IMG/VR virus record: IMGVR_UViG_3300032322_002570
Coordinates: 9,856-73,855 of that record
DNA length: 64,000 nt
Source of the DNA: a virus
Reading direction: 5' to 3' (one strand)
Part shown: positions 1 to 64,000 of the stretch, one piece after another
Position numbering within the stretch: the stretch's first letter is position 1
Layout of the letters: each line of letters begins with the position of its first letter
The notes under the pieces: model-generated
Told to the model about the DNA's origin: nothing
Seen by the model: only the letters and a program-made list of their open reading frames with translations
Database searches by the model: none
Translations under genes and position numbers: made by a program

Positions 1-135
1 TGCCTCCAAGAAGATGAAACAGGCCAATGCAGGTCACGGTAGCACCAATGTACTCAATGGTGGTCGGCGCGTCGCCCTTGATCGCGAGGAGTGTCCCGTA
101 GACGACCATAGCGCAGTAGAGATACTTCATGGCGG

Positions 136-375
136 TCAGTCTACGCTACTGGGGCCAGGGAGGTCAACCCGCCTGCAGCGAGCCTCGCGGCGCTGCTTCT
201 TCGCCCTTGCGATTAGCTCCTTGGCTTGCTCCAGCAGGGCGTTCACCTTCCCTGGATCCCCAGCCGCTATAATGAGTCCGAGCCGCAACGTGTTCGCGGT
301 CTTGCGGTAACCAAGTCGGTCAAGTTTTGCCGCCTTGTTGCAGACGCGCTTTTCGAGTCTGGTCAACTTGACCAT
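136..375 (-). CDS. hypothetical protein
   Basis: 79-aa ORF in a tightly packed minus-strand run of small genes. Confidence 0.55.
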   Translation of the reverse strand: MVKLTRLEKRVCNKAAKLDRLGYRKTANTLRLGLIIAAGDPGKVNALLEQAKELIARAKKQRREARCRRVDLPGPSSVD

Positions 376-629
376 CAGAACCCCCTACGATCGCGCTCGA
401 TCTGCTCCTTACACTCAAGACAGGCGCCAAGAACGGCCATGCTCACAAAGATTAAGAAAAGCAGAAGAAGCAGCCCCAGCAAAGGGCTGACCGCAACAGT
501 TTCCAGCACCGCAACGGCACACAGCGCCAGCCCGAACATCGCGCCCACATAAACAACGGCCCAGGCGATTCCGGTCCTGACACCCCGAAGTGCTACGCGC
601 ACCAGGCGCCGTCTGCGCTCACTCGTCAT
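375..629 (-). CDS. small membrane protein (2 TM)
   Basis: MTSERRRR start followed by two hydrophobic stretches; abuts both neighbours. Confidence 0.55.
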   Translation of the reverse strand: MTSERRRRLVRVALRGVRTGIAWAVVYVGAMFGLALCAVAVLETVAVSPLLGLLLLLFLIFVSMAVLGACLECKEQIERDRRGF

Positions 630-909
630 CGGCCTCTGCCTCCTTCCGCTCGTGGAGCTCAGCCAGCACGGTGGACTCCATGCACAGGTCGAAGGCCGCC
701 AGGACCAGCCCACCGATCATCCTGGCGTAGGTCTCGTTACCGGCGCCACGTACCTCGTCGATCAGCGCACCGAGTCGATCCGGGAAGTCGGAGTCGGGCG
801 TGCTGTTCAGGATCGCCACGACCTGTTCGACCGGGACCGGGGTGCCGTCACACAGGATGACGGTCCCGTCGTCCATGATGCCTTCGCTCCATCGTCCTTC
901 ATTCGCCAT
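619..909 (-). CDS. hypothetical protein
   Basis: ORF 619..1080; likely start MANEGRW downstream of a TGCTATGAT -10-like motif. Confidence 0.45.
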   Translation of the reverse strand: MANEGRWSEGIMDDGTVILCDGTPVPVEQVVAILNSTPDSDFPDRLGALIDEVRGAGNETYARMIGGLVLAAFDLCMESTVLAELHERKEAEADDE

Positions 910-934
910 TGTGCTCAGTGCTGCAACGAAAGGA

Positions 935-1228
935 TCATAGCACATCAGCATCGCGCATCGCCTTGATCTCTTCCCGGGTGGCGAGCCTGCGACGTCCCAT
1001 CGCCTCACGGACCAGGACGGGCTCCTTTCCTCGCCACTTCTTCGCGGTCGATTCCGGGTAGACCCGTGGGGTGTTGCCATTCCACGAGGCAGTCACGCGT
1101 CGGCGCTCCAAGTCCACATCAATGATCTTCACCGGCCATACGGCGACCGAAGTCATCGTCGTGTTGCCCATCTTGGTTTTCCCGACGTCATAGACGATCA
1201 TACCAGGCTTCAGTTTTTCGAGCTTCAT
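935..1228 (-). CDS. hypothetical phage protein
   Basis: 97-aa ORF, beta-rich (SH3-like) appearance. Confidence 0.65.
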   Translation of the reverse strand: MKLEKLKPGMIVYDVGKTKMGNTTMTSVAVWPVKIIDVDLERRRVTASWNGNTPRVYPESTAKKWRGKEPVLVREAMGRRRLATREEIKAMRDADVL

Positions 1229-1412
1229 GGTAGCAATCTTTTGACGTGATGAGCGAGTTCTTCAAACATGCCTAGAAGTGTTAGGAATTGCCTGCAGTGC
1301 TCAATAGCAACCAAACGCAGTTCTTTGATGTCGTCAATTTTTCAAGATCTCGCGTCCACCGTTCAAGGGTTAACTTCTTTTCTAGTGTCAGCTCGCGGAC
1401 GTCCGGCATGCT

Positions 1413-1952
1413 TCAGTCCTGCAAAGACGACATCCTACCACGGACCCTGGTCAACAGGTCCTCCAGGCGCGTGATCCTGGGGATTGTCCTGGCGCTACCC
1501 GGCAGCCCGTCGCGGCTCAGTGAGGCCCGGGTGACAGCAAGCTCTTCCTCGAGCTCGTCCTGCAGATCGCTCAGCAGAGTCAGTAATTGCTCGTCTGCGC
1601 ACTGCATCACGAGGCTGTAATTGAGAAACGCATCTTTTGGATCGCCATCGTACAGACCTCGACTGGCTGCCTCAAGGACCCACTCAATGTCTGGACCAAG
1701 GCCCGATGCCACGCAGATCGGTTTCAGGACGCCACACAGGGCACGCAGGCGGGCGACCTCGGCCTGCTCGTGCCTCAGCGCATCCTCCGCCTGGGCCAGT
1801 GAGAAGCGAGCGCGATTCTGAGCCCACCGGGCAAAGTCTCCATCACTGGAGAAGTACTCGGCGTCATACCGTCGCGCCTGGGCGATGTTTTTGAGCTCCT
1901 GGATTGCGATCCGGGCCGCTTCGTTGTCGGTGTTCATGGCGTCAGTGTTCAT
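1413..1952 (-). CDS. hypothetical protein
   Basis: 179-aa ORF, ATGA overlap with upstream gene. Confidence 0.6.
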   Translation of the reverse strand: MNTDAMNTDNEAARIAIQELKNIAQARRYDAEYFSSDGDFARWAQNRARFSLAQAEDALRHEQAEVARLRALCGVLKPICVASGLGPDIEWVLEAASRGLYDGDPKDAFLNYSLVMQCADEQLLTLLSDLQDELEEELAVTRASLSRDGLPGSARTIPRITRLEDLLTRVRGRMSSLQD

Positions 1953-2179
1953 GGCGTCAGCCAGGGGCAGTCTAGGAATTCGTTGACACTGGCTTCCTGC
2001 GGCTCGCTGATGGTCTTGTTGCCGCGTAGCACAGGCAGCGCGGCGCGGACCCCCTCCAGCGCGCGATGGGCGTCAGCGGCTTCTGGCGCATTGGCCGGCA
2101 CCCACTCCAGGGTCCCGTTCAGCGCGATGGCGCACTGGTTCAACAGCTTGATCACATCAGCATTTTCCATGATAGCCAT
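1949..2179 (-). CDS. hypothetical protein
   Basis: 76-aa ORF in operon-like run. Confidence 0.5.
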   Translation of the reverse strand: MAIMENADVIKLLNQCAIALNGTLEWVPANAPEAADAHRALEGVRAALPVLRGNKTISEPQEASVNEFLDCPWLTP

Positions 2180-2197
2180 TGCGAAGGGTGGGGGTGA

Positions 2198-2530
2198 TCA
2201 AGAGTCAAGGCTTTCGAAATCATGTCTCGGGTCGAACCAGTCATCCCGAAGGAAATGGCCAATCGCTTTGACGCTGGCGTCATCTCCGAGAGCTCGAACC
2301 GGTTTCCCTGGTAACTGGTCCCAGTGGCTGGCACCCGACACTTCTAGCACCCGCCAAATGAAGTGCCCAGCGCGAATACCAGCCACGTCACTTCCGGGCC
2401 GGTAAAGAGAAAACCCGCCAAAGGACTGGACACAGGAACCGTAATCGAGATCAATCCAGGCGGTTAGAACACCATGGTCCCCCATGGTCAACCTCGCCGA
2501 GCGGATGATTGTGTTTTTGATGTCGGCCAC
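2198..2530 (-). CDS. hypothetical phage protein
   Basis: 110-aa ORF (DHGVLTAWIDLDYG...AIGHFLRDDWFDP), resembles a common phage hypothetical family. Confidence 0.7.
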   Translation of the reverse strand: MADIKNTIIRSARLTMGDHGVLTAWIDLDYGSCVQSFGGFSLYRPGSDVAGIRAGHFIWRVLEVSGASHWDQLPGKPVRALGDDASVKAIGHFLRDDWFDPRHDFESLDS

Positions 2531-2531
2531 T

Positions 2532-2981
2532 CTAGGTCTCGGGCACGTCGGACAGGTAGATCATAACATTGTCCGGCAGACAGCGCAAGAGGGGCTCGAC
2601 ATCGGCCCACTTCAGGCGCCCATTGCCGACTCCGGGCGCGTTCAGGTGGAACCGCGTCTCCGGATGGGTCTTGGCGATCTCGGCAAGGCACTCTGCAGAG
2701 GCCTTGATCAGGGCACGGTCCGCCGGCTCCCGCCAGTGGTGCTTGACCTGGAACCAGCCGATGTACTGCAGGCGATTGTCGTCGATCCGCAGGAGCGTGA
2801 CCGGCTGATCGGTGGTGATCTGCTTGGCGACAGTGGGATAGCAGTCGCGGACCTGCTTGGCGGCACCACGACCCATCACGACCTCTCCACGGGAGTTGCG
2901 GATGGGGTTGCCCGTGAAAAGAAACACGTCTGGCAGTGCCCAGGGGGTGGAGTAGTCCAGTAGAGCGTGGATGACTTTCAT
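2532..2981 (-). CDS. macro-domain (ADP-ribose binding/hydrolase)-like protein
   Basis: Motifs FTGN..RGEVVMGRGAAKQ, FQVKHHWR and PGVGNGRLKW typical of phage macro domains. Confidence 0.75.
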   Translation of the reverse strand: MKVIHALLDYSTPWALPDVFLFTGNPIRNSRGEVVMGRGAAKQVRDCYPTVAKQITTDQPVTLLRIDDNRLQYIGWFQVKHHWREPADRALIKASAECLAEIAKTHPETRFHLNAPGVGNGRLKWADVEPLLRCLPDNVMIYLSDVPET

Positions 2982-3439
2982 AGCTCGACGACTGTTGTCA
3001 CCTCGTAGGAGCGGCCCCCGCCAAATGACGGGAAGTCATCCATGTCAATGGATACCACCCTGAGCCCGGTTCGAGCAGCGAAGTCGGTGACCAGTTCGGA
3101 GATCGCGTGATCCAGTTCTTGCTTAGTGGCACGGGCGGCAGGGATTGTCGGTGGCGTGGGTGCCATCTCCTGGGTGGTCGGCTCGGTTTTCAGGTGGGTG
3201 ATTGCCGGCAATGGCGACCAGTGGGTCGGCCCGAAGGAATGAGGCCAGCGCGCGAGGTGGCCGTCGGGCTCGCGCCAGACGCAATAAGGATCTGACGTGT
3301 AAGGCGCGCTCGACGGGGACGGCCTGACGTTGATCGCGATGGCGATAAACATCCGCCTGTCGTCCGCTGGGAGCGTCTCGATGGGCAGCCAGCCCTGCTG
3401 CTCGGTCATGGCCTTGGGTGTTTGGATCGCGTACATCAT
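2978..3439 (-). CDS. hypothetical protein (DUF551-like WxPIET...PTHWxPLP)
   Basis: WLPIET and PTHWSPLP motifs; first gene of the leftward early cluster. Confidence 0.6.
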   Translation of the reverse strand: MMYAIQTPKAMTEQQGWLPIETLPADDRRMFIAIAINVRPSPSSAPYTSDPYCVWREPDGHLARWPHSFGPTHWSPLPAITHLKTEPTTQEMAPTPPTIPAARATKQELDHAISELVTDFAARTGLRVVSIDMDDFPSFGGGRSYEVTTVVEL

Positions 3440-3550
3440 AGCACAAGCGCGACTCCTAGTGAACTCCTAATCTGCGCCAAATTGGGAGTTGGCCCAAACT
3501 GTATAGCGGCGAACATGAAACCGCTCTAACGCCAGTTTCCACGTTCCAAC

Positions 3551-3750
3551 CTGCACAAAATATGTGCTCCAGCACATTTGCTACCCCCTTTTAGGATGCT
3601 ACCAAACCCCTTGCGCCGCAAGGGTTCTCATGCGCCAAAAGGGGGGTTTCAATGTGCAGCCGTTCTTAGTAGTATTCGGGATTGAAAGAATTGAGAAGAA
3701 GAAAGAAGTAACAGCCATAGATTGACTTAGATCTAAGAGTGTGTAGAAAG
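3551..3750. repeat. non-coding element copy A (inverted homologue of 51430-51631)
   Basis: 31 bp CTGCACAAAATATGTGCTCCAGCACATTTGC (3551-3581) is the exact reverse complement of 51601-51631; further matching blocks extend to about 3682 and more weakly to about 3746. Confidence 0.9.
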
Positions 3751-3960
3751 TGATCATTAGACCTACGTCTAATGATCACGTAAATACCCTTTCTCAATAA
3801 CTAAAGAGTCATACTAGGGTAGATAGATAAGTCAACCTAATCAATAATACCCTTAGGGTAGTACAGAGAATAATAGGTCTTCTTAAGAGTACCCTGAAGG
3901 TATTATATATATATCTACTATAGAGGGGCTGTTCCCTGGCTGTTGGGGCTGTTCCTTCCT
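3660..3960. other. AT-rich, palindrome-rich intergenic tract
   Basis: Sharp AT enrichment; perfect 13-bp hairpin 3750-3779, palindromes 3726-3737 and 3848-3860. Confidence 0.75.
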
Positions 3961-4177
3961 TCTCTTTCAATTCCTACTACATAATCGACCCGCCGCCGAG
4001 CGGCGACGAGGCGCGTCTGATCGGTTGCTGCTGTGATGGACGCAGAAAACGAACCGGGAAGGTGCCTCGAGGGGGCGCGCTGTGGGATTCGATGTCCAAG
4101 GGCCTCCAGGGGCCTTCCAGGGGCTCCTGACAGCGTGCTTCCGATGGTATGCTAAAAATGCCCCCTCGAGCGCCGCC

Positions 4178-4717
4178 ATGAAGGCCTACGCCGGGATTGG
4201 ATCAAGGAAGACGCCGCCGGAGATCCTGGAGGTCATGACGCGGCTTGCGGCCAGGCTTGAGGCCGATGGTTGGGTGCTGCGCAGTGGTGGCGCCGAGGGC
4301 GCTGATGAGGCGTTTGAGCGAGGCGTGACGAACCCAAGCGCGAAGCAGATCTACTTGCCCTGGGATGGCTTCAGGGGCAGGAGGCTCGGCGGCTCATTCA
4401 TGGCTGCACCACGGTGGGCTGATGCGACCGTAGATGTCTTCCACCCGGCGCCCGGCCGCCTGAGCCAGGTCGCTCGGCGGCTCATGGCCAGGAATGCGTG
4501 CCAGGTCCTTGGGCCGGACAGCCCACTGCTACCTGCAGGCAAAAGAGAGCCGTCTTCAAGCCTGGTTGTCTGCTGGACGACCCTTGACGGCAATGGTGCG
4601 CCAAATGGCGGCACTGGCCAAGCCATAAGAATAGCTAATCATTACGACATCCCTGTCAGGAACCTCTTTTCCAAGGAGCACCTGGATGCCGCCCTTGACT
4701 TTATAGGCGACCGCTAA
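4178..4717 (+). CDS. SLOG-family (DprA/Smf-like) protein
   Basis: YAGIGSRKTP, LRSGGAEGADEAFE and GGTGQAIRIA motifs; ATG 4178 after a TATGCT -10-like motif. Confidence 0.8.
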   Translation: MKAYAGIGSRKTPPEILEVMTRLAARLEADGWVLRSGGAEGADEAFERGVTNPSAKQIYLPWDGFRGRRLGGSFMAAPRWADATVDVFHPAPGRLSQVARRLMARNACQVLGPDSPLLPAGKREPSSSLVVCWTTLDGNGAPNGGTGQAIRIANHYDIPVRNLFSKEHLDAALDFIGDR

Positions 4718-4720
4718 TTT

Positions 4721-4942
4721 TCAGTAAAACTTGCGTCCAGCGGAAACCGCCAACATTGGTGCGCAGCGCTGCTCGTCATAATAGAGCTTGCCCCCAACGA
4801 CAAGCCGGCCAACCCTGAAACCGAAGCCAAAACCGCCCCAGAACTCCTGGTCGGTGTTATCCCACCCAAGTGAAAATCCCAGGCGGTCGCTGGCTTCAGC
4901 CCTGAGATAGCCGCCACACTCATCGATCAGGCACAGGAACAT
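4721..4942 (-). CDS. hypothetical protein
   Basis: 73-aa ORF. Confidence 0.45.
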   Translation of the reverse strand: MFLCLIDECGGYLRAEASDRLGFSLGWDNTDQEFWGGFGFGFRVGRLVVGGKLYYDEQRCAPMLAVSAGRKFY

Positions 4943-5041
4943 CAGTCTTTCCGAATGAAAAACGCTTCAACTATAGCCTGCCCAGCGAAGTAGCCGGCGA
5001 ACGTAAAGCAGACGATCGCTGGCGTCAGTCTGAACATCTCA

Positions 5042-5395
5042 TCAATGAGCCGTTCCACTCTTGCTCCGTTGATAGGTTTTTAGCGGCAGCCTGACTTGAG
5101 AGAAGCCCCGCTGCAGCCTCCCGGGGATTCCTTGGGCATGGCCAACGATCACCTTGCCTTCGAACTCCTCCAGCACGATCCAGCCCGGAAGCCAGCCATA
5201 GCCCTCAAGGCTTGACAGGACCTCAACGATCGACCCAATCGGGAATCGAGTCTCCCGCTCCAGGTCTCGATCCAGCGCCTCCAGTCGGTCGCCGCTGTAC
5301 TCCTTGGTCTCCTTCCACGCCAGTGGATGTTCCGTTACCGTACGGTAGTAATCGAGCAGGCGCTGTCTTCTGTCCATGATTTCATCTGGGTTCAT
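5042..5395 (-). CDS. hypothetical protein
   Basis: 117-aa ORF, ATGA overlap with upstream gene. Confidence 0.6.
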   Translation of the reverse strand: MNPDEIMDRRQRLLDYYRTVTEHPLAWKETKEYSGDRLEALDRDLERETRFPIGSIVEVLSSLEGYGWLPGWIVLEEFEGKVIVGHAQGIPGRLQRGFSQVRLPLKTYQRSKSGTAH

Positions 5396-6123
5396 TGTTT
5401 TGCGGGTATCGCAGTAGGAGCGAAAGAGCGGAAAGATCCGCCCCAGGCTACTGTTGCGGCAATCGAGCGGCCTCTGCCGCCCTCGTCACCAAGGTTGCCC
5501 GCGTTGATACCAAAGGCCCACGAACTGCCTTTTGGGGAATAGCTTAAACCGGCGGTTACACCACGAGAATAGCCAATACTAACGCCAACCTCAGGCGTAA
5601 TGCCTAGCCCGACGCCGCCGACCAATCCGCGCCCTCGGTCGCCACCGTTCGCGTAACCAGCACTGATCTGTAGTGGCATGTTGCCCACTGCGCCAGCACC
5701 GGTGATGACACCATAGGCCGAGGCGTTATGATCTGCGGTGCCCCATGCGACAGCGTTCAAGACGCCGCCCCCGGCTGCTAAGCGGAAGTCTGGCCGGCTG
5801 ACCAGGTCACGTCCAAGCCTTACGTCAAGGCCACCGGACCCTTCGACATCCACGCCAGCGCCGATCTCAAGTGCGACAAGGCGGCCCGCGTCGCCAAGAC
5901 CGAAGCCACCGCCGACCGCTCCACCACTGTCAACGCCAGCGCGATACTTGCCACGCTCGAGGGACCAGTCGATCTCGTCGTAGCCCCACGCAGCGCTCCA
6001 CGCGTAGAGGTCTCCATGCTGAGCAACGAAGGCGGAGGGGACCCTGGGTGCATTCAGATTTGGACCGCCGATCGCTGGCGTAGCAGCTAGAGCGACAATC
6101 GGCAATAAGAGTGAGCGTTTCAT
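5392..6123 (-). CDS. putative outer-membrane beta-barrel protein with signal peptide
   Basis: MKRSLLLPIVALAATPAIG signal peptide; Gly-rich amphipathic strands (GGGFGLGDAGRLVALEIG, SAYGVIT, VGVSIGY); start overlaps the GT2 stop (TGATG). Confidence 0.7.
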   Translation of the reverse strand: MKRSLLLPIVALAATPAIGGPNLNAPRVPSAFVAQHGDLYAWSAAWGYDEIDWSLERGKYRAGVDSGGAVGGGFGLGDAGRLVALEIGAGVDVEGSGGLDVRLGRDLVSRPDFRLAAGGGVLNAVAWGTADHNASAYGVITGAGAVGNMPLQISAGYANGGDRGRGLVGGVGLGITPEVGVSIGYSRGVTAGLSYSPKGSSWAFGINAGNLGDEGGRGRSIAATVAWGGSFRSFAPTAIPAKQ

Positions 6124-7829
6124 CACTTTTGGTACCTTGGAACGATCGGCGGATTGCGCTGCTGGAAGCTCTGCTGCAAGGCCTCGAAGCCAGCGGGGGC
6201 TCGCAGACCGCCAGTGACCGCCAGTAACAGACTGGCTGCAACATAGGTCAACAATTGCACCGGCGAACGACGTGGGTGCAGTAGTGCCACGAGCAGACCA
6301 GTCAGGATGGCCCAGCCTGCGGCGACCAGTGCCAGCAGCCAGTAAGGCTGAGTCGCGACGGCACCCGGCGTCAGCAGTACCACCAGCGTCGTCAGCACAC
6401 CAGCGACCCAGTAGGGAGCCAGCAGGCGAGATGGTAGGGCCTGTTGACGCGGATCGACGCCCTTTGGCGTGACGCGCCACATCGGTTCGCGACCACTAAC
6501 CACTTGCAAGATCCCGGCAAGCAGACCGAGCACCACCCATGGCAGTCGAACCAGTTCGAACAGTGGTGCCTCCCAACTGACCAACGGGGCCCTGGGGCGA
6601 AGTACATCCCATCGACGCAAGAGCATCATGGGCAGCACTGCGGCTACGGCATAGGCAGCAGCGAAAGCGAGGAACACGAGATAGTTGACGCGCATCATTG
6701 GCACATCAAGCAGCAGCGTGGCAGCAAGCAGCAGGTAACCGACCACGGCGGTGCCGCCGAACAATGGGTACCACAACTCGCTGTAGATGAACTCAGGCCA
6801 GAGGCGCAGCGGCAGGTCTCGACGGCGAAGTTTTCCTGGCAGCAGGGTGAGAAAGATCACCATGATCGAGCGAGACCACTGGAACTCCTGCGTCAGACCA
6901 TCGACTACTGTCGCTGGTCCTTCGCCATGGGCGATCGCGTTGATGGAGAACGAGCCACGCCAGCCCGCAGCATTCATCAAAAGACTGGTGCTGTGGTCCT
7001 CTGCTAGTTCGGGCCCGAGCCCTCCGATCTCCTTCAGGGCGGCGGTGCGGACAGCGTAATGGGAGCCTATCGCCAGCGGTGCAGCGCCATTGCTGTAGCC
7101 AGCCTGTTGGATGCCATGCAGGGGCGCTTCGGCGTAGAGGCGACCGCGAGCAAACCAGCTCCGTTCAGCACCCCGATCACAGATCGATGGCGCGGCCACG
7201 TAACCAACGCGTGGATCATTGAACGGCAGCAGCATTTGCTGAGCATAGTTCAACGCAGGGACGTGGTCGGAATCTAACTGCAGCACGAAGTCGTAGCGAC
7301 TGTATCCAACCCGATCATAAAAGAATGCAAGGTTTCCTTCCTTGCAGCGCGTGCGTCGTGGCCATGTTGGTCGATGGTAGTCATCTCTGCCACGGCGCGA
7401 GCAGACCTTAATACCAAGACTGCGACACCAGGCCAGGGCCTCAGCAGTAGGATCCTCGTCCGCGAGCCAGACGTCAACCGACACCCCTTCCCGCTGCACG
7501 CAGCCAAGCAGGGTTGGGACGACGTCTTCGAACCGCTCGGCCGGCGCCCTGGTCACCACCATGGCCACGCGCCAGTGATCCGGAACCGTCAGGCTGCTGG
7601 CCGGACGGACAGCCCGTGCCGCCCAAAAATAAAGCCAGAATGGTGCGAGTAGCTCGTAGACTACAATGTAAGTTGCGCCAATCGAGAACGGCAGCCAGAC
7701 GTGGTGAGGCGGATACAACCACCAGATTAAATAAAGAGCCGCGACAATCGCGGCGGGCATAACAGAAAGAAGTAGAGCAAATCGCTGGCGGGTATTTAGC
7801 AGTGGCCGCTGAAAGTGCGGGCTACTCAC
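6123..7829 (-). CDS. processive GT2 glycosyltransferase, cellulose-synthase (BcsA)-like
   Basis: 2 N-terminal TMs, KEGNL, DSD (DxD), AED (TED-like), QEFQW (QxxRW position), several C-terminal TMs; GTG 7829 preceded by GGAGGAG. Confidence 0.88.
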   Translation of the reverse strand: MSSPHFQRPLLNTRQRFALLLSVMPAAIVAALYLIWWLYPPHHVWLPFSIGATYIVVYELLAPFWLYFWAARAVRPASSLTVPDHWRVAMVVTRAPAERFEDVVPTLLGCVQREGVSVDVWLADEDPTAEALAWCRSLGIKVCSRRGRDDYHRPTWPRRTRCKEGNLAFFYDRVGYSRYDFVLQLDSDHVPALNYAQQMLLPFNDPRVGYVAAPSICDRGAERSWFARGRLYAEAPLHGIQQAGYSNGAAPLAIGSHYAVRTAALKEIGGLGPELAEDHSTSLLMNAAGWRGSFSINAIAHGEGPATVVDGLTQEFQWSRSIMVIFLTLLPGKLRRRDLPLRLWPEFIYSELWYPLFGGTAVVGYLLLAATLLLDVPMMRVNYLVFLAFAAAYAVAAVLPMMLLRRWDVLRPRAPLVSWEAPLFELVRLPWVVLGLLAGILQVVSGREPMWRVTPKGVDPRQQALPSRLLAPYWVAGVLTTLVVLLTPGAVATQPYWLLALVAAGWAILTGLLVALLHPRRSPVQLLTYVAASLLLAVTGGLRAPAGFEALQQSFQQRNPPIVPRYQK

Positions 7830-8043
7830 AACTCTCCTCCAGTGGACTCCAGGCGCCACACCAATGAATCGGAAACACTTTGGGCCAAAACAAGGAGTCT
7901 TTTGGCGGCTTGGCTCGGCACTCGCCGACTGCTTGGCTAACGGGAACGTAGTAGTAGCAGTTTTCGCACCGCTGTTTGGATCTCGGCGGATACGGTGAAT
8001 GGTTAGCCATGATTCTTTGTCTCGTCGGTATGTCCAAAACCAC
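7822..8043 (-). CDS. small Cys-rich protein (HiPIP-like/metal-binding)
   Basis: CENC...GEC...WCGAW four-Cys pattern. Confidence 0.6.
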   Translation of the reverse strand: MVLDIPTRQRIMANHSPYPPRSKQRCENCYYYVPVSQAVGECRAKPPKDSLFWPKVFPIHWCGAWSPLEESCE

Positions 8044-8509
8044 CAGCCCCGCGCTCGGTCTGCTCGAGGTTGTCGGTTTCCACTAGATTTACCTCTTCGG
8101 ATCGCTCGAAGGCGAGTTGCGCGATTGCGCGATCATGACCGAAAGTAATTGTTAGCGGAGAAAAAATACCACTGTAGGACATCTCAAGAAGCAGTTCAAC
8201 TTCTCCTATGTAGTCGCCATCGATGATGCCCGTGCAGTTGCCGAGGCGAACGCGGTACTTGTCCGCATTGCCGGACCTTGGGAAAGCCTTCCCGACCCAG
8301 CCCTCGGCGATACCGAAAGCGAGGCCGGTCTTGACCCGCACTTGTCTGCCGGGCCAGAGCACGACTGGAGGCTGAGCCGGGCTCAGGAAGAGGTCGTAAC
8401 AGTGAGACCTTTTGGTGGCCTTCTTGGGGCGCGCCACGTCTGGGTGCAGCCTTTTGTAGAAGATGTCTGGAATGGAGTCAGAGGGCGGTGCGTCGTGCTT
8501 GTCGTACAT
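8003..8509 (-). CDS. dut: dUTPase
   Basis: PRSG, GIIDGDYIGE, AIAQL and TERGAGGFGHT motifs. Confidence 0.93.
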   Translation of the reverse strand: MYDKHDAPPSDSIPDIFYKRLHPDVARPKKATKRSHCYDLFLSPAQPPVVLWPGRQVRVKTGLAFGIAEGWVGKAFPRSGNADKYRVRLGNCTGIIDGDYIGEVELLLEMSYSGIFSPLTITFGHDRAIAQLAFERSEEVNLVETDNLEQTERGAGGFGHTDETKNHG

Positions 8510-8751
8510 CAGTAGCAGGAGGTGATGGAGCCGTAGCGGAGCTTGGTCGTGTTGCACACGTAGGCCTTGGCCGGCGTGTTGATCACGGTATTGGTCGTGG
8601 AGCCGAACGAGTACCTGGAGTAAGTTACTCGCTCCCCAGAGGGGGTGTAGACGGTTCCGGTGCCGGTGTCGCTACCGTCCGGTACCCCTTTGGCAAAGGC
8701 GGCAGAGGCAAGCATTCCAGCGATTGCCAGAGCTGCGCAGATTCGGGACAT
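8509..8751 (-). CDS. small secreted protein
   Basis: Signal peptide MSRICAALAIAGMLASAAFA; coupled to dut by TGATG. Confidence 0.6.
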   Translation of the reverse strand: MSRICAALAIAGMLASAAFAKGVPDGSDTGTGTVYTPSGERVTYSRYSFGSTTNTVINTPAKAYVCNTTKLRYGSITSCY

Positions 8752-9107
8752 GACTCCTCTTGTTGACTGCCCTGATCATAGCACGTTGCACCCATGGAGT
8801 GCAATACCAGTTCGTGGACGCGGCGCAATCCGGCGACCATGAACTCGTACTCGCACGAGTCTGGAGTCAGGAAATACGGAAGCTCGCTGCAGCGATCGTT
8901 GACCTCGTCGACTCCTGCACGGAAAGCAGCGATAAGCTCCTCGTCGGTCGGCTCGGTATGCTGATGGCCGCAGTAGCAGCCGTTCGACCAGGCTAATCGC
9001 GTCTGACGATAGACGAACCGCTCGAGCTCCTCGTCTGGCTCCGGCGATGTGCTGCCTTCGTTGTACCACCAGCGTTCGAAGCGCTCCATTGCTTGATCCT
9101 GATTCAT
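8625..9107 (-). CDS. hypothetical phage protein
   Basis: FERWWYNEGS and PTDEEL motifs typical of small cyanophage hypotheticals. Confidence 0.6.
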   Translation of the reverse strand: MNQDQAMERFERWWYNEGSTSPEPDEELERFVYRQTRLAWSNGCYCGHQHTEPTDEELIAAFRAGVDEVNDRCSELPYFLTPDSCEYEFMVAGLRRVHELVLHSMGATCYDQGSQQEESCPESAQLWQSLECLPLPPLPKGYRTVATPAPEPSTPPLGSE

Positions 9108-9110
9108 GGC

Positions 9111-9563
9111 TTAGAAATCTCCGTGGTCCTGTCCAACATCAAAGACGAAAATACCTCGTTCGACCCACATCTCAACCACTCGCTTGCGGTCGTCGAAGGC
9201 CGCAACAATCTCGTACTCCCGTTCGATCTCGTCGGCGATCTCGCCCTTGACGATCCGATCGTCGCGGTGGTCCCCGGCCTGGCGCATCAGCAGTCCATCC
9301 GGGTGGATGCCGTGACGAGCCAGCCACTCCTCGGATTCACCCCGGTACTCTTCACTGCGGCCGGAGACGCAGAGCAGGGCGTAGTCCCGGTCCATGCGGT
9401 CCAGTGCCCTGAACATCGCCACCACGGGCTCATGCGGCTTGTCCAGCGGCAGGCCGGCATGCCAGGCATCCCAGTTCTTGGGCCTACGGGAGACGAAGTG
9501 ACGCCGATGGGCGACGTCACACAGCGTCCCGTCCAGGTCGAAGATGTAGCATTTAGTCTTCAT
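9111..9563 (-). CDS. HAD-family 3'-phosphatase (PseT/Pnkp phosphatase domain)
   Basis: FDLDGTL, SGR, LLMRQAGDHRDDRIVK and FDDR motifs. Confidence 0.9.
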   Translation of the reverse strand: MKTKCYIFDLDGTLCDVAHRRHFVSRRPKNWDAWHAGLPLDKPHEPVVAMFRALDRMDRDYALLCVSGRSEEYRGESEEWLARHGIHPDGLLMRQAGDHRDDRIVKGEIADEIEREYEIVAAFDDRKRVVEMWVERGIFVFDVGQDHGDF

Positions 9564-10030
9564 CGAACCGGTGCGACGTGATCAAAGCCCTCAGTGAGGG
9601 AGGGGTGCTGCCACTTTGAAACCATGTCCTCGAGGACGCCTTCGGGGACCGCTCGATCACCCCTGGCCGCATTGCGCCCCCTCAGGGTGTCGATGTCAGC
9701 CTCGAAATAGAGGCAGATCTTGGTGTAATCGTCCGGGAAGCGGTTGGCCTTCTTGATACGCGTCTCCGGCGTGAGGTTGGTCTGGTCCCAGACCACGCTG
9801 CGGCGAGAGCGCAGCATGAGCTCGATGTCGCGCTTCAGGAACTGAGTGGCGCTCTTGATCTGGCCTGCGAAGATCTCATTGTACGGCCTGTCGGAGATCC
9901 TGGCCGCGAGTTCGATGTAGTGGTCTGTCGATAGCAGTCCTGCGTTTTTGAACGTAGGGTCAGCCAGGATTGCGGCGGCGTGGGTCGATTTTCCGGACCC
10001 CGGCGGCCCGGCCAGCATGATCAGGAACAT
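9560..10030 (-). CDS. P-loop polynucleotide 5'-kinase (AAA_33)
   Basis: GPPGSGKST, STD, WDQTNL and RNAAR motifs. Confidence 0.85.
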   Translation of the reverse strand: MFLIMLAGPPGSGKSTHAAAILADPTFKNAGLLSTDHYIELAARISDRPYNEIFAGQIKSATQFLKRDIELMLRSRRSVVWDQTNLTPETRIKKANRFPDDYTKICLYFEADIDTLRGRNAARGDRAVPEGVLEDMVSKWQHPSLTEGFDHVAPVR

Positions 10031-11223
10031 CCTTCTATGATCCAGTCGTACTTCCGCAGTGTAGCAGATCTGCCGCAGGCCTGCAGGAGCCGCTCACGCA
10101 GGTAGTCGCCGGCCTCGGCCCCGTCCAGCATCGCAAAGAGCAGCGGCTGGATGAGAGGGGCCTTCTTCTTGATGGCTTGAGCCAAGCTCTTGCGCCGCCG
10201 CGCCGGATCCCCCGACTGGTCGGTCTCGCACAGGATCTCGTTCAGGGCACGCAGCGCGTGCATCCGCCAGGAGGCCACACCGCGATCAAGCTTCGCCTGG
10301 TACTGCAGCAGATCGTCGCGGCGGACCTTCGGCAGAAGGGGTAGGATGTCGTCGAGTTGATCCTCCAGGATCGCCTTCGTGTGGGCCCTGCGCGTATGAA
10401 AGCCCGCCAGCACGCTGTGCTTGAACACGTAGTCGTCGGCCTTAACCTTAAGCATCTCACCATTGTCAAACCGAACAACGATGCCCTCTTCGCCTAGACG
10501 TGATCGCACCTCGTTCACGAGTGCGTCTTTACGCGACGGATCAGAAGAGCCGGTCGACCAGACGACAGGGATGCCCCAGCGGTCCGCGACAGACCGCAGT
10601 GTCTGAATCCCGACGTAGTGGCCCGTGGTCTTTTCGCGGATCGCGGTCAACACCATTCGATCAACTGGGTAGTCAATCACGATCGGATCCTGGCGAGAGC
10701 ACCACTCGAAGATCGCCGTCCTGCCCTCGCGGTCGAGCTCGAGCATGAACTCGACGTAGGTGGGCCGACGTGCCAGGAAGACCTCGGCCCGCAGCGCGGT
10801 CTCGCTGATCCCGGACTTTGTGTGCAGCCTGAGGGCCCCGTTGATCACGACCGGGAAGACCATCGATCCGTCCAGTTTCTCCAGGATCGAGTGCCCCAGC
10901 CCCAGGTCCACCACGGAAAGGTCGGTCTCTTCGCGCTCGTTGACGTTGAAGAACTTGTGGTACGGACGGGCGATGAGGCGCCCGGAGTCATCGAAGACCA
11001 GCCCTCGACACTCGCGGCGGATCAGCATGTTGTGCAGCCCGAGACCCTCGTCGTACCCGAAGGTCTCAGGGTGTGCCACCATGTAGCGGATGACCTTGCA
11101 GCCGTCTCGCTCGAAGACGCGGAACTCCTCGCGTCCCTCAATATGAGGCAGTACATCATTGATGTGTTCGATGACCGGGAACGCCTGTTCCGGCGCTGCG
11201 GCGCCAACAACGGGGACTGACAT
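10021..11223 (-). CDS. RNA ligase 1 (T4 Rnl1 family)
   Basis: RECRGLVFD, RPYHKFFN, KLDGS (motif I), FEW, EGIV, LKVKADDY. Confidence 0.92.
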   Translation of the reverse strand: MSVPVVGAAAPEQAFPVIEHINDVLPHIEGREEFRVFERDGCKVIRYMVAHPETFGYDEGLGLHNMLIRRECRGLVFDDSGRLIARPYHKFFNVNEREETDLSVVDLGLGHSILEKLDGSMVFPVVINGALRLHTKSGISETALRAEVFLARRPTYVEFMLELDREGRTAIFEWCSRQDPIVIDYPVDRMVLTAIREKTTGHYVGIQTLRSVADRWGIPVVWSTGSSDPSRKDALVNEVRSRLGEEGIVVRFDNGEMLKVKADDYVFKHSVLAGFHTRRAHTKAILEDQLDDILPLLPKVRRDDLLQYQAKLDRGVASWRMHALRALNEILCETDQSGDPARRRKSLAQAIKKKAPLIQPLLFAMLDGAEAGDYLRERLLQACGRSATLRKYDWIIEGCS

Positions 11224-11606
11224 CAGGCTCCCTCCTCTTGCTCGAAGCGCTGGGAGGCCCAGTCTAAGGCTTTCTGGAGCAGTTCGTCTGTCGTTTCGGC
11301 GTACAGCCAGACGATCTGGCAGAACCCACAGTAACCCCTGCCATCTCGCTTGGTGGCGTACATAAACTGGCCCAGGAATCCGAATTTTTCGTAACTATTG
11401 ATCACGTCGATCGCCTCGTCCGCGTCGTCGAACACGAACTCTTCAAGCCCTAGCGCATCGGGGATGCGGTCGCCGAAGTCCTCGAGATCCTCCTGGAGGT
11501 CGTCAGCGATGATACCATCAGGGGCGCATGTGCCAAGGTGGTAGATCTTCTCCGTCCTCAGCCAGTGGTCTTCGAAGGACTGGCGAAGTTGCTGCTGCTC
11601 GGTCAC
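11223..11606 (-). CDS. hypothetical protein
   Basis: 127-aa ORF coupled to the RNA ligase start. Confidence 0.6.
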   Translation of the reverse strand: MTEQQQLRQSFEDHWLRTEKIYHLGTCAPDGIIADDLQEDLEDFGDRIPDALGLEEFVFDDADEAIDVINSYEKFGFLGQFMYATKRDGRGYCGFCQIVWLYAETTDELLQKALDWASQRFEQEEGA

Positions 11607-11815
11607 GGGTGCTAAATAGGTGTCGGACTTCGGAACCTTAGCACGGGCCTAACGGGATGCCATTCACCACCCTGGAACTACCCGTGCTCCACGACGGGAA
11701 CCCAGACACAGACCAGAGCAAGCGGTTTGCGCCATATCAGTGGCGCACCGTCTCCACCACCTAGCCCGGGTAGTGACATGCTCTGGTCAGGGCAGGAACC
11801 TGTCCGACCCCTGAA

Positions 11816-12052
11816 TCATACCACGCGCGAGCGGTCAGCGAGCTTGCCGTAGAGCGCCTCCAGGAGGTCGTCGACGCTCACCTGGTCCAGGGTGTTGGCC
11901 TGGATGTGCTCCCTGGTGGTCTCCTGGCGCAGGAACTCGAATGAGCCACAGGAGCGCACCGTGAACTCGACCGTGGTGTGCAACGGGATCTGTCGAAAAT
12001 TCCCTCGACCGTAGTCCTCGATGAGGCAGACGTCTTGCGTTACGGTCTGCAT
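11816..12052 (-). CDS. hypothetical protein
   Basis: 78-aa ORF. Confidence 0.5.
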   Translation of the reverse strand: MQTVTQDVCLIEDYGRGNFRQIPLHTTVEFTVRSCGSFEFLRQETTREHIQANTLDQVSVDDLLEALYGKLADRSRVV

Positions 12053-12273
12053 CGAGAGGCTGTCGATGAAGTAGTTAGAACGAGTTGGCGCTCAGCCTCT
12101 GCGAGCAGGACCCTCAGGCGACGAACCTCGCGGATCCGGCCCACCAGGAGCTCCCGGGCGGCCTCCTGCTCTTCGGACTCGACGATCGCCTCGGCAATTT
12201 CCCGCGTCGACGGCGGGGTGCCTGCCTGCACGCTTTCGGCGTCGGGCGCGTCGAAATCAACCTGGCATTCCAT
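12040..12273 (-). CDS. hypothetical protein
   Basis: 77-aa ORF. Confidence 0.45.
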   Translation of the reverse strand: MECQVDFDAPDAESVQAGTPPSTREIAEAIVESEEQEAARELLVGRIREVRRLRVLLAEAERQLVLTTSSTASRCRP

Positions 12274-12309
12274 TCGGGGGACTGGTATCTGCTCCAGTCT
12301 ACCAGGTGC

Positions 12310-12432
12310 TCAGCGAGCGCGGAACTTCGCCTTCATCGCCTTGGCGCGCCGACGGGAGTCCCGCATCGCCTGTGGCCTACGGGTCGGCTTCTGCGGCTTC
12401 TTCGAGTGCTTCTGCCAGTTCGGAACATTCAT
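12310..12432 (-). CDS. small basic cyanophage-type protein (40 aa; missing from the ORF track)
   Basis: Manual translation MNVPNWQKHSKKPQKPTRRPQAMRDSRRRAKAMKAKFRAR*; GGAAGACTG motif upstream. Confidence 0.7.
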   Translation of the reverse strand: MNVPNWQKHSKKPQKPTRRPQAMRDSRRRAKAMKAKFRAR

Positions 12433-12464
12433 GGGTAGGGACCCTCTCGCTTCAGTCTTCCATT

Positions 12465-12755
12465 GTGGCACAGAAGACCGGCTACAAGGCGACCAGAAAG
12501 ACGATCGCCGAGAAGCGTCTGGAACACCGGCGCAAGATCTGGAGAGAGTCGGACCCGCCGTACTACTGGGGCAAAGGCCAGGTCGCGGACCAGGCAGACC
12601 TAAAGGCTGCCCTGGAGCGGCACGCCGGCCTGATCAACCCGTTGGATCGAGGAGACCTGGAAGTTCACGAACGAGTTCAGGACCATCTCGAAGACGATCC
12701 GCCAGGAAGCAGCCTTGATGTAGAACGAGGTCCGGGCGCCAGCGGAATGCCCTGA
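12465..12755 (+). CDS. hypothetical protein
   Basis: GTG start in frame 12306..12755. Confidence 0.45.
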   Translation: MAQKTGYKATRKTIAEKRLEHRRKIWRESDPPYYWGKGQVADQADLKAALERHAGLINPLDRGDLEVHERVQDHLEDDPPGSSLDVERGPGASGMP

Positions 12756-12860
12756 GACCTTATAGATGAACTCCGGAGTGGCCCCGGTCCCTGTCATGGC
12801 GTCGTTCAATGTTCGGTCCTGGTGACGTGAGCCGGTATCCTAAGGCCACCAGGCGCAAAA

Positions 12861-13106
12861 ATGCGATACTCGTTTGCCGGAGTTGAAGATCCAACCCCCG
12901 TCCTCGAGATCTCGAGGCGTCTCGAGCACTGCGGCAGTGTCAGGAAGATCGCCCAGGAGGCCTCTCGCAAGGGGTTGCGGGTGATGTTCGCCAACGGCGC
13001 CTTCACCCAAGACGCGCGCATCGTGACCGCCGACGGGTCGTCAAAGAACTTCACCATCCGGGCCCTGGAAAGGGCCTTGCGGGCGGTCGAGCCCGGCGAC
13101 CTGTAG
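12861..13106 (+). CDS. hypothetical protein
   Basis: 81-aa ORF. Confidence 0.45.
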   Translation: MRYSFAGVEDPTPVLEISRRLEHCGSVRKIAQEASRKGLRVMFANGAFTQDARIVTADGSSKNFTIRALERALRAVEPGDL

Positions 13107-13583
13107 GAGCTCTTCGATCGGCCTGAGAGCCGATTGCGGCACCGCATAGCAGGGGCGGCCCCTCTGGTACGCCTTGATGTACTGCTCCTTCATCGCCTCG
13201 TGACCCGGCAGCCACCCGGGGATGACTGCCCTGCTGTGTTCAACGGTGGCGAGCACATATCGTTTCTCCGGCAGGTCGCGGCGCTGGATCAGCATGTCGT
13301 AGCCATGCTTTGGCCTGGTCTTGACATCGATCAGGCCGGGCAGGTCAGCGGAGCCAGCGACAGGCGACTCATCGATGAACAGCCACTCCTCAAGGCCCAA
13401 TAGCTTTGCCACAGCCACCTCGCCGATGCAGCCGGTGATGTGCATCGCGAGCGCCTTGTTGCCATGGGCAGGCGCGCCGTTGACACCCTTTAATCCCTTG
13501 TCGGTGTTGTAGCCCTGCCGCCTGAGCGCTTCCCTAGTGGCCACCTCCAGGTCCTCGGCGGACAGGAGCACCTCAACTGCCAA
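13041..13583 (-). CDS. PD-(D/E)XK nuclease-like phage protein
   Basis: GCIGEVAVAK...ADL...IDVKTR pattern. Confidence 0.6.
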   Translation of the reverse strand: MAVEVLLSAEDLEVATREALRRQGYNTDKGLKGVNGAPAHGNKALAMHITGCIGEVAVAKLLGLEEWLFIDESPVAGSADLPGLIDVKTRPKHGYDMLIQRRDLPEKRYVLATVEHSRAVIPGWLPGHEAMKEQYIKAYQRGRPCYAVPQSALRPIEELLQVAGLDRPQGPFQGPDGEVL

Positions 13584-13648
13584 GACACAAGAAAGCGGCT
13601 ATCCGATTGTACCGAGCAACCGGACGCCGCTGTTCGCCGCGAATGAAA

Positions 13649-14092
13649 TCAGCGCAGCACTTCGATCTTGACGGGAGCGACTCCGGTGGAAATCATCCCA
13701 ATCCGCCCTGCGGCCCCCTTCGATAGATCAATAGCCCGACCCCCGACGAAGGGGCCTCGGTCATTGACGCGGACGATGACGCTACGACCATTATTGCGAT
13801 TGGTAACCCGCAGCCTGGTTCCGAATGGCAGGTACGGGTGCGCGGCAGTCATGGCGCTGGGGTTGAATCGCTCGCCATTTGCGGTCAGGTTGCCGGCAAA
13901 ACCGGGTCCGTACCATGAGGCGATCGAGGCGATCCTGGGATGGCCTTTGCCGACTTCGGAGGGCAGCCTATCCAGCCAGCGGCCGGCATGAGGGGTGATG
14001 CCGTGGTCGACAAAAGACGACCCGCCCACGGTGGCAGCAACAGCAGGAGAAGATGTTGCGGCCAGTAAGGCGAGTGTAACTAGAGAAAGCAT
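13649..14092 (-). CDS. rlpA: RlpA-like lytic transglycosylase (DPBB domain)
   Basis: ASWYGPGF..TANGE..TAAH..LPFGT..VRVNDRGPF..IDLS; signal peptide. Confidence 0.92.
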   Translation of the reverse strand: MLSLVTLALLAATSSPAVAATVGGSSFVDHGITPHAGRWLDRLPSEVGKGHPRIASIASWYGPGFAGNLTANGERFNPSAMTAAHPYLPFGTRLRVTNRNNGRSVIVRVNDRGPFVGGRAIDLSKGAAGRIGMISTGVAPVKIEVLR

Positions 14093-14371
14093 GAGCTCGT
14101 TTCAGGGGACTTTCACGAGGGCGGATGATGGGGATCGGGCTTTGCAGACCGAACCAGCAACAGGCTCTTGATTGGCGAACCAGGGTGCTTCCGCATGGCG
14201 AGGTCCCACACGCGACTGAGCCTAGAGATCGGCACAATCAGGTGCGAAATTACGCCATCCTCGTGGGTGATCTGGTAGTGGTAGCAAGACTCTTGGAGGC
14301 TTGACGCGGCCTCAATTGAGCAAACTGAACCTGCTGCAGTAGACACCGCGTTACCAAAATCGATCACCTGT

Positions 14372-14887
14372 CTAGAGTACCACCTCAAGCCCACCCAGAT
14401 CAACCTCGAGCGCAGATCCAGTGATCTGAAGCTCGTCCGGGTTCGGAGTGATGTAGACACACGAGGCGACACCTTCGCCCACCGGCACAGAGTTTTCGCC
14501 CAGGCCGATGCGGAACGATGGCGCATCCGGATCCGAGTCGCCGTCCTTGAATACACGCACACCGGGTGGGATTACGCGGTGCATCGCCAGCCTGTCGAGC
14601 AGGCCGTTCAGACGTTCACGGGTGGTGCGACTGGGGCCGCCATTGCCATCGTAGAACGAGGTGAACCCGACCCAGACTGCGCAGGGCTTCCAGTCATCAC
14701 AGACCACTCGCAGGATCGGCTCGTCGAAGATGTCCACACGAAAGATCTGAACGTCACGTGTGATCCGGTAGGTCACCAGGGTCGTTCCACTGGACCGCGA
14801 GCCGGAACCACGGAAGCGACGCAGCAAAAAGAAGTCAAGCAGTTCGCAGGCGAACTCGGTCAGGCGTCGGTTGGAGCGGGTGTTCAT
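14372..14887 (-). CDS. hypothetical protein
   Basis: 171-aa ORF (TTRERLNGLL) after a TGCTACCAT -10-like motif. Confidence 0.6.
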   Translation of the reverse strand: MNTRSNRRLTEFACELLDFFLLRRFRGSGSRSSGTTLVTYRITRDVQIFRVDIFDEPILRVVCDDWKPCAVWVGFTSFYDGNGGPSRTTRERLNGLLDRLAMHRVIPPGVRVFKDGDSDPDAPSFRIGLGENSVPVGEGVASCVYITPNPDELQITGSALEVDLGGLEVVL

Positions 14888-14909
14888 GGGGGATTGCCCT
14901 CTGAAAGGA

Positions 14910-15326
14910 TCATGGTAGCACGGAATCCGGCAGTTCAGGCCATTTACCGCTCGGCTTGCGCGCCGAGACCCACCACCGCTTGACCGCCGGCTCGAGCCTG
15001 ACGTGGTAGATCGTCATGACCTGAAACCACCGGACGCCCCACTGGTCCATCCCCTCCACTGAGTACGACGGCGACCGACTGGCCGCCAGGTCTGGCACAA
15101 AGCGGCGGCCTACGCGGTTCCAACTCGGCTCTTTGCCGCGCCACGAGAGCCGGCAACAGGGCCACGGCAGCTCTTCGCGGTCATAGAGTCGGCAGCAGGG
15201 ACCTAGGACTCTGTAGGCAAAGCCGCCGCCTGGAGATCGGAGCCACTGACCGTCATTGACTGGATGCACCGTTTTTTGGCTTGGGCTTTTTCTTGCCCGG
15301 AGACCGGAGATGCACCATCTTACCAT
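14910..15326 (-). CDS. hypothetical protein (start uncertain)
   Basis: Trp/Cys-rich ORF downstream of portal. Confidence 0.45.
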   Translation of the reverse strand: MVRWCISGLRARKSPSQKTVHPVNDGQWLRSPGGGFAYRVLGPCCRLYDREELPWPCCRLSWRGKEPSWNRVGRRFVPDLAASRSPSYSVEGMDQWGVRWFQVMTIYHVRLEPAVKRWWVSARKPSGKWPELPDSVLP

Positions 15327-15486
15327 TCACGAACGCGAGGCAGTCGTAGATCGCCTCCTCGAACTCGTACAGGGTGTCCATCAGCGCCTCGGCGCTCTCG
15401 AACCGCATCTCCACGATGTCCTGTCCACAGGACTCGCAGAAGTCGACGCCGCGACCCGGCTTGAACTCGATCCGCGCGATGATCAC
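15253..15486 (-). CDS. hypothetical protein
   Basis: 77-aa ORF coupled to the portal stop, contains CxxC. Confidence 0.55.
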   Translation of the reverse strand: MIIARIEFKPGRGVDFCESCGQDIVEMRFESAEALMDTLYEFEEAIYDCLAFVNGKMVHLRSPGKKKPKPKNGASSQ

Positions 15487-16958
15487 GCCTGTTCCTCCTC
15501 GTCGCCGGCCTGAGGGTCGGCTTCAGCGCCGGGTGTAGCAGTTTCCGGCGGGGCCTGGACCTCCTCGTCTGCACGTTCCATCTCTTCGTCGACCTTCAGG
15601 TCGGGATCGAGCACACCGCCACGGATGAGTTCGTCGATCACGGTCCTGCGGCTCAAGACGCCAGACTTATGCAGATTCAGGAGTTGAGCCATGCCTGATG
15701 GGTCGAGCGGCCGGTTGATCAGTGACTCGTTGATGGCAATCCCTGATTCCTGGACGATGGAGTTCATCTCACCGGCGTATTTAGCCCAAAGTACCATCAC
15801 CCTTCGGAATGCAGCGGCCTTGTTCCGCGTCAGGCTCGAGACCTGACTCGAGACCTGGCTTGAGCGGAGTGATGCTTCTGTGGCGGTCTTCGAGTTCGTG
15901 CCGTACAGGAAGTTCAGGCTGGAGCGATCCATCAGGTCCTCCAGGTGAGAGATCTCCTGCTGGTGGCGCTGCAGGCTGCTGCCGGTCGGCTCGGCAAACT
16001 TGAAATCCCCCGTCTCCGGCAGATCAACGCCAGTATTTGAGCCCAGCATCAGGCGGCTTGGCTTGCCAGTCGTCGCGTTGACAGGAGCGCCCTTGCGGAC
16101 CGGCACAGGCATAGCGCACTTGTGCAGGAGCTCTACCAGGTCGGAGCGCATTTGGAAGTGCTGGATCGAGAGCTCCGCCAGGCCACCCATCGGGACACCG
16201 CCCTGCCCGAACCGCGACGTCGCGCTGCCATACCAGACGATCGGCACCTCATCGATCGAGGTCTTGACGGACTGCCCCTTCTTGTTCCGCCAGGTGCCGT
16301 CAACGAACTCAAGACGGTACTCGGTCGTGATACCTGGTTTCATCAGGTAGTAGACCGGTTCGAGGTCCACGCCAAACTGGCCGGCCTTCGGGGGCTTGGC
16401 CTTGATCTGCCGGATCACAGCAAAATCAAGAATCTCTCGACCATCCTTGTACGTGGTCGACCAATTGATCAGGTCCCGGCGCTGGACCTGAATAAGGTAA
16501 GGCGAGCGTCCGTCACGCGACTCATCGCGGTAGTTGTTCGCGCCACTACTGGGGAGCATGTCCACCACAGTGTAAACACCACCGTCGCGAAGGGCAAGTT
16601 CGTCGCCGTGGTTCCAGAAACTGTAGATGCTGGACCCTTGGCGATCAACGTCGAATTCTGCCTGTACCAGACTGGGAGGTGGAAACGCTAACTGGAATCG
16701 CCCCAGAAGCCCCGCGTAACCCCTGATGGCATCTCTGAAGATGGGGGTGTAGGTTGCACGCTCAAGCCTCGGCAGGTACTCGTCCTGGTACTCGCCGGGG
16801 TCTTTCGGCAGGTACTTAGACTTCTCTTTTCCACGGCCGGAGGTGCTCAGTAGGTTCCAGCAGTCGAGGGTGAGCTCAAGCTCCGGCAGGATCTGCCTGA
16901 GTTCGGGTCTATGGTACGAGACTAACCCAGGGTCGTCCTGCGGGTGCTCGATTTTCAT
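15483..16958 (-). CDS. portal protein (DUF4055-type)
   Basis: YLPK..GE...Y..RLERA, LAELSIQHFQMRSD and KTATEA motifs; 491 aa. Confidence 0.85.
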   Translation of the reverse strand: MKIEHPQDDPGLVSYHRPELRQILPELELTLDCWNLLSTSGRGKEKSKYLPKDPGEYQDEYLPRLERATYTPIFRDAIRGYAGLLGRFQLAFPPPSLVQAEFDVDRQGSSIYSFWNHGDELALRDGGVYTVVDMLPSSGANNYRDESRDGRSPYLIQVQRRDLINWSTTYKDGREILDFAVIRQIKAKPPKAGQFGVDLEPVYYLMKPGITTEYRLEFVDGTWRNKKGQSVKTSIDEVPIVWYGSATSRFGQGGVPMGGLAELSIQHFQMRSDLVELLHKCAMPVPVRKGAPVNATTGKPSRLMLGSNTGVDLPETGDFKFAEPTGSSLQRHQQEISHLEDLMDRSSLNFLYGTNSKTATEASLRSSQVSSQVSSLTRNKAAAFRRVMVLWAKYAGEMNSIVQESGIAINESLINRPLDPSGMAQLLNLHKSGVLSRRTVIDELIRGGVLDPDLKVDEEMERADEEVQAPPETATPGAEADPQAGDEEEQA

Positions 16959-16998
16959 CGACTGGCTCTGCGGTCACCTAGTGTTCCGCCGCGCGTCA

Positions 16999-17229
16999 TC
17001 ACTGCGGCGTGCCGCCCTCGACCACCTCCCGATATTGATCTGGCGTCAAATACGCGCCAATGCCCGTCTCTAGTCGCCGAAGCCGAAGTATGTCGTACCA
17101 TAGTTCGTGCTTCAAATCCAGTGCGCCATATCGCGGCAACGCGTTGAACCGCTCGATCGCGTCACGGACCTCCTGGCTGTAGTGATCATGCTTCCCGGGG
17201 CGCGGGGTATGCTTGATGTACTTTTTCAT
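16999..17229 (-). CDS. hypothetical protein
   Basis: 76-aa ORF. Confidence 0.5.
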   Translation of the reverse strand: MKKYIKHTPRPGKHDHYSQEVRDAIERFNALPRYGALDLKHELWYDILRLRRLETGIGAYLTPDQYREVVEGGTPQ

Positions 17230-17401
17230 CGATCAGTACTCTCCAGGTTGTCTCCGTAATCGCATCATCCAGGACGTGAAAACGCCCGCCAGCAACGTAG
17301 ACGTACTGGCCGACGACCTTTTCGACTGGCGCAAGAAAAGCGGGGACCCCTTTTGAGGCCACCCGCATCATGGTTCCAGGTTGTGGACGCCTGTCTTCCA
17401 A
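17186..17401 (-). CDS. hypothetical protein
   Basis: 71-aa ORF. Confidence 0.45.
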   Translation of the reverse strand: MEDRRPQPGTMMRVASKGVPAFLAPVEKVVGQYVYVAGGRFHVLDDAITETTWRVLIDEKVHQAYPAPREA

Positions 17402-17420
17402 CTAGGCAGTGCAGCTACCT

Positions 17421-20400
17421 CTAGGATACCCCCCGCGCCTCGTCAAGATCAGCCTTGAAGACGCAGGCGCCGTTTGTGCACGCGCCATCTTGCTGGGTCA
17501 CGTTGTAGGCTGGATCGTCGTGGATCGACAGCGCTAGGCCGATGTCGTCCGTGATCCGCCGATCCAGCACCTCCTGATGCAGGCGCTCGTAGGTCTCGAG
17601 GTCGATCGGCTCGAACGGCATCCGTGGGAATGTCTGGGAGTCGTCGAAGCGGGCCAGCAGTGCTGCGGACATGTAGCCGCCGTCCTGTTGAATGTCCTGG
17701 TGGATCAGTTTCGCCAGGGTCTCGATCTCCGACTCGCGGATCTCCAGCGTTGCACTGGTGGTGTGGGTCGAGTAGTGGCGCTGGACCTGCATGTATAGCC
17801 CCCACTGGGCCTCGATGGGCAGCCGGCTCAGATCGTGCCTATCGCAGCCCTCCAGACGGGCCCAGGGCACCTCCACGGGGATCTCGACCAGCACCTCATG
17901 GACCCTGGGGTCGTTCACGTCGTCCAGCAGGCGCCCCTCGTCGTCACGAGCCGACTGGGCAGGGATCACGCTGTAGCCGTAGTCCTTCAGGGCACCAACG
18001 ATTGGGTCGGTCTTACTGAAGGTGATGCGGCGGATGAAGCGCTGCGCCTTGGGCGGATGCCAGCCCGGGCTGGCGCCGGTGAGCAGGCTCTTGGAATTGT
18101 GACTCACAATGGCCCCCTGGAAGTACCAGGAGTCGTCATCGTCAACACCGCTCACGCTGAAGTCGTAGGTATAATCCGGCTCAGGATCCCGCTCCACTGA
18201 CGAAACAGTAAACGGCGCGTAGCTAGAGTGCGTCATCTTGGCTGAACGAAGAGGTCTTGCGCGACATTTTTCGCTGAACTTATTCAGGAAGTCCCTTGAC
18301 TCCGGCAAGGTTGCGGCCCTCGACATGACAAGTGACCACATATCCTTCTCTTCCTGAAGACTTTGCCCCTGTGTATTATGAGACACGGTACAGCCAATCC
18401 CAACCGCTTCGGCGATTTGTTGAAGGTTTCGGATAAACGCTTCAGAGGCCATGTCAATCGAGAAGTGCCCTTTGGTTCTCACGCACCCATCGGTGTCGAT
18501 AAGGCCGGCGATGAAGCCAAGTACGGACTCCCGAGAGGACACGCGGATCGCGAGCGGGACTCTTTCCAGCTCTTTACTCTTTCCCTTTTCAAAGCCGTTC
18601 AAGTGCATCCAGTCCCATAGCTGTCGAGAGGCAAGGCAGAACTCGGTCGTCCTCTCCTCGTCTCGAATGGTGCCAGCAAGCCCGAAAAGCTTTGAAGCCA
18701 CTTCCCTGAGCCGTATGGTCACAGCGCTTCCCGCCGGCATTGAGAACCGGATTCGATGACATCTCTCACTCATGCTGCCGTTACCGAACAGCGCTCCCAG
18801 GAAATACGCGAGGTCGGGCGACATGGTGGCTGGTGTGCTAATCCCAACCGACAGCAGTCCAAGCGAGTGCCCGGCAGATTCCCTACGAGCTTCCCTCGTG
18901 TACGCAAAAGCCTCCACCGGGATCAAGGCAGCCTCTGACGTATTGCGGTACTCTCCGAGTGAGTGCTGGATCCTTGACCCAGGCGCCAGGTCCTCGGCTC
19001 GACACCATTCGCCGCTCTCCAGCAGCAACCTGTGATCCGGCGTCAGACGAAGCACTCTCTTGTTTTTGAGTGTGACCCTGATGAGTTCCATCGGCTGGTT
19101 GGCGATCCCGGTCTCGGCACTAATGCCGCCTCTGACGCTAAGCCCAGAGACCTCTGTTTCACCGCTCCCGGGCTCGAGCAGATCGTCGGCGTACAGCAAG
19201 CCTTGGTCGAAGACTCTAAGCGCTGTCCTGTCGAGACAGCCTGCCGGCTGCACCGTGGTATAGCGGTTCGGGATGCGAATGCCCTGGGATAGGCAGTACG
19301 ACCTGACCTCATCGCCGACGATGTTTCGCCAGTGGGTCAGGTACTGGCGCTCCGCTTCGACGAAGGCTCTGCCCTGCTTTGCGGGGCGACCATCCATCAT
19401 CCACTGCAGCCAGGATTCGCCAAAGGCTGTCACAAAGAAGTCGAACAGGCCTGTGAAGCTGACGCCGACGATGGGGTCGTTCTCGCGGCTGTACTGGAGG
19501 CGTTCACTCGGGAAGTGGTGATGAAGCAGACCAGCGACCTGAAGCGCGGCGGCGCGGAATGCGCGATCTTGCGCCGGCTGGTCGGAGGGTTCGATGCGGT
19601 TCAGGTGCACGTCCCCGAGGTTGCAAACATTGTCGCAAAGAAGAATTTCCGCGCATTGGCCACTAACAATTCCACCCGTAAGTGTAAACGAATTATTAGT
19701 TGGGACAGTGCAGCAGTAAACGGCAGGAGCGATTCCGGCGTCCGTGACTGCAGACACTTTTAAGCCTTTGTACCTCATGTTATAGGCACAACGTCTATCA
19801 GAAAGGTCCTTCAGTCTAGTAAACTCTACCAGCCCAGCAAGCTTGATGGCACCAGCCTGGCCGATGCTAAGCCGATGAGACTCTTTGTTCAGGCAGACGC
19901 CGCCCCTGTGCCCCAAGTCGTGATACCGAGCTGGGCGAGGGGGTGAGATTCTGAAGCGAATCCCAATATCGTGGAGCAGCAAGCCCAGTCCCTCCAGGAA
20001 CTCCCTCGAGATCGAGACGATCTGATAGCCGTAGCCATTCTTTGAATCCAGGGTCGTGCCATCAGCGTCGAACAGTCCCGCGATGAAGTCAAGCTGACAC
20101 TGTCGAGTCCAGTTGTAGACCTCCTTGGGAAATTCCTTCTTGTAGACTGAAACCCAGGGTGACAGGTCTTCTTCTAGCGATTTGCCTAGGTTCAGCAGGT
20201 AGCCAGCATCGGATAAGCCAAACCGCTCTCCGGTCACTCGGCCGCTCCGCGCGACGTACTTTTTAACTCCGATCTCTCGCTGTGACTCGACCAGCCTATC
20301 TACGCAAACATGCTTGGGCTCGTACACCTTGCAGACCGGTGTGAACTGACTCTTGTTATAGGTCCCGTCCCCAACAAGAAAACCTTTGAGGTAAGCGCCA

Positions 20401-21923
20401 TTAGCATGGACCTTACCGTTGACACGCTTTTCCGTGGACTTGAGCTGCATGCCAGGCTGGAGGTCTCGCGCCTCGATCCGCGTCCCGTCTTCTAAGATGA
20501 ACGCGTGATACGGAGTGACGGTGTAACTAATTCCGCAATGGAGTTCAACGCGGACAACTGGCTGATCGGTTCCGGTTACCCTGAAGTTGTCAATTTTTAC
20601 CCACCGGACACCGTCGAACACTTCAACCTCCCTGCCAACTAATGACTCGATCGGGAAATGCCCCTGCCTTGTCATAACCATGGTCCCCGGGATAAGGCAG
20701 GGGTTCAATCCGTACCGGTGCATCCTGTGGTGGATGATCCGGTCATTCGTGGGTTCGCCGACCTCTTTCGCGAGCGTCCTGATGTAGTTCGTCGCCGCAG
20801 TCTTGTCAGATCTATTGTACAACTTCAGGAAATGCTTCTTCTTGCCTGGGTCATCGAGCAGGTCGGCGTTTGCGCGCGCAATCGCCTCCGGCACATACTG
20901 GATCGCGCCTTCGCCACTGCCATGCTGCAGCGTCACTGCATCCAGGATCTCCTGGTACGTCGGCTTGTGATGCCAAGTCCGCGTGTGGTTCGCCATGCGA
21001 AGCGCCTCACGCTCCGGGTCCACGCTCCAATTACCATCCTCGTCTTGCTTGTATAGACCAAGCTTCGCGATTGCGGCCTCTTCGTCGTGCTCGCTGAACT
21101 GCCTCATACCCGCTGCGCGTCTAATGCTGCCGGCAACGACGGCGCTCGCAGCCTCGTCAATCAGCAGGCACGCCTCGATCGGCGTCAGCTTCCGCCCGTG
21201 GGCCTTCCCGAGCAGCGTCGTGACCCGCTCCAGGGTGGACCGAAGCTTAATCGGGTTCGACACCCCGCCAAACCCCTTCAGGCGATTTCCAGCCCCCCGC
21301 ACGTGCGTCAGATCAATGTTCACGAAGACGGGCTCATCCTCTTCGCCGCCGACCTCGAGCAGCCCCATCGCTATATTGATCAGTCCCTGATAGGCGTCGA
21401 CCCACCCCTGCCGGGAGTCGCCAACCGTGATGTCGACCGAGGTCGGATGAGTAAACTCGATCCCGGTACTCTCCTGCCCGCCATCGCTGTCGGGATCCTC
21501 CTTGACGGTCCCCAGCACGAGCTTGTGCTTGATCGGCGGAAGCTTGCCCACTACGTCCTGCTGGAGCACGGCGCCGGTGCCGGTACCGCACATGGCGAGC
21601 TCCATCAGTAGGCCGAACTGGGCCGGCTCATCGATGAAGCTCGACTGGCAGTTGTAGAAGCCGTAGAAGTTCTCGGGCTGCCGGCTCCAGTCGGTGCCGC
21701 TGACCCAAAGGGCCCGGCCACTGGGGAAGGCCTGCTGCTGTAGGGCAGCCTCCAGGCAGAGTTCGCGCTGCTCTTCGGTGAAGGAGCCGACCTCCGCGAT
21801 GCCATTCACGGCACGCGTCACGGCCTCAGTGAAGCTCTCCCGGGTGCCATCGTCTTTGCGACGGCTGTAGCTCCGATAGAAGACAGCAGGAGCACAGGGA
21901 GCGGACTCCAGGAAATCTGACAT
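17421..21923 (-). CDS. nrdJ: class II (B12-dependent) ribonucleotide reductase with two inteins
   Basis: VFYRSYSR, PSGRALW, YNC, VAGSIRR, NP|C-AE, TTVQPAG|SKSLL and C-terminal CxxxxC; start ATG 21923 after GGAAGACTA. Confidence 0.95.
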   Translation of the reverse strand: MSDFLESAPCAPAVFYRSYSRRKDDGTRESFTEAVTRAVNGIAEVGSFTEEQRELCLEAALQQQAFPSGRALWVSGTDWSRQPENFYGFYNCQSSFIDEPAQFGLLMELAMCGTGTGAVLQQDVVGKLPPIKHKLVLGTVKEDPDSDGGQESTGIEFTHPTSVDITVGDSRQGWVDAYQGLINIAMGLLEVGGEEDEPVFVNIDLTHVRGAGNRLKGFGGVSNPIKLRSTLERVTTLLGKAHGRKLTPIEACLLIDEAASAVVAGSIRRAAGMRQFSEHDEEAAIAKLGLYKQDEDGNWSVDPEREALRMANHTRTWHHKPTYQEILDAVTLQHGSGEGAIQYVPEAIARANADLLDDPGKKKHFLKLYNRSDKTAATNYIRTLAKEVGEPTNDRIIHHRMHRYGLNPCLIPGTMVMTRQGHFPIESLVGREVEVFDGVRWVKIDNFRVTGTDQPVVRVELHCGISYTVTPYHAFILEDGTRIEARDLQPGMQLKSTEKRVNGKVHANGAYLKGFLVGDGTYNKSQFTPVCKVYEPKHVCVDRLVESQREIGVKKYVARSGRVTGERFGLSDAGYLLNLGKSLEEDLSPWVSVYKKEFPKEVYNWTRQCQLDFIAGLFDADGTTLDSKNGYGYQIVSISREFLEGLGLLLHDIGIRFRISPPRPARYHDLGHRGGVCLNKESHRLSIGQAGAIKLAGLVEFTRLKDLSDRRCAYNMRYKGLKVSAVTDAGIAPAVYCCTVPTNNSFTLTGGIVSGQCAEILLCDNVCNLGDVHLNRIEPSDQPAQDRAFRAAALQVAGLLHHHFPSERLQYSRENDPIVGVSFTGLFDFFVTAFGESWLQWMMDGRPAKQGRAFVEAERQYLTHWRNIVGDEVRSYCLSQGIRIPNRYTTVQPAGCLDRTALRVFDQGLLYADDLLEPGSGETEVSGLSVRGGISAETGIANQPMELIRVTLKNKRVLRLTPDHRLLLESGEWCRAEDLAPGSRIQHSLGEYRNTSEAALIPVEAFAYTREARRESAGHSLGLLSVGISTPATMSPDLAYFLGALFGNGSMSERCHRIRFSMPAGSAVTIRLREVASKLFGLAGTIRDEERTTEFCLASRQLWDWMHLNGFEKGKSKELERVPLAIRVSSRESVLGFIAGLIDTDGCVRTKGHFSIDMASEAFIRNLQQIAEAVGIGCTVSHNTQGQSLQEEKDMWSLVMSRAATLPESRDFLNKFSEKCRARPLRSAKMTHSSYAPFTVSSVERDPEPDYTYDFSVSGVDDDDSWYFQGAIVSHNSKSLLTGASPGWHPPKAQRFIRRITFSKTDPIVGALKDYGYSVIPAQSARDDEGRLLDDVNDPRVHEVLVEIPVEVPWARLEGCDRHDLSRLPIEAQWGLYMQVQRHYSTHTTSATLEIRESEIETLAKLIHQDIQQDGGYMSAALLARFDDSQTFPRMPFEPIDLETYERLHQEVLDRRITDDIGLALSIHDDPAYNVTQQDGACTNGACVFKADLDEARGVS
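18096..19238 (-). mobile_element. intein 2 in NrdJ (LAGLIDADG), 381 aa
   Basis: QPAG|CLDRTA ... LTPDH ... IAGLIDTDG ... TYDFSV ... SHN|SKSLL. Confidence 0.93.
19656..20699 (-). mobile_element. intein 1 in NrdJ (LAGLIDADG), 348 aa, Gln C-terminus
   Basis: LNP|CLIPGT ... VTPYH ... GFLVGDG ... IAGLFDADG ... VYCCTV ... SGQ|CAEI. Confidence 0.92.
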
Positions 21924-21970
21924 TGATAGGCAAAGCAAGAGTTAGTCTTCCGCTTTCGCGGGCGTCGATT

Positions 21971-22225
21971 CTACCCCAGATCGCGGGATTCTGCGACTTT
22001 CTGCCAGGGCTCGGGCAGGTTCTGGAACATGGTGCCGCGAAGTGCGGCGCGCGCTGTCACCCAGGCTCGCAACAGGTCAATCGCGTGGTTGCGAAGCGCG
22101 TCTGGATCGCGGCACTCCTGCAAAGCGCGAACCATGCTTTCCTGCTGAAAGCGCTCGGCCATGGTGAGCTCAAAGGCGGGATTCGGTTCCAATCTAAAAT
22201 GTGCAAGGCCAGCGAACTCTAGCAT
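21971..22225 (-). CDS. NblA-like small helical protein (putative phycobilisome degradation adaptor)
   Basis: ELTMAERFQQESMVRAL...DLLRAW helix-loop-helix pattern resembling NblA LS/TxEQxF. Confidence 0.45.
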   Translation of the reverse strand: MLEFAGLAHFRLEPNPAFELTMAERFQQESMVRALQECRDPDALRNHAIDLLRAWVTARAALRGTMFQNLPEPWQKVAESRDLG

Positions 22226-22227
22226 AC

Positions 22228-22404
22228 CTAGGTCCCGGGCTCCCGCAGCGGAACCCCCTTCAACCTGTCAACATGGGCCACGATTCCCTCGTAGACACGT
22301 TTCCACTCCGGATGCCTGTGGCTGTACAGGCGAAGCGTATCCAGCGCATCCAGGAACGCGTCTTCGGTCGGGTCCTCAACGAGGACGTCGCGGATGATAG
22401 CCAT
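22228..22404 (-). CDS. hypothetical protein
   Basis: 58-aa ORF beginning MAIIRDVL. Confidence 0.45.
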   Translation of the reverse strand: MAIIRDVLVEDPTEDAFLDALDTLRLYSHRHPEWKRVYEGIVAHVDRLKGVPLREPGT

Positions 22405-22432
22405 GGCCGACAGGCGTGTCCGTAGGATGCCG

Positions 22433-24010
22433 CTACAGTAGCGCACCACCCAGGTCAGCAAGCTTCGTCGTGACGTACTCCACAGCGGCCGGCTCGGCAC
22501 TAAGCGAGATCGTCGGCCTGACCAGTGGCCTGACGACCCTGCTGTAGCGCTGTTCGGAGACCGCCAGGATCGCCATCGCTTCACGGGGGCCGAACTCCGG
22601 CGAGAACTGCTCAAGATCCGACAGGCGGCGCCAGAACCAGACGTGCGCCGCACCAGCCAGAAAGCCCATCAGCGGGCGCAGCGTCTGCCTGAGGTGCGGG
22701 TAGTGGACGTACAGCCGCAGTGCTCGGCGTTCCACCTGGAACCTGACCCACTGCGGATCGGGCCTGGACCAGGCCGCATAGTGCGAGATCGTCGGCAGCC
22801 CAGAGATCCACCCCTTGGCCAGGGACGAGGCCGCCTCAGGCGTGGCCGCCAGCACCGCCGAGGCCTTGTCGACGTAGTGCTGCCTGAGGGCGGGCGACCT
22901 GATGGACTCTACCAGGTTGCGAATTGCCGTCTCTGCTGCAGAGAACTTCTTGGTGTCGGTCCTGTCAAGTCCGGCCAGCCAGGAGTCGATCTGCCAGTCG
23001 AGCCACGGCACCGCCGCCTCGATGATGCCGCCGAAGTCCATGCCAGCGTCGACGCAGTCAGCCGGATCCATCCCATCCGGGAGTTTGGCGATGCTGATGT
23101 TCGCTTCGCCCTTGCACGCGAACGGGCCGATCGCTGACACCGCCCGAGCAGTGGCGCTGGCGCCACCCTTATCGGCGTCCATGCAGAGCACGAAGTTCGA
23201 ACACTTCAGCATGAGCCTCTTGACGGCGGCCTCGCTTGGTATCGCCGTGCCCTGCAGTGCAACGACATTGCAGTGCCCAGCGCACCACAGCCGAATCACG
23301 TCAAGCTGCCCTTCGACTATCACCATGAAGCCAGCGTCCCTGGCAGCCTCCCAGGCCCTATGCTCATTGAAGAAAAGGCTTGACTTCTTGAAGATCTCAC
23401 TGTCTTTCGAGTTGATGTACTTCTCCTTGCCGGAGTAAAGCGGATCGATGACACGCTTCGAAAACCCAACAATCCTGCCGGCGTGATCGTGGATCGGAAT
23501 CGTGATTCTGCCACCGTCTGGGGCCCCGGCGTCCCATCCAAGCTCGAAGAATCGGCTGGCCTCTGCTGTCAGGCCGCGACCGAGTATCCAATCACGGGCC
23601 GATTCTCCAGTCCTGGAGCGAATTGCCTTCCGGTAGCGCTCATGCGCCCTGGTCAGCGACGAACGCTCTGACTCGATCCTGGCGCGACGTTGCCTCTGCG
23701 CCTCCTGGTCCTCGTCGTCCCTCAGGATCTCGACCGAGTGCTTCTCGGCGATGCGCTCGACAGCCTCTGCAAACGACAGTGAGAACTTCTGCTTCACGAA
23801 GTCGATCCCGTCCTTGCCACCGCCGCAGGCAAAGCAGAAGCAGATTCCCTTGGCGTCGTTGATCGTCAGCGACGGGTTGGTGTCGTTGTGCCACGGGCAC
23901 AAGGCGACCGCTTCACGGCCAACCTTCTTGAACGCGATCCCCTCCGACTCCAGGATCGCCGTGATCGGGACTGCCCTTACGGCCTCGATGGTGCCCTGTG
24001 AGATGCTCAA
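22433..24010 (-). CDS. dnaG: DNA primase (CHC2 zinc finger + TOPRIM)
   Basis: CPWHND..PS...CFAC, KYINS, VEGQLDV and DADKGG. Confidence 0.93.
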   Translation of the reverse strand: MSISQGTIEAVRAVPITAILESEGIAFKKVGREAVALCPWHNDTNPSLTINDAKGICFCFACGGGKDGIDFVKQKFSLSFAEAVERIAEKHSVEILRDDEDQEAQRQRRARIESERSSLTRAHERYRKAIRSRTGESARDWILGRGLTAEASRFFELGWDAGAPDGGRITIPIHDHAGRIVGFSKRVIDPLYSGKEKYINSKDSEIFKKSSLFFNEHRAWEAARDAGFMVIVEGQLDVIRLWCAGHCNVVALQGTAIPSEAAVKRLMLKCSNFVLCMDADKGGASATARAVSAIGPFACKGEANISIAKLPDGMDPADCVDAGMDFGGIIEAAVPWLDWQIDSWLAGLDRTDTKKFSAAETAIRNLVESIRSPALRQHYVDKASAVLAATPEAASSLAKGWISGLPTISHYAAWSRPDPQWVRFQVERRALRLYVHYPHLRQTLRPLMGFLAGAAHVWFWRRLSDLEQFSPEFGPREAMAILAVSEQRYSRVVRPLVRPTISLSAEPAAVEYVTTKLADLGGALL

Positions 24011-24651
24011 CGATTTTCGACGAACTTGCGGAAACGAACAGCGAGCGCCGACGGCGGGCGGCGCAGGCGACCCCGACTGTACTCCTCCAATTGCCGTCTG
24101 AGGACCGGTGGCATCGCCTCGATCAGCGCCTCAGCCTCTCGCTCGTAGGAGGATAGGTCAAAGGCCTCTTCGGCTTCTAGCGCCTTTCCTGGCAGCGAGT
24201 GGTCTTTCAGTTCCAGCGGTGGGCCAGAGCACGCAAGCATCACGTCCTGCCATTCTTCGGCGTCGATCTCGAGCTTAGCACAGATCTGCTCGTCCGTGGC
24301 ACCCTCCAGGATCATTCTGCGCCCTTTGACCCAGAGCTCTCGCATCCGGTGGGACAGGCGCATGGAGTAGGTGCGGTCCCTGATGTAGTGCAGGATCGCG
24401 CCGCGAATGTATGGAACAGCGAGCGACGAGAACCGCATCGTTCGGCCGGTGCGCACGCTGACCAGGCCGGCATCGTACTTGGCCGCCGCCTGGCATAGGC
24501 CCTCGAATGCAGCGCTCTGCAGGATCGAGAACTCGATGCCGGTCGATCGCTGGTAGCGCCAGGCGATCTCCCGTGCCAGGTTGATGTTATCGGCAGCAAG
24601 CTTCTGCTGCTCGCGTGTCAGCCTGAAGTCTGGCTCTCTCTTTGCTGCCAA
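24007..24651 (-). CDS. RNA polymerase sigma factor, SigF/SigB-like
   Basis: NINLAREIA, GLCQAAAKYD, FSSLAVPYIRGAILHYIRD (region 2). Confidence 0.88.
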   Translation of the reverse strand: MAAKREPDFRLTREQQKLAADNINLAREIAWRYQRSTGIEFSILQSAAFEGLCQAAAKYDAGLVSVRTGRTMRFSSLAVPYIRGAILHYIRDRTYSMRLSHRMRELWVKGRRMILEGATDEQICAKLEIDAEEWQDVMLACSGPPLELKDHSLPGKALEAEEAFDLSSYEREAEALIEAMPPVLRRQLEEYSRGRLRRPPSALAVRFRKFVENR

Positions 24652-24652
24652 T

Positions 24653-26194
24653 TCACCAAAGCGATAGTTCCGGAGCGTCCTGGATAAGCCTGGAACCCCT
24701 CCCCCATCTTACCCCCATAATCTGCGCTGGGGTTCTTTGGTTCATGTAGTTGATTGCCTGGGCCACGCTGTCGCAAATGTCGTCGTTCTTGACGGCCGGA
24801 AACAGGTTGAATTCATTCAAGAACTCATCAAGCCATGGCGCGTGCTTTGGCAGGTAGACGTTGCCGGCCTCGACGGTCGGCACGATACCCATCAGCCTGA
24901 ACTCTTTCTTGACGTCTTTGGGCTTGTAGCCGATCAGGCCTGGGATCCGAGACTGCAACGTCTGGAAGGCGGCGTGACCGTTAGCAGCCAATTCGATGAT
25001 GGTACCGCTGACCTGGTACTCGCGTTCAGCGGCATTCCGTTGCGCTGTCAGGATCATGCCAAGCGTGTCCTGGAAGTCCGCACGCCTGCGCAGCATATCC
25101 AGGACGTAGTACTTCACGCCAGACTGGCCGATTGTCGTGACAACAACAAAGTCAGAATCGTCGTTGTCGACGAAGGTGCAGTCGACGCTGATCATGATCC
25201 TATCCATCACCGGCAGCTCCTGGCGGTCTTTGTAGTACTGCCACCACGAGGACTGGAACATGTTGCCCTCTTCCGGTGCCGGGCGCTGCTGGTACTGGGA
25301 TGACCATTCCCTTGGGCCAATCGTCTGGCGGATCATCTCGAGGTCTTTCTCGTCGTAGCGCTGGGGGCACAGAGAAATGCCAGCCTTTTCGCGCCAGTCA
25401 GGCACGACCTCGCAGTTCGACGGCAGTGGTGGGCGTGACCCAGGCTCCTCCGACAGGGCGGGCCAGTCGATGATCGTCCAGTTTTGTCTCAGGTGCGCCG
25501 GCGCATTCCTCTCGGCTTCCAAGAGGCGGCCGGTCAGGTCGTTCTCGCTCCACCTGGTGGCAACGACAACGATGGTGCCGTACTCAGGCTCCAGTCGTTG
25601 ATAGAGCGAGCCGGTGTAGAAGCCCCATAGCTTGCTCATCGATAGCTTGCTGTCGGCATCAAGCCTGCTTGCCACCGTGTCATCACAGATCAGCAGACCA
25701 CCCGAGCGGCCCACGACGGTACCTCCGACACCTGTGGCCCAGCAGCCACCGCCAGACATGGTGTCCCACCTGGTGGCGGCCTTACTGTCGGGCTTCAGGA
25801 TGCCGCCGGCCTGCGTGTAGTAGTCTCTGGCGTTCCTGCTGAAGCCCTCTGCGAGCTCTTTTGAGTAGCTCAGGATGCCAACATAGCGCTCAGGGTGAGC
25901 TAGTAGATAGGCAGCAGGCAGCAGTCTGGAAGACAGTTCGCTCTTGCCGAATCGTGGCGGTGCGCTGACAATCAGCCTCTTGCAGTCGCCATCGATCACA
26001 CGCTGCAATTGCATGATCAACTCAGCGTGAAACCTATAGAACCTGTACCTCGGATTTACGTCCTTGATGACCTTGTGGAAGATGACATTCTTCCCGTCAG
26101 ATATGGTCTTCGCCTTGGCCTGCTTGAGCTCGCGCGCGAGGCCAATCGTTCCACCGGCCCGCTCAAGAAAGCGCGCGCCAACCTGATTAGGCAT
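24653..26194 (-). CDS. terminase large subunit
   Basis: PPRFGKS Walker A, LICDD, TRWSENDL, QYQQRP, SVD and NDDICDS nuclease motifs. Confidence 0.93.
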   Translation of the reverse strand: MPNQVGARFLERAGGTIGLARELKQAKAKTISDGKNVIFHKVIKDVNPRYRFYRFHAELIMQLQRVIDGDCKRLIVSAPPRFGKSELSSRLLPAAYLLAHPERYVGILSYSKELAEGFSRNARDYYTQAGGILKPDSKAATRWDTMSGGGCWATGVGGTVVGRSGGLLICDDTVASRLDADSKLSMSKLWGFYTGSLYQRLEPEYGTIVVVATRWSENDLTGRLLEAERNAPAHLRQNWTIIDWPALSEEPGSRPPLPSNCEVVPDWREKAGISLCPQRYDEKDLEMIRQTIGPREWSSQYQQRPAPEEGNMFQSSWWQYYKDRQELPVMDRIMISVDCTFVDNDDSDFVVVTTIGQSGVKYYVLDMLRRRADFQDTLGMILTAQRNAAEREYQVSGTIIELAANGHAAFQTLQSRIPGLIGYKPKDVKKEFRLMGIVPTVEAGNVYLPKHAPWLDEFLNEFNLFPAVKNDDICDSVAQAINYMNQRTPAQIMGVRWGRGSRLIQDAPELSLW

Positions 26195-26814
26195 TACTCT
26201 TCAATTTCGAACTCGTATGGGTCTTCACTCTCGTTGAGCTCTTCGATTCGGACCTTCTCAACCTCCTCTTCGACAACGCTCAGGAGCTCGTTGACTCCCA
26301 GGGCCGCGCCCCATGATTCCCTGGACTGTTCATTCAGGCCAGCAGCAGCCCGCAGCAGGCCGCCCACCAGGCTGATCGGGATCTCTTCGTCATTCTCCTC
26401 TGCCTTTGCAATCCGTTTCCCCAAGACGCGCACCAGGTCTTCGGAGACCCGGGACATCATCCTGGCCTGGCGTTCAGCGGCGTTTCTGAACTCGACAATC
26501 GATTGCTTGTGCTGATTGCGCTTGTCGTTCTCCGTCTCGCGCATGGCGAGGGCCATTTGTTGTTTATCCCAGGCAGCAGCCCGCCGCTCCCATTGGAACT
26601 TGTGAGCCCACTTGACAACAGTGGCCGGCGAGTGCCCACGTTCCTCCGCCACGCGCTGCAGGCTACGCTTGCCAGCAAGCTGCACATATAACTGAAAAGC
26701 CGCGTACTGATCAGCGGACTCATGCTGACCAGCACGCGCCACCTTGTAGCCGCGTCTGAAGTTGTAGATCGGACCGGGCGTTCGCGGCGGTGGCTTAGCC
26801 TCTCTGAACTCCAA
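26194..26814 (-). CDS. terminase small subunit-like (HTH + coiled coil)
   Basis: YAAFQLY...RSL..VA...W...FQWERRAAAWD; directly upstream of terL. Confidence 0.7.
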   Translation of the reverse strand: MEFREAKPPPRTPGPIYNFRRGYKVARAGQHESADQYAAFQLYVQLAGKRSLQRVAEERGHSPATVVKWAHKFQWERRAAAWDKQQMALAMRETENDKRNQHKQSIVEFRNAAERQARMMSRVSEDLVRVLGKRIAKAEENDEEIPISLVGGLLRAAAGLNEQSRESWGAALGVNELLSVVEEEVEKVRIEELNESEDPYEFEIEE

Positions 26815-26858
26815 ACCTGACCATTGCCGGGGTCAGGCTATGGTTCCAAAACGCAGTT

Positions 26859-27461
26859 CTAGGCGAACCACTCGGATCCTTCCAGCCAGTTTACCGCTAA
26901 CTGATGGATGTGCGCGTGGTACTCTTCGATGGTACCATTGTTTTCAACGTCAACCGAGATAATACGAGGTAGCGAGATGTAGCCACGACTGTCGCCAGCA
27001 TACGTCTTGCCATCCCTGTGTACGCGCACCAGGAGGACATTGTCTGCGCCGAACTGGTCGATGATCGGCAGCGCTTCGGACGCGAAGCCACTGTCGCTGC
27101 AGACAACCAGACGCGACAGGAAGGAGCGCCTGCGCAGGCGTCGTGCCGAGAGTTTGCCGAAGATCGCCTCGTCTGCATGGAACCACTTGGCCCAGTCCTC
27201 GCTGAGCGAGATCTGCGCCTCGACGTAGCTCTTGCCGAACAGCAGGTCGCTCGGCTGCGTCTTGATCGACTCGAGGTGCGCGACCTCCTCATCGGTTAGG
27301 TCGTAGAAGACCTGCACGGCGGCCTTGAGTGGCTTGCTTTGCTTAAAATGCGATGCCCCCAGGGCTTTCTCGCAATAGAGAGCAGCGGTGTCCTTGCCGC
27401 TGTGACGCGGACCGTTGAAGAAGATGACGCGGTGGTCGGACAGTGACTCAAGTGCGGTCAT
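26859..27461 (-). CDS. deoxynucleotide monophosphate kinase
   Basis: FNGPRHSGKDT, PLK, SDSGF..E and DSR motifs. Confidence 0.8.
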   Translation of the reverse strand: MTALESLSDHRVIFFNGPRHSGKDTAALYCEKALGASHFKQSKPLKAAVQVFYDLTDEEVAHLESIKTQPSDLLFGKSYVEAQISLSEDWAKWFHADEAIFGKLSARRLRRRSFLSRLVVCSDSGFASEALPIIDQFGADNVLLVRVHRDGKTYAGDSRGYISLPRIISVDVENNGTIEEYHAHIHQLAVNWLEGSEWFA

Positions 27462-27673
27462 AGTATGGGCGCATTCGGGTAAATGATAGCAGAAACGCCC
27501 CGGATGCGGGGCGAATTGCGCCGCTCGCGGAAGATAGGGTCGGTGCCCTCGGGGAAGGATGACAGGTAGACCTGGAACAGGTCTCCGGCGTCGGCCTTGA
27601 AGAAATACTGGTGCTGGGCGGTGAGCGTCGCCAGTTGCTGGTGGACGGCGTCGGCGAATACCTTGAAGGTCAT
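27458..27673 (-). pseudogene. probable N-terminal fragment of a larger phage protein
   Basis: LFQVYLSSFPEGTDPIFRER resembles the N-terminus of a much longer phage protein family; ORF stops shortly afterwards. Confidence 0.4.
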
Positions 27674-27742
27674 GGGCGTGATACTCGATGGGATGGGCCC
27701 CTCTGGGGTTGCCATTTGAGAATCGTACCACAGACACAACAA

Positions 27743-27766
27743 AGCCGCCGGGTGGAACCGACGGCC
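27743..27766 (-). terminator. probable intrinsic terminator
   Basis: GGCCGTCGG-TTCCAC-CCGGCGGCT followed by TTGTTG. Confidence 0.55.
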
Positions 27767-27769
27767 TTG

Positions 27770-28052
27770 CGTCCCTGTTTGCGCGGCCCACCGATCTGGT
27801 TCGGCGGGTTGTGCAGCAAGACGAGGTCGACTTCTCCCCTTACCGATTTCGGCTTGCGCCCAGGGGAGGCCATCCCCCTGACCGGTCCCCCGACAAGGAG
27901 GCTCCGGATTTAGCCCCGCCCCTGCGGTAGGTGACGGGTACAGTGCACAGGCTGGCCGAATGCCTGGCTAGGGCTCTTCCGGGGCAGAGGTCAGAGGTAC
28001 GGACTGGGGCTGATCCCCGCGTGTCTGACGTGAACTCCCCATCCGTGCTCTC
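27770..28052 (-). ncRNA. candidate structured non-coding RNA(s)
   Basis: No convincing ORF; TACAAT at 28060-28055; long hairpin 27993-28051; multibranch domain 27803-27920 with GCAA tetraloop; terminator downstream. Confidence 0.45.
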
Positions 28053-28119
28053 CTATTGTACCGATGGGTGGCCGATGCCGCTCGCCGGTGGACGGCTTCG
28101 GGACTGGCACGCCCTGGCA

Positions 28120-28192
28120 TGGGGGTCGCGGGGATCGAACCCGCCTTCGCGGCGTTATAAGCACCGAGCATTCTCCAGATTGCTAGACCCCC
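28120..28192 (-). tRNA. tRNA-Ile (anticodon TAT)
   Basis: Cloverleaf: GGGGGTC/GACCCCC acceptor stem, CGGTG-CTTATAA-CGCCG anticodon arm, GCGGG-TTCGATC-CCCGC T arm; CCA not encoded. Confidence 0.92.
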
Positions 28193-28198
28193 TGGCTC

Positions 28199-29176
28199 CT
28201 AGTTGTCAACGCTATCCTCATTGCGACAACGGAAATAGTGCCGCAGCAGGTCGCGCAGTCTGACGCTTTTCTCGAAATCTTTGTCCTGTTTTCCGCGCAT
28301 ACTTAGTTCATAGACGCCTTGATAGTTTCGCACAAGGTCTACGCCGGGATCAAAGTCTGTGTCGTTCAGGATCTGCCAGCGATCCCAGTACTTGCGATCG
28401 GCTTTCTTTCCATGCCAGTAATGAATAATATGCCCTTTCATGTAGCCTACATCCATCCTGATTGCCGGCAACTGCCGCCGCTCCCACTCAAGTACTGCGC
28501 GACGGTAAGCCTTTGGCGCTTTTGGGTGATAGCTTCGCGATGCTTGTCCGATAAAGGCCAGCGCCATGTGGCGATCACCAGCTCCGGCGACGCCAACGTC
28601 GAAGAGTCCGCCCATGGCATCCCAGGCCTCTCGCGTACAGGCCCAGGCGTAGCCCGGGTGCCACTCGTGGTATGTTGTCTCTGGATGAATGGCGCCGCTC
28701 TCGATGTAGCGGCTCATGAAACTGTGATGCGTCTGAAGCGCTTCACCATTCGGCCCGAGGTCGGTTGCCGTCTGCCAGAGTTGAATGACTTGATACACCT
28801 GCAGCATGTGCATGGCTTCCGTCACCCAGTCGCTCGGCTCTTTCCACCCGACGAAGTCAACGTCGGCGTCGATCCAAGCGACATACTCCCAGTCTGACGG
28901 GAGACGACTGACAAGGATATTCAGGCAGTTTTCTTTTGCCCAAAGTTCGTCTCGACCACGAAGCCGAAGGTGGCGCGGGTTCTTTGGATCGGTGATTTCA
29001 AACGGGCGAGAACCGAGCTGAAGCTCTGCAGTCCAAAGGCTGACACCCGCTCGGCGCATCCTTTCATTGAACTCATGCCACAGACGATAGCGGCTGCCGA
29101 AGCGCACCGGGTTGCTGATCATTGTGACAACATGCAGCCGGCTGTTGTCAAACGAGCCGTAGCGTGGGCAGGTCAC
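28199..29176 (-). CDS. GT-A fold glycosyltransferase-like protein
   Basis: WAKENCLN...YVAWIDADVDF (DxD), HPGYAWA, GAGD, HYWHG. Confidence 0.75.
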   Translation of the reverse strand: MTCPRYGSFDNSRLHVVTMISNPVRFGSRYRLWHEFNERMRRAGVSLWTAELQLGSRPFEITDPKNPRHLRLRGRDELWAKENCLNILVSRLPSDWEYVAWIDADVDFVGWKEPSDWVTEAMHMLQVYQVIQLWQTATDLGPNGEALQTHHSFMSRYIESGAIHPETTYHEWHPGYAWACTREAWDAMGGLFDVGVAGAGDRHMALAFIGQASRSYHPKAPKAYRRAVLEWERRQLPAIRMDVGYMKGHIIHYWHGKKADRKYWDRWQILNDTDFDPGVDLVRNYQGVYELSMRGKQDKDFEKSVRLRDLLRHYFRCRNEDSVDN

Positions 29177-29236
29177 TGGAGTGGGGCGGCAAATGGCGGA
29201 CCCTCGGATTCTAGCACGCGCGGCCGCGTTTTGCGA

Positions 29237-30016
29237 CTACGGCGCCAGCCTGGCGCGGTGGAGACGGCTCTCCTTGTACCAAGCGGCTATCTCGGGCGCC
29301 CAAGCCTCGAGATGAGGCCACATTAGATCGCACAGGGCACGGATCTCGAGCTGCGCGTCGAGCTTGGCCCGCAGATCGAGGAAGTGCAGCAGCGCCCGCA
29401 GGCTGAAGCTCACCACGAAGTGCTGGCGGTAGTCGAACGCCAACACACCACGAGCGTCTTCCTCAGTCACTCCGAGATTGATCTCGCGGGTGTACCGAAT
29501 GGCGGTGTCGTAGCAATGAATCAGGCGCTCTTTGCGGCGCTCATTGGTGTAGTAGTACCTCTTGCCCTGTCGATCCACGTAGGAGCCGACGGGGCGGACG
29601 TAGAACAGGCGCTCGAGCGCTGTGAACCAAGGATGATCAAGGCTCAGGTCCTGGGGGCAGACTGCCTTGCTTTCCTGGATGAACCGATAGACCCTGTCGC
29701 CCGTATAGCGCATCGACTGCACATCGAAGCTCACCCCGACCCGGTGGGTGCGGGCCTGCTGCATCACCGAGTGGGGAAAGAACCCAGTGGCAAACGTGAT
29801 CTGCGGGTGCTCAAGGGGGCCGTAGTGCCCCCGTTCCCCGGCCAGCAGGCGCTTCACGCAGATCTCGCCGGCCTTTGACTCCTCAGGACAGGGCTCGTCA
29901 GCGACGAAGTTCTCGCTGTAGTCCTGGTGCATCGCCTGCCAGCAGGCCTGCTGCGGGTTCGGGGTCGCCGCCAGGCGCTCGACCCGAAACAGGGGGTCGT
30001 AGATGGACTCGGGCAT
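29237..30016 (-). CDS. thyX: FAD-dependent thymidylate synthase
   Basis: GHYGPLEH, QARTHRVGVSFDVQSMRY, EDAR and LRAKLDAQLEIR (cyanobacterial type). Confidence 0.95.
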   Translation of the reverse strand: MPESIYDPLFRVERLAATPNPQQACWQAMHQDYSENFVADEPCPEESKAGEICVKRLLAGERGHYGPLEHPQITFATGFFPHSVMQQARTHRVGVSFDVQSMRYTGDRVYRFIQESKAVCPQDLSLDHPWFTALERLFYVRPVGSYVDRQGKRYYYTNERRKERLIHCYDTAIRYTREINLGVTEEDARGVLAFDYRQHFVVSFSLRALLHFLDLRAKLDAQLEIRALCDLMWPHLEAWAPEIAAWYKESRLHRARLAP

Positions 30017-30028
30017 TGGTGTCGCGGC

Positions 30029-30244
30029 TTACTTGCTGTCGACGATAGCAGCAATCACCAGCAGGAGCAAGGCCACCGCTCCGACCGCCCCCAGGATGGC
30101 GAAGGGGATCCAGAAGGGCGCCAGCACCCAGACCCAGGGCAGGGAGATGTAGCCGAGCGCCTTCGGGACCACCAGGGTGGCGCCAAGCAGGCCCAGCACT
30201 GGGAAGGAGTTGTTGACCTGCACGGTCGGTTCGTTGGAGGACAT
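30029..30244 (-). CDS. small membrane protein
   Basis: KALGYISLPWVWVLAPFWIP; common phage TM family. Confidence 0.65.
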   Translation of the reverse strand: MSSNEPTVQVNNSFPVLGLLGATLVVPKALGYISLPWVWVLAPFWIPFAILGAVGAVALLLLVIAAIVDSK

Positions 30245-30293
30245 CGCGGAACAAGGCGGCCGGGCGTCCCCAATGTGCCATACAATGGCCGCG

Positions 30294-31223
30294 CTACAGA
30301 CCGAAGTCGATCGGAGCCGCCACGCCAGTGATGAAGTCGCGGTCCGCCTGGAGAGAGGTGACATTCCGGAGCACACTCCCCTCCAGGCCATCCATCAGCC
30401 ATACCGGCTGCCCATTGCGGAACGCGCCGGTGATGCCGTCCACGTTGCTTCGCAGCGGCGAGGCGTGGTCCGTATCGGCCACGACCGGGCCATCCAGTCC
30501 ACTGATGTTTGCACCCAGGCTGGCAGGAGCAAACCAGTCGGCGCCGGAGCGCTTCATCCATTCATCACTGGTGCGAGTCACGTAACTGACTCCAACCGGC
30601 TTGTCGGTCAACTTCTGAACGAATGAAACAAATTTACGCTGCCAGCCGGTAGTCACGCTACTGCGGTCCGGCTCGTTTGCGATCTCATAGATCACGTTGT
30701 CAAACGGCTCCAGTCGTCGCACCAACTCACGCACCACCCGCTTCTGGTATCGGTTCCACGGCCCCCTGGAGTGCACCAGATTCACGGCAGAGGGACCAAC
30801 GCCTTGTGCATTGTTGCTGGGGTTCAGTGGGTGTCTGGCCCACTCGTCAGCCCCGAAAAATCGATTAAACGCTCCATCGAAAAGGACGACGCCAGCGACC
30901 TTCCCCTGCCGCCTTGTGGACTTGACGACCTGTTCCCAGCGGTCGAAGTATGCTGGGTTCAGCTTCTCCAGGTCAAACTTGCCATCGACCCTGCGCCAGG
31001 GCATGGGCGAAACGATGGCGTCCCTCCCGGTGCTCCATGGCTGGGGGCCGTCCAGGGTCACTCTTGGTACCTCGACGCTCCACAGACGGGTGAAGTTGCC
31101 GACAAGCTGACGCAGGGGGCGCAGCCTGCCGCCGAAGGACTGCACGGTGTCCCACGTGTGGGACCCCGCCAGGCGAAGATTTTCGCCGCGATAGCGAAAC
31201 TGATCGTTACGAATCTTGATCAT
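30294..31223 (-). CDS. glycoside hydrolase clan-A-like (GH5/DUF4038-like) TIM-barrel protein
   Basis: KFDL..LNPAYF, VVLFD, NVIYEIANEP (acid/base NE), DTDH. Confidence 0.65.
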   Translation of the reverse strand: MIKIRNDQFRYRGENLRLAGSHTWDTVQSFGGRLRPLRQLVGNFTRLWSVEVPRVTLDGPQPWSTGRDAIVSPMPWRRVDGKFDLEKLNPAYFDRWEQVVKSTRRQGKVAGVVLFDGAFNRFFGADEWARHPLNPSNNAQGVGPSAVNLVHSRGPWNRYQKRVVRELVRRLEPFDNVIYEIANEPDRSSVTTGWQRKFVSFVQKLTDKPVGVSYVTRTSDEWMKRSGADWFAPASLGANISGLDGPVVADTDHASPLRSNVDGITGAFRNGQPVWLMDGLEGSVLRNVTSLQADRDFITGVAAPIDFGL

Positions 31224-31272
31224 TGCGCGGACGTTCGCGAAAGACTTTGTAACCGGCTAGACAGTAGCACGC

Positions 31273-32190
31273 CTAGGAGGCTTCTGGGGTAGCGAAGATC
31301 GACTCCATGTCTTCGTCGTAATCGTCGCCAATGTACTCTTCAACGGGAGAGCGGTAGTAGCTTGGCAGTCCCAGCATGGTGGACTGGACCCCTGGTCCGT
31401 CCCAGCGATTCTCTTCCAGGCAGCGGCGCAGGCGCATCCTGGCTTCGCCCGTCTGCCGGTAGGACTCCTCGACGGCGGCGGCGTCTAATGATATAACGCT
31501 GCAGTTATACGGCGCCTCGCGCTCGATCGCAACGAAGACGAATTCGGTCGGCAGGTCATAGCAGGCAGCAACGCCCTCGCTGTACCAGCCCGATTGAAAC
31601 AGGTAGTTAAGCCCACCAAAGATTTTTTTCTGGAAGACGTCAGGATCGGCGCAGTCCGTCGTCTTCAGATCCAGCACCACGGCGCGATCGGGCAACAGCA
31701 GCAGGCGATCGACCCGCGCCTTGCACTCGATGTCCTGCTGCCGCCAGTAGATCGAGACCTCGTTGTACTTGTGGTAATCCGGCTGCGCGGGGTCGAACCA
31801 CTCCAGCCGCCGAAGCGACTCCGTCATCCCGTGCACGGCATCCCACGAGCGCAGCGCATCCGTCCGCGAGAGCGGCGTTCTGCCTTCCTGCTGCGCGCGC
31901 CACGCCTTGCCCTCTTTCGTCGTCAACGACAGCCCTTCGGGCTTCATCACGTAGCGCTTCTCGAACTCCTCATCGCCCTCCAGGGCCTTGCAGTGGACGG
32001 CAGTACCAAGCTCCATCACGGGTGTGGGCGAGAACCTCCGCGTCTTGGCGCACTGGTAGTGCGCTGGTGACTGCAGGATGTGCTTCAGGACGCTCTGCGA
32101 CTCACCGGTCGCCTTGCGATACTCGGGCTCAGGCTGGAAGTAGACATGCCTGCCCATCAGGTCCTCGGTGCTTGGTGCTGCCATAGGCAC
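31273..32190 (-). CDS. RecE/exonuclease VIII-like PD-(D/E)XK nuclease
   Basis: SQSVLK..SPAHY, GTAVH, EVSIYW, CKARVD, DLKTT, YLFQ. Confidence 0.85.
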   Translation of the reverse strand: MPMAAPSTEDLMGRHVYFQPEPEYRKATGESQSVLKHILQSPAHYQCAKTRRFSPTPVMELGTAVHCKALEGDEEFEKRYVMKPEGLSLTTKEGKAWRAQQEGRTPLSRTDALRSWDAVHGMTESLRRLEWFDPAQPDYHKYNEVSIYWRQQDIECKARVDRLLLLPDRAVVLDLKTTDCADPDVFQKKIFGGLNYLFQSGWYSEGVAACYDLPTEFVFVAIEREAPYNCSVISLDAAAVEESYRQTGEARMRLRRCLEENRWDGPGVQSTMLGLPSYYRSPVEEYIGDDYDEDMESIFATPEAS

Positions 32191-32318
32191 AATATATGCA
32201 GAGCCAGCCCGCCATGTTCCGGTACCGCTACCGCCATCCAGGGTCCAGCATGTGGCGCTACGACGTGGCCACCTCGCTGGAGTCGCTTGAGTACGCCAGG
32301 CGGGTCTTCAAGGCCTGG

Positions 32319-32774
32319 TCATTCCCGTTTGAAGCCATTTAGCTCCAGGATCCTGGCCTCCCATGCCGACTCCGCAAGAGAGGTTGGGACCCAGTCGACA
32401 ACGAGAAGCGGAATGATGCCCAGGCGGTCGTCACCCCAAAGGATACCCTCCTCTTTCTGCTTCTTCAGCGGAGCGGCGGCGTCCATAAAGAAACCGGCCA
32501 GGTTGTCCGCGTCGCCCCTTGCTTCTCCCTGGACCCTCAAGTAGAGCCCAACCGGGCCCTCGAGCATCGGCCTCGGCCATTGTGCCTTGAGGTGATCCCT
32601 GAACTCCTTGCGCGCATTCTTATACGCAGTGTCCATGTAGGCGTGGCCAGACTTGGTCAGCCTGGGTCTTTGCTTGAAAGCCATTGGAAGGGGGATCTGC
32701 AGCACGTAGTCCGGCTCGAGAATCAGCCGGCTGATCCGGCTCAGTTCAGCGCTCACGGATGTTCCTCGCGTCAT
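32319..32774 (-). CDS. rusA: RusA-like Holliday junction resolvase
   Basis: KQRPR, DADNLAGFFMDA and WGDD motifs. Confidence 0.78.
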   Translation of the reverse strand: MTRGTSVSAELSRISRLILEPDYVLQIPLPMAFKQRPRLTKSGHAYMDTAYKNARKEFRDHLKAQWPRPMLEGPVGLYLRVQGEARGDADNLAGFFMDAAAPLKKQKEEGILWGDDRLGIIPLLVVDWVPTSLAESAWEARILELNGFKRE

Positions 32775-32928
32775 AGCAGACGACCGTCCGGCGTTCGTTC
32801 ACAAGTTCGATGATGCAGCGGTCTGGGTAGCAGGCGACGACGGCGCCAGGCTTCCAGCCGGTGCCCGTATAGACCGAGACGGAATGATGCTTAGTATAGG
32901 CACGAAATCGGCCTGGACTGTCTGACAT
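32746..32928 (-). CDS. hypothetical protein
   Basis: 60-aa ORF (GTGWKPG...YDARNI). Confidence 0.55.
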   Translation of the reverse strand: MSDSPGRFRAYTKHHSVSVYTGTGWKPGAVVACYPDRCIIELVNERRTVVCYDARNIRER

Positions 32929-33030
32929 GCGCTCGGATCCCTTTTGTTTCGGCACCTGCTCGACTGGCTCCTTAACACAGTATATCGTCCCTCCCATGCC
33001 GGTATACTAGAGTGTAGATCGACCCGTGCA

Positions 33031-33261
33031 ATGTCCGAAACCCTTGGTCAGATCGTTCGCGACATTCGCGATCAAATCAGTGGAACCGTCAGCAGCGGCG
33101 GAAACTCGATTCCCCCATGGGACTACCGCCAGTTCTCGTACTCCGGCGGCAACCTGACCACCGTGACCTACAAGAGCGGTGGCGCTGCGGGTGAGGTGGT
33201 TGCGGTGCAAACGCTTGCCTATGACGGAAGCGATAAGCTAATCAGCGAGACCTGGAGCTGA
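33031..33261 (+). CDS. small virion-associated protein
   Basis: YSGGNLTTVTYKSGG; first gene after GGTATACTA. Confidence 0.6.
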   Translation: MSETLGQIVRDIRDQISGTVSSGGNSIPPWDYRQFSYSGGNLTTVTYKSGGAAGEVVAVQTLAYDGSDKLISETWS

Positions 33262-33265
33262 TCTG

Positions 33266-33826
33266 ATGGCCTATCGATTTAACCCTTTTTCCGGCACGCT
33301 GGATCTCGTTGGCGAGGGAACGATTGAGTCGGGACTGCAGCCCGGAGACGAGCTTACGGAACTTGGCAGTGGTGATGCGGCACAGGGACAGGTGCCGGCA
33401 GCAGATGGAGAAGGCGGAATCACATGGGAAGATCCGCAGTCGGGCGGCGTCGTGCAGCGCAGCACCGCCTCCGTGACCCTGACGGCTTTGGCTGGCGGCG
33501 CCACTGGCACCGGCACAATCACGCTGCCGAGGGCCTGCACGATCCTGAGCATCGAGACAAACCGCGCCGGATGGGTGAGGCTCTATGACAGCGCAGCCGC
33601 AAGTGCCGCCGACGCGTCACGACTACGAACGGCCGATCCCGGTCCTGATGATGGCGTGATCGCTGAGGTCATCACTACTGGAGCGGCAACAGCGGTGCCG
33701 TCTAACAAGCCTATTGCTGCAAACGCTGAGACGACACCGACTACCTCCTACCCTGTCAGGGTCACGAATGACGGGGCCACTGGGGATTTCACCGTGACCA
33801 TTACCCACATCCAAATCCAACCCTGA
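33266..33826 (+). CDS. putative tail fibre-associated protein
   Basis: MAYRFNPFSGTLD N-terminus; WVRLY...DASR...P..GVIAEV. Confidence 0.6.
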   Translation: MAYRFNPFSGTLDLVGEGTIESGLQPGDELTELGSGDAAQGQVPAADGEGGITWEDPQSGGVVQRSTASVTLTALAGGATGTGTITLPRACTILSIETNRAGWVRLYDSAAASAADASRLRTADPGPDDGVIAEVITTGAATAVPSNKPIAANAETTPTTSYPVRVTNDGATGDFTVTITHIQIQP

Positions 33827-33828
33827 TC

Positions 33829-34818
33829 ATGGCCGTCACCAAGCAGACCTACACCGCTACCGCCACCTGGACCGCATCAGGGCTGGCAGACATATTCCGC
33901 TCGGCATTTATTGATGCTGGCCTGATGACCGAATGGCACGACGCCTTCCTGTCGGGCTCCATTGAGAACCGTGTCCTTGCCGTTGCATACAACGCAGCCA
34001 AGACGTATGGCACAACCTATTACTGGTTCCAGTTCACTACTGGCGGTGTGTTCTACAGCAACGCAAGCGGGTGGAACGCTGCCAGCGACATCCCCAGCGG
34101 GACGCAGTATCTGGACTTCTATGCCACTACGACCAACGCCACGACAAACCACGTGCAGCTTCTTGCACTGGCCACAAACACGACCGTAACGCTGACCCGT
34201 TACACGTCGAGCAACATGACCTTTTTCCTGTTGCGGAGCGGTTCCAATAGCTTGCCGTTTTGCATTGACAGTCCTGGCGTCACTTTTCAGTCGTGGGCTG
34301 ACCTTGACAGGGGCTATCACAACGGTCTTCTAAGAGTGTCCACAGAGCTAGCAACCACGACAGCGGGCGTTCGATTTTCAACGCTTTTCAGATGCAGAAG
34401 GGCCTTCCTGGATGGATGCGTGAACTATGGTAGCACTCTTGTAAACAACAACTACAACGACGAAATTCCAATCAGCAAATTTGCTTTCTTTGGCGCAGTT
34501 TCAAACAGCCCTAACAACGTTTTTGGCGCATCTTCTCCAGAATCGGGATTGGCGCTCCCATACGCGACAACCGCTGGGAACCCGGCATTTGCTGCCGGGT
34601 TCTCTCCTGTTTATACGGGACTCCAGCTTCAATCGGTTCTTTCTAGCACGATGCCAGACGACTTTGGGATCTTCGCTTCCAGGGCTGTCAACACCTGGTC
34701 GGTTCAGGACACACTGACCGTTACCGCTGGCGTCGAAGAGTATGAGGTTCTTTCCCGAGCCAACGGCGCTGGCGTTGCCGGGCAACCTTCTGCACTCGTG
34801 CTTGCGAGGACCGTCTGA
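33829..34818 (+). CDS. putative virion structural protein
   Basis: 329 aa, Thr/Ser/Ala-rich beta protein in the late operon. Confidence 0.6.
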   Translation: MAVTKQTYTATATWTASGLADIFRSAFIDAGLMTEWHDAFLSGSIENRVLAVAYNAAKTYGTTYYWFQFTTGGVFYSNASGWNAASDIPSGTQYLDFYATTTNATTNHVQLLALATNTTVTLTRYTSSNMTFFLLRSGSNSLPFCIDSPGVTFQSWADLDRGYHNGLLRVSTELATTTAGVRFSTLFRCRRAFLDGCVNYGSTLVNNNYNDEIPISKFAFFGAVSNSPNNVFGASSPESGLALPYATTAGNPAFAAGFSPVYTGLQLQSVLSSTMPDDFGIFASRAVNTWSVQDTLTVTAGVEEYEVLSRANGAGVAGQPSALVLARTV

Positions 34819-35012
34819 TGCCTGAATCCATTACACCAGCAGCAGGAATCAGCACCAGACCCGCTGCGACTGAAACCCTGTCAAGTTTTGCTCCCGACCT
34901 TGGTGGCACTGAGCAGCTTGACCGAGTTGCGTTCGATGCCCCATCCGGGCCCGGCCCCGAGCCGACTCGCCCTGCTGCAGGTTGGATATTCCCGAGAGGC
35001 TTATCTCTCTAG
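34818..35012 (+). CDS. hypothetical protein
   Basis: 64-aa coupled ORF ending in RPAAGWIFPRG. Confidence 0.5.
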   Translation: MPESITPAAGISTRPAATETLSSFAPDLGGTEQLDRVAFDAPSGPGPEPTRPAAGWIFPRGLSL

Positions 35013-35046
35013 TTGCCGCACTCGTTCTGTTTCCTGACTCATTCCA

Positions 35047-38000
35047 ATGGCTTCCGATCTGATCCAGTTCATTCAGTCAAGCCTCTCTGAGGCGCAGGCA
35101 ACAGAGGCTACGCTCGCCGCCCGCATTGCTGATCTCGACGCAGCAAACACCGAAATCGCGGAACTCGAGGCCGAGCTTGCGGCGGCCCAAGAACGCATCA
35201 GGGAGCTTGAAGCCCTCCAGAACAAAGTCCCCGTAGGCGGTGCTGACACGCTGGCCGCTACTCAGGATACCCGGGTCACTTACTCAGCGGCTCAGCTACT
35301 CGCAAACGACAGTGACGCTGATCCCGGCGATGTGCTCAGGATCGCCAGCGTTGCCAGCGGCACTGGTGGAGCAGTGGTGCTCAATGCGGACGGTACCGTT
35401 ACGTTTACGCCCGCTGCTGGCTTTAGTGGCGCCGCAAGTTTCGTCTACACCGTCACCGATGGGAAAGCGGCTTCCGCCTCTGTCAGCGTGACCGTGAACG
35501 TTGCCCCTGCTACCCCGCCAACTGCCAGACAGACCATTCTCACCACCCAAGTTCCGGTTGACCTGAATCGCAGTGATAACCAACCGTGGGAGGTTGGTGT
35601 TCGATTCACAACTGCTGTTGATGGTCTGATTACCGCAATTCGTTTCTTCAAGAGCGCTGGTGAAACCGGCACTCGCACCGGCAAGTTGTGGACTGACAGT
35701 GCGCAGCTTGGATCTGTTGCATTTGCCAACGAAACTGCATCTGGCTGGCAGGAGCAGGCGTTTTCGACTCCAATCCAGGTTCGTGCAGGGACTGTCTACA
35801 CGGCAAGCGTAAACATCAACCGTTTCTACACGGCGACCAACAACGGATTTGCTTCCGCAATCACAAACGGAAGCTTGACGGCTCCTGTCCAGGCCGGTCG
35901 TTACGGCGGCACTGTAAACGCTCGTCCGAACGCCATCTTTGCCAATCAGAACTACTTTGTCGATGTGGTGTTCGTTGCGCAAGAGCAGCCAACAACAGCA
36001 CTGGATTTTTCAATTCAGGGCGAAGCCGATGCGGCGCAGTTTCTGCGCACCGCCACCATGGGGCCAACGCTAAGCGAAATCACTACGCTGGCAGCGTCCA
36101 ACAACGCAGAAAGCTGGTTCGATGCTCAGGTTGCAGCCAGTTATGACGGCAGCCAATTTGCCGAATGGACACCGGGCGCCAGTGGCAAGTTCACCAGGAA
36201 ACCGGGCTGGATCGCTCAGGTCAACTCATGGATGACGCTTCCCCGTGGCGAAGCGTTCTCAAACGAGGGCATCGACTCTGGCGAGGGTCACGCCGACAGA
36301 CCGCAGCGGCAATGGTATAACTATCGAATGATTGACACGGGCTTACTTTACAACAACCCGCCTGTTGGTGGATTGTGCAACCCAACAAGTGCTGCTGCTC
36401 CCAGGGCGCCGCAGAAATCGCTGATGCTGCGGCTGTCGTGGATTATGTCGAAGTTCATTGTGACTTCAATTCCTGGCGGAGGTGTAGAGCGGACTAGGTA
36501 TGACGGTCCAGCCTGGTACGAACTGATCTCCCGCCACGTATTCGGCAACTACGCCGACTTCCTGGAAGAAGTAACGTACTCTTTCCCAATGGCCAAAATG
36601 TTGACCCATTACGCAAATGCGCGTGGGCCGCAGGCCGATCAAAACTTCGCGCGAGAAATCGTGCAACTAATGACCATGGGCATTTGGTCGCTCAACGACG
36701 GCGGTGTGCCGTTGCTCGATCAGAGCGGTCAGCGAGTGCCCAATTATGTCAACCAGGATATTGTTGAGCTTTCCAAGGTCTACACCGGACTGGTGCATCC
36801 GTGGTTGCTGAATGAGCAGGTTTACTACCAGGATCCAGCTCCTGAGATTTTCCGTGCCGGCTTCTCGCTGACCACGGATCAAAGATGGATTAGGGATCAT
36901 TTCGGTGCACACTTTAGAGGTGTTTCTGGCAACGACCGCGTTAGCCGCTCAAACGAGATTGACGTTCGATTCACTAACTACGGCTATCGCAAGCCCCTCA
37001 GCCGTGTTGAAGCGGGCAAACGGTATCGGATTGCCAGCGTCAGCAATGGCGCTGCGTTCGCGTCCATAGGTGCCGACAGCACTCCGGCTGTCGGAGAGGT
37101 GTTTCTGGCAACGGCTGATGGCACGTCCGCCATGGTCAGCGCGGGGCTTGTCGAAGAGCAGCACATCAGCTTCGCCGGCTCCTATCCGCGCCTTAAAATC
37201 TCTGCAGGACTGCATGATTTTGGTGCGGTTTCAATCCCGCGATTCAACATCAACATCCCTGCTGGCACTGATCCAGAGACTGAAATCCGCCTGGTCACGA
37301 AAGCGCTGGTCAACCATCCCAGCACTGCACCCTATGTCTGCACACGGCTGATTCGTTTCGCTACTACAGCCAATCCATCACCGGGCTACGTGTCTCGGGT
37401 TGTTCGGGTGTTCCGCGACAACGTAGACAACCCGCAGCAAATGGCCGCTGTGTGGAAAGCAATTCTGTTTGATCCAGAAGTGAGAACAGGCACCCGCACC
37501 AATGCTGCCAATTTTGGCAGGCTGCGTGATCCGTATGAACTGTTTACCGGCCTGATTCGCCCGCTCGGATTTACGTCTCATCATACCAGCGACCGAAACG
37601 AAGTTGCCTGCTTCTACCGTGGGCCCGGAAATCAAAATGGGATGGCCCCTGCTGTTGCTCCTAGTAACAAGCAGGCTGGATTCCTATTTGTTACGGAGCG
37701 GGATGATGATGACTGGGACGCTCAGGTGTTGCTCGGTGTTTATCCCACCAGGGCGCCATCAATTTTTGGACACTACCCGCCTGACGGGACAATGCCAGGG
37801 GACACTGAAATCCTGTCTCCAGAATCAATCCTTTATACGCCTGGCCGCCTAAGTAGCGTCAGCAGAGTGCTGGAGCGGCTGATCAGCTTCGGGCCAAACG
37901 CATACCGCACGATTAACCGATCTGCGGTTGACCAGCCGATTTTGGTTGGCAGCTTGGCTCCAATCACGTATGACTGGTTGCCGACCAGTACACCGGCGGC

Positions 38001-38157
38001 TCTGGTAAACAGGCTTGATCTGCTGCTGACCGGCGGGCGTACACCCGCTAATCGGCAACAGGAAATTATCACGGCAATCACGCCTTTAAGCGGTGAAAAC
38101 CGTGTCGGCTTGGTCGCACAGACCCTGATCAATTCCCCAGACTTCTATCGCCAGTGA
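35047..38157 (+). CDS. multidomain protein: coiled coil + cadherin/Ig-like + DUF4082 + DUF1800
   Basis: LLANDSDAD..FTPAAGFSG..FVYTVTDG (Ig); EVGVRF..DG.ITAIRFFK..ETASGWQ..NYFVDVVF (DUF4082); AAQFLRTATMGPT, DQNFAREIVQL, HPSTAPYV, NPSPGYV, GRLRDP (DUF1800). Confidence 0.85.
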   Translation: MASDLIQFIQSSLSEAQATEATLAARIADLDAANTEIAELEAELAAAQERIRELEALQNKVPVGGADTLAATQDTRVTYSAAQLLANDSDADPGDVLRIASVASGTGGAVVLNADGTVTFTPAAGFSGAASFVYTVTDGKAASASVSVTVNVAPATPPTARQTILTTQVPVDLNRSDNQPWEVGVRFTTAVDGLITAIRFFKSAGETGTRTGKLWTDSAQLGSVAFANETASGWQEQAFSTPIQVRAGTVYTASVNINRFYTATNNGFASAITNGSLTAPVQAGRYGGTVNARPNAIFANQNYFVDVVFVAQEQPTTALDFSIQGEADAAQFLRTATMGPTLSEITTLAASNNAESWFDAQVAASYDGSQFAEWTPGASGKFTRKPGWIAQVNSWMTLPRGEAFSNEGIDSGEGHADRPQRQWYNYRMIDTGLLYNNPPVGGLCNPTSAAAPRAPQKSLMLRLSWIMSKFIVTSIPGGGVERTRYDGPAWYELISRHVFGNYADFLEEVTYSFPMAKMLTHYANARGPQADQNFAREIVQLMTMGIWSLNDGGVPLLDQSGQRVPNYVNQDIVELSKVYTGLVHPWLLNEQVYYQDPAPEIFRAGFSLTTDQRWIRDHFGAHFRGVSGNDRVSRSNEIDVRFTNYGYRKPLSRVEAGKRYRIASVSNGAAFASIGADSTPAVGEVFLATADGTSAMVSAGLVEEQHISFAGSYPRLKISAGLHDFGAVSIPRFNINIPAGTDPETEIRLVTKALVNHPSTAPYVCTRLIRFATTANPSPGYVSRVVRVFRDNVDNPQQMAAVWKAILFDPEVRTGTRTNAANFGRLRDPYELFTGLIRPLGFTSHHTSDRNEVACFYRGPGNQNGMAPAVAPSNKQAGFLFVTERDDDDWDAQVLLGVYPTRAPSIFGHYPPDGTMPGDTEILSPESILYTPGRLSSVSRVLERLISFGPNAYRTINRSAVDQPILVGSLAPITYDWLPTSTPAALVNRLDLLLTGGRTPANRQQEIITAITPLSGENRVGLVAQTLINSPDFYRQ

Positions 38158-38162
38158 TTGCC

Positions 38163-39494
38163 ATGACTTTCTCACCTGAACTCAAGGCGTCTCTGGCGCC
38201 ACTCCGCCCAAGTGACTTTAAGGTTATCATCTGCTTCTTTGCCTTTGGTGGCCGCGATTCGCACAATGAGTTAGTCCCACGTAGCGGGAACAATCTGAGC
38301 CGGTACAATGAAGCCCGCCCCGGTGGCTTGCGCATTGAGCAATCGGAACTGCTTTCTCTGAATGGAAATAGCGCATGGGGATTGCACCCAAATATGGGCT
38401 ATTTCCGAGATCAGTGGAACGCAAACAGATTGGCTGTGCTGCGTCATGTAGGCATCCTGAACGAACCCGCCACCAGGACGCAACTACGTGAACAGCCGAG
38501 CCGGTACGAACCGCAGTTTCTTGGAGCGCATGACGCGCAGTGGGAGCAGTGGCAGGACGGCCTGGAGTTTCGCTCAGTAGCTCGGACTACTGGCTGGATG
38601 GGGCGACTCGCTTCGCTCCTTGAGGGAGTCTGGAACGTGCCAACTGCAGCAGCAGACAACGATCTGATGCTGAGCTGTGTATCCATCGGTGGCCTCAGTC
38701 GGCAACAAAGGGCATTTCCGCCTGACGGCTCTGTAGCGCTGCCAGTGGAAGCCAGGCCCGGAGCATTTGGGTATGGCTCCAGCCAGGCAACTCGCCTGCG
38801 AGAGCTTTTCACCGAGGCCGAAGGTGCTGGGCTGCCTGCTGCTGTTGACGCCAACCGCATTAGGCAGGGCTGGAAGCGTCAGGCACAAAAAAACCTAGCG
38901 GCTCCTGGGTTTATTCAAGGCCAGCTTCGCGCATTGCCCCAAGCTGTATCTGATGCTCTGGCCCCTGCGCCGCAGCTCCGCCCGATAGCCCAGGCGATCT
39001 ACACAGCCCAACAGAATCAGGCACTTGGCATCAGGCGACTAGTCGCTTTTGTGCCAATCGGCGGCTGGGATCACCATGCAAACCTGCGGCCTCAGCATGA
39101 TCCGCTGATTCTCGGCCTCAACAATTCTATGGCAGCGATGGCAGCGGCCATCAACGCCATGGGGCTTACGAACAGCGCGGTGCTTTGCACACAGAGCGAA
39201 TTTGGCCGCACATTCCGTGGCAACAGCAACGCAGGTACAGACCACGCATGGGCGGGCCATCAGTTTGTGATGGGCGGGCCAGTCATTGGAGGCATGTATG
39301 GCCCTGAGCCGAATTACGCCCCTACCGGCGAACACGTTGCTGACGACAGCGGCAACATTTTTATTCCGCAGATCAGCACGGATCAGTATTACGCTACGCT
39401 GCTGCGGTGGTTCGGCTTACCAGTGGATGCCATCAACGCTGTGCTGCCAGGGGCTTCGCGGTTTACACCCCAAACCCTGAACTTTGTGCCTTAG
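38163..39494 (+). CDS. DUF1501 family protein
   Basis: FKVIICFFAFGGRDSHN, GLHP, GWMGRL, GGWDHH, SEFGRT..NAGTDHAWAG, IPQISTDQYYATLLRWFG. Confidence 0.88.
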   Translation: MTFSPELKASLAPLRPSDFKVIICFFAFGGRDSHNELVPRSGNNLSRYNEARPGGLRIEQSELLSLNGNSAWGLHPNMGYFRDQWNANRLAVLRHVGILNEPATRTQLREQPSRYEPQFLGAHDAQWEQWQDGLEFRSVARTTGWMGRLASLLEGVWNVPTAAADNDLMLSCVSIGGLSRQQRAFPPDGSVALPVEARPGAFGYGSSQATRLRELFTEAEGAGLPAAVDANRIRQGWKRQAQKNLAAPGFIQGQLRALPQAVSDALAPAPQLRPIAQAIYTAQQNQALGIRRLVAFVPIGGWDHHANLRPQHDPLILGLNNSMAAMAAAINAMGLTNSAVLCTQSEFGRTFRGNSNAGTDHAWAGHQFVMGGPVIGGMYGPEPNYAPTGEHVADDSGNIFIPQISTDQYYATLLRWFGLPVDAINAVLPGASRFTPQTLNFVP

Positions 39495-39648
39495 CGAACC
39501 GACGACCTGACCTGTCATGGTACGGCTGCGTCCGAGCCGCCTGCCAGCGGCTCCCAATAAAAGACCGGCACGCGCCCGTGACTCGGAATAATATAGTGAT
39601 GGGGCCTAACCTCTACGAGGCACATCGTCGTTCTCCGCTACTACTCCA

Positions 39649-40041
39649 ATGACTGCTCGCTCTACTTATCCGATTCGCGAGGGCTTTCATCTCGACGCGA
39701 ACTCCCAGATCACCACTCAAGCCAAGGACCTGGGCTACGACCTGGGCACCGTTGGCACCATCCGCCTGATCGTGCTCGACGCCACTGTGGTGGCCCCTAC
39801 CGGCAATGGCACCGGAGCCAGTATCCAACTGCAGGATGCCGATGATTCCAACGCGGTGTTCTTCACCATCACGCAGGCCGACCTGGCCAATGCTGATGCC
39901 AACGGCGTCTACATCGACCACCTCCGTGGCGCCAAATTTGATGGCATCCGGAATGTGAGGATGGCCTATGTCGCTGGGTCCGCCGGTACCGGCACTGCTG
40001 GCGCCATCACCGGCTTCAGCGTCTACCTTGATCGCGTCTGA
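39649..40041 (+). CDS. putative capsid decoration/minor structural protein
   Basis: 130 aa, has its own GGAATAATA promoter-like motif and a terminator. Confidence 0.5.
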   Translation: MTARSTYPIREGFHLDANSQITTQAKDLGYDLGTVGTIRLIVLDATVVAPTGNGTGASIQLQDADDSNAVFFTITQADLANADANGVYIDHLRGAKFDGIRNVRMAYVAGSAGTGTAGAITGFSVYLDRV

Positions 40042-40060
40042 TCGCTAAAGGCGCACACTG

Positions 40061-40082
40061 GCCCGCCTAAACAGCGGGCTTC
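40061..40082 (+). terminator. intrinsic terminator
   Basis: GCCCGC-CTAAACA-GCGGGC followed by TTT. Confidence 0.55.
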
Positions 40083-40119
40083 TGTGTAGGTATACTACCC
40101 CAGAACATATCCAGTCGAC

Positions 40120-40728
40120 ATGCACATCTACGGCGCACCGGTCTACTACCGTAAAGAACTCGAAGACGGCAGAGTCCTTCGCCGTCGGGTGTTCTACCTG
40201 CAGGAAGCATCAGAGCTGGAAGGCCTCGGTTGGGAGCGTGGGAACAAGCCCAAAGAGGAAGAGAGCGATACCCAGACCGAGCCCCAAGAGCAGGAAGAGC
40301 CCGATCCCGCGCCCAGCCCCGAACCAGCCGCCGAAGAGGTACTGGTGCCAGGGGTTGAAGACGACACCTTTGAAGCCGACGAGCAGATCGAAGAAAAGCA
40401 GCCGACCGAACTCGAGTTCATGAGCAAGGCTGAGCTGATTGAATACGGCCGGAAGATCGGTGCTCCGGTCAGCGCATCGATGAACAAGCAGGCAATCGTG
40501 GATACGCTGAAGAAAGCCGAACCGCGCTTCCTGTATCCCGATAAATGGGCGCCGCCCAAGAAGGCAAAGCGCTTTGACCGCATCACCGCCCCAGACGGCT
40601 CCGAATGGATCTTCGATCAGCCGCGCCTCGAGGATGGTCGCTACGAGCACGACGATCCGACGACCCCTGAGTTCGAGTCTGCGCTGACCTGGATGCCGTT
40701 CGAGGAAGTCGATGGAAGTGACGTATAG
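40120..40728 (+). CDS. acidic protein with Rho-N/HeH-like domain
   Basis: LEFMSKAELIEYG...MNKQAIV; DDPTTPEFE. Confidence 0.6.
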   Translation: MHIYGAPVYYRKELEDGRVLRRRVFYLQEASELEGLGWERGNKPKEEESDTQTEPQEQEEPDPAPSPEPAAEEVLVPGVEDDTFEADEQIEEKQPTELEFMSKAELIEYGRKIGAPVSASMNKQAIVDTLKKAEPRFLYPDKWAPPKKAKRFDRITAPDGSEWIFDQPRLEDGRYEHDDPTTPEFESALTWMPFEEVDGSDV

Positions 40729-40894
40729 CCAAGGGCCCCGGATCCTGGATGACGGAACAAACCTGGACCGGGACATTCTGGCAAGCCACCCAAGGACCAG
40801 CAGACGTCAGATCTCTGATCCTGTCTCCGACGGGTCGCTTGGAGAGCCCGGCTACGAACCTGGGCAGAAGAATCTCGATGGTTCCCTTCTCTAG
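40712..40894 (+). CDS. hypothetical protein
   Basis: Short ORF overlapping the upstream stop. Confidence 0.45.
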   Translation: MEVTYSQGPRILDDGTNLDRDILASHPRTSRRQISDPVSDGSLGEPGYEPGQKNLDGSLL

Positions 40895-40923
40895 GGAACA
40901 CTAAACGGTAAAGAGGACGCGCA

Positions 40924-41262
40924 GTGGCTGCCACCATTTCACACAAACGAGGTGATACGTTCGAGTGGTATCTTGAGCTACCAGCCGACGAGTACGAGGA
41001 TGGGTACTTTGTGGGCTGGACAGTCGCATCGCAGATCCGCAACACGAAAGGAAGGCTTGTAGCGGAACTTAGCACGTCCTGGGGTACCCCAGCGGAGAAT
41101 ACTCGAGTGCTTAGGCTGTTCGCCGCCGATACGGCCGGATGGCCGCTTGGTGACCACGAGGCAGATGTCCAGTTCACACGTGAATCCGACGGATTTATTA
41201 AGTCGACTGAAACGTTCATAGTCTCCGTCGGGAAGGACGTAACCATTACCGAAAATGGCTGA
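40924..41262 (+). CDS. BppU-N-like virion protein
   Basis: HKRGDTF, WTVASQIR, DTAGWP..DVQFT, STETF motifs. Confidence 0.65.
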   Translation: MAATISHKRGDTFEWYLELPADEYEDGYFVGWTVASQIRNTKGRLVAELSTSWGTPAENTRVLRLFAADTAGWPLGDHEADVQFTRESDGFIKSTETFIVSVGKDVTITENG

Positions 41263-41458
41263 CAATCCAATACCGATTCGATTTGTCTCGTCAGGGCAGC
41301 CGATTCCGATCGAGATAAGCCCGTCAAGTGGAACCATCGAGCCAACTGCGGCGATGACAAGCGCGGTTAAAGGGGAGAGAGGGGACCCTGGCATACATAT
41401 CGGGCCAGAGCCACCCGAGAACACCTCCATCCTGTGGCTTGATACTGGATCAACATAG
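41255..41458 (+). CDS. small collagen-motif protein
   Basis: KGERGDPG..GPEPP...LWLDT. Confidence 0.55.
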   Translation: MADNPIPIRFVSSGQPIPIEISPSSGTIEPTAAMTSAVKGERGDPGIHIGPEPPENTSILWLDTGST

Positions 41459-41527
41459 ACAAGTTGCCTCTGTAGCCAGGGTGAGCGGAATACTAAGAAG
41501 GCACCCGGCTTTGCTGCATCCTGACAC

Positions 41528-41947
41528 ATGGCTTCCCATCTACAGAACAACTTCATCGCTGACCTGGCGGCCGGCAACCTGATTCCCGGAACTCACGAGT
41601 TCAGGATGACACTGCACACGTCGGCATACACGCCAAACAAGGACCATAATCGGTTCGACGATGTGACCAACCAGGTAGCCAATGGCAACGGTTACACCAC
41701 TGGCGGTGAAATTGTCACAATGACAATCACCACTGATAACGCCAACGACCGAACCAGTATCAGCTTCTCTGAGCCTAGCTGGGCTTCGGCAAGCTTTACT
41801 GCTCGCTACGGCGTGGTGCGCAGGGCCAGGGGTGGCGCCGCGTCTGCCGACGAATTGATTGCGACGCTGGACTTCGGTCAAGATGTTACCGCAACCAATG
41901 GAACTTTTGCTACGGATGAGACTGCGCCATTCTACATCAATAACTGA
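41528..41947 (+). CDS. putative tail fibre/minor tail protein
   Basis: LHTSAYTP, GNGYTTGG, W.SASFTARY, DFGQDVTATNGTF. Confidence 0.7.
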   Translation: MASHLQNNFIADLAAGNLIPGTHEFRMTLHTSAYTPNKDHNRFDDVTNQVANGNGYTTGGEIVTMTITTDNANDRTSISFSEPSWASASFTARYGVVRRARGGAASADELIATLDFGQDVTATNGTFATDETAPFYINN

Positions 41948-41949
41948 TA

Positions 41950-42777
41950 ATGGCGATCACAACCTTTGATCAGTACATCGGGGCCTACAAACAGCACATC
42001 CAGCTCGCCAAAACCAACACCGTGACGACGGTTGCGGGCCGGGAGTCTACACTGATTGACCGTGCCGGCTTTCCGGCTGCCGGGTCGTTGTCGCCGTCGC
42101 AGACAACCAACGGCGTTGTGCCAACTGATGCAACGACCGGGTTCCCCGCGATCCAGACGTTCCAGGGCAGCAACAAAGGTTATCTGAGCCGGGTGGAGGC
42201 TTACAGCAATGTGGCCTGCACACTGTTCCTGTTTGATCTGCTGTTCTGGGCTGGCGGCACGGTGATTCCCACGACGGGAACCACGACTGTCACCCTGTCG
42301 TCGCAGCCAGACTTTTCGGGCAGGCTGCCGCTTGATGGCGGTGGTGTCAACCCAGCATGGAATGAAACGGAGCTGTGGCTGCAGTCCAACGTTGCCTGGT
42401 CCAACCATGCTCACACGGCATCAGTTGACTACACCGATCAGGACAACAATGCTGGAGCCAATACGGGCAACATCAGCACGCAGAACCGCGTTATCAACTC
42501 CATGATGCGGATGCCGTGGGCTTCTGGTGACTACGGCACCCGCATGCTGGAAGGCTACAAGCTGAACGGCATTTCTTCTGCAGCGGGTCAAGTCACGGCA
42601 ATGGTGCTGCGCCGGATTTGGGCAGGAAGGCTGCAGGCGAACCAGTACATGGTATTTGGCCCTGATCTGACCGGGATGCCGCAGGTATTCGATACCTCTG
42701 CATTGTTTGTCGCCTGCAACACTGATTCAACCACGTCACCTACACCGACCCTGATCCTGGAGATCGCGGAGGGGTAA
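41950..42777 (+). CDS. putative virion structural protein
   Basis: 275 aa, starts MAITT; within structural operon. Confidence 0.65.
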   Translation: MAITTFDQYIGAYKQHIQLAKTNTVTTVAGRESTLIDRAGFPAAGSLSPSQTTNGVVPTDATTGFPAIQTFQGSNKGYLSRVEAYSNVACTLFLFDLLFWAGGTVIPTTGTTTVTLSSQPDFSGRLPLDGGGVNPAWNETELWLQSNVAWSNHAHTASVDYTDQDNNAGANTGNISTQNRVINSMMRMPWASGDYGTRMLEGYKLNGISSAAGQVTAMVLRRIWAGRLQANQYMVFGPDLTGMPQVFDTSALFVACNTDSTTSPTPTLILEIAEG

Positions 42778-42780
42778 GCC

Positions 42781-44877
42781 ATGGCCCTACGGGCGCGGCG
42801 TGGCATCCTCACCCGATCCAATCGGCGCAACTTTGCTGCGACCACTGCGCCGGTTCGCCCTGGCGCCTGGAGTGATGTAGCTGAATCGCTGTTTGGGCGC
42901 ATTGATGCGCTTGACGGCAGCGTAGTTGCGCAGTATTCCGGTGCTACGGCCTCCACGACCGTCGGAAGCGTGAGTGCGGCCGGGGCCGGTACGGCGGGGT
43001 ATTCAGTCGCATCCTCATCGACAACGCAAGGCCAATGGACAGCCAGTAGTGCTGTCAATGCCACTGGAGATTATGTCGGTGGCACCGCAGCAACGACGGC
43101 GTCCTCTTGGGCGGCCTTGGCCAGCGCAACAGCAGCCCACGCCGGGCCAGGCACTAGCGTTGCTGCGGCCATCAACGCGGCGACTGGCACCGCATCCGCG
43201 AGCTGGACTAGCGCGGCGACGGCAACAACGGCGGCAGGATGGACCGGATCGGCATCGGCCTCCGGCGACTATCTGGGCCCTGGTACAACGACGGCGCATG
43301 GTACTCACGCCGCTACGGGCGCGGCGACGGCAGGCCACATAGGTTCCGTCAACACCACGACGGCCGGCTCTTACTTGGGAGACGGAGCGGCCACTGCTCG
43401 GTACGACGGCTCCCAGGGCGAAGCGGTCGGCGGAACGTGGTCCGTCATCTTAAGCGGTACTGGCGGATACGAGGGCGCGAGCAATGCGGCAACCGCTGCA
43501 TCTAACACAGCTACTGGCACTGCGGGTTCGCAACATACTGGCTCGACATGCGAAACCGCACCAGGGACTAACACAGCAAGCGGCGGCGCTATCGCTGACT
43601 ACACTGGCGCGGTTGTCGAAACGACGACAGGAACATACGCAGCCGCTGGTGGAACAGGGAACACTGGCGTCTATTCAGGCGGGGACACGGCGGCTCAGGA
43701 TGCAGTATGGGAAGCCAGCGCTACTGCCGTCGGAAGCCACGGGGGTACATCAAGCAATACATCGAGCTGCGAATACGAGGCCAACGGCTCTGCGCTGGCA
43801 GTCTGCACAGGAGTAGCAGGTGGAACAGAGCAGGCCGAGTGGGTCACGCGTGGCGATTGCCTGTCGGCGTGGGGCGGGGAGTCGGGTGCAATCACCGTCG
43901 GCGAATGGGTCGCCAATGGTGGTACTGGCTCCACGGGTGAATACGGAGGCACTGCTGGCACGGTAGTCGCCGGCTCCACGCAGGCATCCGGATCCGCATT
44001 GGCGCCGAGCCCTGGCAGCGAAGCCGACACTGGCAGTGGCGCATGGCAGGCCTCTGTATCGGTCTCAGCGGCATACCTGCCAATCGATTTGAACGTCAAT
44101 GCCGCAGAGTGGAATAGCGCAGGGGCTGGGATAGCTGAGTACAGCGCTACTGGAGATGCCAGTGTCGCCCAAGCGAGTTGGACTGCTGGCGTGTCCTCCA
44201 ACGCTGGATACGCGGGCGGGAGTACCACAACTTCGAGCGGCACGTGGAGCGTTGCCGGCGGCGCGTCGTCGTCCTTCAGTGGCACAGAGGCAGATACCAC
44301 TCAGGCTAATTGGACGGCCGTGTCCACGAGTAACGGTCTTGGCGAATACGTCGGCCCAGGAACTGCTGCATCAGCAGGGCAATGGTCGGCCATAGGAGGG
44401 GCGACGTCTAGTTCTGCCGGCTCGGAGACGACACCGATCGCGGCGGTATGGGGAGGGGCCGGAAGCGCTGCGCCGTCGTGGGCAGGGGATCAGGCTGCAA
44501 TAGTCGGCGGCCAATACGCGGGACGGGTGCATCAACTAGCGATATGGACTGGCTACCAGTCTTCGCCGGGAAGCGCCGCGTGGGCGGCTCACGGCAGTGC
44601 AGTCGCTACTCACAGTGGTGCAAACAGGTCGACCGAGTATGCCGTATGGATTGCGGAATGCGATGCCATCGCAGCATTCGGTGGTGATACAGCCCTCGTG
44701 TGGCCGGCAGAATGGGTCTCGACGGCGACAGGTAGCACAATACTGTACTGGTACGACAGTAATCTGGACGAATGGAGGCCGGGATCTCTGATGAGATGGA
44801 GTACGGCGAGGGGCGCGTGGGAGAACGCCGAATGTCGCGCATTCTCTGGTGGTGAGTGGCGTTCTGTTAGCGGCTGA
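42781..44877 (+). CDS. Gly/Ala/Thr/Ser-rich periodic repeat protein (fibre/beta-solenoid)
   Basis: Alternating 10/12-residue spacing of W/Y/H/N over roughly 580 aa; Trp-rich C-terminal cap. Confidence 0.7.
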   Translation: MALRARRGILTRSNRRNFAATTAPVRPGAWSDVAESLFGRIDALDGSVVAQYSGATASTTVGSVSAAGAGTAGYSVASSSTTQGQWTASSAVNATGDYVGGTAATTASSWAALASATAAHAGPGTSVAAAINAATGTASASWTSAATATTAAGWTGSASASGDYLGPGTTTAHGTHAATGAATAGHIGSVNTTTAGSYLGDGAATARYDGSQGEAVGGTWSVILSGTGGYEGASNAATAASNTATGTAGSQHTGSTCETAPGTNTASGGAIADYTGAVVETTTGTYAAAGGTGNTGVYSGGDTAAQDAVWEASATAVGSHGGTSSNTSSCEYEANGSALAVCTGVAGGTEQAEWVTRGDCLSAWGGESGAITVGEWVANGGTGSTGEYGGTAGTVVAGSTQASGSALAPSPGSEADTGSGAWQASVSVSAAYLPIDLNVNAAEWNSAGAGIAEYSATGDASVAQASWTAGVSSNAGYAGGSTTTSSGTWSVAGGASSSFSGTEADTTQANWTAVSTSNGLGEYVGPGTAASAGQWSAIGGATSSSAGSETTPIAAVWGGAGSAAPSWAGDQAAIVGGQYAGRVHQLAIWTGYQSSPGSAAWAAHGSAVATHSGANRSTEYAVWIAECDAIAAFGGDTALVWPAEWVSTATGSTILYWYDSNLDEWRPGSLMRWSTARGAWENAECRAFSGGEWRSVSG

Positions 44878-44914
44878 ACTCGGTAAAAGGAATACTATGT
44901 AAAACACTCCGTCA

Positions 44915-45220
44915 ATGCCACAGAAAAAGAAGCGCTCCACCGCAAGCTTCTACGCCAACAACCCTGAGGCGTACAAGAAGAAGCTCGCCTACGACAAGAA
45001 GCGCAACGCCAGGCCGGATCGCAAGGAGTATCGGGCGGAACTTGCTGCTGAAAGGCGGGCGCGTGGGTTGATGGGCAAGTCGGGCCCCGATGTCAGCCAC
45101 ACCAAAGGCGGTGGCTTCAAACTCGAGGATCCATCAAAGAACAGGGCTCGAAACGGGCATGGCGACAACGGCCGGCTGGCGTCAGGTAAAGGCACCCGCA
45201 AGTCCAAGCCCAGGAAGTAA
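44915..45220 (+). CDS. small basic protein (HNH-like)
   Basis: DVSHTKGG...EDPSKNRARN. Confidence 0.6.
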   Translation: MPQKKKRSTASFYANNPEAYKKKLAYDKKRNARPDRKEYRAELAAERRARGLMGKSGPDVSHTKGGGFKLEDPSKNRARNGHGDNGRLASGKGTRKSKPRK

Positions 45221-45742
45221 TCAGCACTCCCTGACTGGCGCGAACTCGCCGAAGAAGCGTAGCTCCGCGCAGCGCCTCGCGGCGATGGCTTCGTCGACGG
45301 AGGAGAAACTGCCAATATATTCCTCCCTGCCATTCTTCTTGATTCTCACCCGCCACTTTCCGTGGTACAGCCTGATACCAGTGAAGCCGGAGGAGTTATT
45401 GCTCTGCAAGTTTACCCTGTTCCTATTGTTCTCCGCGTGACTAGCCAGTCTAAGGTTCTCCGGCCTATTGTCCCATGGCTTGCCATTGACGTGATCGATC
45501 TCTAGACTGCCAGGGTTCCCGCCGTTGTATAGCGCCCAGACGATACGATGGTTTTGATATAGCCTGAATTGAAAGCGGACCTGCCAATAGCCATCCTTTC
45601 GAAGGGTCCCGGCAGGGTCGCCCGGCCTCATCTTACCCCTCGCTACCGCATAGACCAGGCCGCTCGGGCCCTCGCTGTCCACGCGAAAGGTCTCGCCGAG
45701 GATTCTTAGTAGCTCTCCCTCCAGTGGCATCGCGTCTCTCAT
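45221..45742 (-). mobile_element. HNH homing endonuclease with AP2 domain
   Basis: HRIVW, EIDHVNG..DNRPENLR, NSSGFTG..KWRVRI..YIGSF..EA..AR; opposite strand to neighbours. Confidence 0.9.
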
Positions 45743-45818
45743 CCTGTTCGCGCCAAGGGGTACAAGCCTATCTTACCACACTGATGCGGAAGACTAAGGA
45801 GTCCCCGCCAGGCCAGGC

Positions 45819-46118
45819 ATGGAGCATCCGTTCGCCGGGATGGTCATCAGGTTTGTCTTGGTGGTCTATACCGTGACTATCGCAACCTCGGTGTACGACG
45901 TAGTGCGTTGTAGCGCAACTGCATCTAACGCATGTATTGCAGAACGTGCTGCGCTGATTGAGGTGTCGAACCAGGTGCCGATGGTGCTATTCGCCTGGCT
46001 GGCTGATTCGCCGCTGAGCGGTAGAGGATCAGAAAAGAAACCGACCGAGAGGAAGGTGCCGGTACCCAGAAAAAAGCAGGACGACGACCCCCGAAACAAT
46101 CCGGAGCCGATGGGATGA
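45819..46118 (+). CDS. membrane protein (holin-like)
   Basis: TM segment and basic C-terminus; upstream of endolysin. Confidence 0.45.
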   Translation: MEHPFAGMVIRFVLVVYTVTIATSVYDVVRCSATASNACIAERAALIEVSNQVPMVLFAWLADSPLSGRGSEKKPTERKVPVPRKKQDDDPRNNPEPMG

Positions 46119-46426
46119 TGATCATGCCTTCCAAGTTTTTCAGGCTTACGACTTTTTCGCGTCCGGCGAAAAAGCTTGTGCGGAAAATCAGCGGACTGCT
46201 TCAGTCGGAGGAAGCAGCACTTAGACCATACCTGCCTGGCATCTTTCAGTACATCGATCGCTCGATGCCAGGCATGCTGACTAATGCCGACGGCTATGAA
46301 GTCTACGAGCTCATTGCTCGCGGCATTCAGCGCGAAACCGGTCGCCGCGCAAAAGCGTCAGAGGTGCGAATCGTCACAAGACTGTACGACCCAATCGTCG
46401 CCGCCGCAAAGGTGTTCATCCAATGA
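46115..46426 (+). CDS. hypothetical protein
   Basis: 103-aa coupled ORF. Confidence 0.55.
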   Translation: MMIMPSKFFRLTTFSRPAKKLVRKISGLLQSEEAALRPYLPGIFQYIDRSMPGMLTNADGYEVYELIARGIQRETGRRAKASEVRIVTRLYDPIVAAAKVFIQ

Positions 46427-46839
46427 GCGAGGGACTGACCAGGGAAGAGGTATCCAGGATTGACGCGGCCGACCTGTACCACAGATTGGGCAAGCTCGAG
46501 GGCCTGATTGAGCTCAACAGCAAGACTCACCTGGCAACGCAGGAGCAGCTCCAGGTGCTCGCGAGCGCACTGTCGACCCTGCAGGCAAAGCAATCAAGCC
46601 TAGAGGCAGCAATGGACTCCAACCGCGCGGTATCGAGCGCCGGCTACGAAGGCCTGAAATCGATAGTCATTCCAATCGCGGCGATCATCGTCACATACAT
46701 CGTCGCTCGCGGCACAACGCCGCCATGCCAAAACCACAGCAATCCAAGGATTGCTCCCACACTACCCAGGGTGACTCCAATTGTTGACTGGAGACCAAGT
46801 AGCGGAACTTGCCCTGAAGTACGGCGCAAGATGGCCTGA
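46423..46839 (+). CDS. coiled-coil + TM protein (lysis-associated?)
   Basis: LYHRLGKLEG coiled coil followed by a hydrophobic segment. Confidence 0.55.
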   Translation: MSEGLTREEVSRIDAADLYHRLGKLEGLIELNSKTHLATQEQLQVLASALSTLQAKQSSLEAAMDSNRAVSSAGYEGLKSIVIPIAAIIVTYIVARGTTPPCQNHSNPRIAPTLPRVTPIVDWRPSSGTCPEVRRKMA

Positions 46840-47854
46840 GCTCGTAAGGGCCCAGTGGCAGGTCGAGTCCGGTGGGGGCAAGTATCTTGCTGCGCGAAAC
46901 AATCTGTTTGGGCTCAAGAGTTCAACAGGAACTCCTGCGGAAACAACCGAGTACGAGAACGGCGTTCCGATTACAATCACAGACAATTTCAAGGAATTCG
47001 AGTCGCAGGAAGAGTGCATACGCTACCTGGTTGAAAAGTGGTATAAGGACTACAAGGGGTATAAGGGCGTTAATAATGCGGCAAGTGCAGAAGATGCAGC
47101 GAGGATGCTCCAGTCGGAAGGATATGCTACGGACCCAGACTATGCCAGCAAGCTGATCAAGGCAATGCCCGCTGCACAAACTCGCGCAAGCCTATACAAT
47201 GCCGTCCTGCACTTTGAAGGACTGCCGCATCAGATTGACGCGCTCAAAAAGCTTGACGCTTCGCTGACACCGCAACAAGCCGAGGAATTCACCAGGAATT
47301 GGCGCAAGCAGGTCAGACCAAAGTTTCCGCTGGCGGTGCCTTACTTCTACCAGTCAGACAGCAAGACGGGACAGGGCCAGCGGATGTGTCAGGCCAGCGC
47401 TATTGCATCCAGGGTGAAACGCATTGCTCCGGATATAATCAAGGACGACGACGACTATCTCAAGGTTGTCAATCGCTTCGGCGACACCGTGTCTCAGCAG
47501 GCGCACCAGGCGGCGCTTGCACATCTTGGGCTGAAGGCTGAATTCAGGACCAATGGCAGTGAAAAGCTTCTACTGAGCCTGCTGGACGATCTTGTAGACG
47601 TGCCCATCGGCGTACTGCACAAGGGGCATGTTTCCAATCCTGTCGGCGGCGGGCATTGGATCGACGTGATTGGCTACGACTCTAAGTACTTCCACGTGCA
47701 TGATCCATTCGGCGAGATGGACGTCGTGAATGGCGGTTATGTGAAGACAGGGCCAACTGACGGGAAGAACCAGCGCTACACGCGCAAGAACCTGTTGAAG
47801 CGCTGGTTGATCAGTTCAAATTCGGATGGCTGGTTGTGGATCATTCGCAAGTAA
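46781..47854 (+). CDS. endolysin: glucosaminidase (GH73) + C39-like cysteine peptidase
   Basis: AQWQVESG, NNLFGLK, GYATDPDY; VPYFYQ..C, GGGHW..IGY..HDPFG. Confidence 0.88.
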   Translation: MLTGDQVAELALKYGARWPELVRAQWQVESGGGKYLAARNNLFGLKSSTGTPAETTEYENGVPITITDNFKEFESQEECIRYLVEKWYKDYKGYKGVNNAASAEDAARMLQSEGYATDPDYASKLIKAMPAAQTRASLYNAVLHFEGLPHQIDALKKLDASLTPQQAEEFTRNWRKQVRPKFPLAVPYFYQSDSKTGQGQRMCQASAIASRVKRIAPDIIKDDDDYLKVVNRFGDTVSQQAHQAALAHLGLKAEFRTNGSEKLLLSLLDDLVDVPIGVLHKGHVSNPVGGGHWIDVIGYDSKYFHVHDPFGEMDVVNGGYVKTGPTDGKNQRYTRKNLLKRWLISSNSDGWLWIIRK

Positions 47855-48044
47855 TCCTGTGGTTTCTGCCTGGGTACATGTTTGACGGCCATAGGATCGT
47901 CAGCACTGGCGTAGCGCTGCCCGCGACTCAGCATATCAATCCCAAGACTGGACGCCTCATGTACTACGTCCGCCCTTTGTTCGAAGGTGGCGCCGGAGTC
48001 GGACTCTACGTCAGCCACGACGGTCTGGTGAAGGCCCTGGGCGG

Positions 48045-48563
48045 CTATACGGACGCCTCTTCGCCGCCGGACTCCTCATCCTCACCAGCGTCATAGGACA
48101 GACCTGGGATGCTCTCCACGACGCCGCGTAGGTAGGCGTGCACCCGGGCCGGCTCCCAGCCGTGCTGGTTTACCAGGACCATCCCGATCTGGTTCAGGGC
48201 CACCGTGTGGCCGACCGTCCAGAGGCGACGCTGGATGGCGTCGTCCCTGATAACGGAGGCCTGCTGGATCACGCCGAGTTCCGACAGGTCTTGGCTCTGC
48301 TCGGCAAGCAATCGCGAGTGTTCAGCCCTCTCTCGATCCAGGGCGAACATCAGCCACTTGGCAAACGCCTGGATGCCAGCAATTAGCGCACCGAAGAAGA
48401 GTGACGTGACTGCAGAGACCGCGCGATGCAGCATGATCAGCAGCAGGATCAACGACCCAAAGATCGATCCGACGGCCCTGAACAGAAAAGCTCTCAATTC
48501 AACAGCCTCCTGGCCTTCACAACGGCGGGATGATTGATGGTATCGTCGCCCTTGAGGGTGCAC
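48045..48563 (-). CDS. hypothetical membrane protein (start uncertain)
   Basis: Hydrophobic N-terminal half; downstream of helicase. Confidence 0.45.
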   Translation of the reverse strand: MHPQGRRYHQSSRRCEGQEAVELRAFLFRAVGSIFGSLILLLIMLHRAVSAVTSLFFGALIAGIQAFAKWLMFALDRERAEHSRLLAEQSQDLSELGVIQQASVIRDDAIQRRLWTVGHTVALNQIGMVLVNQHGWEPARVHAYLRGVVESIPGLSYDAGEDEESGGEEASV

Positions 48564-50278
48564 GTGTTGTAGTCGATCTGGATGATCGAACGGTCCACGC
48601 TTCCGCCTCTGACGGGTCTCATGGTAGGGTTCCCGCTGGCGTCGCTACCCCAGATTATCTGGCCCTCCCTGACCTTATCGTGCCAGATTTCTATCATGTT
48701 TTCGGACGGTTCTCCGCCCTGTACTGGGCGCTTCCTGCACAGCCAGACGCAGTGCGCATTATGCGCAAGCACGTCGGTGCCTCTGATCTGTGACTGCGTT
48801 GGTGGCGGTGGCTCTTGTCCTTTTGCCCAGTACGTGGCATCATCCAGCTTTTCCCTATTCATTTGGCAGGTCAGGATCAGGTCGACGGCTAATTCTTTGC
48901 AGACAGCGTCCAGGATCTCGGCGCGCTCTGACAGCATCGCCGTCTCGTCCCTCGGGGCGCCCTTGTGTCGCTTGATCGCATGGAAGTGGTCGATGACGAC
49001 CACACGCAGCTCTGGACGACGTGCCTTGATCACCCTGATCGACTGTGCTATGGCATGTGCGCACGGCTTCTGAGGCGCCTCCGTCAGAAGCCGGCCACCG
49101 GACGCCTTCATCTCTTCAGCCATCGCCATGAGTACCCTCTCGAGGCCGGGCTTCGGCAGCAGCCTGTGGTAGATCAGTTCGGTTGCATCCACGTAGCCAA
49201 TACCGTCAGAAGCGTTGGACCAGTGGACGCCGGAAACTCCAACCGTCTTCCTGACCAGCGATGCAAACAGGCGTGCCTCCGTCGCCTCTCTTTCGAGCTC
49301 GGCGGAGATGAAGGCGACCGTCGCGCCACCAAGGACGATCGATGTGGCAGCGTGCGAGGCCAGGGCCGTCTTGCCGACTGCGGGCCTAGCAGCCAGCAGC
49401 AGCATGCGATACTTGTGCTGCGCAGGGCCGTGCGGCATGACGCCTCCACCGCAGTCCAGGTCCATCGCGTAGACGCCAGTAGAGATGGGGCGCTGGGGTT
49501 TACGTTCTTTCATAATCGAATCGATCCAGTTATCGGCACCGTCGACCGGTTGGCCGACGATGGAGTCGATCGCGTCAACGAAGCGACCTTGGGAGCCGAT
49601 CGTGCCGCGAACAATCCCAAGGCACTCGGTTGAACGGTGCTGTAGAAACTCCAGCGCGTCCTCAAGTTTGGACTCGGCGCGAATGTTTTGCTTGGCGACG
49701 TGCAGCGTATCCAGGTACAGGGCCCTGACGCGAAAGCGCTTCAGCACGTCGAGCGCGGTGTCCCACTCGGTGTCCGGGTCGCCATAGGACTCCATCAGGG
49801 ATGGGTCTGCCAGTTCGTGGATGGCCTGGCTGAAGTCCGTGACAGGGACGATCCTGGAGGCCTCCTGGCGCATCGTGTACGCCACCGCCAGGGAGTCTCT
49901 GGAGATCACGCTGGTGTCCGACTGGCCGATGAAGACCATGTCTATCTCGTGGGCGATGGCTCTAAATCTTGCGTCGCTCCACAGGACGGGCGGTACTGAC
50001 TGGTCGAGCATCACGCCGAAGGCGGATCTAAGGGCAGCCCAGAGCTCACGGGCACGCGCCGAGGAGGACGCCAAGACGCGGGACAGGACGATCGCCTCCT
50101 GCGGCGTCGTGTCTTCGCGCTCCTGGACGCTGCTGGGTTGTAGCTTGTCGACAATCCTGGCAACCTCCATCGCCGACAGGTGGCCGCCGTCGGAGGTTGA
50201 TCTCAGGCCGTGTTCCGTCTGCTCCAGCAGCCCAAGCTCGATAGCCTTCTGGATGTAGTACGGAAGTTCTTCACTCAT
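48494..50278 (-). CDS. DnaB-like replicative helicase
   Basis: AARPAVGKT, ISAEL, VVIDHFH, CQMNR, QIRGT. Confidence 0.85.
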   Translation of the reverse strand: MSEELPYYIQKAIELGLLEQTEHGLRSTSDGGHLSAMEVARIVDKLQPSSVQEREDTTPQEAIVLSRVLASSSARARELWAALRSAFGVMLDQSVPPVLWSDARFRAIAHEIDMVFIGQSDTSVISRDSLAVAYTMRQEASRIVPVTDFSQAIHELADPSLMESYGDPDTEWDTALDVLKRFRVRALYLDTLHVAKQNIRAESKLEDALEFLQHRSTECLGIVRGTIGSQGRFVDAIDSIVGQPVDGADNWIDSIMKERKPQRPISTGVYAMDLDCGGGVMPHGPAQHKYRMLLLAARPAVGKTALASHAATSIVLGGATVAFISAELEREATEARLFASLVRKTVGVSGVHWSNASDGIGYVDATELIYHRLLPKPGLERVLMAMAEEMKASGGRLLTEAPQKPCAHAIAQSIRVIKARRPELRVVVIDHFHAIKRHKGAPRDETAMLSERAEILDAVCKELAVDLILTCQMNREKLDDATYWAKGQEPPPPTQSQIRGTDVLAHNAHCVWLCRKRPVQGGEPSENMIEIWHDKVREGQIIWGSDASGNPTMRPVRGGSVDRSIIQIDYNTCTLKGDDTINHPAVVKARRLLN

Positions 50279-51243
50279 CGCGCTCGTCCTCTTGCGTTGT
50301 CGTCGTCGTAGGCGGGAGCCGGAGGGTCAACTTCCGGGTTCAGCGTCGGGTCGGGCCAGGCACAGTTGGGGACCTGTGGGAAGCGGCGCCGGAGGCGTTG
50401 GGGGTCGAACCCGGCGTCCAGCACGGCCTGGCAAGCGTTGACGACGCGAAGCTTGTGGCCCTGTCTCACGGCACCGAGGTCGAACGCCTGAGCATAGGCG
50501 AACTGGGCTGCGATGTACTCACTGATCACGGGGCGCAGGTGGCCAGGGTAGACCGTGTGCTTCAGCCTTGGGGCGGCACGCTCTGGCTTCGAGCCCGAGG
50601 CGGCGCCCTTCTCGTACAGGCTCAAGACGTTGGCCCGCTTGCGGTCGGTCGGACGGTTCAGGCCTGTGATCGACGCCAGGGTCTTGTTGCTGTTCTGCTC
50701 AAGCCAGAACTCGGACGACTCGACGCCAACCGCTATCCCCTGGAAGAAACGCTCGTAGTCGTAGGGCTCCAGCCCAAGGTCGCTCATGTGACTGTTCACC
50801 GCTTTCGCCAGGCTATCCGGCACGACCCGGAGGCTCGAGTAGCCCAGGGGCTTCAGGCGGTTCCAGGCATCAGCAAGCTCCGCCTTCGGGTCCCTTCCGG
50901 AGGTCAGCAGTGGCGCCGACACAGCCAGGCTGCTCTCGAGGTTGAACCGCAGGAACTTAGCGGCCCTGGTGAGCGGCTGGAGCTCGATCCTGGTGGCGGA
51001 GATCATCCTGACCAGCCCCAGGTCTCTCAGGTCGCGCATGGCGGCCTGGCGTGAGTTCCGGTGCAGCCCAACCAGGGCGTCAAGCTCGGCGCCGCCATGA
51101 AGCTCGTCGGTCCCCAGCAGGATCAGCGAGATCAGTAGGAGCTTCGGGACAGGCCTGAGGTCCGGGCAGTAGGCGACCAGGCGCATGATCGCGTTGTCCG
51201 GTTCGTGGTGCCAGTCGACGGCGCGACAGACGCTGAAGGGCAT
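50275..51243 (-). CDS. putative replication initiator/helicase loader
   Basis: N-terminal wHTH-like segment; lies between the AT-rich tract and DnaB. Confidence 0.5.
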   Translation of the reverse strand: MPFSVCRAVDWHHEPDNAIMRLVAYCPDLRPVPKLLLISLILLGTDELHGGAELDALVGLHRNSRQAAMRDLRDLGLVRMISATRIELQPLTRAAKFLRFNLESSLAVSAPLLTSGRDPKAELADAWNRLKPLGYSSLRVVPDSLAKAVNSHMSDLGLEPYDYERFFQGIAVGVESSEFWLEQNSNKTLASITGLNRPTDRKRANVLSLYEKGAASGSKPERAAPRLKHTVYPGHLRPVISEYIAAQFAYAQAFDLGAVRQGHKLRVVNACQAVLDAGFDPQRLRRRFPQVPNCAWPDPTLNPEVDPPAPAYDDDNARGRAR

Positions 51244-51359
51244 GGGGGCTCGGCGAGGACTGAACCATAGCACCTAAACGCACCCTGGCGGTCGGCGGGT
51301 CGTCAGTGGGACGGTTTACAGGGTGTCTGCCGGGTCGTCAGAAAGAGGGGTGTGTCTTG

Positions 51360-51540
51360 GGACATTAAGAATGTATTCGGGAGAACTACTACCTAGAAGA
51401 ACTACTACCCTTAGATAACCTATAAGGGAACTATACACTTTTAGACAATAATACCCTATAACGCAGTAATATACTCTTCTTATCTTCTAATGTTTCTTAT
51501 ATCCTGAATACTACTAAGAACAACTGCACTTATGAAACCC
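51360..51540. other. AT-rich tract with direct repeats, candidate replication origin
   Basis: AGAACTACTACC twice (51382-51393, 51398-51409); adjacent to initiator and helicase genes. Confidence 0.5.
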
Positions 51541-51631
51541 TCGAAAAACGCATCAGAACCATTGCGCCGCAATGGGTTTACCCAGGTCGAAAAAGGGTCA
51601 GCAAATGTGCTGGAGCACATATTTTGTGCAG
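51430..51631. repeat. non-coding element copy B (inverted homologue of 3551-3750)
   Basis: See copy A; shared blocks include GAATACTACTAAGAAC, the TTGCGCCGCAA hairpin and the 31-bp core. Confidence 0.9.
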
Positions 51632-51700
51632 TTTTCACCTGGCTGCAATGGCTTTCTGGTGGCCAGTGTTCATCGCTATACCGTTTGGAGCCCGAAGCCC

Positions 51701-51952
51701 ATGATTGGTGAAGAGCAGTTCCGCGAGGACTACGAGGAGATTGGCCGCAGCCTGTGCGGCGCTTTCGAGGACAAGGCCATGACCTGGACTCAGATCTGCG
51801 ACATCACTGCCGCACTGGGACACCAGCCCGGGGACACTCAGCTCTGGCTGCGCTACTACCGCGCCGAGCAGAAGGGTGAGCCATTGCCATCGCTGAGCCG
51901 CAATCCGGAGAGGCGTCGGCGCCGCGCGCGCAAGAAAGCCGCCGGGTCGTGA
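51701..51952 (+). CDS. hypothetical protein
   Basis: MIGEEQFRE start, 83 aa. Confidence 0.55.
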   Translation: MIGEEQFREDYEEIGRSLCGAFEDKAMTWTQICDITAALGHQPGDTQLWLRYYRAEQKGEPLPSLSRNPERRRRRARKKAAGS

Positions 51953-51979
51953 TACATTGGGCGGGAGTGCGCTGCTGCC

Positions 51980-52705
51980 TTGGACCTGAAAACCGTCCTG
52001 ATCCTGGACACGGAAACGACTGGCCTGTCGCCGGAGGACTCACAGGTCATCGAGGTCGGCGCCATCCTGTTCGAGGTGCAGGACCATCGCTCCACGTTGG
52101 CTCAGGTCTCGTTCCTGCTGCCGTGCCTGAGCAACCCGGTCGAGAGCATCAACAAGATTCCGCAGGGCCTGACCCAGAAGGGGCTCATGGTCCAGGACAA
52201 GGCCCAGGCGCTGTTCCTCGAGATGGCTGAGCGCTGCGACGCCTACGTTGCGCACAACGCGGCCTTCGACCGGAAGTGGTTCGACATCGTCGGGGAGAAC
52301 AAGCAGCCTGACATCTACGCGCAAGTGTCGCTGCCAGACAGGCCCTGGATCTGTTCGATGGAGGACATCCCATGGCCGAAAGAACTCGGCTTGAAGCCCA
52401 GGCCCGGGCTGAAGGATGTCGCCCTGGCACACGAGGTCCCGGTATGGGCAGCACACCGGGCGCTGACCGACTGCATCTACCTGGCCCAGGTCTTCGAACG
52501 ACGCGGCGACGTCCGGGAGCTCCTCACACGGGCACTCGAGCCGAGGTTCCTGTACAAGGCCCTGGTGTCCTATGACGACCGTCAACTCGCCAAGGATGCT
52601 GGCTTCCAGTGGAACGAACCGGTGCCCAAGGCGTGGACGCGACGCTTGACAGAAGCCGAAGCCGCTGTGCTACCATTCCGTGTGCAACAGGTGGGGCGCA
52701 CCTGA
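51980..52705 (+). CDS. DEDDh 3'-5' exonuclease (Pol III epsilon-like)
   Basis: LDTETTGL, VAHNAAFD, HRALTD; C-terminal LAKDAGFQWN (cyanobacterial type). Confidence 0.9.
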   Translation: MDLKTVLILDTETTGLSPEDSQVIEVGAILFEVQDHRSTLAQVSFLLPCLSNPVESINKIPQGLTQKGLMVQDKAQALFLEMAERCDAYVAHNAAFDRKWFDIVGENKQPDIYAQVSLPDRPWICSMEDIPWPKELGLKPRPGLKDVALAHEVPVWAAHRALTDCIYLAQVFERRGDVRELLTRALEPRFLYKALVSYDDRQLAKDAGFQWNEPVPKAWTRRLTEAEAAVLPFRVQQVGRT

Positions 52706-52724
52706 TCCAGCCGCGAAAAATTCA

Positions 52725-53540
52725 ATGACGCTTTTCTCCCACGAACATGAAGACCCAGAGCCGCAGTACCTGGTAAAAGGCGTCGAGCGGCGACAGGGGG
52801 CTGACCCAGTCGCCACTAGTGCGCCCGTGCCGCCAGACGAACCTTATGGACGAGAGGCTTCCATGATATTTATGCAAAAGATAAAAATCAATGCCGCCAC
52901 CCCCAGCGCACCCGTGCCGCCGGATGAGTTGATTGACCAGTGGGAACAAGAATACGCATGCCTGCCGTATTCACCAGATTTCCCATGCAGTACTTCCCAT
53001 AAATACATCGCCAAGAAAACTGCCGACTGGGGCTATCAACAAGCCCTACCCGAGCGGCAGGAGTTGACGGAACTGCTGACAAACCTTGTGCAATCACTGG
53101 ATGATCTGATCACCAGCTCGGACGGTGTAGCCGGACTGCACTTAAACGGCAACATCGCTCACTGGGAAAGCCTGCTTGAAGGTGGCAGGTTTGAGGGCTG
53201 GTTACTCGCCTTGTACCAAGCCCGCGCTTGGGCCGAGCGACTCGTGGAAAGTCAAGAAACCCTGCCCACGCGGGAGAATTTGAATTGGGACAAGCTCAAC
53301 GATCCTGATGCGTTTAATAAGCTGCCCGCAAAGCAACTTGGGCCACATAACTCAGTTGTTAGAGATCCGCTTGAGATTGAAGTTTACTGCGGAAAGGCTC
53401 ATGTGTTTTTCGAAGATCACACAATCGAGGACATTGTGAGATACGCAATTAAATGTGGTGGAATTGATGATGTTGAGTATATGGTTCGTGAAGCCCGCGC
53501 TTGGGTTGAGCGGCTCAGTGGAGGTGGTAGCGATGGCTGA
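52725..53540 (+). CDS. mosaic hypothetical protein
   Basis: Internal repeats SAPVPPDE x2 and ARAW.ERL x2; SSDGVAGLHLNG..A.W. Confidence 0.6.
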   Translation: MTLFSHEHEDPEPQYLVKGVERRQGADPVATSAPVPPDEPYGREASMIFMQKIKINAATPSAPVPPDELIDQWEQEYACLPYSPDFPCSTSHKYIAKKTADWGYQQALPERQELTELLTNLVQSLDDLITSSDGVAGLHLNGNIAHWESLLEGGRFEGWLLALYQARAWAERLVESQETLPTRENLNWDKLNDPDAFNKLPAKQLGPHNSVVRDPLEIEVYCGKAHVFFEDHTIEDIVRYAIKCGGIDDVEYMVREARAWVERLSGGGSDG

Positions 53541-53766
53541 CCGCAAACCTTTGTGGGAGGTGATGCACGACGCTTTTTTAAGCGTAGGCCTAACTGGCGA
53601 GAAGGGACGCAAGGGATTTGCCGCCGAACTCCGCGCCATTGCGGACGAGGCGGTGCCGGAACATCTCTGTCAGGCAGACGACTCATGGGACGCGGCTGCC
53701 ATTGCATACGGTGTAGTCCGTGATCGCCTGTTGGCTGCTGCTGATGAAGCGGAGTGGCGACCTTGA
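53533..53766 (+). CDS. hypothetical cyanophage-type protein
   Basis: PLWEVM, AAELRAIAD. Confidence 0.6.
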   Translation: MADRKPLWEVMHDAFLSVGLTGEKGRKGFAAELRAIADEAVPEHLCQADDSWDAAAIAYGVVRDRLLAAADEAEWRP

Positions 53767-53781
53767 ACGCCTGCCGCAATC

Positions 53782-53790
53782 TGCTACAAT
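53782..53790 (+). promoter_or_regulatory. extended -10 promoter TGCTACAAT (representative)
   Basis: TGCTAnnnT recurs upstream of several early/middle genes. Confidence 0.55.
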
Positions 53791-53819
53791 AAAGCCCATA
53801 CCAAGGACAAACCCCACCA

Positions 53820-54080
53820 ATGGACGTTGCTAAAGGATGGATCGGGAAGAAGGTGCGGTCAAGCGATGGCCGCACTGGGAGCATCACGAAGGCGGTGCAG
53901 GTAATGTGGACGCTGGACCTGTACATCACAGCGGACGACGGATCCACCGCTAAGACGACACTGAATGCCAGGGGCGGCGACTTTGGCGATCATTCTTGGC
54001 AGTGGTACTGCCCTGAGTTCTCTCATGGCCCTGCGTGGTTGCCATTGACGGATCAGTCACCAGACGTGGAGTACGAGTGA
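53820..54080 (+). CDS. hypothetical protein
   Basis: 86 aa, after TGCTACAAT. Confidence 0.6.
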   Translation: MDVAKGWIGKKVRSSDGRTGSITKAVQVMWTLDLYITADDGSTAKTTLNARGGDFGDHSWQWYCPEFSHGPAWLPLTDQSPDVEYE

Positions 54081-54388
54081 TGCAGCACGCAATCGTTCGA
54101 GCCCACAAGGGCTCATCCGCCGGCAGGCTTGCCGCCCCGCCAGGACGCATCAGGAGAATCGTCGAGTCGGCCAAGCGGTACGGCAGGACGGTCCAATACT
54201 GGCGCTGCCGCTACAGCGAGAAGGTTGGCGGCTACCTCTATGAGGTCGTCCTGGCGAAGCGGCGATCAGGCTCGCGCAGCGGTCCGCTGATGGCGTATCG
54301 CGGCTACACCTTCTTCGACCTGTGGCCCGAGCAGCGTGCTATGTTCAAGCGTCTCGGGCTTGAGCCCGGCGTCCAACCTTTCGATTGA
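54080..54388 (+). CDS. hypothetical protein
   Basis: TGATG-coupled ORF. Confidence 0.5.
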   Translation: MQHAIVRAHKGSSAGRLAAPPGRIRRIVESAKRYGRTVQYWRCRYSEKVGGYLYEVVLAKRRSGSRSGPLMAYRGYTFFDLWPEQRAMFKRLGLEPGVQPFD

Positions 54389-54391
54389 GCC

Positions 54392-54880
54392 ATGGGAACC
54401 AACTACTACCTGATCACCAAGGGCGGCAACCCCTGTCCCACGTGCGGGCACGTCGACCCTCCGCCGAGGAAGCTTCACATCGGGAAGTCCAGCATGGGCT
54501 GGTGCTTCAGCATGCAAGCCGACCCGCTCCAGCAGTGGCGCTACCACCGGGACCCCTCTAAACTATGGGGGCTGACGACCTGGAGGGCCATGTTTGATGG
54601 CGAAGGCCGCCGGATCGAGGACGAGTATGGCACTCCGATCTCTCCGGAAGAGATGGTTGCGATCATCACCGACCGCGAAAGCCGTAGCGACGAGCCGTGG
54701 AAGGACGGGTGGTGGGTGAGCCCATTCCTGTCAAACGCATACTCTTGCGAGGAGGACTTCCATCGCCGCAGCTACTCCGAGCGAGGTCCCAACGGATTGC
54801 TGCGTCACAGGATCGACGGGGAGCACTGCGCTGGGCACGGTGATGGCACCTGGGACCTGATCGTCGGCGAGTTCTCGTAG
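54392..54880 (+). CDS. conserved phage hypothetical protein
   Basis: MGTNYY, CPTCG, LHIGKSS.GWCF, I.DEYG, GEFS. Confidence 0.75.
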   Translation: MGTNYYLITKGGNPCPTCGHVDPPPRKLHIGKSSMGWCFSMQADPLQQWRYHRDPSKLWGLTTWRAMFDGEGRRIEDEYGTPISPEEMVAIITDRESRSDEPWKDGWWVSPFLSNAYSCEEDFHRRSYSERGPNGLLRHRIDGEHCAGHGDGTWDLIVGEFS

Positions 54881-54925
54881 CGGCCTGTCGCGTGCTATAC
54901 TGTGTGCAACGACAGTTCGCGTTCA

Positions 54926-55618
54926 ATGTCCGAAGTCACAGAACAGGCTCCACTGTTGCCCAATCTGATCGGGAAGGTCGAGAAGGAGCGGATCGAGACT
55001 ATCGGGACGGGCAAGTATCAGGCCGCTTACCTGAACTGGGCCCGAACCTTCAATATCCTCCGCGAGCACTCGCCCGACTGGCTGGTGGAGTGCGAGCCCG
55101 CTCCCGATGGGACTCTTGTCCACCGGGCGCCGGTCGGCGGCTACCTGATGCTGCGGCTTCGGAATATCCGGACCGGCCTGGTGACGCCCTCGGTGCCACA
55201 GGCGGTGATGGACAACCGCAACGCGTCCATCCCCTACGAGAAGATCACTAGTCGCGACATCACTGATACGCAGCGCCGTGGTGGCTGCCTGCTACTCGCG
55301 CAGCAGACTGGCCTCGCGTCCGAGTTATGGGCAAAGGATCCGCTGGAGTCCGGCTACTCCCAGAACGGCGACAGCGAGCGAGTCCCCGTTGAGGCGCCGG
55401 TGAAGAGTGCCCCTGCTGCCGTGAAGGCAACGGAAGAGGCGTTCCGCGAGGCGGCGAAGCAGAAGGGACTGAATGATGGCGCCATCAAAACCCTGGTGGA
55501 GAAGATCAAGGCCACACAAAAGCAGGACTTTGGCAGCGCAATCAACATGCTGAGCAAGCGTGATTCCGCCTGGGTAGGGGAACAGAATGCCGCTTCTCCA
55601 GCCAAGGAGGGAAAGTGA
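54926..55618 (+). CDS. Sak/DUF1071-like single-strand annealing protein
   Basis: YLNWA, AVMDNRN..I, DITDTQRR, GL...LW. Confidence 0.65.
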   Translation: MSEVTEQAPLLPNLIGKVEKERIETIGTGKYQAAYLNWARTFNILREHSPDWLVECEPAPDGTLVHRAPVGGYLMLRLRNIRTGLVTPSVPQAVMDNRNASIPYEKITSRDITDTQRRGGCLLLAQQTGLASELWAKDPLESGYSQNGDSERVPVEAPVKSAPAAVKATEEAFREAAKQKGLNDGAIKTLVEKIKATQKQDFGSAINMLSKRDSAWVGEQNAASPAKEGK

Positions 55619-55745
55619 GGGTGGCCGGGTCAAGCATGCCGAACATCGGCCCGGTCACAAACACAGATCAGGTCCTTGAGATGATTGACGTCGGCGCTAG
55701 GTCGATCGCGCGGTTCTTCAGTGGTGAAATTATCCAGGACTACGT

Positions 55746-56612
55746 GTGGCAGGAAGAAAATTGAAGGAAGCTGTCGCAACAACAGACTCTGTTCACCACT
55801 GGATGGAGGGGGCCGCCAGCGTTCGAGTTCTGGGGGCCGACGAGGTCATTGCCATCACCAGAAAGATCCAAGCGCTGCCGGAAGACAGCGCAGCCCGCAA
55901 GCGGCTTGTCAACAAGCTAGTGAGGCACAACCTGAGGTTGGCCGTCCGGTTTGTCAAGAACTTTATGGGCTGCACCCGCAGTGGATGGGACGGCGCTGAC
56001 ACTCTCGACTACCTCCAGGTAGCCGCCATGGGGCTTGTCCGGGCGGCGGAAAAGTTTGACCCCGCTCGCGGCTACACATTCTCGACCTATTCGCTGCACT
56101 GGATGCGAAGCTATGTCTCAAGGTACCACATAAAAAATCGCACGCCGATCTATGTGCCGGAGTACGCATCCAGGGCTGCTCAGTTCTATAAGCGCAATGG
56201 CTACCTGACCAAGAAGTCCGGCAGACCCGTGAGCGACGAGGACGCAGCAGAGCTCGTCAGACAGACCGAACTCGCGATCGGCTGGGTTTCACTTGACCAG
56301 CCGGCCGGCGAGGAGGAGTACAGCGGACGGACGGGCTGCGCCAGTATAGCGGACACCATCGAAGATGAAGCACCGCTGCCGGATCCAGCAATCACGTATG
56401 ACACTATGCTGCAGGGCCTCAGGGAAGCTGGTCTTAGCGAGCAGGCGGTAGCGCTGATGGTCGGCCTGTTCGTCGAGAACAAGACCGGCGCAGAGATGGC
56501 AAGGGAGCTTGGGCTGTCGTACCAGAAGGTGAAGAAGCTCAAGGCTGACTCGATCGAACGGGCCCGAAAGAACCAGAAAGCATTTGAGCCGCTTATACTG
56601 GTAATGCAATAG
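55746..56612 (+). CDS. RNA polymerase sigma-70 family factor (RpoD/group 2-like)
   Basis: LVRHNLRLAV, GLVRAAEKFDPARGYTFSTYSLHWMR, SLDQP, C-terminal HTH. Confidence 0.9.
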   Translation: MAGRKLKEAVATTDSVHHWMEGAASVRVLGADEVIAITRKIQALPEDSAARKRLVNKLVRHNLRLAVRFVKNFMGCTRSGWDGADTLDYLQVAAMGLVRAAEKFDPARGYTFSTYSLHWMRSYVSRYHIKNRTPIYVPEYASRAAQFYKRNGYLTKKSGRPVSDEDAAELVRQTELAIGWVSLDQPAGEEEYSGRTGCASIADTIEDEAPLPDPAITYDTMLQGLREAGLSEQAVALMVGLFVENKTGAEMARELGLSYQKVKKLKADSIERARKNQKAFEPLILVMQ

Positions 56613-56631
56613 CCCTAGAGGGTCACGCTAC

Positions 56632-56997
56632 ATGGCAACAATCACAATCGCAGGCTCGGTCTGTGGTGGCAAGGACGGCGGCGATGCCGTCACGCTGAAG
56701 ACATTCGACAACGGCAACCAGATCGCGACATTCAGTGTCGCCGACACCGAGTACTTCTACACCAAGAAGGACGAGGAGCGCAAGGGTCAGTTCTACCGCG
56801 TGGAAGTGATCGGCAAGGCTGCCGAGATCGCTACCGACCGGCTGGTGAAGGGCTCCAAGGTGGCGGTGTCCGGCCAGTTCGTGGCACGCGACTACAACGG
56901 CAGCACCTACTACGACGTCAAGAACGCCAGGGTCACCTACCTGGATCCCCGCCCCGAGCAGGGCGCGGATCAACACGACGAGGAAGCCCCCTTCTGA
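56632..56997 (+). CDS. ssb: single-stranded DNA-binding protein
   Basis: OB fold (FSVA, GKAAE, KGSKVAVSG); acidic tail DEEAPF. Confidence 0.9.
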   Translation: MATITIAGSVCGGKDGGDAVTLKTFDNGNQIATFSVADTEYFYTKKDEERKGQFYRVEVIGKAAEIATDRLVKGSKVAVSGQFVARDYNGSTYYDVKNARVTYLDPRPEQGADQHDEEAPF

Positions 56998-57032
56998 TGT
57001 GCTAGGATTGGCCTGCCGTCCACACCAGGCCA

Positions 57033-57368
57033 ATGATCAAGGGTAAGGACCTGAACTTCTTCTTCGAAGAAGCCTCCGGGTCGTTCACAGAGAGCGAGCG
57101 AGATGAGCTCCGTGCCGCCGCGCAGGGAGCCATCTTTTCTATCTGCCGCAACTTCAAGTTCGCAGAAAGCAGCGCCAACGACAACAACGTCTTTGCGATT
57201 GGCGTCAAGGTCAAGTTCGACCGGAGCGAGCCGCAGACCGTGGTGAGCACTGTCGCCAGCGCGACCAAGACCCAGAAGGCGGACGTCGAGATCATCGTCG
57301 ACCGTGAGGACTCCTCTGAAGAGGTGGAGACCAAAGACGACCGCAATCAACTCGGCTTTCTGGACTGA
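57033..57368 (+). CDS. hypothetical protein
   Basis: 111 aa, after TGCTAGGAT. Confidence 0.6.
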   Translation: MIKGKDLNFFFEEASGSFTESERDELRAAAQGAIFSICRNFKFAESSANDNNVFAIGVKVKFDRSEPQTVVSTVASATKTQKADVEIIVDREDSSEEVETKDDRNQLGFLD

Positions 57369-57371
57369 CGC

Positions 57372-57803
57372 ATGGAGGGCTTCGATTCTTTCTCTCAGTT
57401 CGAGGCTATCCCAGGTGCAGTGGGGGCGTTCGTCGACGACTTGCCCCCGCTCACTCATGCGCAGATCAAGCCGTTTGTGATCGCCATCCTGCTCAAGCGT
57501 GGCGGCGTCTCGCCTCACGAGGTCGTCGCCGCAATGAATGCGCACTGCCGCGATGAGGAAACCAAAGAAGGAGGGTGGGACCCGATCGACGAAGATTGGA
57601 CCGAAGGCACCCTGCTCGAGAAGATGGTCGACGAGGTTTTTGGCAAAATGGTCGCCGATGGCGAGCTTGAGTACAGCGAAAAACGTAATACCTGGAAGAT
57701 ATCACCTGGATCTCTTCGTAGCGTGATACAATGGTGCACGTGCATGGGGGCACGGATCCCCGCACACCTCTTCATGGACCTCGGACTGCAGATACACAGA
57801 TGA
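57372..57803 (+). CDS. hypothetical wHTH-like protein
   Basis: 143 aa, coupled to dcd. Confidence 0.55.
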
Positions 57804-59452
57804 TCTTAAACGACAAGCAGATCGAAGAGTTGTGCTACGACGGAATGATCGAGCCTTGGAGATGCGGTCTTGCTCGCAAAAGCATTGCCGGACGCGGGAT
57901 CTTGTCATACGGCCTTGGCTCGTATGGCTATGACATCAGATTGTCGCCAAAAGAGTTTCGAGTCTTTAAGCGACTGCCCGGGATGATCGTTGACGTCAAG
58001 GCATTCAGCGACGTTAACCTAGAGCAAGTGGCATTGCTATACGACAATTCAGGAGGACCCGCTGACGGCTCCGCTTATTTCATTCTGCCGGCTCACTCCT
58101 ATGGGCTCGGTGTCTCTCTTGAGCGGATCAAGATGCCGAAGGATGTCACGGCGCTGTGCATCGGTAAAAGTACTTACGCCAGGTGCTTCAGTGGGGACAC
58201 TAAGGTCAAGCTTGTCGACGGAGACTATTCGTTCACCGAGCTGATTGAGCGAGCGAACGCCGGGGAAAGGCTGTATGGGTTTGGTGTTCTTGATGGCCGC
58301 ATTGTTATCCAAGAGCTCGTATCGCCTAGGTTTATCGATAATAGCGCCTTGCTAGAGGTTGCGCTTGACAACGGCGAGTTGATCCGATGCACTCCCGATC
58401 ACAAGTTTCTTCTTAAGAACGGCGGCGAAGTAGAGGCCCGGCATCTTGAGTCAGGGGATTCGCTACACGCCATTTACGAGTGGGATGACCACGGCTACCC
58501 GGGGGTGTACGATCCCGTCTTTGCAGCAAGGCTCGGGTCCTCTGGCCGCGACAGAAGAGGAGCCCGCTCTTCTGTCCATCGGATGGTAGCCAGGGACATA
58601 CTTGGAAAAAGCGAAGGCTTTGACGTTCACCATTTGGACGGCAACAAGCGCAATAATCACCCATCCAACCTCGAGTGCATCTCCGCATCCGAGCATGCGC
58701 GAATCCATAACAGAGAAAGCTTGCGGCACCTGCTAGGCGGCCAAGCTAGTGCCGAGAAGTTTGCGACCGACCCCGAACATCGCCAGAAGATCTTGAGCAT
58801 TTTGCACTCTGACGAAAACAAGCAAAAGGCGGCGGAGGCCAGGCGTCCATATCTGCATTCCAGTGAAAATCACAAGCGGCTTTCGATAGCACGCCAAGCG
58901 CGATGGCAGCAAGAGGGAGCAAAGGAGAGACAGTCGCTAGTAGCTAGAAACGGCGTAGGGGCTTTGCGTCGTCGAGATGACATTACCCATGAGGCCTTGG
59001 TAAATGCGCTGCTTGCTACCGGCTCCGTTAGGGGGGCGGCTAGAGTCCTGGACGTAGATAGATCGGCGTTTCGTCGGTTTCCACACATCCTTCAGCGGTT
59101 CAAGGAAGGAAGACTTGCGGAAAATCACAAGGTGAAACAAGTTAGCCCGGTCCCTGGAAAGCACCCGACCTACTGCTTGACCGCTCCGCGAACCGGCAAC
59201 TTTGCGCTTTCCGCTGGTGTATTTGTCAAAAACTGTGGTATCATCGCGAACACTACGCCGATCGAGGCTGGATGGGAGGGTCACATCACTCTCGAGTTCA
59301 GTAACTCTTCCGACGCGGATTGTCGGATCTACGCCTACGAAGGAGTGTGCCAGCTTCTGTTCTTCCGTGGTGAACCATGCCTCACCAGCTACTCCTGCCG
59401 CAGTGGCAAGTACCAAAACCAGGAAGACCGCGTAACCCTTCCGAGGGTTTAA
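57800..59452 (+). CDS. dcd: dCTP deaminase with intein
   Basis: [28 protein letters not shown]|[21 protein letters not shown]. Confidence 0.95.
58184..59233 (+). mobile_element. intein in Dcd carrying an HNH endonuclease, 350 aa
   Basis: YAR|CFSGDT, CTPDHKF, VHR...[30 protein letters not shown]|CGI. Confidence 0.92.
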
Positions 59453-59480
59453 TTCAATCAATTCCTTATCGAGCATTTTC

Positions 59481-59816
59481 ATGATCAAGAAGCCATTAGG
59501 CATCAGATCTCTCTTCAGCGAAGAGCTTTGCGCCGCGCTTGGCATTTTGGTGGTTCTTAGTACTGTGATCCTAGGGTCGATCGTACTCTACCCGGATGAC
59601 GATGAGGTCTCTGGTGTTGTATCGAGCAGTGGCTACAGCAATGTGGAAGTCCTGGGGTTCGAGCCGTTTCGATGCAGTGAAGACGACATGTTCAGGATCG
59701 GCTTCCGAGCAACCGGCCAGAACGGTGAGCGCGTGCGGGGCGTCTATTGCGGTGCGCCGCTGAAGGGTGCTACAGTCAGGATCATCTCGGTCGAACATGG
59801 AAGCCCTCGGATTTGA
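59481..59816 (+). CDS. membrane-anchored hypothetical protein
   Basis: N-terminal TM; CSEDD..GF.A...G.YC..KG.T.R. Confidence 0.65.
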   Translation: MIKKPLGIRSLFSEELCAALGILVVLSTVILGSIVLYPDDDEVSGVVSSSGYSNVEVLGFEPFRCSEDDMFRIGFRATGQNGERVRGVYCGAPLKGATVRIISVEHGSPRI

Positions 59817-59970
59817 CCCAACACCGTTCGTAGCCATACCCTGGACCGTCGTGACTGTGTTTTCCGTTCTGGGATCGGCCGTCGCTGTCTGGCTGATCAC
59901 GTGCTTACTGATCCTGGGGATTGGCGCATTCCGCTACCTAGTACTGCTTTTGATCGGGAAAGAAAAATGA
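59797..59970 (+). CDS. small membrane protein
   Basis: Hydrophobic 57-aa ORF. Confidence 0.5.
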   Translation: MEALGFDPTPFVAIPWTVVTVFSVLGSAVAVWLITCLLILGIGAFRYLVLLLIGKEK

Positions 59971-60479
59971 AGCCAATTGTGATTAAAGCCAAGATCAGAC
60001 CGACAAAAGCTCAGGCGGGAGAGCTGAAAGGCCTTGTTGGCAAAGATATGAATGGCGGAGTTGATGTAGCAAGCAGATCCTATCTGCCTGATCATGCACA
60101 GTTCAGGGAGCGCGTATTATCTGCCTTGAGGGAAAAGGGGTGGGACTATTCTAATCGGCGTACTCCTTACGGCAATGAGGACATAACGTTGGCCGGTGGT
60201 TCAATCATGCCGCATGATGACCCTGGCTGGGGCGCGGTCGCCATTCTACCACTCGCCTTCAGCGGTGGTTATCTCGGTCATCCGCGCATCAAAGAGCTTG
60301 GTATTGATGCGGATGAAGAGTTCTCACTGGTGACCAAGCACGGCTGGGTCATTGGCAGGACTGGCGACATCATCATCTTTAACGCGGATGTCTGGCATGC
60401 CTGGGTCTGCAACCGCTGCTGCGCGATGTACAGTTTGACAGTCAAGAGGCTGCGAAAGCGCAAGACTGCGCGGCCATGA
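59967..60479 (+). CDS. putative 2OG-Fe(II)/cupin-fold dioxygenase
   Basis: PHDD (HxD) ... GDIIIFNADVWH. Confidence 0.55.
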   Translation: MKPIVIKAKIRPTKAQAGELKGLVGKDMNGGVDVASRSYLPDHAQFRERVLSALREKGWDYSNRRTPYGNEDITLAGGSIMPHDDPGWGAVAILPLAFSGGYLGHPRIKELGIDADEEFSLVTKHGWVIGRTGDIIIFNADVWHAWVCNRCCAMYSLTVKRLRKRKTARP

Positions 60480-60501
60480 AAAAGCGGGCCCGGAGGCCCG
60501 C
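60479..60501 (-). terminator. intrinsic terminator after the major capsid gene
   Basis: GCGGGCC-TCCG-GGCCCGC followed by TTTTT. Confidence 0.8.
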
Positions 60502-60527
60502 CTTGTGTGCTAGAGTCAAGCTCCAGG

Positions 60528-61436
60528 TCAGGGATTGTCGGTCGCGTCGACGTTGGTCACGCGAGCGGCAGCACGGCCATTCACCAGGGCCATCCCGCAG
60601 TACCACTCAACCCGGGTCACCAGGCTGGGCACGTCGTGGGATTCACCCAGGTCGCGGACGGAAGGCCCGCCATTCTGGATGCCGGTCAGGAGCTCGTTGC
60701 CGAACGCCACCACGTACAGGGACTGGTCGGCGGGATCGCTATCCAGGATCGGAGCGTTCTTGTGGTCGCGGTCGAACTCGATGATCGGCAGGCCGGCATA
60801 AGCGGTCTGCTGATAGCCGAACTCGGTGCGGCTGATGTCGATCTGACCGCTCTCGCGAGCCAGGGCGGTGATGTGGCGACGGGCGCTCTTGGAGGCGCAG
60901 ATCACCTTGCGGCCACCCTGGGCATCAACGGCGTCGATCGCCTCGTCCAGTACGCCCAGGTCGAGGCGGTCGGCGGTTGGGGCGTTCCGGAGGATCTGGG
61001 AGTGGGTGGCGTAGTCGGCCGCGGGCAGGCGCGTGGCCAGGCCGTCGAACTCAGCGGCGCTGGAGTTGGAGTCGCCGTGGATGAACAGGGCCTCGAAGGC
61101 GAGACGCATGGCACGCACCTTGGACTGCACCTGATAGGCGCGGGCCTGAGGGCCTTCCAGGTCGACGATGGCGCGGTCCACGCGGATGTCACCACCGAAG
61201 AGCTTCAGCGCTTCGCTGTACTGCTTCACGTTGGCATAGCTCTCGGTGTAGCCGTCGTTGAACCGACGGAACCCGACGTCGCCGAGGCCTTCTTCACGCT
61301 TCCAGAACAGGCCGCTGCCCTGGACTTCGCGGAAGGGGAGAATGGACAGGAGGGGACCCGCAGCAAGCTCGGTTACGACAGCGAGCTCCTGGGGGGTACG
61401 GGAGTGCTTACGAGCCTCCGCAAGAGAAAGTCCCAT
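60528..61436 (-). CDS. major capsid protein (HK97-like)
   Basis: LPF..V.G, FRRFNDGY, GGDIRVDR, EFDGL, RVEWYCG; downstream of scaffold, followed by a terminator. Confidence 0.85.
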   Translation of the reverse strand: MGLSLAEARKHSRTPQELAVVTELAAGPLLSILPFREVQGSGLFWKREEGLGDVGFRRFNDGYTESYANVKQYSEALKLFGGDIRVDRAIVDLEGPQARAYQVQSKVRAMRLAFEALFIHGDSNSSAAEFDGLATRLPAADYATHSQILRNAPTADRLDLGVLDEAIDAVDAQGGRKVICASKSARRHITALARESGQIDISRTEFGYQQTAYAGLPIIEFDRDHKNAPILDSDPADQSLYVVAFGNELLTGIQNGGPSVRDLGESHDVPSLVTRVEWYCGMALVNGRAAARVTNVDATDNP

Positions 61437-61555
61437 GATGGTAGGGGTGAAAGACTGGAAAAGGAAAGGATTGACCGACCAGGCATCTCGCCACTTTCGG
61501 CTTGGCCCCTCCCCGCCAAGTCATCACGACTAGACCAGGGCTGGGTTCTCAGTCC

Positions 61556-61564
61556 TAGTGTTCC
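61556..61564 (-). promoter_or_regulatory. late promoter-like motif GGAACACTA (representative of about 12 copies)
   Basis: Same or near-identical motif upstream of portal, nrdJ, terS, scaffold and five or more structural genes. Confidence 0.7.
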
Positions 61565-61623
61565 AATCCATACAGAAAAACCCGCATTTCTGCGAGTTTG
61601 ATATGAACAAGTTGCGCGACTTG

Positions 61624-62382
61624 TCAGGAGAAGGCAGCCTCGAACATCTCGTCGGGTGACTTGCTCATCAGGTCATCGGCGGACACGCCGTCGATACCGG
61701 ATGCGCCCAGTCCCAGGCCAGCGCCGGAGCCCTTCGAGCCACGGAAGAACGTCCCGTAGATGGGGTGCTTCTTGTAGCCGGCGATGTAGTCCACCGGGTC
61801 GATGCGTTTGCCGGTATCGGGGTCCATCACGGGGTTGCCGTCGCGATCGATCACGGTGACGGTACCGTTGGCCTCAAGTCGGAACTCGGCGCCAATGCGG
61901 TCAGCCATCATGTCGAAGAACGACACGCCGTCCTGGGAGTCGGGGCGCCCCTCAGCGGCGATGAACACCTTCTCCAGGGCGTACCTCTTGCGGAACTCCT
62001 GGAGCTGACGCTGGTGCGCCTCGGCCTCTTGCTTCGCCTGACGGGCCTGGGCGCCGTACTTCTCCTCGAGCAGGGCGGTCCGCTCTTCGGCAGCCTGCCG
62101 TTCGCGCTCGGCGATGGCGGCCTCCTCCTGGAGTCGGCGATACTCCTCGGGGTTTATCTCCTTGAACTTCTCGAGAGCACGCTTCTGCTCCTGAAGTTCT
62201 TTTTCGTAGGTCTTGCGGGATTCGCGCTCAGCGCGGAGAGCACGCAGCAGGTTGTCGACCTCAGCCTTGGGGATCATCCCCTCGGGGATCTGCTGTTCTT
62301 GGCTTTCACCGTTGGGGGCTTCGCCCTCACCGGACTGTTCGCCTTCGCCAGGAGTCACTCCTGGCAGAATTTCATCAGGCAT
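61624..62382 (-). CDS. capsid scaffolding protein
   Basis: Acidic N-terminus, long coiled coil (ALRAERE, LLEEKY), GSGAG C-terminus; upstream of MCP. Confidence 0.75.
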   Translation of the reverse strand: MPDEILPGVTPGEGEQSGEGEAPNGESQEQQIPEGMIPKAEVDNLLRALRAERESRKTYEKELQEQKRALEKFKEINPEEYRRLQEEAAIAERERQAAEERTALLEEKYGAQARQAKQEAEAHQRQLQEFRKRYALEKVFIAAEGRPDSQDGVSFFDMMADRIGAEFRLEANGTVTVIDRDGNPVMDPDTGKRIDPVDYIAGYKKHPIYGTFFRGSKGSGAGLGLGASGIDGVSADDLMSKSPDEMFEAAFS

Positions 62383-62670
62383 GGATTCCAGAGCATCTCG
62401 CCCTGATTGAATTGCCCGATAGTGTTCCTATCGGGCTGCCTTAACCGCTTTCCGGATCTGCTGGTCTGCGATACGCTTGTACATCCCCCTGTCGAGATAG
62501 GCGGATCTGTTGACTTGAGTCTGGAGCTGATTCTTATCAATCAGCCTATACGTGTTGTCTGACGGCCCTTGTTCCACTGCGGCTAATCTTGCAAGTCTAG
62601 GATACCTGTGCGGAAAGCAGGGCCTGGCTCACACGCTTTGACGTGAGGATGGCGGGGGTTAAGAGGGTGG

Positions 62671-63957
62671 TCATAGGTTCATGCCTAGGCTTGCGTAGAA
62701 GGGGCGCCAGTCTTCGCCAAAGTCAAATGCCGTCATTGGGTAGTAGTCGCCGTCTACTGTTGCCGGTATCGGCCTAGGCCTAAGCACATGGGTCGGGGCT
62801 CCAGACACGATTTGATTGATGTATTGCCCGCTCTGGACAATTGCCTTGTATTGATTTGGTTTCTGAAAGTAAGGTGCCCAAGTCGGGAATAGCTGTTTGC
62901 TCTGCAGCAGGGGGATCCAGTCCAACTGGCTTCCAGGCGCGGCAGCGGCCTGCGCTGCGCTGGTTAGCGACTGGACGACGTCTTTGCGGAGTATTACTGG
63001 CGTTGCCCCGGTGGCAGGATTGCGGCCTAGTGGCTCGTTCTGATTGTCCTCCTGCGGATAAGCTAGGTATGAATAGAACTGAGCACTAGACAGATATAAC
63101 TCCGAAGACCCTGGCACGGGAACCCCAAGGCTTGCGTAAAACGCATTTTGATAGTGCGTTGCAATCCATTTGATGTGGTCTACAAGTCCTGGGGTTACAG
63201 GTACAAGCCTAGCTTGTGCGCTGTCAATTAGGACAGCCTGCCTGTAGATGCCGCGCCAGCGGGTGGCAGTGTGCAGGTTTGTAGAATTGTCATAACTCGT
63301 TATTGTCCAACCTGTTACCATCCACGGGTCGGCGGTCCCTTCTTCGACTGCTCCCTTCGGCACCTGTGCGCTAATCTCATGTGTGCTAGTCTTGTAAAAC
63401 TCTGAGCCGCCATTTATTCCGTATCCCAGGATAAGTATTAGCAGTTTGTCTTTGTAGACTGGCATTATTAAATCTCCTTCATAGTCATCGAATGCAGTAT
63501 TTGCAAAGTCTGCGCTGCGGTTGATTGTCGCCCTGCTTGAAAAGCTGTGACTGGCGCCGAAATACTCAAATCTTACGGTGTAAGGTCCGCTGTTGCCATA
63601 GGTGACGGGGCCGGGCTGTTCATCAACTGCTCCATAAATGCGTCTCCATCCGAGTGCCCAGTCAAGGCCGGTTACCCTAATAGGCTGATTCAGCCGCCGA
63701 GGGTGAGGGTCGCTTCCTCTGATCTTGGGATCCTTTCTGCCATTCCAGTCGCTGTCGGCGCGACTCCTGCGGTAGGGTGACCTATTGTCCGGTGCAGGCC
63801 GCGACAGCCGGCTCTTTGAGGCGGTCTTGGTGGCGCGATAGGGCCGGCCGATCTTCCTCTTCCTGGCCTCGAGCGCTCTCTGTTCAGAGCGTCGCTGGGC
63901 CTCCCTGAGCTTCCTGGCTTTCTCCATTAGGTCGTCGCCAGGGCGAAATAGTGACAT
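62671..63957 (-). CDS. hypothetical (probably virion) protein
   Basis: 428-aa ORF with basic N-terminus. Confidence 0.55.
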   Translation of the reverse strand: MSLFRPGDDLMEKARKLREAQRRSEQRALEARKRKIGRPYRATKTASKSRLSRPAPDNRSPYRRSRADSDWNGRKDPKIRGSDPHPRRLNQPIRVTGLDWALGWRRIYGAVDEQPGPVTYGNSGPYTVRFEYFGASHSFSSRATINRSADFANTAFDDYEGDLIMPVYKDKLLILILGYGINGGSEFYKTSTHEISAQVPKGAVEEGTADPWMVTGWTITSYDNSTNLHTATRWRGIYRQAVLIDSAQARLVPVTPGLVDHIKWIATHYQNAFYASLGVPVPGSSELYLSSAQFYSYLAYPQEDNQNEPLGRNPATGATPVILRKDVVQSLTSAAQAAAAPGSQLDWIPLLQSKQLFPTWAPYFQKPNQYKAIVQSGQYINQIVSGAPTHVLRPRPIPATVDGDYYPMTAFDFGEDWRPFYASLGMNL

Positions 63958-64000
63958 GCCTTAGAATCCTATCTCGAGCGTCAGACTGTAAGACTGCACG

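Follow-up and report, generated by a model that had tools for sequence, protein, structure and literature searches.

The window analysed here is a stretch of 64,000 nucleotides (positions 9,856 to 73,855) of the IMG/VR virus record IMGVR_UViG_3300032322_002570, which is 73.9 kb long and 92% complete. The record carries the phage hallmarks portal, TerL, primase, helicase and endolysin, and its TerL is 54-55% identical to those of the Synechococcus siphophages S-CBS2 and S-CRES1-3. The phage is an S-CBS2-like cyanosiphovirus, and freshwater or estuarine picocyanobacteria are supported as its hosts. Two genes located 5-8 kb into the window encode a membrane glycosyltransferase (GT2) and a secreted protein modelled as a beta-barrel (Table 1). 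Phage genes lie on both sides of the pair, with a dUTPase and an RNA-repair cassette upstream and a DprA-like gene downstream. The gene 5' of GT2 overlaps the GT2 start by 8 nt, the GT2 TGA and the barrel-gene ATG have one base in common (...CAA AAG TGA TG AAA...), and the stop of the barrel gene is overlapped as ATGA by the downstream gene, so that four genes of the phage operon are chained through overlapping stops and starts. GC and GC3 of the pair resemble those of neighbouring phage genes, and records of the same protein exist for two contigs of about 73.9 kb. The region has no nucleotide similarity to cyanophage records, the sole matches being a 62-bp stretch in Stenotrophomonas phages, and a synteny comparison seeking an insertion found no counterpart of the neighbouring RNA ligase in S-CBS2. 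Promoter and terminator scans returned matches at chance level only. A temperate or lysogenic-conversion reading is unsupported, since a tyrosine integrase was looked for in the 92%-complete record and not found.

Table 1. Genes and sequence features of the synthase-barrel pair (window coordinates).
Feature	Position	Strand	Basis
Processive membrane GT2 synthase, 568 aa	6123..7829	-	Pfam, BcsA profile match, AF2/Foldseek
LDSDH, DxD motif binding donor and metal	7263..7277	-	Aligns with BcsA DADH
LAEDH, catalytic TED position	6993..7007	-	Aligns with BcsA TEDAET
QEFQW, QxxRW position	6876..6890	-	Aligns with BcsA QQRGRW
WRVTPKG, gating-loop-like motif (FxVTxK in BcsA)	6459..6479	-	Aligns with BcsA FAVTAK
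TGATG junction, GT2 stop and barrel start	6121..6125	-	Read from sequence
243-aa secreted protein (P2), modelled 12-stranded outer-membrane beta-barrel	5392..6123	-	AF2, VIA, Foldseek
Signal-peptide-like N-terminus: MKR, hydrophobic core, TPA/IGG	6064..6123	-	Judged by eye
WGGSFRSF, beta-signal-like last strand	5422..5445	-	Family consensus

The GT2 open reading frame (6123-7859, minus strand) encodes 578 aa when counted from the first GTG, an alternative start at 7859. The likely start is the GTG at 7829, which is preceded by an SD-like GGAGGAG and agrees with the database gene call P0004. In the 578-aa numbering, the motifs are WLADEDP (131-137), CKEGNL (172-177), LDSDH (195-199), LAEDH (285-289), QEFQW (324-328) and WRVTPKG (461-467). 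The sequence and the AF2 helices indicate two hydrophobic helices on the N-terminal side and six on the C-terminal side, about eight in all. The preliminary description had reported the processive motifs KEGNL, DSD, AED and QEFQW, multiple TM helices, the overlapping TGATG and the absence of a PilZ domain, and all of these were borne out; neither Pfam nor the AF2 model revealed a PilZ domain. Three Pfam families match above cut-off (Glyco_trans_2_3, Glyco_transf_21 and Glyco_tranf_2_3). A profile match to BcsA (4hg6/4p00, E 3e-18) spans the GT domain and the TM region. The AF2 model (pLDDT 89.8) has BcsA as its best Foldseek match (E 6e-18, TMq 0.63-0.69), with the chlorovirus hyaluronan synthase as the second structural group matched and plant CesA also among the matches. 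With a GT-A domain carrying DxD and (T)ED, a TM channel and a gating loop, the protein belongs to the processive membrane GT2 synthases.

Within the family, D196 and D198 of LDSDH and E287 and D288 of LAEDH are invariant, as are Q324, E325, Q327 and W328 in family alignments A1 and A4. The QxxRW signature in its strict form is absent, with Gln in place of Arg in every family member of the two alignments (14 and 39 sequences). Since Q and W are retained, the alignments indicate that QxxQW is a family-wide variant and not a phage-specific loss. In the gating-loop-like motif, T and K do not vary and P reaches at least 90% conservation; the change of F to W is confined to the phage copy. Altogether, the phage protein retains 143 of the 156 family columns that are at least 90% conserved. 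The 13 changed positions include the Cys of the FFCGS-like motif and count against an export module.

The phage synthase and BcsA share a GT-A domain placed between TM helices, and their DxD, (T)ED, Q..W, FFCGS-like motif and gating loop align. In contrast, identity is about 18%, the phage protein has two N-terminal TM helices where BcsA has four, it has QxxQW instead of QxxRW and no PilZ domain, and no BcsB gene was seen in the inspected loci. Where Bcs systems have a GH8 hydrolase, the partner here is GH26-like. Scores against the profiles TIGR03030 (60 bits, cut-off 699.1) and NF008558 (30, cut-off 992) fall far below those expected of BcsA/CelA proper, and the partners of the family are GH26-like, UGDH and GalE genes and a 12-stranded barrel. 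With respect to the earlier label "cellulose-synthase-like", the relationship is only distant and the product is probably not cellulose.

The second gene encodes a protein with 21% Gly and no Cys, in line with the Gly-rich, signal-peptide-bearing product described before. Its N-terminus has no lipobox, and pLDDT is below 50 at residues 6-17. The AF2 model (pLDDT 85.8, pTM 0.80) has 12 strands at pLDDT >90, in which hydrophobic residues alternate with Gly/Ala/Ser in a dyad pattern. VIA gave Z scores of 17.6 for a COG4313 channel, 17.5 for KdgM, 17.1 for FapF and 15.2 for NanC. KdgM also ranked first in Foldseek, and every top match from both programs is an outer-membrane barrel. Atlas neighbours are cyanobacterial outer-membrane barrels and YjbH-like EPS proteins. 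According to these models, the second protein is an outer-membrane beta-barrel, as had been predicted. Pfam, PHROGs and NCBIfam were blank for the protein and for its host homologues and paralogues. A word-indexed protein search returned only the protein itself, and exhaustive phmmer identified 31 relatives, the closest of which (P0124) is 48% identical. Four conserved barrel positions are altered in the phage copy. The family consensus ends in ...WGxNFRTxxF, often right at the C-terminus, and the phage barrel has a 9-residue tail beyond the beta-signal-like Phe, which also counts against an export module.

The barrel has the size and fold of KdgM/NanC, COG4313 and FapF (Z 15-17.6, rmsd 2.4-3.2 over 157-192 residues). 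These proteins are uptake or secretion channels for other cargo, and none shows a sequence-family match to the phage barrel. For the KdgM/NanC porin family, fold Z scores of 15-17.5 go with 4-13% identity and no Pfam match at E <=0.01. A fold in common does not show a common function. To our knowledge, a 12-stranded pore for a polymer is without precedent. The known synthase-dependent exporters (BcsC, PgaA, AlgE/AlgK, PelB) are 16-18-stranded (PMC9601211) and have a TPR or scaffold domain, either in the barrel protein or in a partner. The phage barrel is smaller than every known polysaccharide exporter, its matches to these proteins are weak (PgaA Z 8.8, BcsC 8.2, PelB 8.1), and 243 aa leave no space for TPR. 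The preliminary description had called for a BcsC-like pore. An outer-membrane barrel is indeed predicted, but it is KdgM-sized, with 12 strands and no TPR where BcsC has 16 strands and TPR. This lowers the claim of a BcsC-type exporter and does not lower the possibility of an exit pore.

Both genes have counterparts in one operon of the Cyanobiaceae. In genomes and freshwater metagenomes, its gene order is UDP-glucose dehydrogenase, GalE, GT2, GH26-like hydrolase and barrel. GT2 is present in 20 of 401 Cyanobiaceae genomes, and 17 of these loci have the arrangement GT2-GH26-barrel; the core trio was also found on 16 JGI metagenome contigs. The GT2 and barrel orthologues are co-directional in a single operon in all of these loci and contigs. 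UGDH usually precedes the trio, and GalE was present in both of two loci checked. The operon dehydrogenase is nearest to the UDP-glucose 6-dehydrogenases TuaD and AglM, and of 121 Cyanobiaceae genomes sampled, 111 have NDP-sugar dehydrogenases. The phage has no GH26, UGDH or GalE gene and retained only the synthase and the barrel, coupled directly. In host loci a GH26-like gene always lies between the two, an observation that counts against an export module, so direct coupling in a minimal pair, as described earlier, is peculiar to this phage.

The pair comes from the host and consists of diverged copies of genes in the Cyanobiaceae operon. The phage GT2 lies inside a Cyanobium/Synechococcus clade (99% SH-aLRT), which together with the hallmark genes and TerL upholds the cyanobacterial host named previously. 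The phage barrel lies on the synthase-operon side of a 99% split in the barrel tree, and its named relatives are Cyanobium. Identity to the host copies is about 45-50% for GT2 and 33-39% for the barrel; the closest GT2 relatives (P0005-P0007) are 47-58% identical. Some observations do not favour an export module. The Cyanobium locus nearest to the phage GT2 (L007) encodes a GT2-GH26 fusion with no adjoining barrel gene. The GH26-like gene missing from the phage is the most conserved partner of the GT2 family across phyla. Members of the wider barrel family are present in 60 of 401 cyanobacterial genomes, in most cases away from polysaccharide loci, and the paralogues in other cyanobacteria were not found in polysaccharide loci, so family membership alone does not imply export. 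No barrel was found near GT2 in any of 80 genome loci holding the gene, mostly from Rhizobiales, and the GT2-barrel linkage is therefore specific to Cyanobiaceae.

The barrel was not found in IMG/VR by single-sequence or alignment scans, and tblastn against 50,697 phage records gave no match. Apart from distant viral relatives, GT2 scans of IMG/VR yielded a single GT2-GH26 contig, which has no barrel. The proposal that the pair co-occurs elsewhere was confirmed in cyanobacteria and not in other phages, as the IMG/VR scans and the 50,697 phage records revealed no second phage with a GT2-barrel pair. One phage analogue is Synechococcus phage S-CBWM1, a cyanophage with a BcsA-like GT2 ("putative cellulose synthase") and an envelope-spanning partner gene. 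However, the two GT2s belong to different lineages (26% identity across 36% of the query), S-CBWM1 has an HlyD-like periplasmic adaptor in place of an outer-membrane barrel, and it is a 139-kb myovirus. In eukaryotic algae, PBCV-1-infected Chlorella extrudes hyaluronan fibres owing to a virus-encoded processive GT2. Virus records of 327-345 kb carry a member of the GT2 family of the present phage with 36-37% identity (chlorovirus membrane GT2s), and on one viral contig (L006) a GT2 of this family is paired with UGDH. Unlike this phage, chloroviruses carry their own precursor enzymes; their algal hosts have no outer membrane, hence no barrel partner.

The GT2 family is found beside GH26-like and UGDH genes in groups ranging from Rhizobiales to CPR bacteria, and this linkage across phyla is suggestive of a glucuronate-containing polymer. 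The hasABC and pneumococcal type 3 capsule operons have one processive GT2 beside a UDP-glucose dehydrogenase and make alternating glucuronate-containing polymers. The Cyanobiaceae operon resembles them in its GT2 fold and in having UGDH and GalE directly upstream of GT2, whereas those systems are Gram-positive and lack both GH26 and an outer-membrane step. Most GH26 enzymes are mannanases, but the protein of this type in Cyanobiaceae is nearest to a GH26 beta-1,3-xylanase and lichenase and not to mannanases. In R. leguminosarum genomes, a GH26-like gene directly follows the GT2-family member (L026, L036, L052). GmsA is the genetically defined glucomannan synthase of Rhizobium leguminosarum (PMC4149787, PMC11406972). 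Membership of GmsA (RL1661) in this GT2 family is a lead only. No relevant report of a glucuronan synthase emerged from a literature search. Cellulose was rejected as the product in view of QxxQW, scores far below the CelA cut-off and the GH26-like/UGDH linkage. Judging from gene content, the polymer is probably a linear acidic polysaccharide with glucuronate, possibly also containing galactose or glucose. KdgM and NanC pass linear acidic sugars, and passage of this type would fit a glucuronate-containing chain.

We consider it likely that the two genes form a host-derived polysaccharide synthesis and export module. The logic would be that of BcsA/BcsC, in which an inner-membrane synthase translocates its own product and an outer-membrane barrel, here predicted, completes the path. 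We infer that the pair is expressed in infection and that the synthase is active. The GT2 would polymerise UDP-sugars at the cytoplasmic face of the plasma membrane and push the chain through its own TM channel. Because it lacks a PilZ domain, it would act independently of c-di-GMP. The barrel, translationally coupled to GT2, would be Sec-exported and serve as the exit pore, with a lumen lined by Gly/Ala/Ser. Hosts would supply the precursor enzymes that the phage dropped along with the hydrolase. The favoured benefit to the phage is a surface coat on the infected cell that would block adsorption of further phages; aggregation or grazing protection are other possible benefits.

The synthase could be active and the barrel not be its export pore. 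The barrel might then take up acidic oligosaccharides as a KdgM/NanC-like porin, or be a general outer-membrane protein of cyanobacteria that perhaps modifies the cell surface or, on its own, excludes other phages, and the polymer would stay periplasmic or cell-bound, or exit by another route. In structure, the protein is in fact best matched by 12-stranded barrels that include the uptake porins KdgM, VhGalP and NanC, rather than by PgaA, BcsC or AlgE; family paralogues are widespread in cyanobacteria in contexts unrelated to polysaccharides; and the host barrel follows a GH26-like hydrolase that could generate oligosaccharides. Yet it was the barrel that the phage retained, in direct coupling with the synthase, while the hydrolase was lost. 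The synthase-operon barrels form a distinct, well-supported clade, and a second sublineage lies beside a Wza-like export protein, which again links barrels to export over uptake. We therefore regard a barrel unconnected with export as unlikely, although it deserves more weight than the other alternatives.

That the module is a decaying or neutral passenger, a captured fragment of the host operon from which polymer is no longer secreted, appears improbable. Such loci do decay, as illustrated by a degenerate GT2 and a truncated barrel in one host genome (G158, locus L124), and the missing GH26 and UGDH genes, the 13 changed GT2 and four changed barrel positions and the C-terminal tail of the barrel would all be consistent with this. 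On the other hand, both reading frames have stayed intact although their nearest relatives are only 33-58% identical, which implies long divergence without stops or frameshifts. All catalytic motifs and the great majority of conserved GT2 columns persist, both proteins give confident AF2 models, and the genes are tightly coupled within the phage operon. The absence of GH26 is shared with other viruses that carry this GT2 family (L002-L005). An assembly chimera or contamination, in which host DNA was joined to a phage contig, is very improbable. The nearest named relatives of both genes do lie in Cyanobium/Synechococcus genomes, but no host copy is more than about 50% identical. The flanking phage genes, the start and stop codons shared with them, the matching GC and GC3 and the recurrence of the protein on two contigs all argue against it.

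As far as we know, polysaccharide synthases are rare in viruses, the main examples being chlorovirus hyaluronan and chitin synthases and one annotated cyanomyovirus gene. No phage was found with a synthase coupled to its own (predicted) outer-membrane pore. Cyanobacteria have many BcsA/Alg8-like synthases, but proteins that could be matched with confidence to AlgE, AlgK or BcsC have not been identified in them (PMC4594306). The barrel, operon-fixed with the synthase in Cyanobiaceae and retained by the phage, is a testable candidate for this missing exporter. We advance only tentatively, as a possibility that falls somewhat short of probable, that the barrel family supplies the missing outer-membrane translocon in a synthase-dependent polysaccharide pathway of cyanobacteria. 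No smaller exporter of this kind would be known, and it would do without TPR; the phage would have distilled a five-gene system to a synthase and a pore that coat infected picocyanobacteria in an acidic glycan. Such a coat, if true, would alter phage adsorption, or the aggregation or sinking of infected cells. The GT2 family, with its QxxQW motif and its linkage to GH26-like and UGDH genes, is uncharacterised, and the phage pair offers a convenient minimal system to identify the polymer. Secretion of an acidic polymer, if true, would matter for phage exclusion, for how transparent exopolymer particles form and for the export of carbon in lakes and estuaries.

The phage carries two intact, coupled genes, one for a membrane synthase with a BcsA-like fold (GT2) and one for a protein with a 12-stranded outer-membrane barrel fold, and the partnership of the two is conserved in an operon of the host group. 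The overlap of the two genes noted in the preliminary description was confirmed, and a single base of the TGATG junction is common to the GT2 stop TGA and the barrel start ATG. A small gene upstream shares 8 nt with the start of GT2, and the barrel stop is overlapped by the start of the downstream gene as ATGA. As a result of these overlaps, four genes are translationally chained. The sequence GGAGGAG precedes the GTG start of GT2. The GC and GC3 contents of both genes are similar to those of neighbouring phage genes.

Features of the module and its surroundings (window positions)
Feature	Position	Strand	Remarks
GT2 ORF	6123-7859	-	Public gene call starts at GTG 7829 (568 aa)
Barrel ORF	5392-6123	-	243 aa
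RNA-repair-like cassette	9111-11223	-	Just upstream of the GT2-barrel module
573-aa ORF	57731-59452	+	dCTP deaminase profile matches both ends; HNH endonuclease domain mid-protein (residues about 275-405)

The parent IMG/VR record (73,855 bp, estimated completeness 92%) is a phage of picocyanobacteria. It encodes a portal protein, TerL, primase, DnaB-like helicase, exonuclease, endolysin and an RNA-repair cassette; a tyrosine integrase was not found in the record. Its TerL shares 54-55% identity with those of the Synechococcus siphophages S-CBS2 and S-CRES1-3 (genomes of 71-74 kb), from which GT2 is absent. The left arm of the phage genome looks like accessory sequence. The cassette located there comprises an Rnl-type RNA ligase, nearest to those of Synechococcus phages B3 and B23 and not S-CBS2, together with a P-loop kinase-like and a phosphatase-like ORF, both judged from their translations only. 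An intein or the insertion of a homing endonuclease could account for the HNH domain inside the dCTP deaminase-like ORF. Of the 50,697 phage records compared, Synechococcus phage S-CBWM1 alone has a BcsA-like gene, and that is a distant one (26% identity). In this cyanomyovirus, the gene annotated as "putative cellulose synthase" comes immediately after one for an HlyD-like "efflux pump membrane protein" (L133, 114.6-116.8 kb). S-CBWM1 is another cyanophage in which a putative synthase is paired with an envelope partner, but its two-gene arrangement differs from that of GT2 and the barrel.

Every GT2 motif claimed in the preliminary description is present in the sequence, as is a gating-loop-like WRVTPKG, and hydropathy places two transmembrane segments at the N-terminus and about six at the C-terminus. 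Pfam reports GT2 families alone, which bears out the earlier remark that a PilZ-like domain is missing. The alignment of the family profile to BcsA structures (E 3e-18) takes in the DxD, TED, Q..W and FFCGS-like motifs as well as the gating loop. The AF2 model (39 homologues; pLDDT 89.8, pTM 0.88) retrieves BcsA first in Foldseek (E 6e-18, TMq 0.63-0.69), followed by chlorovirus and Xenopus hyaluronan synthases and plant CesA. The CelA model gives the phage protein 60 bits against a cut-off of 699. The Arg of QxxRW is replaced by Gln across the entire family. The phage protein keeps 143 of the 156 columns with at least 90% conservation; among the changed ones, the Cys of the FFCGS-like motif has become Ala and the Phe of the gating loop Trp. 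Synthases of this type carry out polymerisation and translocation in one step, as the BcsA and HAS structures have established.

The barrel is not named by any library searched (Pfam, PHROGs, NCBIfam), and an exhaustive phmmer search returned 31 relatives, the named ones being Cyanobium hypothetical proteins. The protein begins with MKR, a hydrophobic core and TPA, contains 21% Gly and no Cys, and belongs to a family that ends in WGxNFRTxxF. Its strands place Val, Leu, Ile and aromatic residues on one face and mostly Gly, Ala and Ser on the other. The AF2 model (25 sequences; pLDDT 85.8, pTM 0.80) has 12 strands within residues 39-228. Its best Foldseek matches are KdgM, a designed 12-stranded transmembrane barrel and OmpG, and its Atlas neighbours are cyanobacterial outer-membrane barrels and a YjbH-bearing cluster. 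The model and its matches uphold the earlier assignment of an outer-membrane beta-barrel. Strong VIA matches are a COG4313 channel (Z 17.6), KdgM (17.5), FapF (17.1), VhGalP (16.1), NalP (15.5) and NanC (15.2); among known polysaccharide exporters, PgaA reaches 8.8 and PelB 8.1. The proposal of a BcsC-like pore fails, since the barrel is 12-stranded and BcsC scores only Z 8.2. Ahead of the first strand, residues 21-38 hold a conserved mature N-terminal motif of the family (P.L.P.GVPSAF.A.WGD) modelled at pLDDT about 93, and this segment might plug the lumen or make contact in the periplasm.

In its host setting, the pair belongs to an operon of five genes, in which the hydrolase separates GT2 from the barrel. 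A first sample of 201 Cyanobiaceae genomes contained a strong barrel homologue in 14 and GT2 in 8, and in seven genomes the two lie on the same strand about 1 kb apart. In a wider sample of 401 Cyanobiaceae genomes, for which locus flanks were retrieved, GT2 is present in 20, and 17 loci show the order GT2, GH26-like hydrolase, barrel. UDP-glucose dehydrogenase (UGDH) lies upstream of this trio in every locus whose contig extends that far. At the two loci checked, UGDH and GT2 are separated by a GalE gene whose product exceeds the equivalog cut-off, and a divergent Acyl_transf_3 gene often adjoins the operon. A metagenome scan at JGI, seeded with the barrel, gave 24 loci with GH26 directly upstream in 20 and the complete trio in 16. 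Co-occurrence of synthase and barrel outside this phage is therefore shown by both the genome and the metagenome loci. The exceptions are a GT2-GH26 fusion without the barrel (G001/L007) and the loci of genome G228, which are interrupted by contig ends. In a further, degenerate locus (L124, G158:C20), GT2 leads directly into a truncated barrel ORF that carries in-frame stops, and there is no GH26, which shows that the operon decays in some Cyanobiaceae.

Barrel paralogues, usually of 340-450 aa and mostly outside polysaccharide loci, occur in 60 of 401 genomes of a phylum-level cyanobacterial sample. Composite OPX/beta-barrel translocons have been described in Myxococcus. A second barrel sublineage (L125-L128; genomes G163, G055, G106, G168), located immediately before a Wza-like (Poly_export/SLBB) gene, recalls these translocons but has a 12-stranded barrel. 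At L125 and L126, this barrel directly follows a protein of about 724 aa with no Pfam or NCBIfam match, which is broken into three ORFs in L126.

GT2 itself has more than 3,000 relatives in a protein database search, the named ones from Rhizobiales, cyanobacteria and candidate division WWE3; the genome scan adds loci from other CPR bacteria, Planctomycetota and Bacteroidota. Presence in CPR bacteria indicates that the family does not require an outer-membrane partner. Many cyanobacterial forms in the protein search carry a fused GH26 domain. At nearly all of 80 genome loci (L007-L086), GT2 either borders a GH26-like gene, is joined to it in one protein or is separated from it by a single gene. 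UGDH is a frequent further partner at these loci, and in many Rhizobiales it lies between the two genes. The virus-record loci L001-L005 are an exception, without GH26. This QxxQW family looks like a widespread, uncharacterised synthase-hydrolase module. The Cyanobiaceae GH26-like protein is nearest to a GH26 beta-1,3-xylanase and lichenase, and mannanases rank after these. Three virus records of giant-virus size (327-345 kb; L002-L004) carry the same GT2 family at 36-37% identity, and on the 6.7-kb viral contig L006, UGDH immediately precedes GT2. Neither GH26 nor the barrel was found in viral loci L002-L006. The GT2-UGDH-GH26 locus in a record titled Bacillus subtilis strain SK6B4 (L050) is identical in layout and coordinates to Pseudochrobactrum/Rhizobiales loci (L024, L029, L042), and this assembly is probably contaminated or mislabelled.

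In its tree the phage GT2 clusters with three metagenomic proteins (47-58% identity), and the group so formed falls within a clade of 99% support that also holds Synechococcus sp. CBW1107 and Cyanobium. The phage barrel pairs with its closest relative, P0124 (48-50% identity), and a 99% split places it with the synthase-operon sequences. The two trees agree that the phage copies derive from a lineage sister to the sampled operon. Their agreement is compatible with joint capture of the two genes, short of proof. GH26 and UGDH were not found in the phage record. Of 121 Cyanobiaceae genomes sampled, 111 encode NDP-sugar dehydrogenases, so hosts should be able to supply the precursors.

The core of the original interpretation, a synthase-plus-pore module, is supported; its BcsC-like pore is not, and the polymer is unlikely to be cellulose. 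The barrel would act as the exit pore for the polymer, and the hydrolase would not be needed for synthesis. The polymer probably contains glucuronate, perhaps with galactose or glucose. This composition is suggested by UGDH and GalE in the operon, by the dehydrogenase, which is closest to TuaD and AglM, and by analogy with the has and type 3 capsule operons. Known synthase-dependent exporters have 16-18 strands (PMC9601211), and recognisable AlgE, AlgK or BcsC counterparts are absent from cyanobacteria (PMC4594306), which makes the barrel of interest. A 12-stranded pore for a polymer would be new. A coat on the infected cell would be advantageous to the phage, and the pair joins known kinds of system, virus-encoded polysaccharide synthases and synthase-dependent secretion.

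What the first reader, a model, noticed from the sequence alone, without database searches (positions are those of the whole stretch)
35047..39494. DUF1800-DUF1501 pair recruited into the virion gene block and fused to coiled-coil/Ig/DUF4082 domains
Seen: clear DUF1800 and DUF1501 motifs in adjacent genes, in the middle of a run of tail and fibre genes downstream of a GGTATACTA late motif. The DUF1800 gene has an N-terminal heptad coiled coil, a cadherin-like Ig repeat and DUF4082. Neither protein shows a signal peptide, and the DUF1501 lacks a twin-arginine leader. Established: DUF1800+DUF1501 is a widespread, tightly linked bacterial pair of unknown function, and DUF1501 usually carries a Tat leader. 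Inference: the phage has dropped the export signals and tethers this probable metalloenzyme complex (DxxN, WDHH, TDH residues retained) to the particle, which could be an undescribed virion-displayed enzymatic or adhesive system.
Basis: partly seen in the sequence, partly recalled or inferred. Interest (0 to 1): 0.8.

Follow-up and report, generated by a model that had tools for sequence, protein, structure and literature searches.

The report
Phage fibre carrying DUF1800–DUF1501 enzyme pair
A cyanophage carries a signal-less copy of a widespread, uncharacterised bacterial periplasmic two-protein enzyme, and related phages attach the same pair to tail-fibre anchors, so it is probably a new kind of enzyme-bearing host-recognition fibre.

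Summary
Window 35047-38157 encodes a coiled coil, a cadherin-like Ig domain, DUF4082 and DUF1800. Window 38154-39494 encodes DUF1501. Neither protein has an export signal, and there is no room for an alternative upstream start.

In a survey of 134 complete pairs, all 125 cellular pairs carry a signal on at least one partner. Only the 9 phage-context pairs (4 distinct) lack one on both.

The leaderless DUF1501 proteins form one small clade (FastTree support 100), about 28 of 13,599 family clusters. Where context is available, its members lie between baseplate and tail-fibre genes. Their DUF1800 partners carry different N-terminal tail anchors.

The DUF1501 model is an alkaline-phosphatase-superfamily fold (Z 17-18 to PafA and NPP). 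Its putative metal ligands are conserved in all 111 sequences compared. The DUF1800 core matches no solved fold.

One-leader pairs and natural single-chain fusions suggest the two proteins form a complex.

Best reading (0.55): a virion-displayed, fibre-type binding and esterase module. This is not proven for this phage. Its N-terminus has no recognisable virion anchor, the canonical tail module is not on the contig, and the "late motif" is only a general -10-like element. The same stretch was also noted once before in this scan, from an overlapping window.

The parts
33001..33009 (+). GGTATACTA, a -10-like promoter element about 22 nt upstream of the first ATG of the operon
   Evidence: 12 sites with up to 1 mismatch against 2.1 expected. 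Aligned sites fit GGwATnCTA/TAnnnT and lie 25-40 nt before start codons of both structural and replication genes.
33031..33261 (+). small ORF (76 aa), first gene of the block
   Evidence: phrog_26903, unknown function, E 5.4e-14.
33266..33826 (+). 186-aa protein with a cyanophage-specific fibre-cluster domain
   Evidence: phrog_9627. 32% identical to the C-terminus of S-CBS2 gp031 'structural protein'. Homologues occur only in cyanophages. In S-WAM2 the homologue lies between tail fibre and tail or virion structural genes.
33829..34818 (+). 329-aa hypothetical protein of a mainly viral family
   Evidence: No Pfam, PHROG or phage tblastn match. The nearest Atlas clusters are 57-81% viral.
34818..35012 (+). 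64-aa ORF that overlaps the previous stop codon
   Evidence: ORF list; no family match.
35047..38157 (+). 1036-aa fusion protein: coiled coil, Ig, DUF4082 and DUF1800
   Evidence: Pfam. This architecture was found only on the window's own contig among 5.8 billion proteins.
35047..35220 (+). N-terminal heptad coiled coil (residues 1-58)
   Evidence: No Pro or Gly; I/L at 'a' positions 9, 23, 30, 37, 44 and 51. Weak match to phrog_4341, E 1e-4.
35221..35502 (+). cadherin-like / bacterial Ig domain (residues 59-152)
   Evidence: Cadherin_5 E 1.4e-24, Big_9 E 5.4e-19. Matches PDB RTX protein 36gk at E 4.8e-8.
35548..35961 (+). DUF4082 domain (residues 168-305)
   Evidence: PF13313 E 8.4e-35. The closest named relatives are cyanobacterial (Nostoc, Komarekiella), 45-47% identical.
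36013..38154 (+). DUF1800 domain (residues 323-1036), mostly helical
   Evidence: PF08811. Model pLDDT 73.8, pTM 0.83. No PDB fold found: Foldseek best E 0.65, VIA wide best Z 3.9.
36973..37182 (+). subfamily-specific insert in DUF1800, possibly a small SH3-like barrel
   Evidence: The insert is present only in the window, L087 and the phage-context copies. Weak FeoA/DtxR SH3-like match: Z 3.9, 56 residues aligned, rmsd 3.1.
38154..39494 (+). leaderless DUF1501 protein with an alkaline-phosphatase-superfamily fold. Its start overlaps the DUF1800 stop codon (GTGA); alternatively it starts at the ATG at 38163.
   Evidence: Pfam. Model pLDDT 83.7. Z 17-18 to PafA, NPP and choline sulfatase. Conserved site residues. 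Junction sequence.

Best explanation
The two genes encode a two-subunit module. DUF1501 is an alkaline-phosphatase-superfamily metallo-esterase, closest in fold to PafA and NPP, and it binds the helical DUF1800 protein. In cells the pair is exported folded to the periplasm, and often only one partner carries a leader. In a small clade taken up by tailed phages both proteins lack leaders, and the DUF1800 N-terminus carries virion-attachment or spacer modules instead. In this phage those modules are a coiled coil, a cadherin-like Ig domain and DUF4082. In other phages they are minor-tail or fibre anchors. The complex would therefore be built into the particle as the distal head of a side or tail fibre. 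There it would bind, and probably hydrolyse, a phosphate-ester (less likely sulfate-ester) group on a host envelope glycan, as a receptor-recognition or receptor-modifying step. Shown: the domains, the absence of signals, the clade, the gene contexts in other phages, the fold and the residue conservation. Inferred: complex formation, virion incorporation in this phage, catalysis and the substrate.
For: 1. Domains and lack of signals. 2. Signals across 134 complete pairs: 60 Tat+lipobox, 32 Tat+none, 23 Tat+hydrophobic, 8 Tat+Tat, 2 none+Tat. The 9 pairs with none on either partner are the window and the phage-context loci. 3. Clade: the 19 leaderless DUF1501 proteins form one clade with support 100. 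The exhaustive profile search shows a score gap after 28 leaderless clusters out of 13,599. 4. Contexts in other phages. L006: Baseplate_J, Tail_P2_I, DUF1800, DUF1501, a 977-aa protein with a gp5-like motif, TerL. L007/L008: baseplate genes, the pair, then a 1660-aa tail fibre (phrog_529, E 1.7e-171). L010: a 1521-aa tail fibre, a virion structural protein, the pair, then three tail proteins. 5. Swapped N-termini on DUF1800: P0251 residues 2-161 match phrog_356 'minor tail protein' at E 1.3e-12; L006 gives weak matches to phrog_677 and phrog_9627. 6. In the window the pair lies in one tightly packed gene block with a cyanophage fibre-cluster domain gene. 7. Fold: Z 17-18 to PafA, NPP and choline sulfatase. 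8. D35, H126, D306, H308, R352, D363 and H364 are 100% conserved in all 111 sequences. 9. Complex formation: pairs with a single leader; single-chain DUF1800-DUF1501 fusions in L079, L082 and L084; a median gap of 9 nt between the two genes. 10. Established knowledge, from memory (Fraser et al. 2006): Ig-like domains in phages occur almost only in virion proteins.
Against: The N-terminus of the window protein has no recognisable virion anchor. It resembles nothing else in this genome or in S-CBS2. The pair is not next to a recognisable baseplate or tape measure gene here. The S-CBS2-type tail module seems to lie off the contig. Several flanking genes are unassigned or endonuclease-like. There are no expression or proteome data. 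The closest relative (L087) carries a Tat leader on DUF1800 and looks cellular, so the leaderless DUF1501 clade is not exclusively phage. The nucleophile position (T107) is only inferred from sequence order.
Confidence: 0.55

Rival explanations
1. Non-structural auxiliary enzyme. The pair stays in the infected cell's cytoplasm, or is released at lysis, and scavenges phosphate or remodels nucleotides or envelope precursors, like the phoA/pstS-type auxiliary genes of cyanophages. It is not part of the particle.
For: The alkaline-phosphatase-superfamily fold is closest to phosphatases and phosphodiesterases. There are no export signals. No recognisable virion anchor is present on the window protein, and non-structural genes lie nearby. 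From my own knowledge, cyanophages are known to carry phosphate-stress genes.
Against: Ig and DUF4082 modules and a coiled coil are hard to explain on a cytoplasmic enzyme. Homologous pairs sit inside baseplate and fibre clusters, and DUF1800 is fused to tail-protein N-termini. In the window the pair shares a gene block with a fibre-cluster gene.
Confidence: 0.2
2. Structural but purely adhesive. The complex is displayed on the virion as a receptor-binding head that uses the old active site only as a ligand pocket, without turnover.
For: Same context evidence as the best explanation. The clade has its own fixed substitutions next to the site: H37 and R312 are invariant in the clade and variable in the Tat-type proteins. 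That could mark a change of function.
Against: Every putative metal ligand is retained in all 19 clade members across 30-54% sequence identity. That would not be expected if catalysis had been lost.
Confidence: 0.15
3. Passenger or artefact. A bacterial DUF1800-DUF1501 locus was joined to phage DNA by mis-assembly, or it is a recent non-functional acquisition.
For: GC content is slightly lower at 34-38 kb (0.556-0.561) than the window average of about 0.60. The nearest relative lies in a contig binned to a bacterium.
Against: Both flanks are phage genes with S-CBS2 synteny on the same strand, and neighbouring starts and stops overlap. The ORFs are intact with conserved sites. The unique fusion to Ig and DUF4082 and the lack of any leader argue for adaptation. 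The same kind of pair recurs in other viral contigs.
Confidence: 0.03

Closest known systems
Bacterial DUF1800 (PF08811) + DUF1501 (PF07394) periplasmic gene pairs
   Same: Same two families, same gene order, and tight coupling (median gap 9 nt). The DUF1501 site residues are identical.
   Different: Cellular pairs always carry at least one export signal: Tat on DUF1501 in 123 of 125, and on DUF1800 in L087. The window pair has none. Its DUF1800 is fused to a coiled coil, Ig and DUF4082, and it belongs to a separate clade with extra inserts.
Enzymatic tail fibres and tailspikes of phages (depolymerases, esterases)
   Same: A modular protein with an exchangeable N-terminal virion anchor and a C-terminal enzyme or binding head, encoded next to baseplate and fibre genes in the related contigs.
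   Different: As far as I recall, known tailspike enzymes are single-chain glycosidases, lyases, SGNH esterases or peptidases. Here the candidate catalytic subunit is a separate alkaline-phosphatase-superfamily protein riding on a helical partner of unknown fold. No phage record among 50,697 has a genuine counterpart.
NPP / PafA-type two-metal phosphoesterases (alkaline phosphatase superfamily)
   Same: Fold match with Z 17-18 over 244-269 residues. The order of conserved Asp, Thr, Asp-x-His and Asp-His residues along the sequence parallels the NPP metal ligands and nucleophile. That comparison is from memory of NPP, not a superposition.
   Different: About 8-12% sequence identity and no sequence-level match to any PDB chain. 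It has an obligatory DUF1800 partner. Substrate unknown.
Tat 'hitch-hiker' complexes (e.g. hydrogenase small/large subunits, DmsAB)
   Same: In 34 of 125 cellular pairs only one partner carries a leader, which implies export as a pre-folded complex.
   Different: This is inferred from signal distribution only. No experimental evidence exists for this family.

Membership tests
DUF1501 (PF07394) | Pfam HMM score above the gathering threshold | tested here: met
   82.8 bits against a cut-off of 27.
DUF1501 (PF07394) | Family-invariant motif residues (GGxDxxN, GG[WF]DxH, GTDHxW) | tested here: met
   D35, D306, H308, D363, H364 and W366 are invariant in all 111 sequences, including the window protein.
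DUF1501 (PF07394) | Twin-arginine leader (typical of the family, not defining) | tested here: not met
   No RR motif and no hydrophobic N-terminus; an in-frame stop lies 19 codons upstream. 147 of 161 complete homologues surveyed have the motif.
DUF1800 (PF08811) | Pfam HMM score above the gathering threshold | tested here: met
   136.7 bits against a cut-off of 26.1.
DUF1800 (PF08811) | Gene immediately upstream of, and coupled to, a DUF1501 gene | tested here: met
   The stop and start overlap (GTGA). The same arrangement is seen in 153 pairs.
Alkaline phosphatase superfamily (NPP/PafA branch) | Core alpha/beta fold | tested here: met
   VIA-align Z 18.2 to 5too (264 aligned, rmsd 3.9) and Z 17.8 to 7mw8 (244 aligned, rmsd 3.3). 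Foldseek E 7.7e-6 to sulfatases.
Alkaline phosphatase superfamily (NPP/PafA branch) | Bimetal site ligands and a Thr/Ser nucleophile at structurally equivalent positions | tested here: inconclusive
   The candidate ligands are invariant. T107 is T or S in 19 of 19 clade members and 66 of 92 Tat-type proteins. No residue-level superposition was available.
Type I (formylglycine) sulfatases | C/S-x-P-x-R formylglycine motif after the second strand | tested here: not met
   No such motif in the window protein. Only 5 of 111 homologues have any [CS]xPxR in the first 200 residues.
Phage tail fibre / receptor-binding proteins | Encoded within a baseplate or tail-fibre gene cluster | tested here: inconclusive
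   Met for relatives L006, L007/L008 and L010. In the window only the upstream 186-aa gene is of fibre-cluster type, and the canonical tail genes are not on the contig.
Phage tail fibre / receptor-binding proteins | N-terminal domain homologous to known virion anchors | tested here: not met
   For the window protein there are only weak coiled-coil matches to PHROGs of unknown function, and nothing similar in its own genome or in S-CBS2. The feature is met in relative P0251 (phrog_356, E 1.3e-12).
Phage tail fibre / receptor-binding proteins | Presence in purified virions | not testable with these tools
   Needs virion proteomics or cryo-EM.

The most novel reading that the evidence does not exclude
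DUF1800-DUF1501 is a previously unrecognised class of phage receptor-binding and receptor-modifying module. It would be a two-subunit alkaline-phosphatase-superfamily esterase that unrelated tailed phages mount on their fibres by swapping N-terminal anchors. Its host-surface target would then reveal the long-unknown substrate of the more than 13,000-cluster bacterial DUF1800/DUF1501 family, for example phospho-substituted envelope or secreted glycans.
Probability: 0.4. Interest if true: 0.75.

Novelty: new variant of a known kind. Interest (0 to 1): 0.66.

Why it matters
DUF1800 and DUF1501 form one of the large, tightly linked bacterial gene pairs with no known function. The exhaustive search found 13,599 DUF1501 clusters.

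- **An experimental handle.** A phage that displays the pair on its particle would provide a defined biological target, the host receptor, from which the substrate could be worked out.
- **A new enzyme type for phage fibres.** It would add an alkaline-phosphatase-superfamily, two-subunit enzyme to the known repertoire of tail-fibre activities.
- **Testable evidence on the cellular pairs.** The survey suggests the two proteins form a complex exported by Tat hitch-hiking.
- **Relevance to cyanophage ecology.** A new host-recognition module bears on host range in estuarine and marine Synechococcus.

Tried and rejected
The contigs of clade members P0008, P0014, P0016 and P0017 (41-114 kb) could not be inspected. 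Single-protein scans of viral contigs with them returned only loci already held.
- **Phage record searches.** tblastn of both proteins against 50,697 phage records gave nothing for the DUF1800 fusion. It gave two weak DUF1501 hits, which are UNVERIFIED high-GC records, one with a Tat leader. I set these aside as probable bacterial contamination.
- **DUF1800 fold.** Foldseek against PDB (best E 0.65) and the wide VIA search (best Z 3.9, and only on the insert) gave no usable match. The 714-residue model was searched whole, so a weak domain match could have been missed.
- **LamG idea.** I suspected LamG/ConA-like lectin domains in the ~640-aa C-terminal extensions of leaderless DUF1501 proteins P0298-P0305 and P0291. 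Pfam found nothing there, so this is unconfirmed.
- **GT2 link.** I looked for GT2 synthase genes next to the pair in other loci, following PMC5122149. BLAST with the phage's own GT2 found none. That search is only sensitive to close relatives.
- **Virion anchor.** No other protein in this genome or in S-CBS2 shares the N-terminus of the fusion protein.
- **'Late' promoter.** The motif also precedes replication genes, so that reading is not supported.
- **Type I sulfatase.** Rejected, because there is no formylglycine motif.


Full report
**What the window is.** The window is 64 kb of a 73,855-bp single-contig phage genome.
- It encodes TerL, portal, a primase, an RNR interrupted by inserts, thymidylate synthase, exonuclease VIII, a DnaB-like helicase, sigma factors and an endolysin.
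- TerL is 54-55% identical to that of the cyanosiphoviruses S-CBS2 and S-CRES1-3, and many genes are syntenic with S-CBS2.
- The contig has no terminal repeat. It holds no tape measure or tail tube gene. By S-CBS2 synteny the main tail module would lie beyond the contig end, next to 62671-63957. The genome is therefore probably incomplete.

**Checking the observation.**
- The product of 35047-38157 (1036 aa) has Cadherin_5/Big_9 at residues 59-152, DUF4082 at 168-305 and DUF1800 from about 323 to the end. The product of 38154-39494 (446 aa) is DUF1501.
- Residues 1-58 have no Pro or Gly and show I/L at seven successive heptad 'a' positions.
- Neither protein has a hydrophobic N-terminus or an RR motif. 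In-frame stops 3 and 19 codons upstream leave no room for an alternative start.
- The two genes overlap (GTGA), or are 5 nt apart if the ATG at 38163 is the start.
- The full fusion architecture was found only on the window's own contig among 5.8 billion clustered proteins.
- GGTATACTA at 33001 is real, and the motif is over-represented: 12 sites against 2.1 expected. It looks like a -10 element (TAnnnT). It also precedes RNR, DprA-like and endonuclease-like genes, so it cannot be called late.
- Genes from 33031 to 39494 are packed or overlapping, consistent with one operon.
- The 186-aa gene in that block (33266-33826) has homologues only in cyanophages. It matches the C-terminus of S-CBS2 'structural protein' gp031. 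It also matches a gene in S-WAM2 that lies between tail fibre and tail or virion structural genes.
- The other neighbours are unassigned.
- So 'in the middle of tail and fibre genes' is only partly true for this phage.

**The export-signal survey.** I fetched 164 loci from viral, metagenome and genome collections.
- Of 161 complete DUF1501 proteins, 147 have an RR-type leader and 14 do not.
- 134 pairs have both genes complete. Their signal combinations, written as DUF1501 signal / DUF1800 signal, are shown below:

| DUF1501 / DUF1800 signal | Pairs |
|---|---|
| Tat / lipobox | 60 |
| Tat / none | 32 |
| Tat / other hydrophobic N-terminus | 23 |
| Tat / Tat | 8 |
| none / Tat | 2 |
| none / none | 9 |

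- One of the nine 'none / none' pairs (L007) was flagged hydrophobic by the heuristic; I count it as signal-less because the hydrophobic stretch lies inside its 277-residue fibre-type N-terminal extension rather than at the N-terminus.
- Every cellular pair thus has a signal on at least one partner. The nine pairs without any are the window and the phage-context loci, four distinct types.
- The two 'none / Tat' pairs are the tandem pairs of L087. This is an 11-kb contig binned to Wenzhouxiangella and is the window's closest relative, at 42% (DUF1800) and 49% (DUF1501) identity. Its DUF1800 proteins begin MKRRTFLQG.
- In the window, the leader position on DUF1800 is occupied by 322 residues of coiled coil, Ig and DUF4082.

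**Evidence for a complex.**
- The 34 one-leader pairs imply export as a folded complex.
- Three loci (L079, L082, L084) encode DUF1800 and DUF1501 as one chain in the same order.
- The median gap between the two genes is 9 nt.

**The leaderless clade.**
- In a FastTree of 111 non-redundant DUF1501 sequences, the 19 leaderless ones form one clade (support 100, stem 0.8). The window groups with the two L087 copies, P0004 and P0006. This tree was not repeated with a slower method, because the first attempt timed out.
- An exhaustive profile search of 1.84 billion representatives found 13,599 DUF1501 clusters. The best 28 (335 bits or more) align from residue 1-3; 27 of them have no RR-type motif, and P0286 has a weak KRLFF match that is not a twin-arginine. 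From 306 bits down, matches start at about residue 30-45, and 34 of the next 40 have RR.
- The clade and L087 share DUF1800 inserts that canonical proteins lack.

**Context of clade members.**
- L003/L006/L012/L014 (GC 41%): Baseplate_J, Tail_P2_I, DUF1800 (808 aa), DUF1501, a 977-aa protein with a gp5/gpV-like 'GRVKA...SDWMYV' motif, then TerL.
- L007/L008: divergent baseplate genes, DUF1800 (948 aa), DUF1501, then a 1660-aa tail fibre (phrog_529, E 1.7e-171).
- L009-L011: a 1521-aa tail fibre or virion structural protein, a 264-aa virion structural protein, DUF1800 (738 aa), DUF1501, then three phrog_5939 tail proteins.
- The DUF1800 N-termini differ between these types. They extend 68, 134 and 277 residues before the domain.
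- P0251 begins with 160 residues of the phrog_356 'minor tail protein' family (E 1.3e-12). P0250 has a collagen-like start with a weak tail-fibre match.
- Exchangeable anchors on a constant distal domain are the usual design of receptor-binding proteins.
- BFVD holds one DUF1501 protein from an uncultured Caudovirales phage. In the nearest Atlas cluster, Uroviricota is the commonest phylum among members with a record.
- No genuine counterpart exists among 50,697 deposited phage records.

**Biochemistry.**
- The DUF1501 model (pLDDT 83.7) is an alkaline-phosphatase-superfamily fold. VIA-align gives Z 18.2 to PafA, 17.8 to Xanthomonas NPP and 17.5 to choline sulfatase, with 244-269 aligned residues at rmsd 3.3-4.0 Å.
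- D35, H126, D306, H308, R352, D363 and H364 are invariant in all 19 clade members and all 92 Tat-type sequences.
- T107, the candidate nucleophile by sequence order, is T or S in 19 of 19 clade members and 66 of 92 Tat-type proteins.
- H37 and R312 are fixed only in the clade.
- There is no formylglycine motif, so it is not a type I sulfatase.
- The DUF1800 core (pLDDT 73.8, pTM 0.83) is mainly helical and matches no solved fold. Its clade-specific insert weakly resembles an SH3-like barrel.
- The literature holds no function for either family. One paper reports bacterial chitin synthase (GT2) genes co-transferred with DUF1800 and DUF1501 (PMC5122149), which hints at a polysaccharide-related role.

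**Interpretation.** The best-supported reading is that this phage displays a DUF1800-DUF1501 complex on a fibre.
- Coiled coil, Ig and DUF4082 would act as stalk and auxiliary binding modules. DUF1501 would be a metal-dependent esterase acting on a phosphate-ester (less likely sulfate-ester) group of a host surface glycan.
- **Shown:** the architecture, the lack of signals, the clade, the contexts in other phages, the fold and the residue conservation.
- **Inferred:** complex formation, incorporation into this phage's particle, catalysis and the substrate.
- **Main rivals:** a cytoplasmic auxiliary enzyme (0.20), a purely adhesive head (0.15) and an assembly artefact (0.03).
- **Weak points for the window itself:** no recognisable anchor, the missing tail module, and the closest relative looking cellular.

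**Novelty.** Enzyme-bearing fibres are a known kind. A two-subunit alkaline-phosphatase-superfamily module of two DUF families in that role appears undescribed: the literature search found nothing on it. I rate it a new variant of a known kind. It has added value because it offers a route to the function of a very large uncharacterised bacterial family.

Noticed in passing
window 6123-7859 (-) and 5392-6480 (-): The phage encodes a GT2 processive-type glycosyltransferase (Glyco_trans_2_3 E 2.4e-13, Glyco_transf_21), followed by an unassigned 362-aa gene. PMC5122149 reports bacterial GT2 chitin synthases co-transferred with DUF1800 and DUF1501, so a functional link with the pair 29 kb away is conceivable. 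BLAST found no GT2 next to the pair in other loci.
   Followed up: partly
window 4146, 17422(-), 22220(-), 33001, 40089, 41487, 44889, 62598(-): A GGwATnCTA element (a -10-like TAnnnT) lies 25-40 nt upstream of many start codons, before both replication and structural genes. There are 12 sites against 2.1 expected. It is probably the phage's main promoter -10 box. The phage encodes two sigma-factor-like genes (24007-24651 and 55746-56612).
   Followed up: partly
whole contig (G000, 73,855 bp); window 62671-63957 (-): No tape measure, tail tube or baseplate gene is recognisable anywhere on the contig, and there is no terminal repeat. By synteny with S-CBS2 the tail module should lie beyond the contig end, so the genome looks incomplete.
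   Followed up: partly
L087 295-8510: An 11-kb contig binned to Wenzhouxiangella carries two tandem DUF1800-DUF1501 pairs. In both, the Tat leader is on DUF1800 (MKRRTF[LI]QG) and DUF1501 is leaderless, the reverse of the usual arrangement.
   Followed up: yes
L079 2503-6717; L082 145-7113; L084 1-5298: These are natural single-chain DUF1800-DUF1501 fusions of 1404, 2322 and at least 1765 aa. The L082 product starts with a eukaryote-like signal peptide and low-complexity Thr/Ala repeats.
   Followed up: partly
proteins P0298-P0305 and P0291: Leaderless-clade DUF1501 proteins of about 1,070-1,096 aa (748 aa for P0291) carry a beta-rich C-terminal extension, with an internal duplication in the long forms. 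Pfam does not recognise it. Their genomic context is unknown.
   Followed up: partly
window 17421-21938 (-) and 57731-59452 (+): The RNR gene (1505 aa) has internal stretches matching helicase and endonuclease PHROGs. The dCTP deaminase gene (573 aa) contains an HNH endonuclease segment. Both are consistent with inteins.
   Followed up: no
window 42781-44877 (+): A 698-aa protein made almost entirely of G/A/S/T with regularly spaced W/Y. It has no family match. It lies where S-CBS2 has collagen-like or PE_PGRS-like structural genes, so it may be a fibre.
   Followed up: partly
L167 (S-WAM2) 7449-9107: In cyanomyovirus S-WAM2 a subtilisin-like serine protease is annotated inside the tail-fibre cluster, directly after the homologue of the window's 186-aa gene. 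This is another case of an enzyme gene among fibre genes.
   Followed up: no
L168 (ON170345.1) 5227-6411; L169 (MT837425.1): Two 'UNVERIFIED' phage records (GC 67% and 74%) contain DUF1501-like sequence. The Ralstonia one starts with a Tat leader (MERRDFLKAG). They are probably bacterial DNA in phage records.
   Followed up: yes
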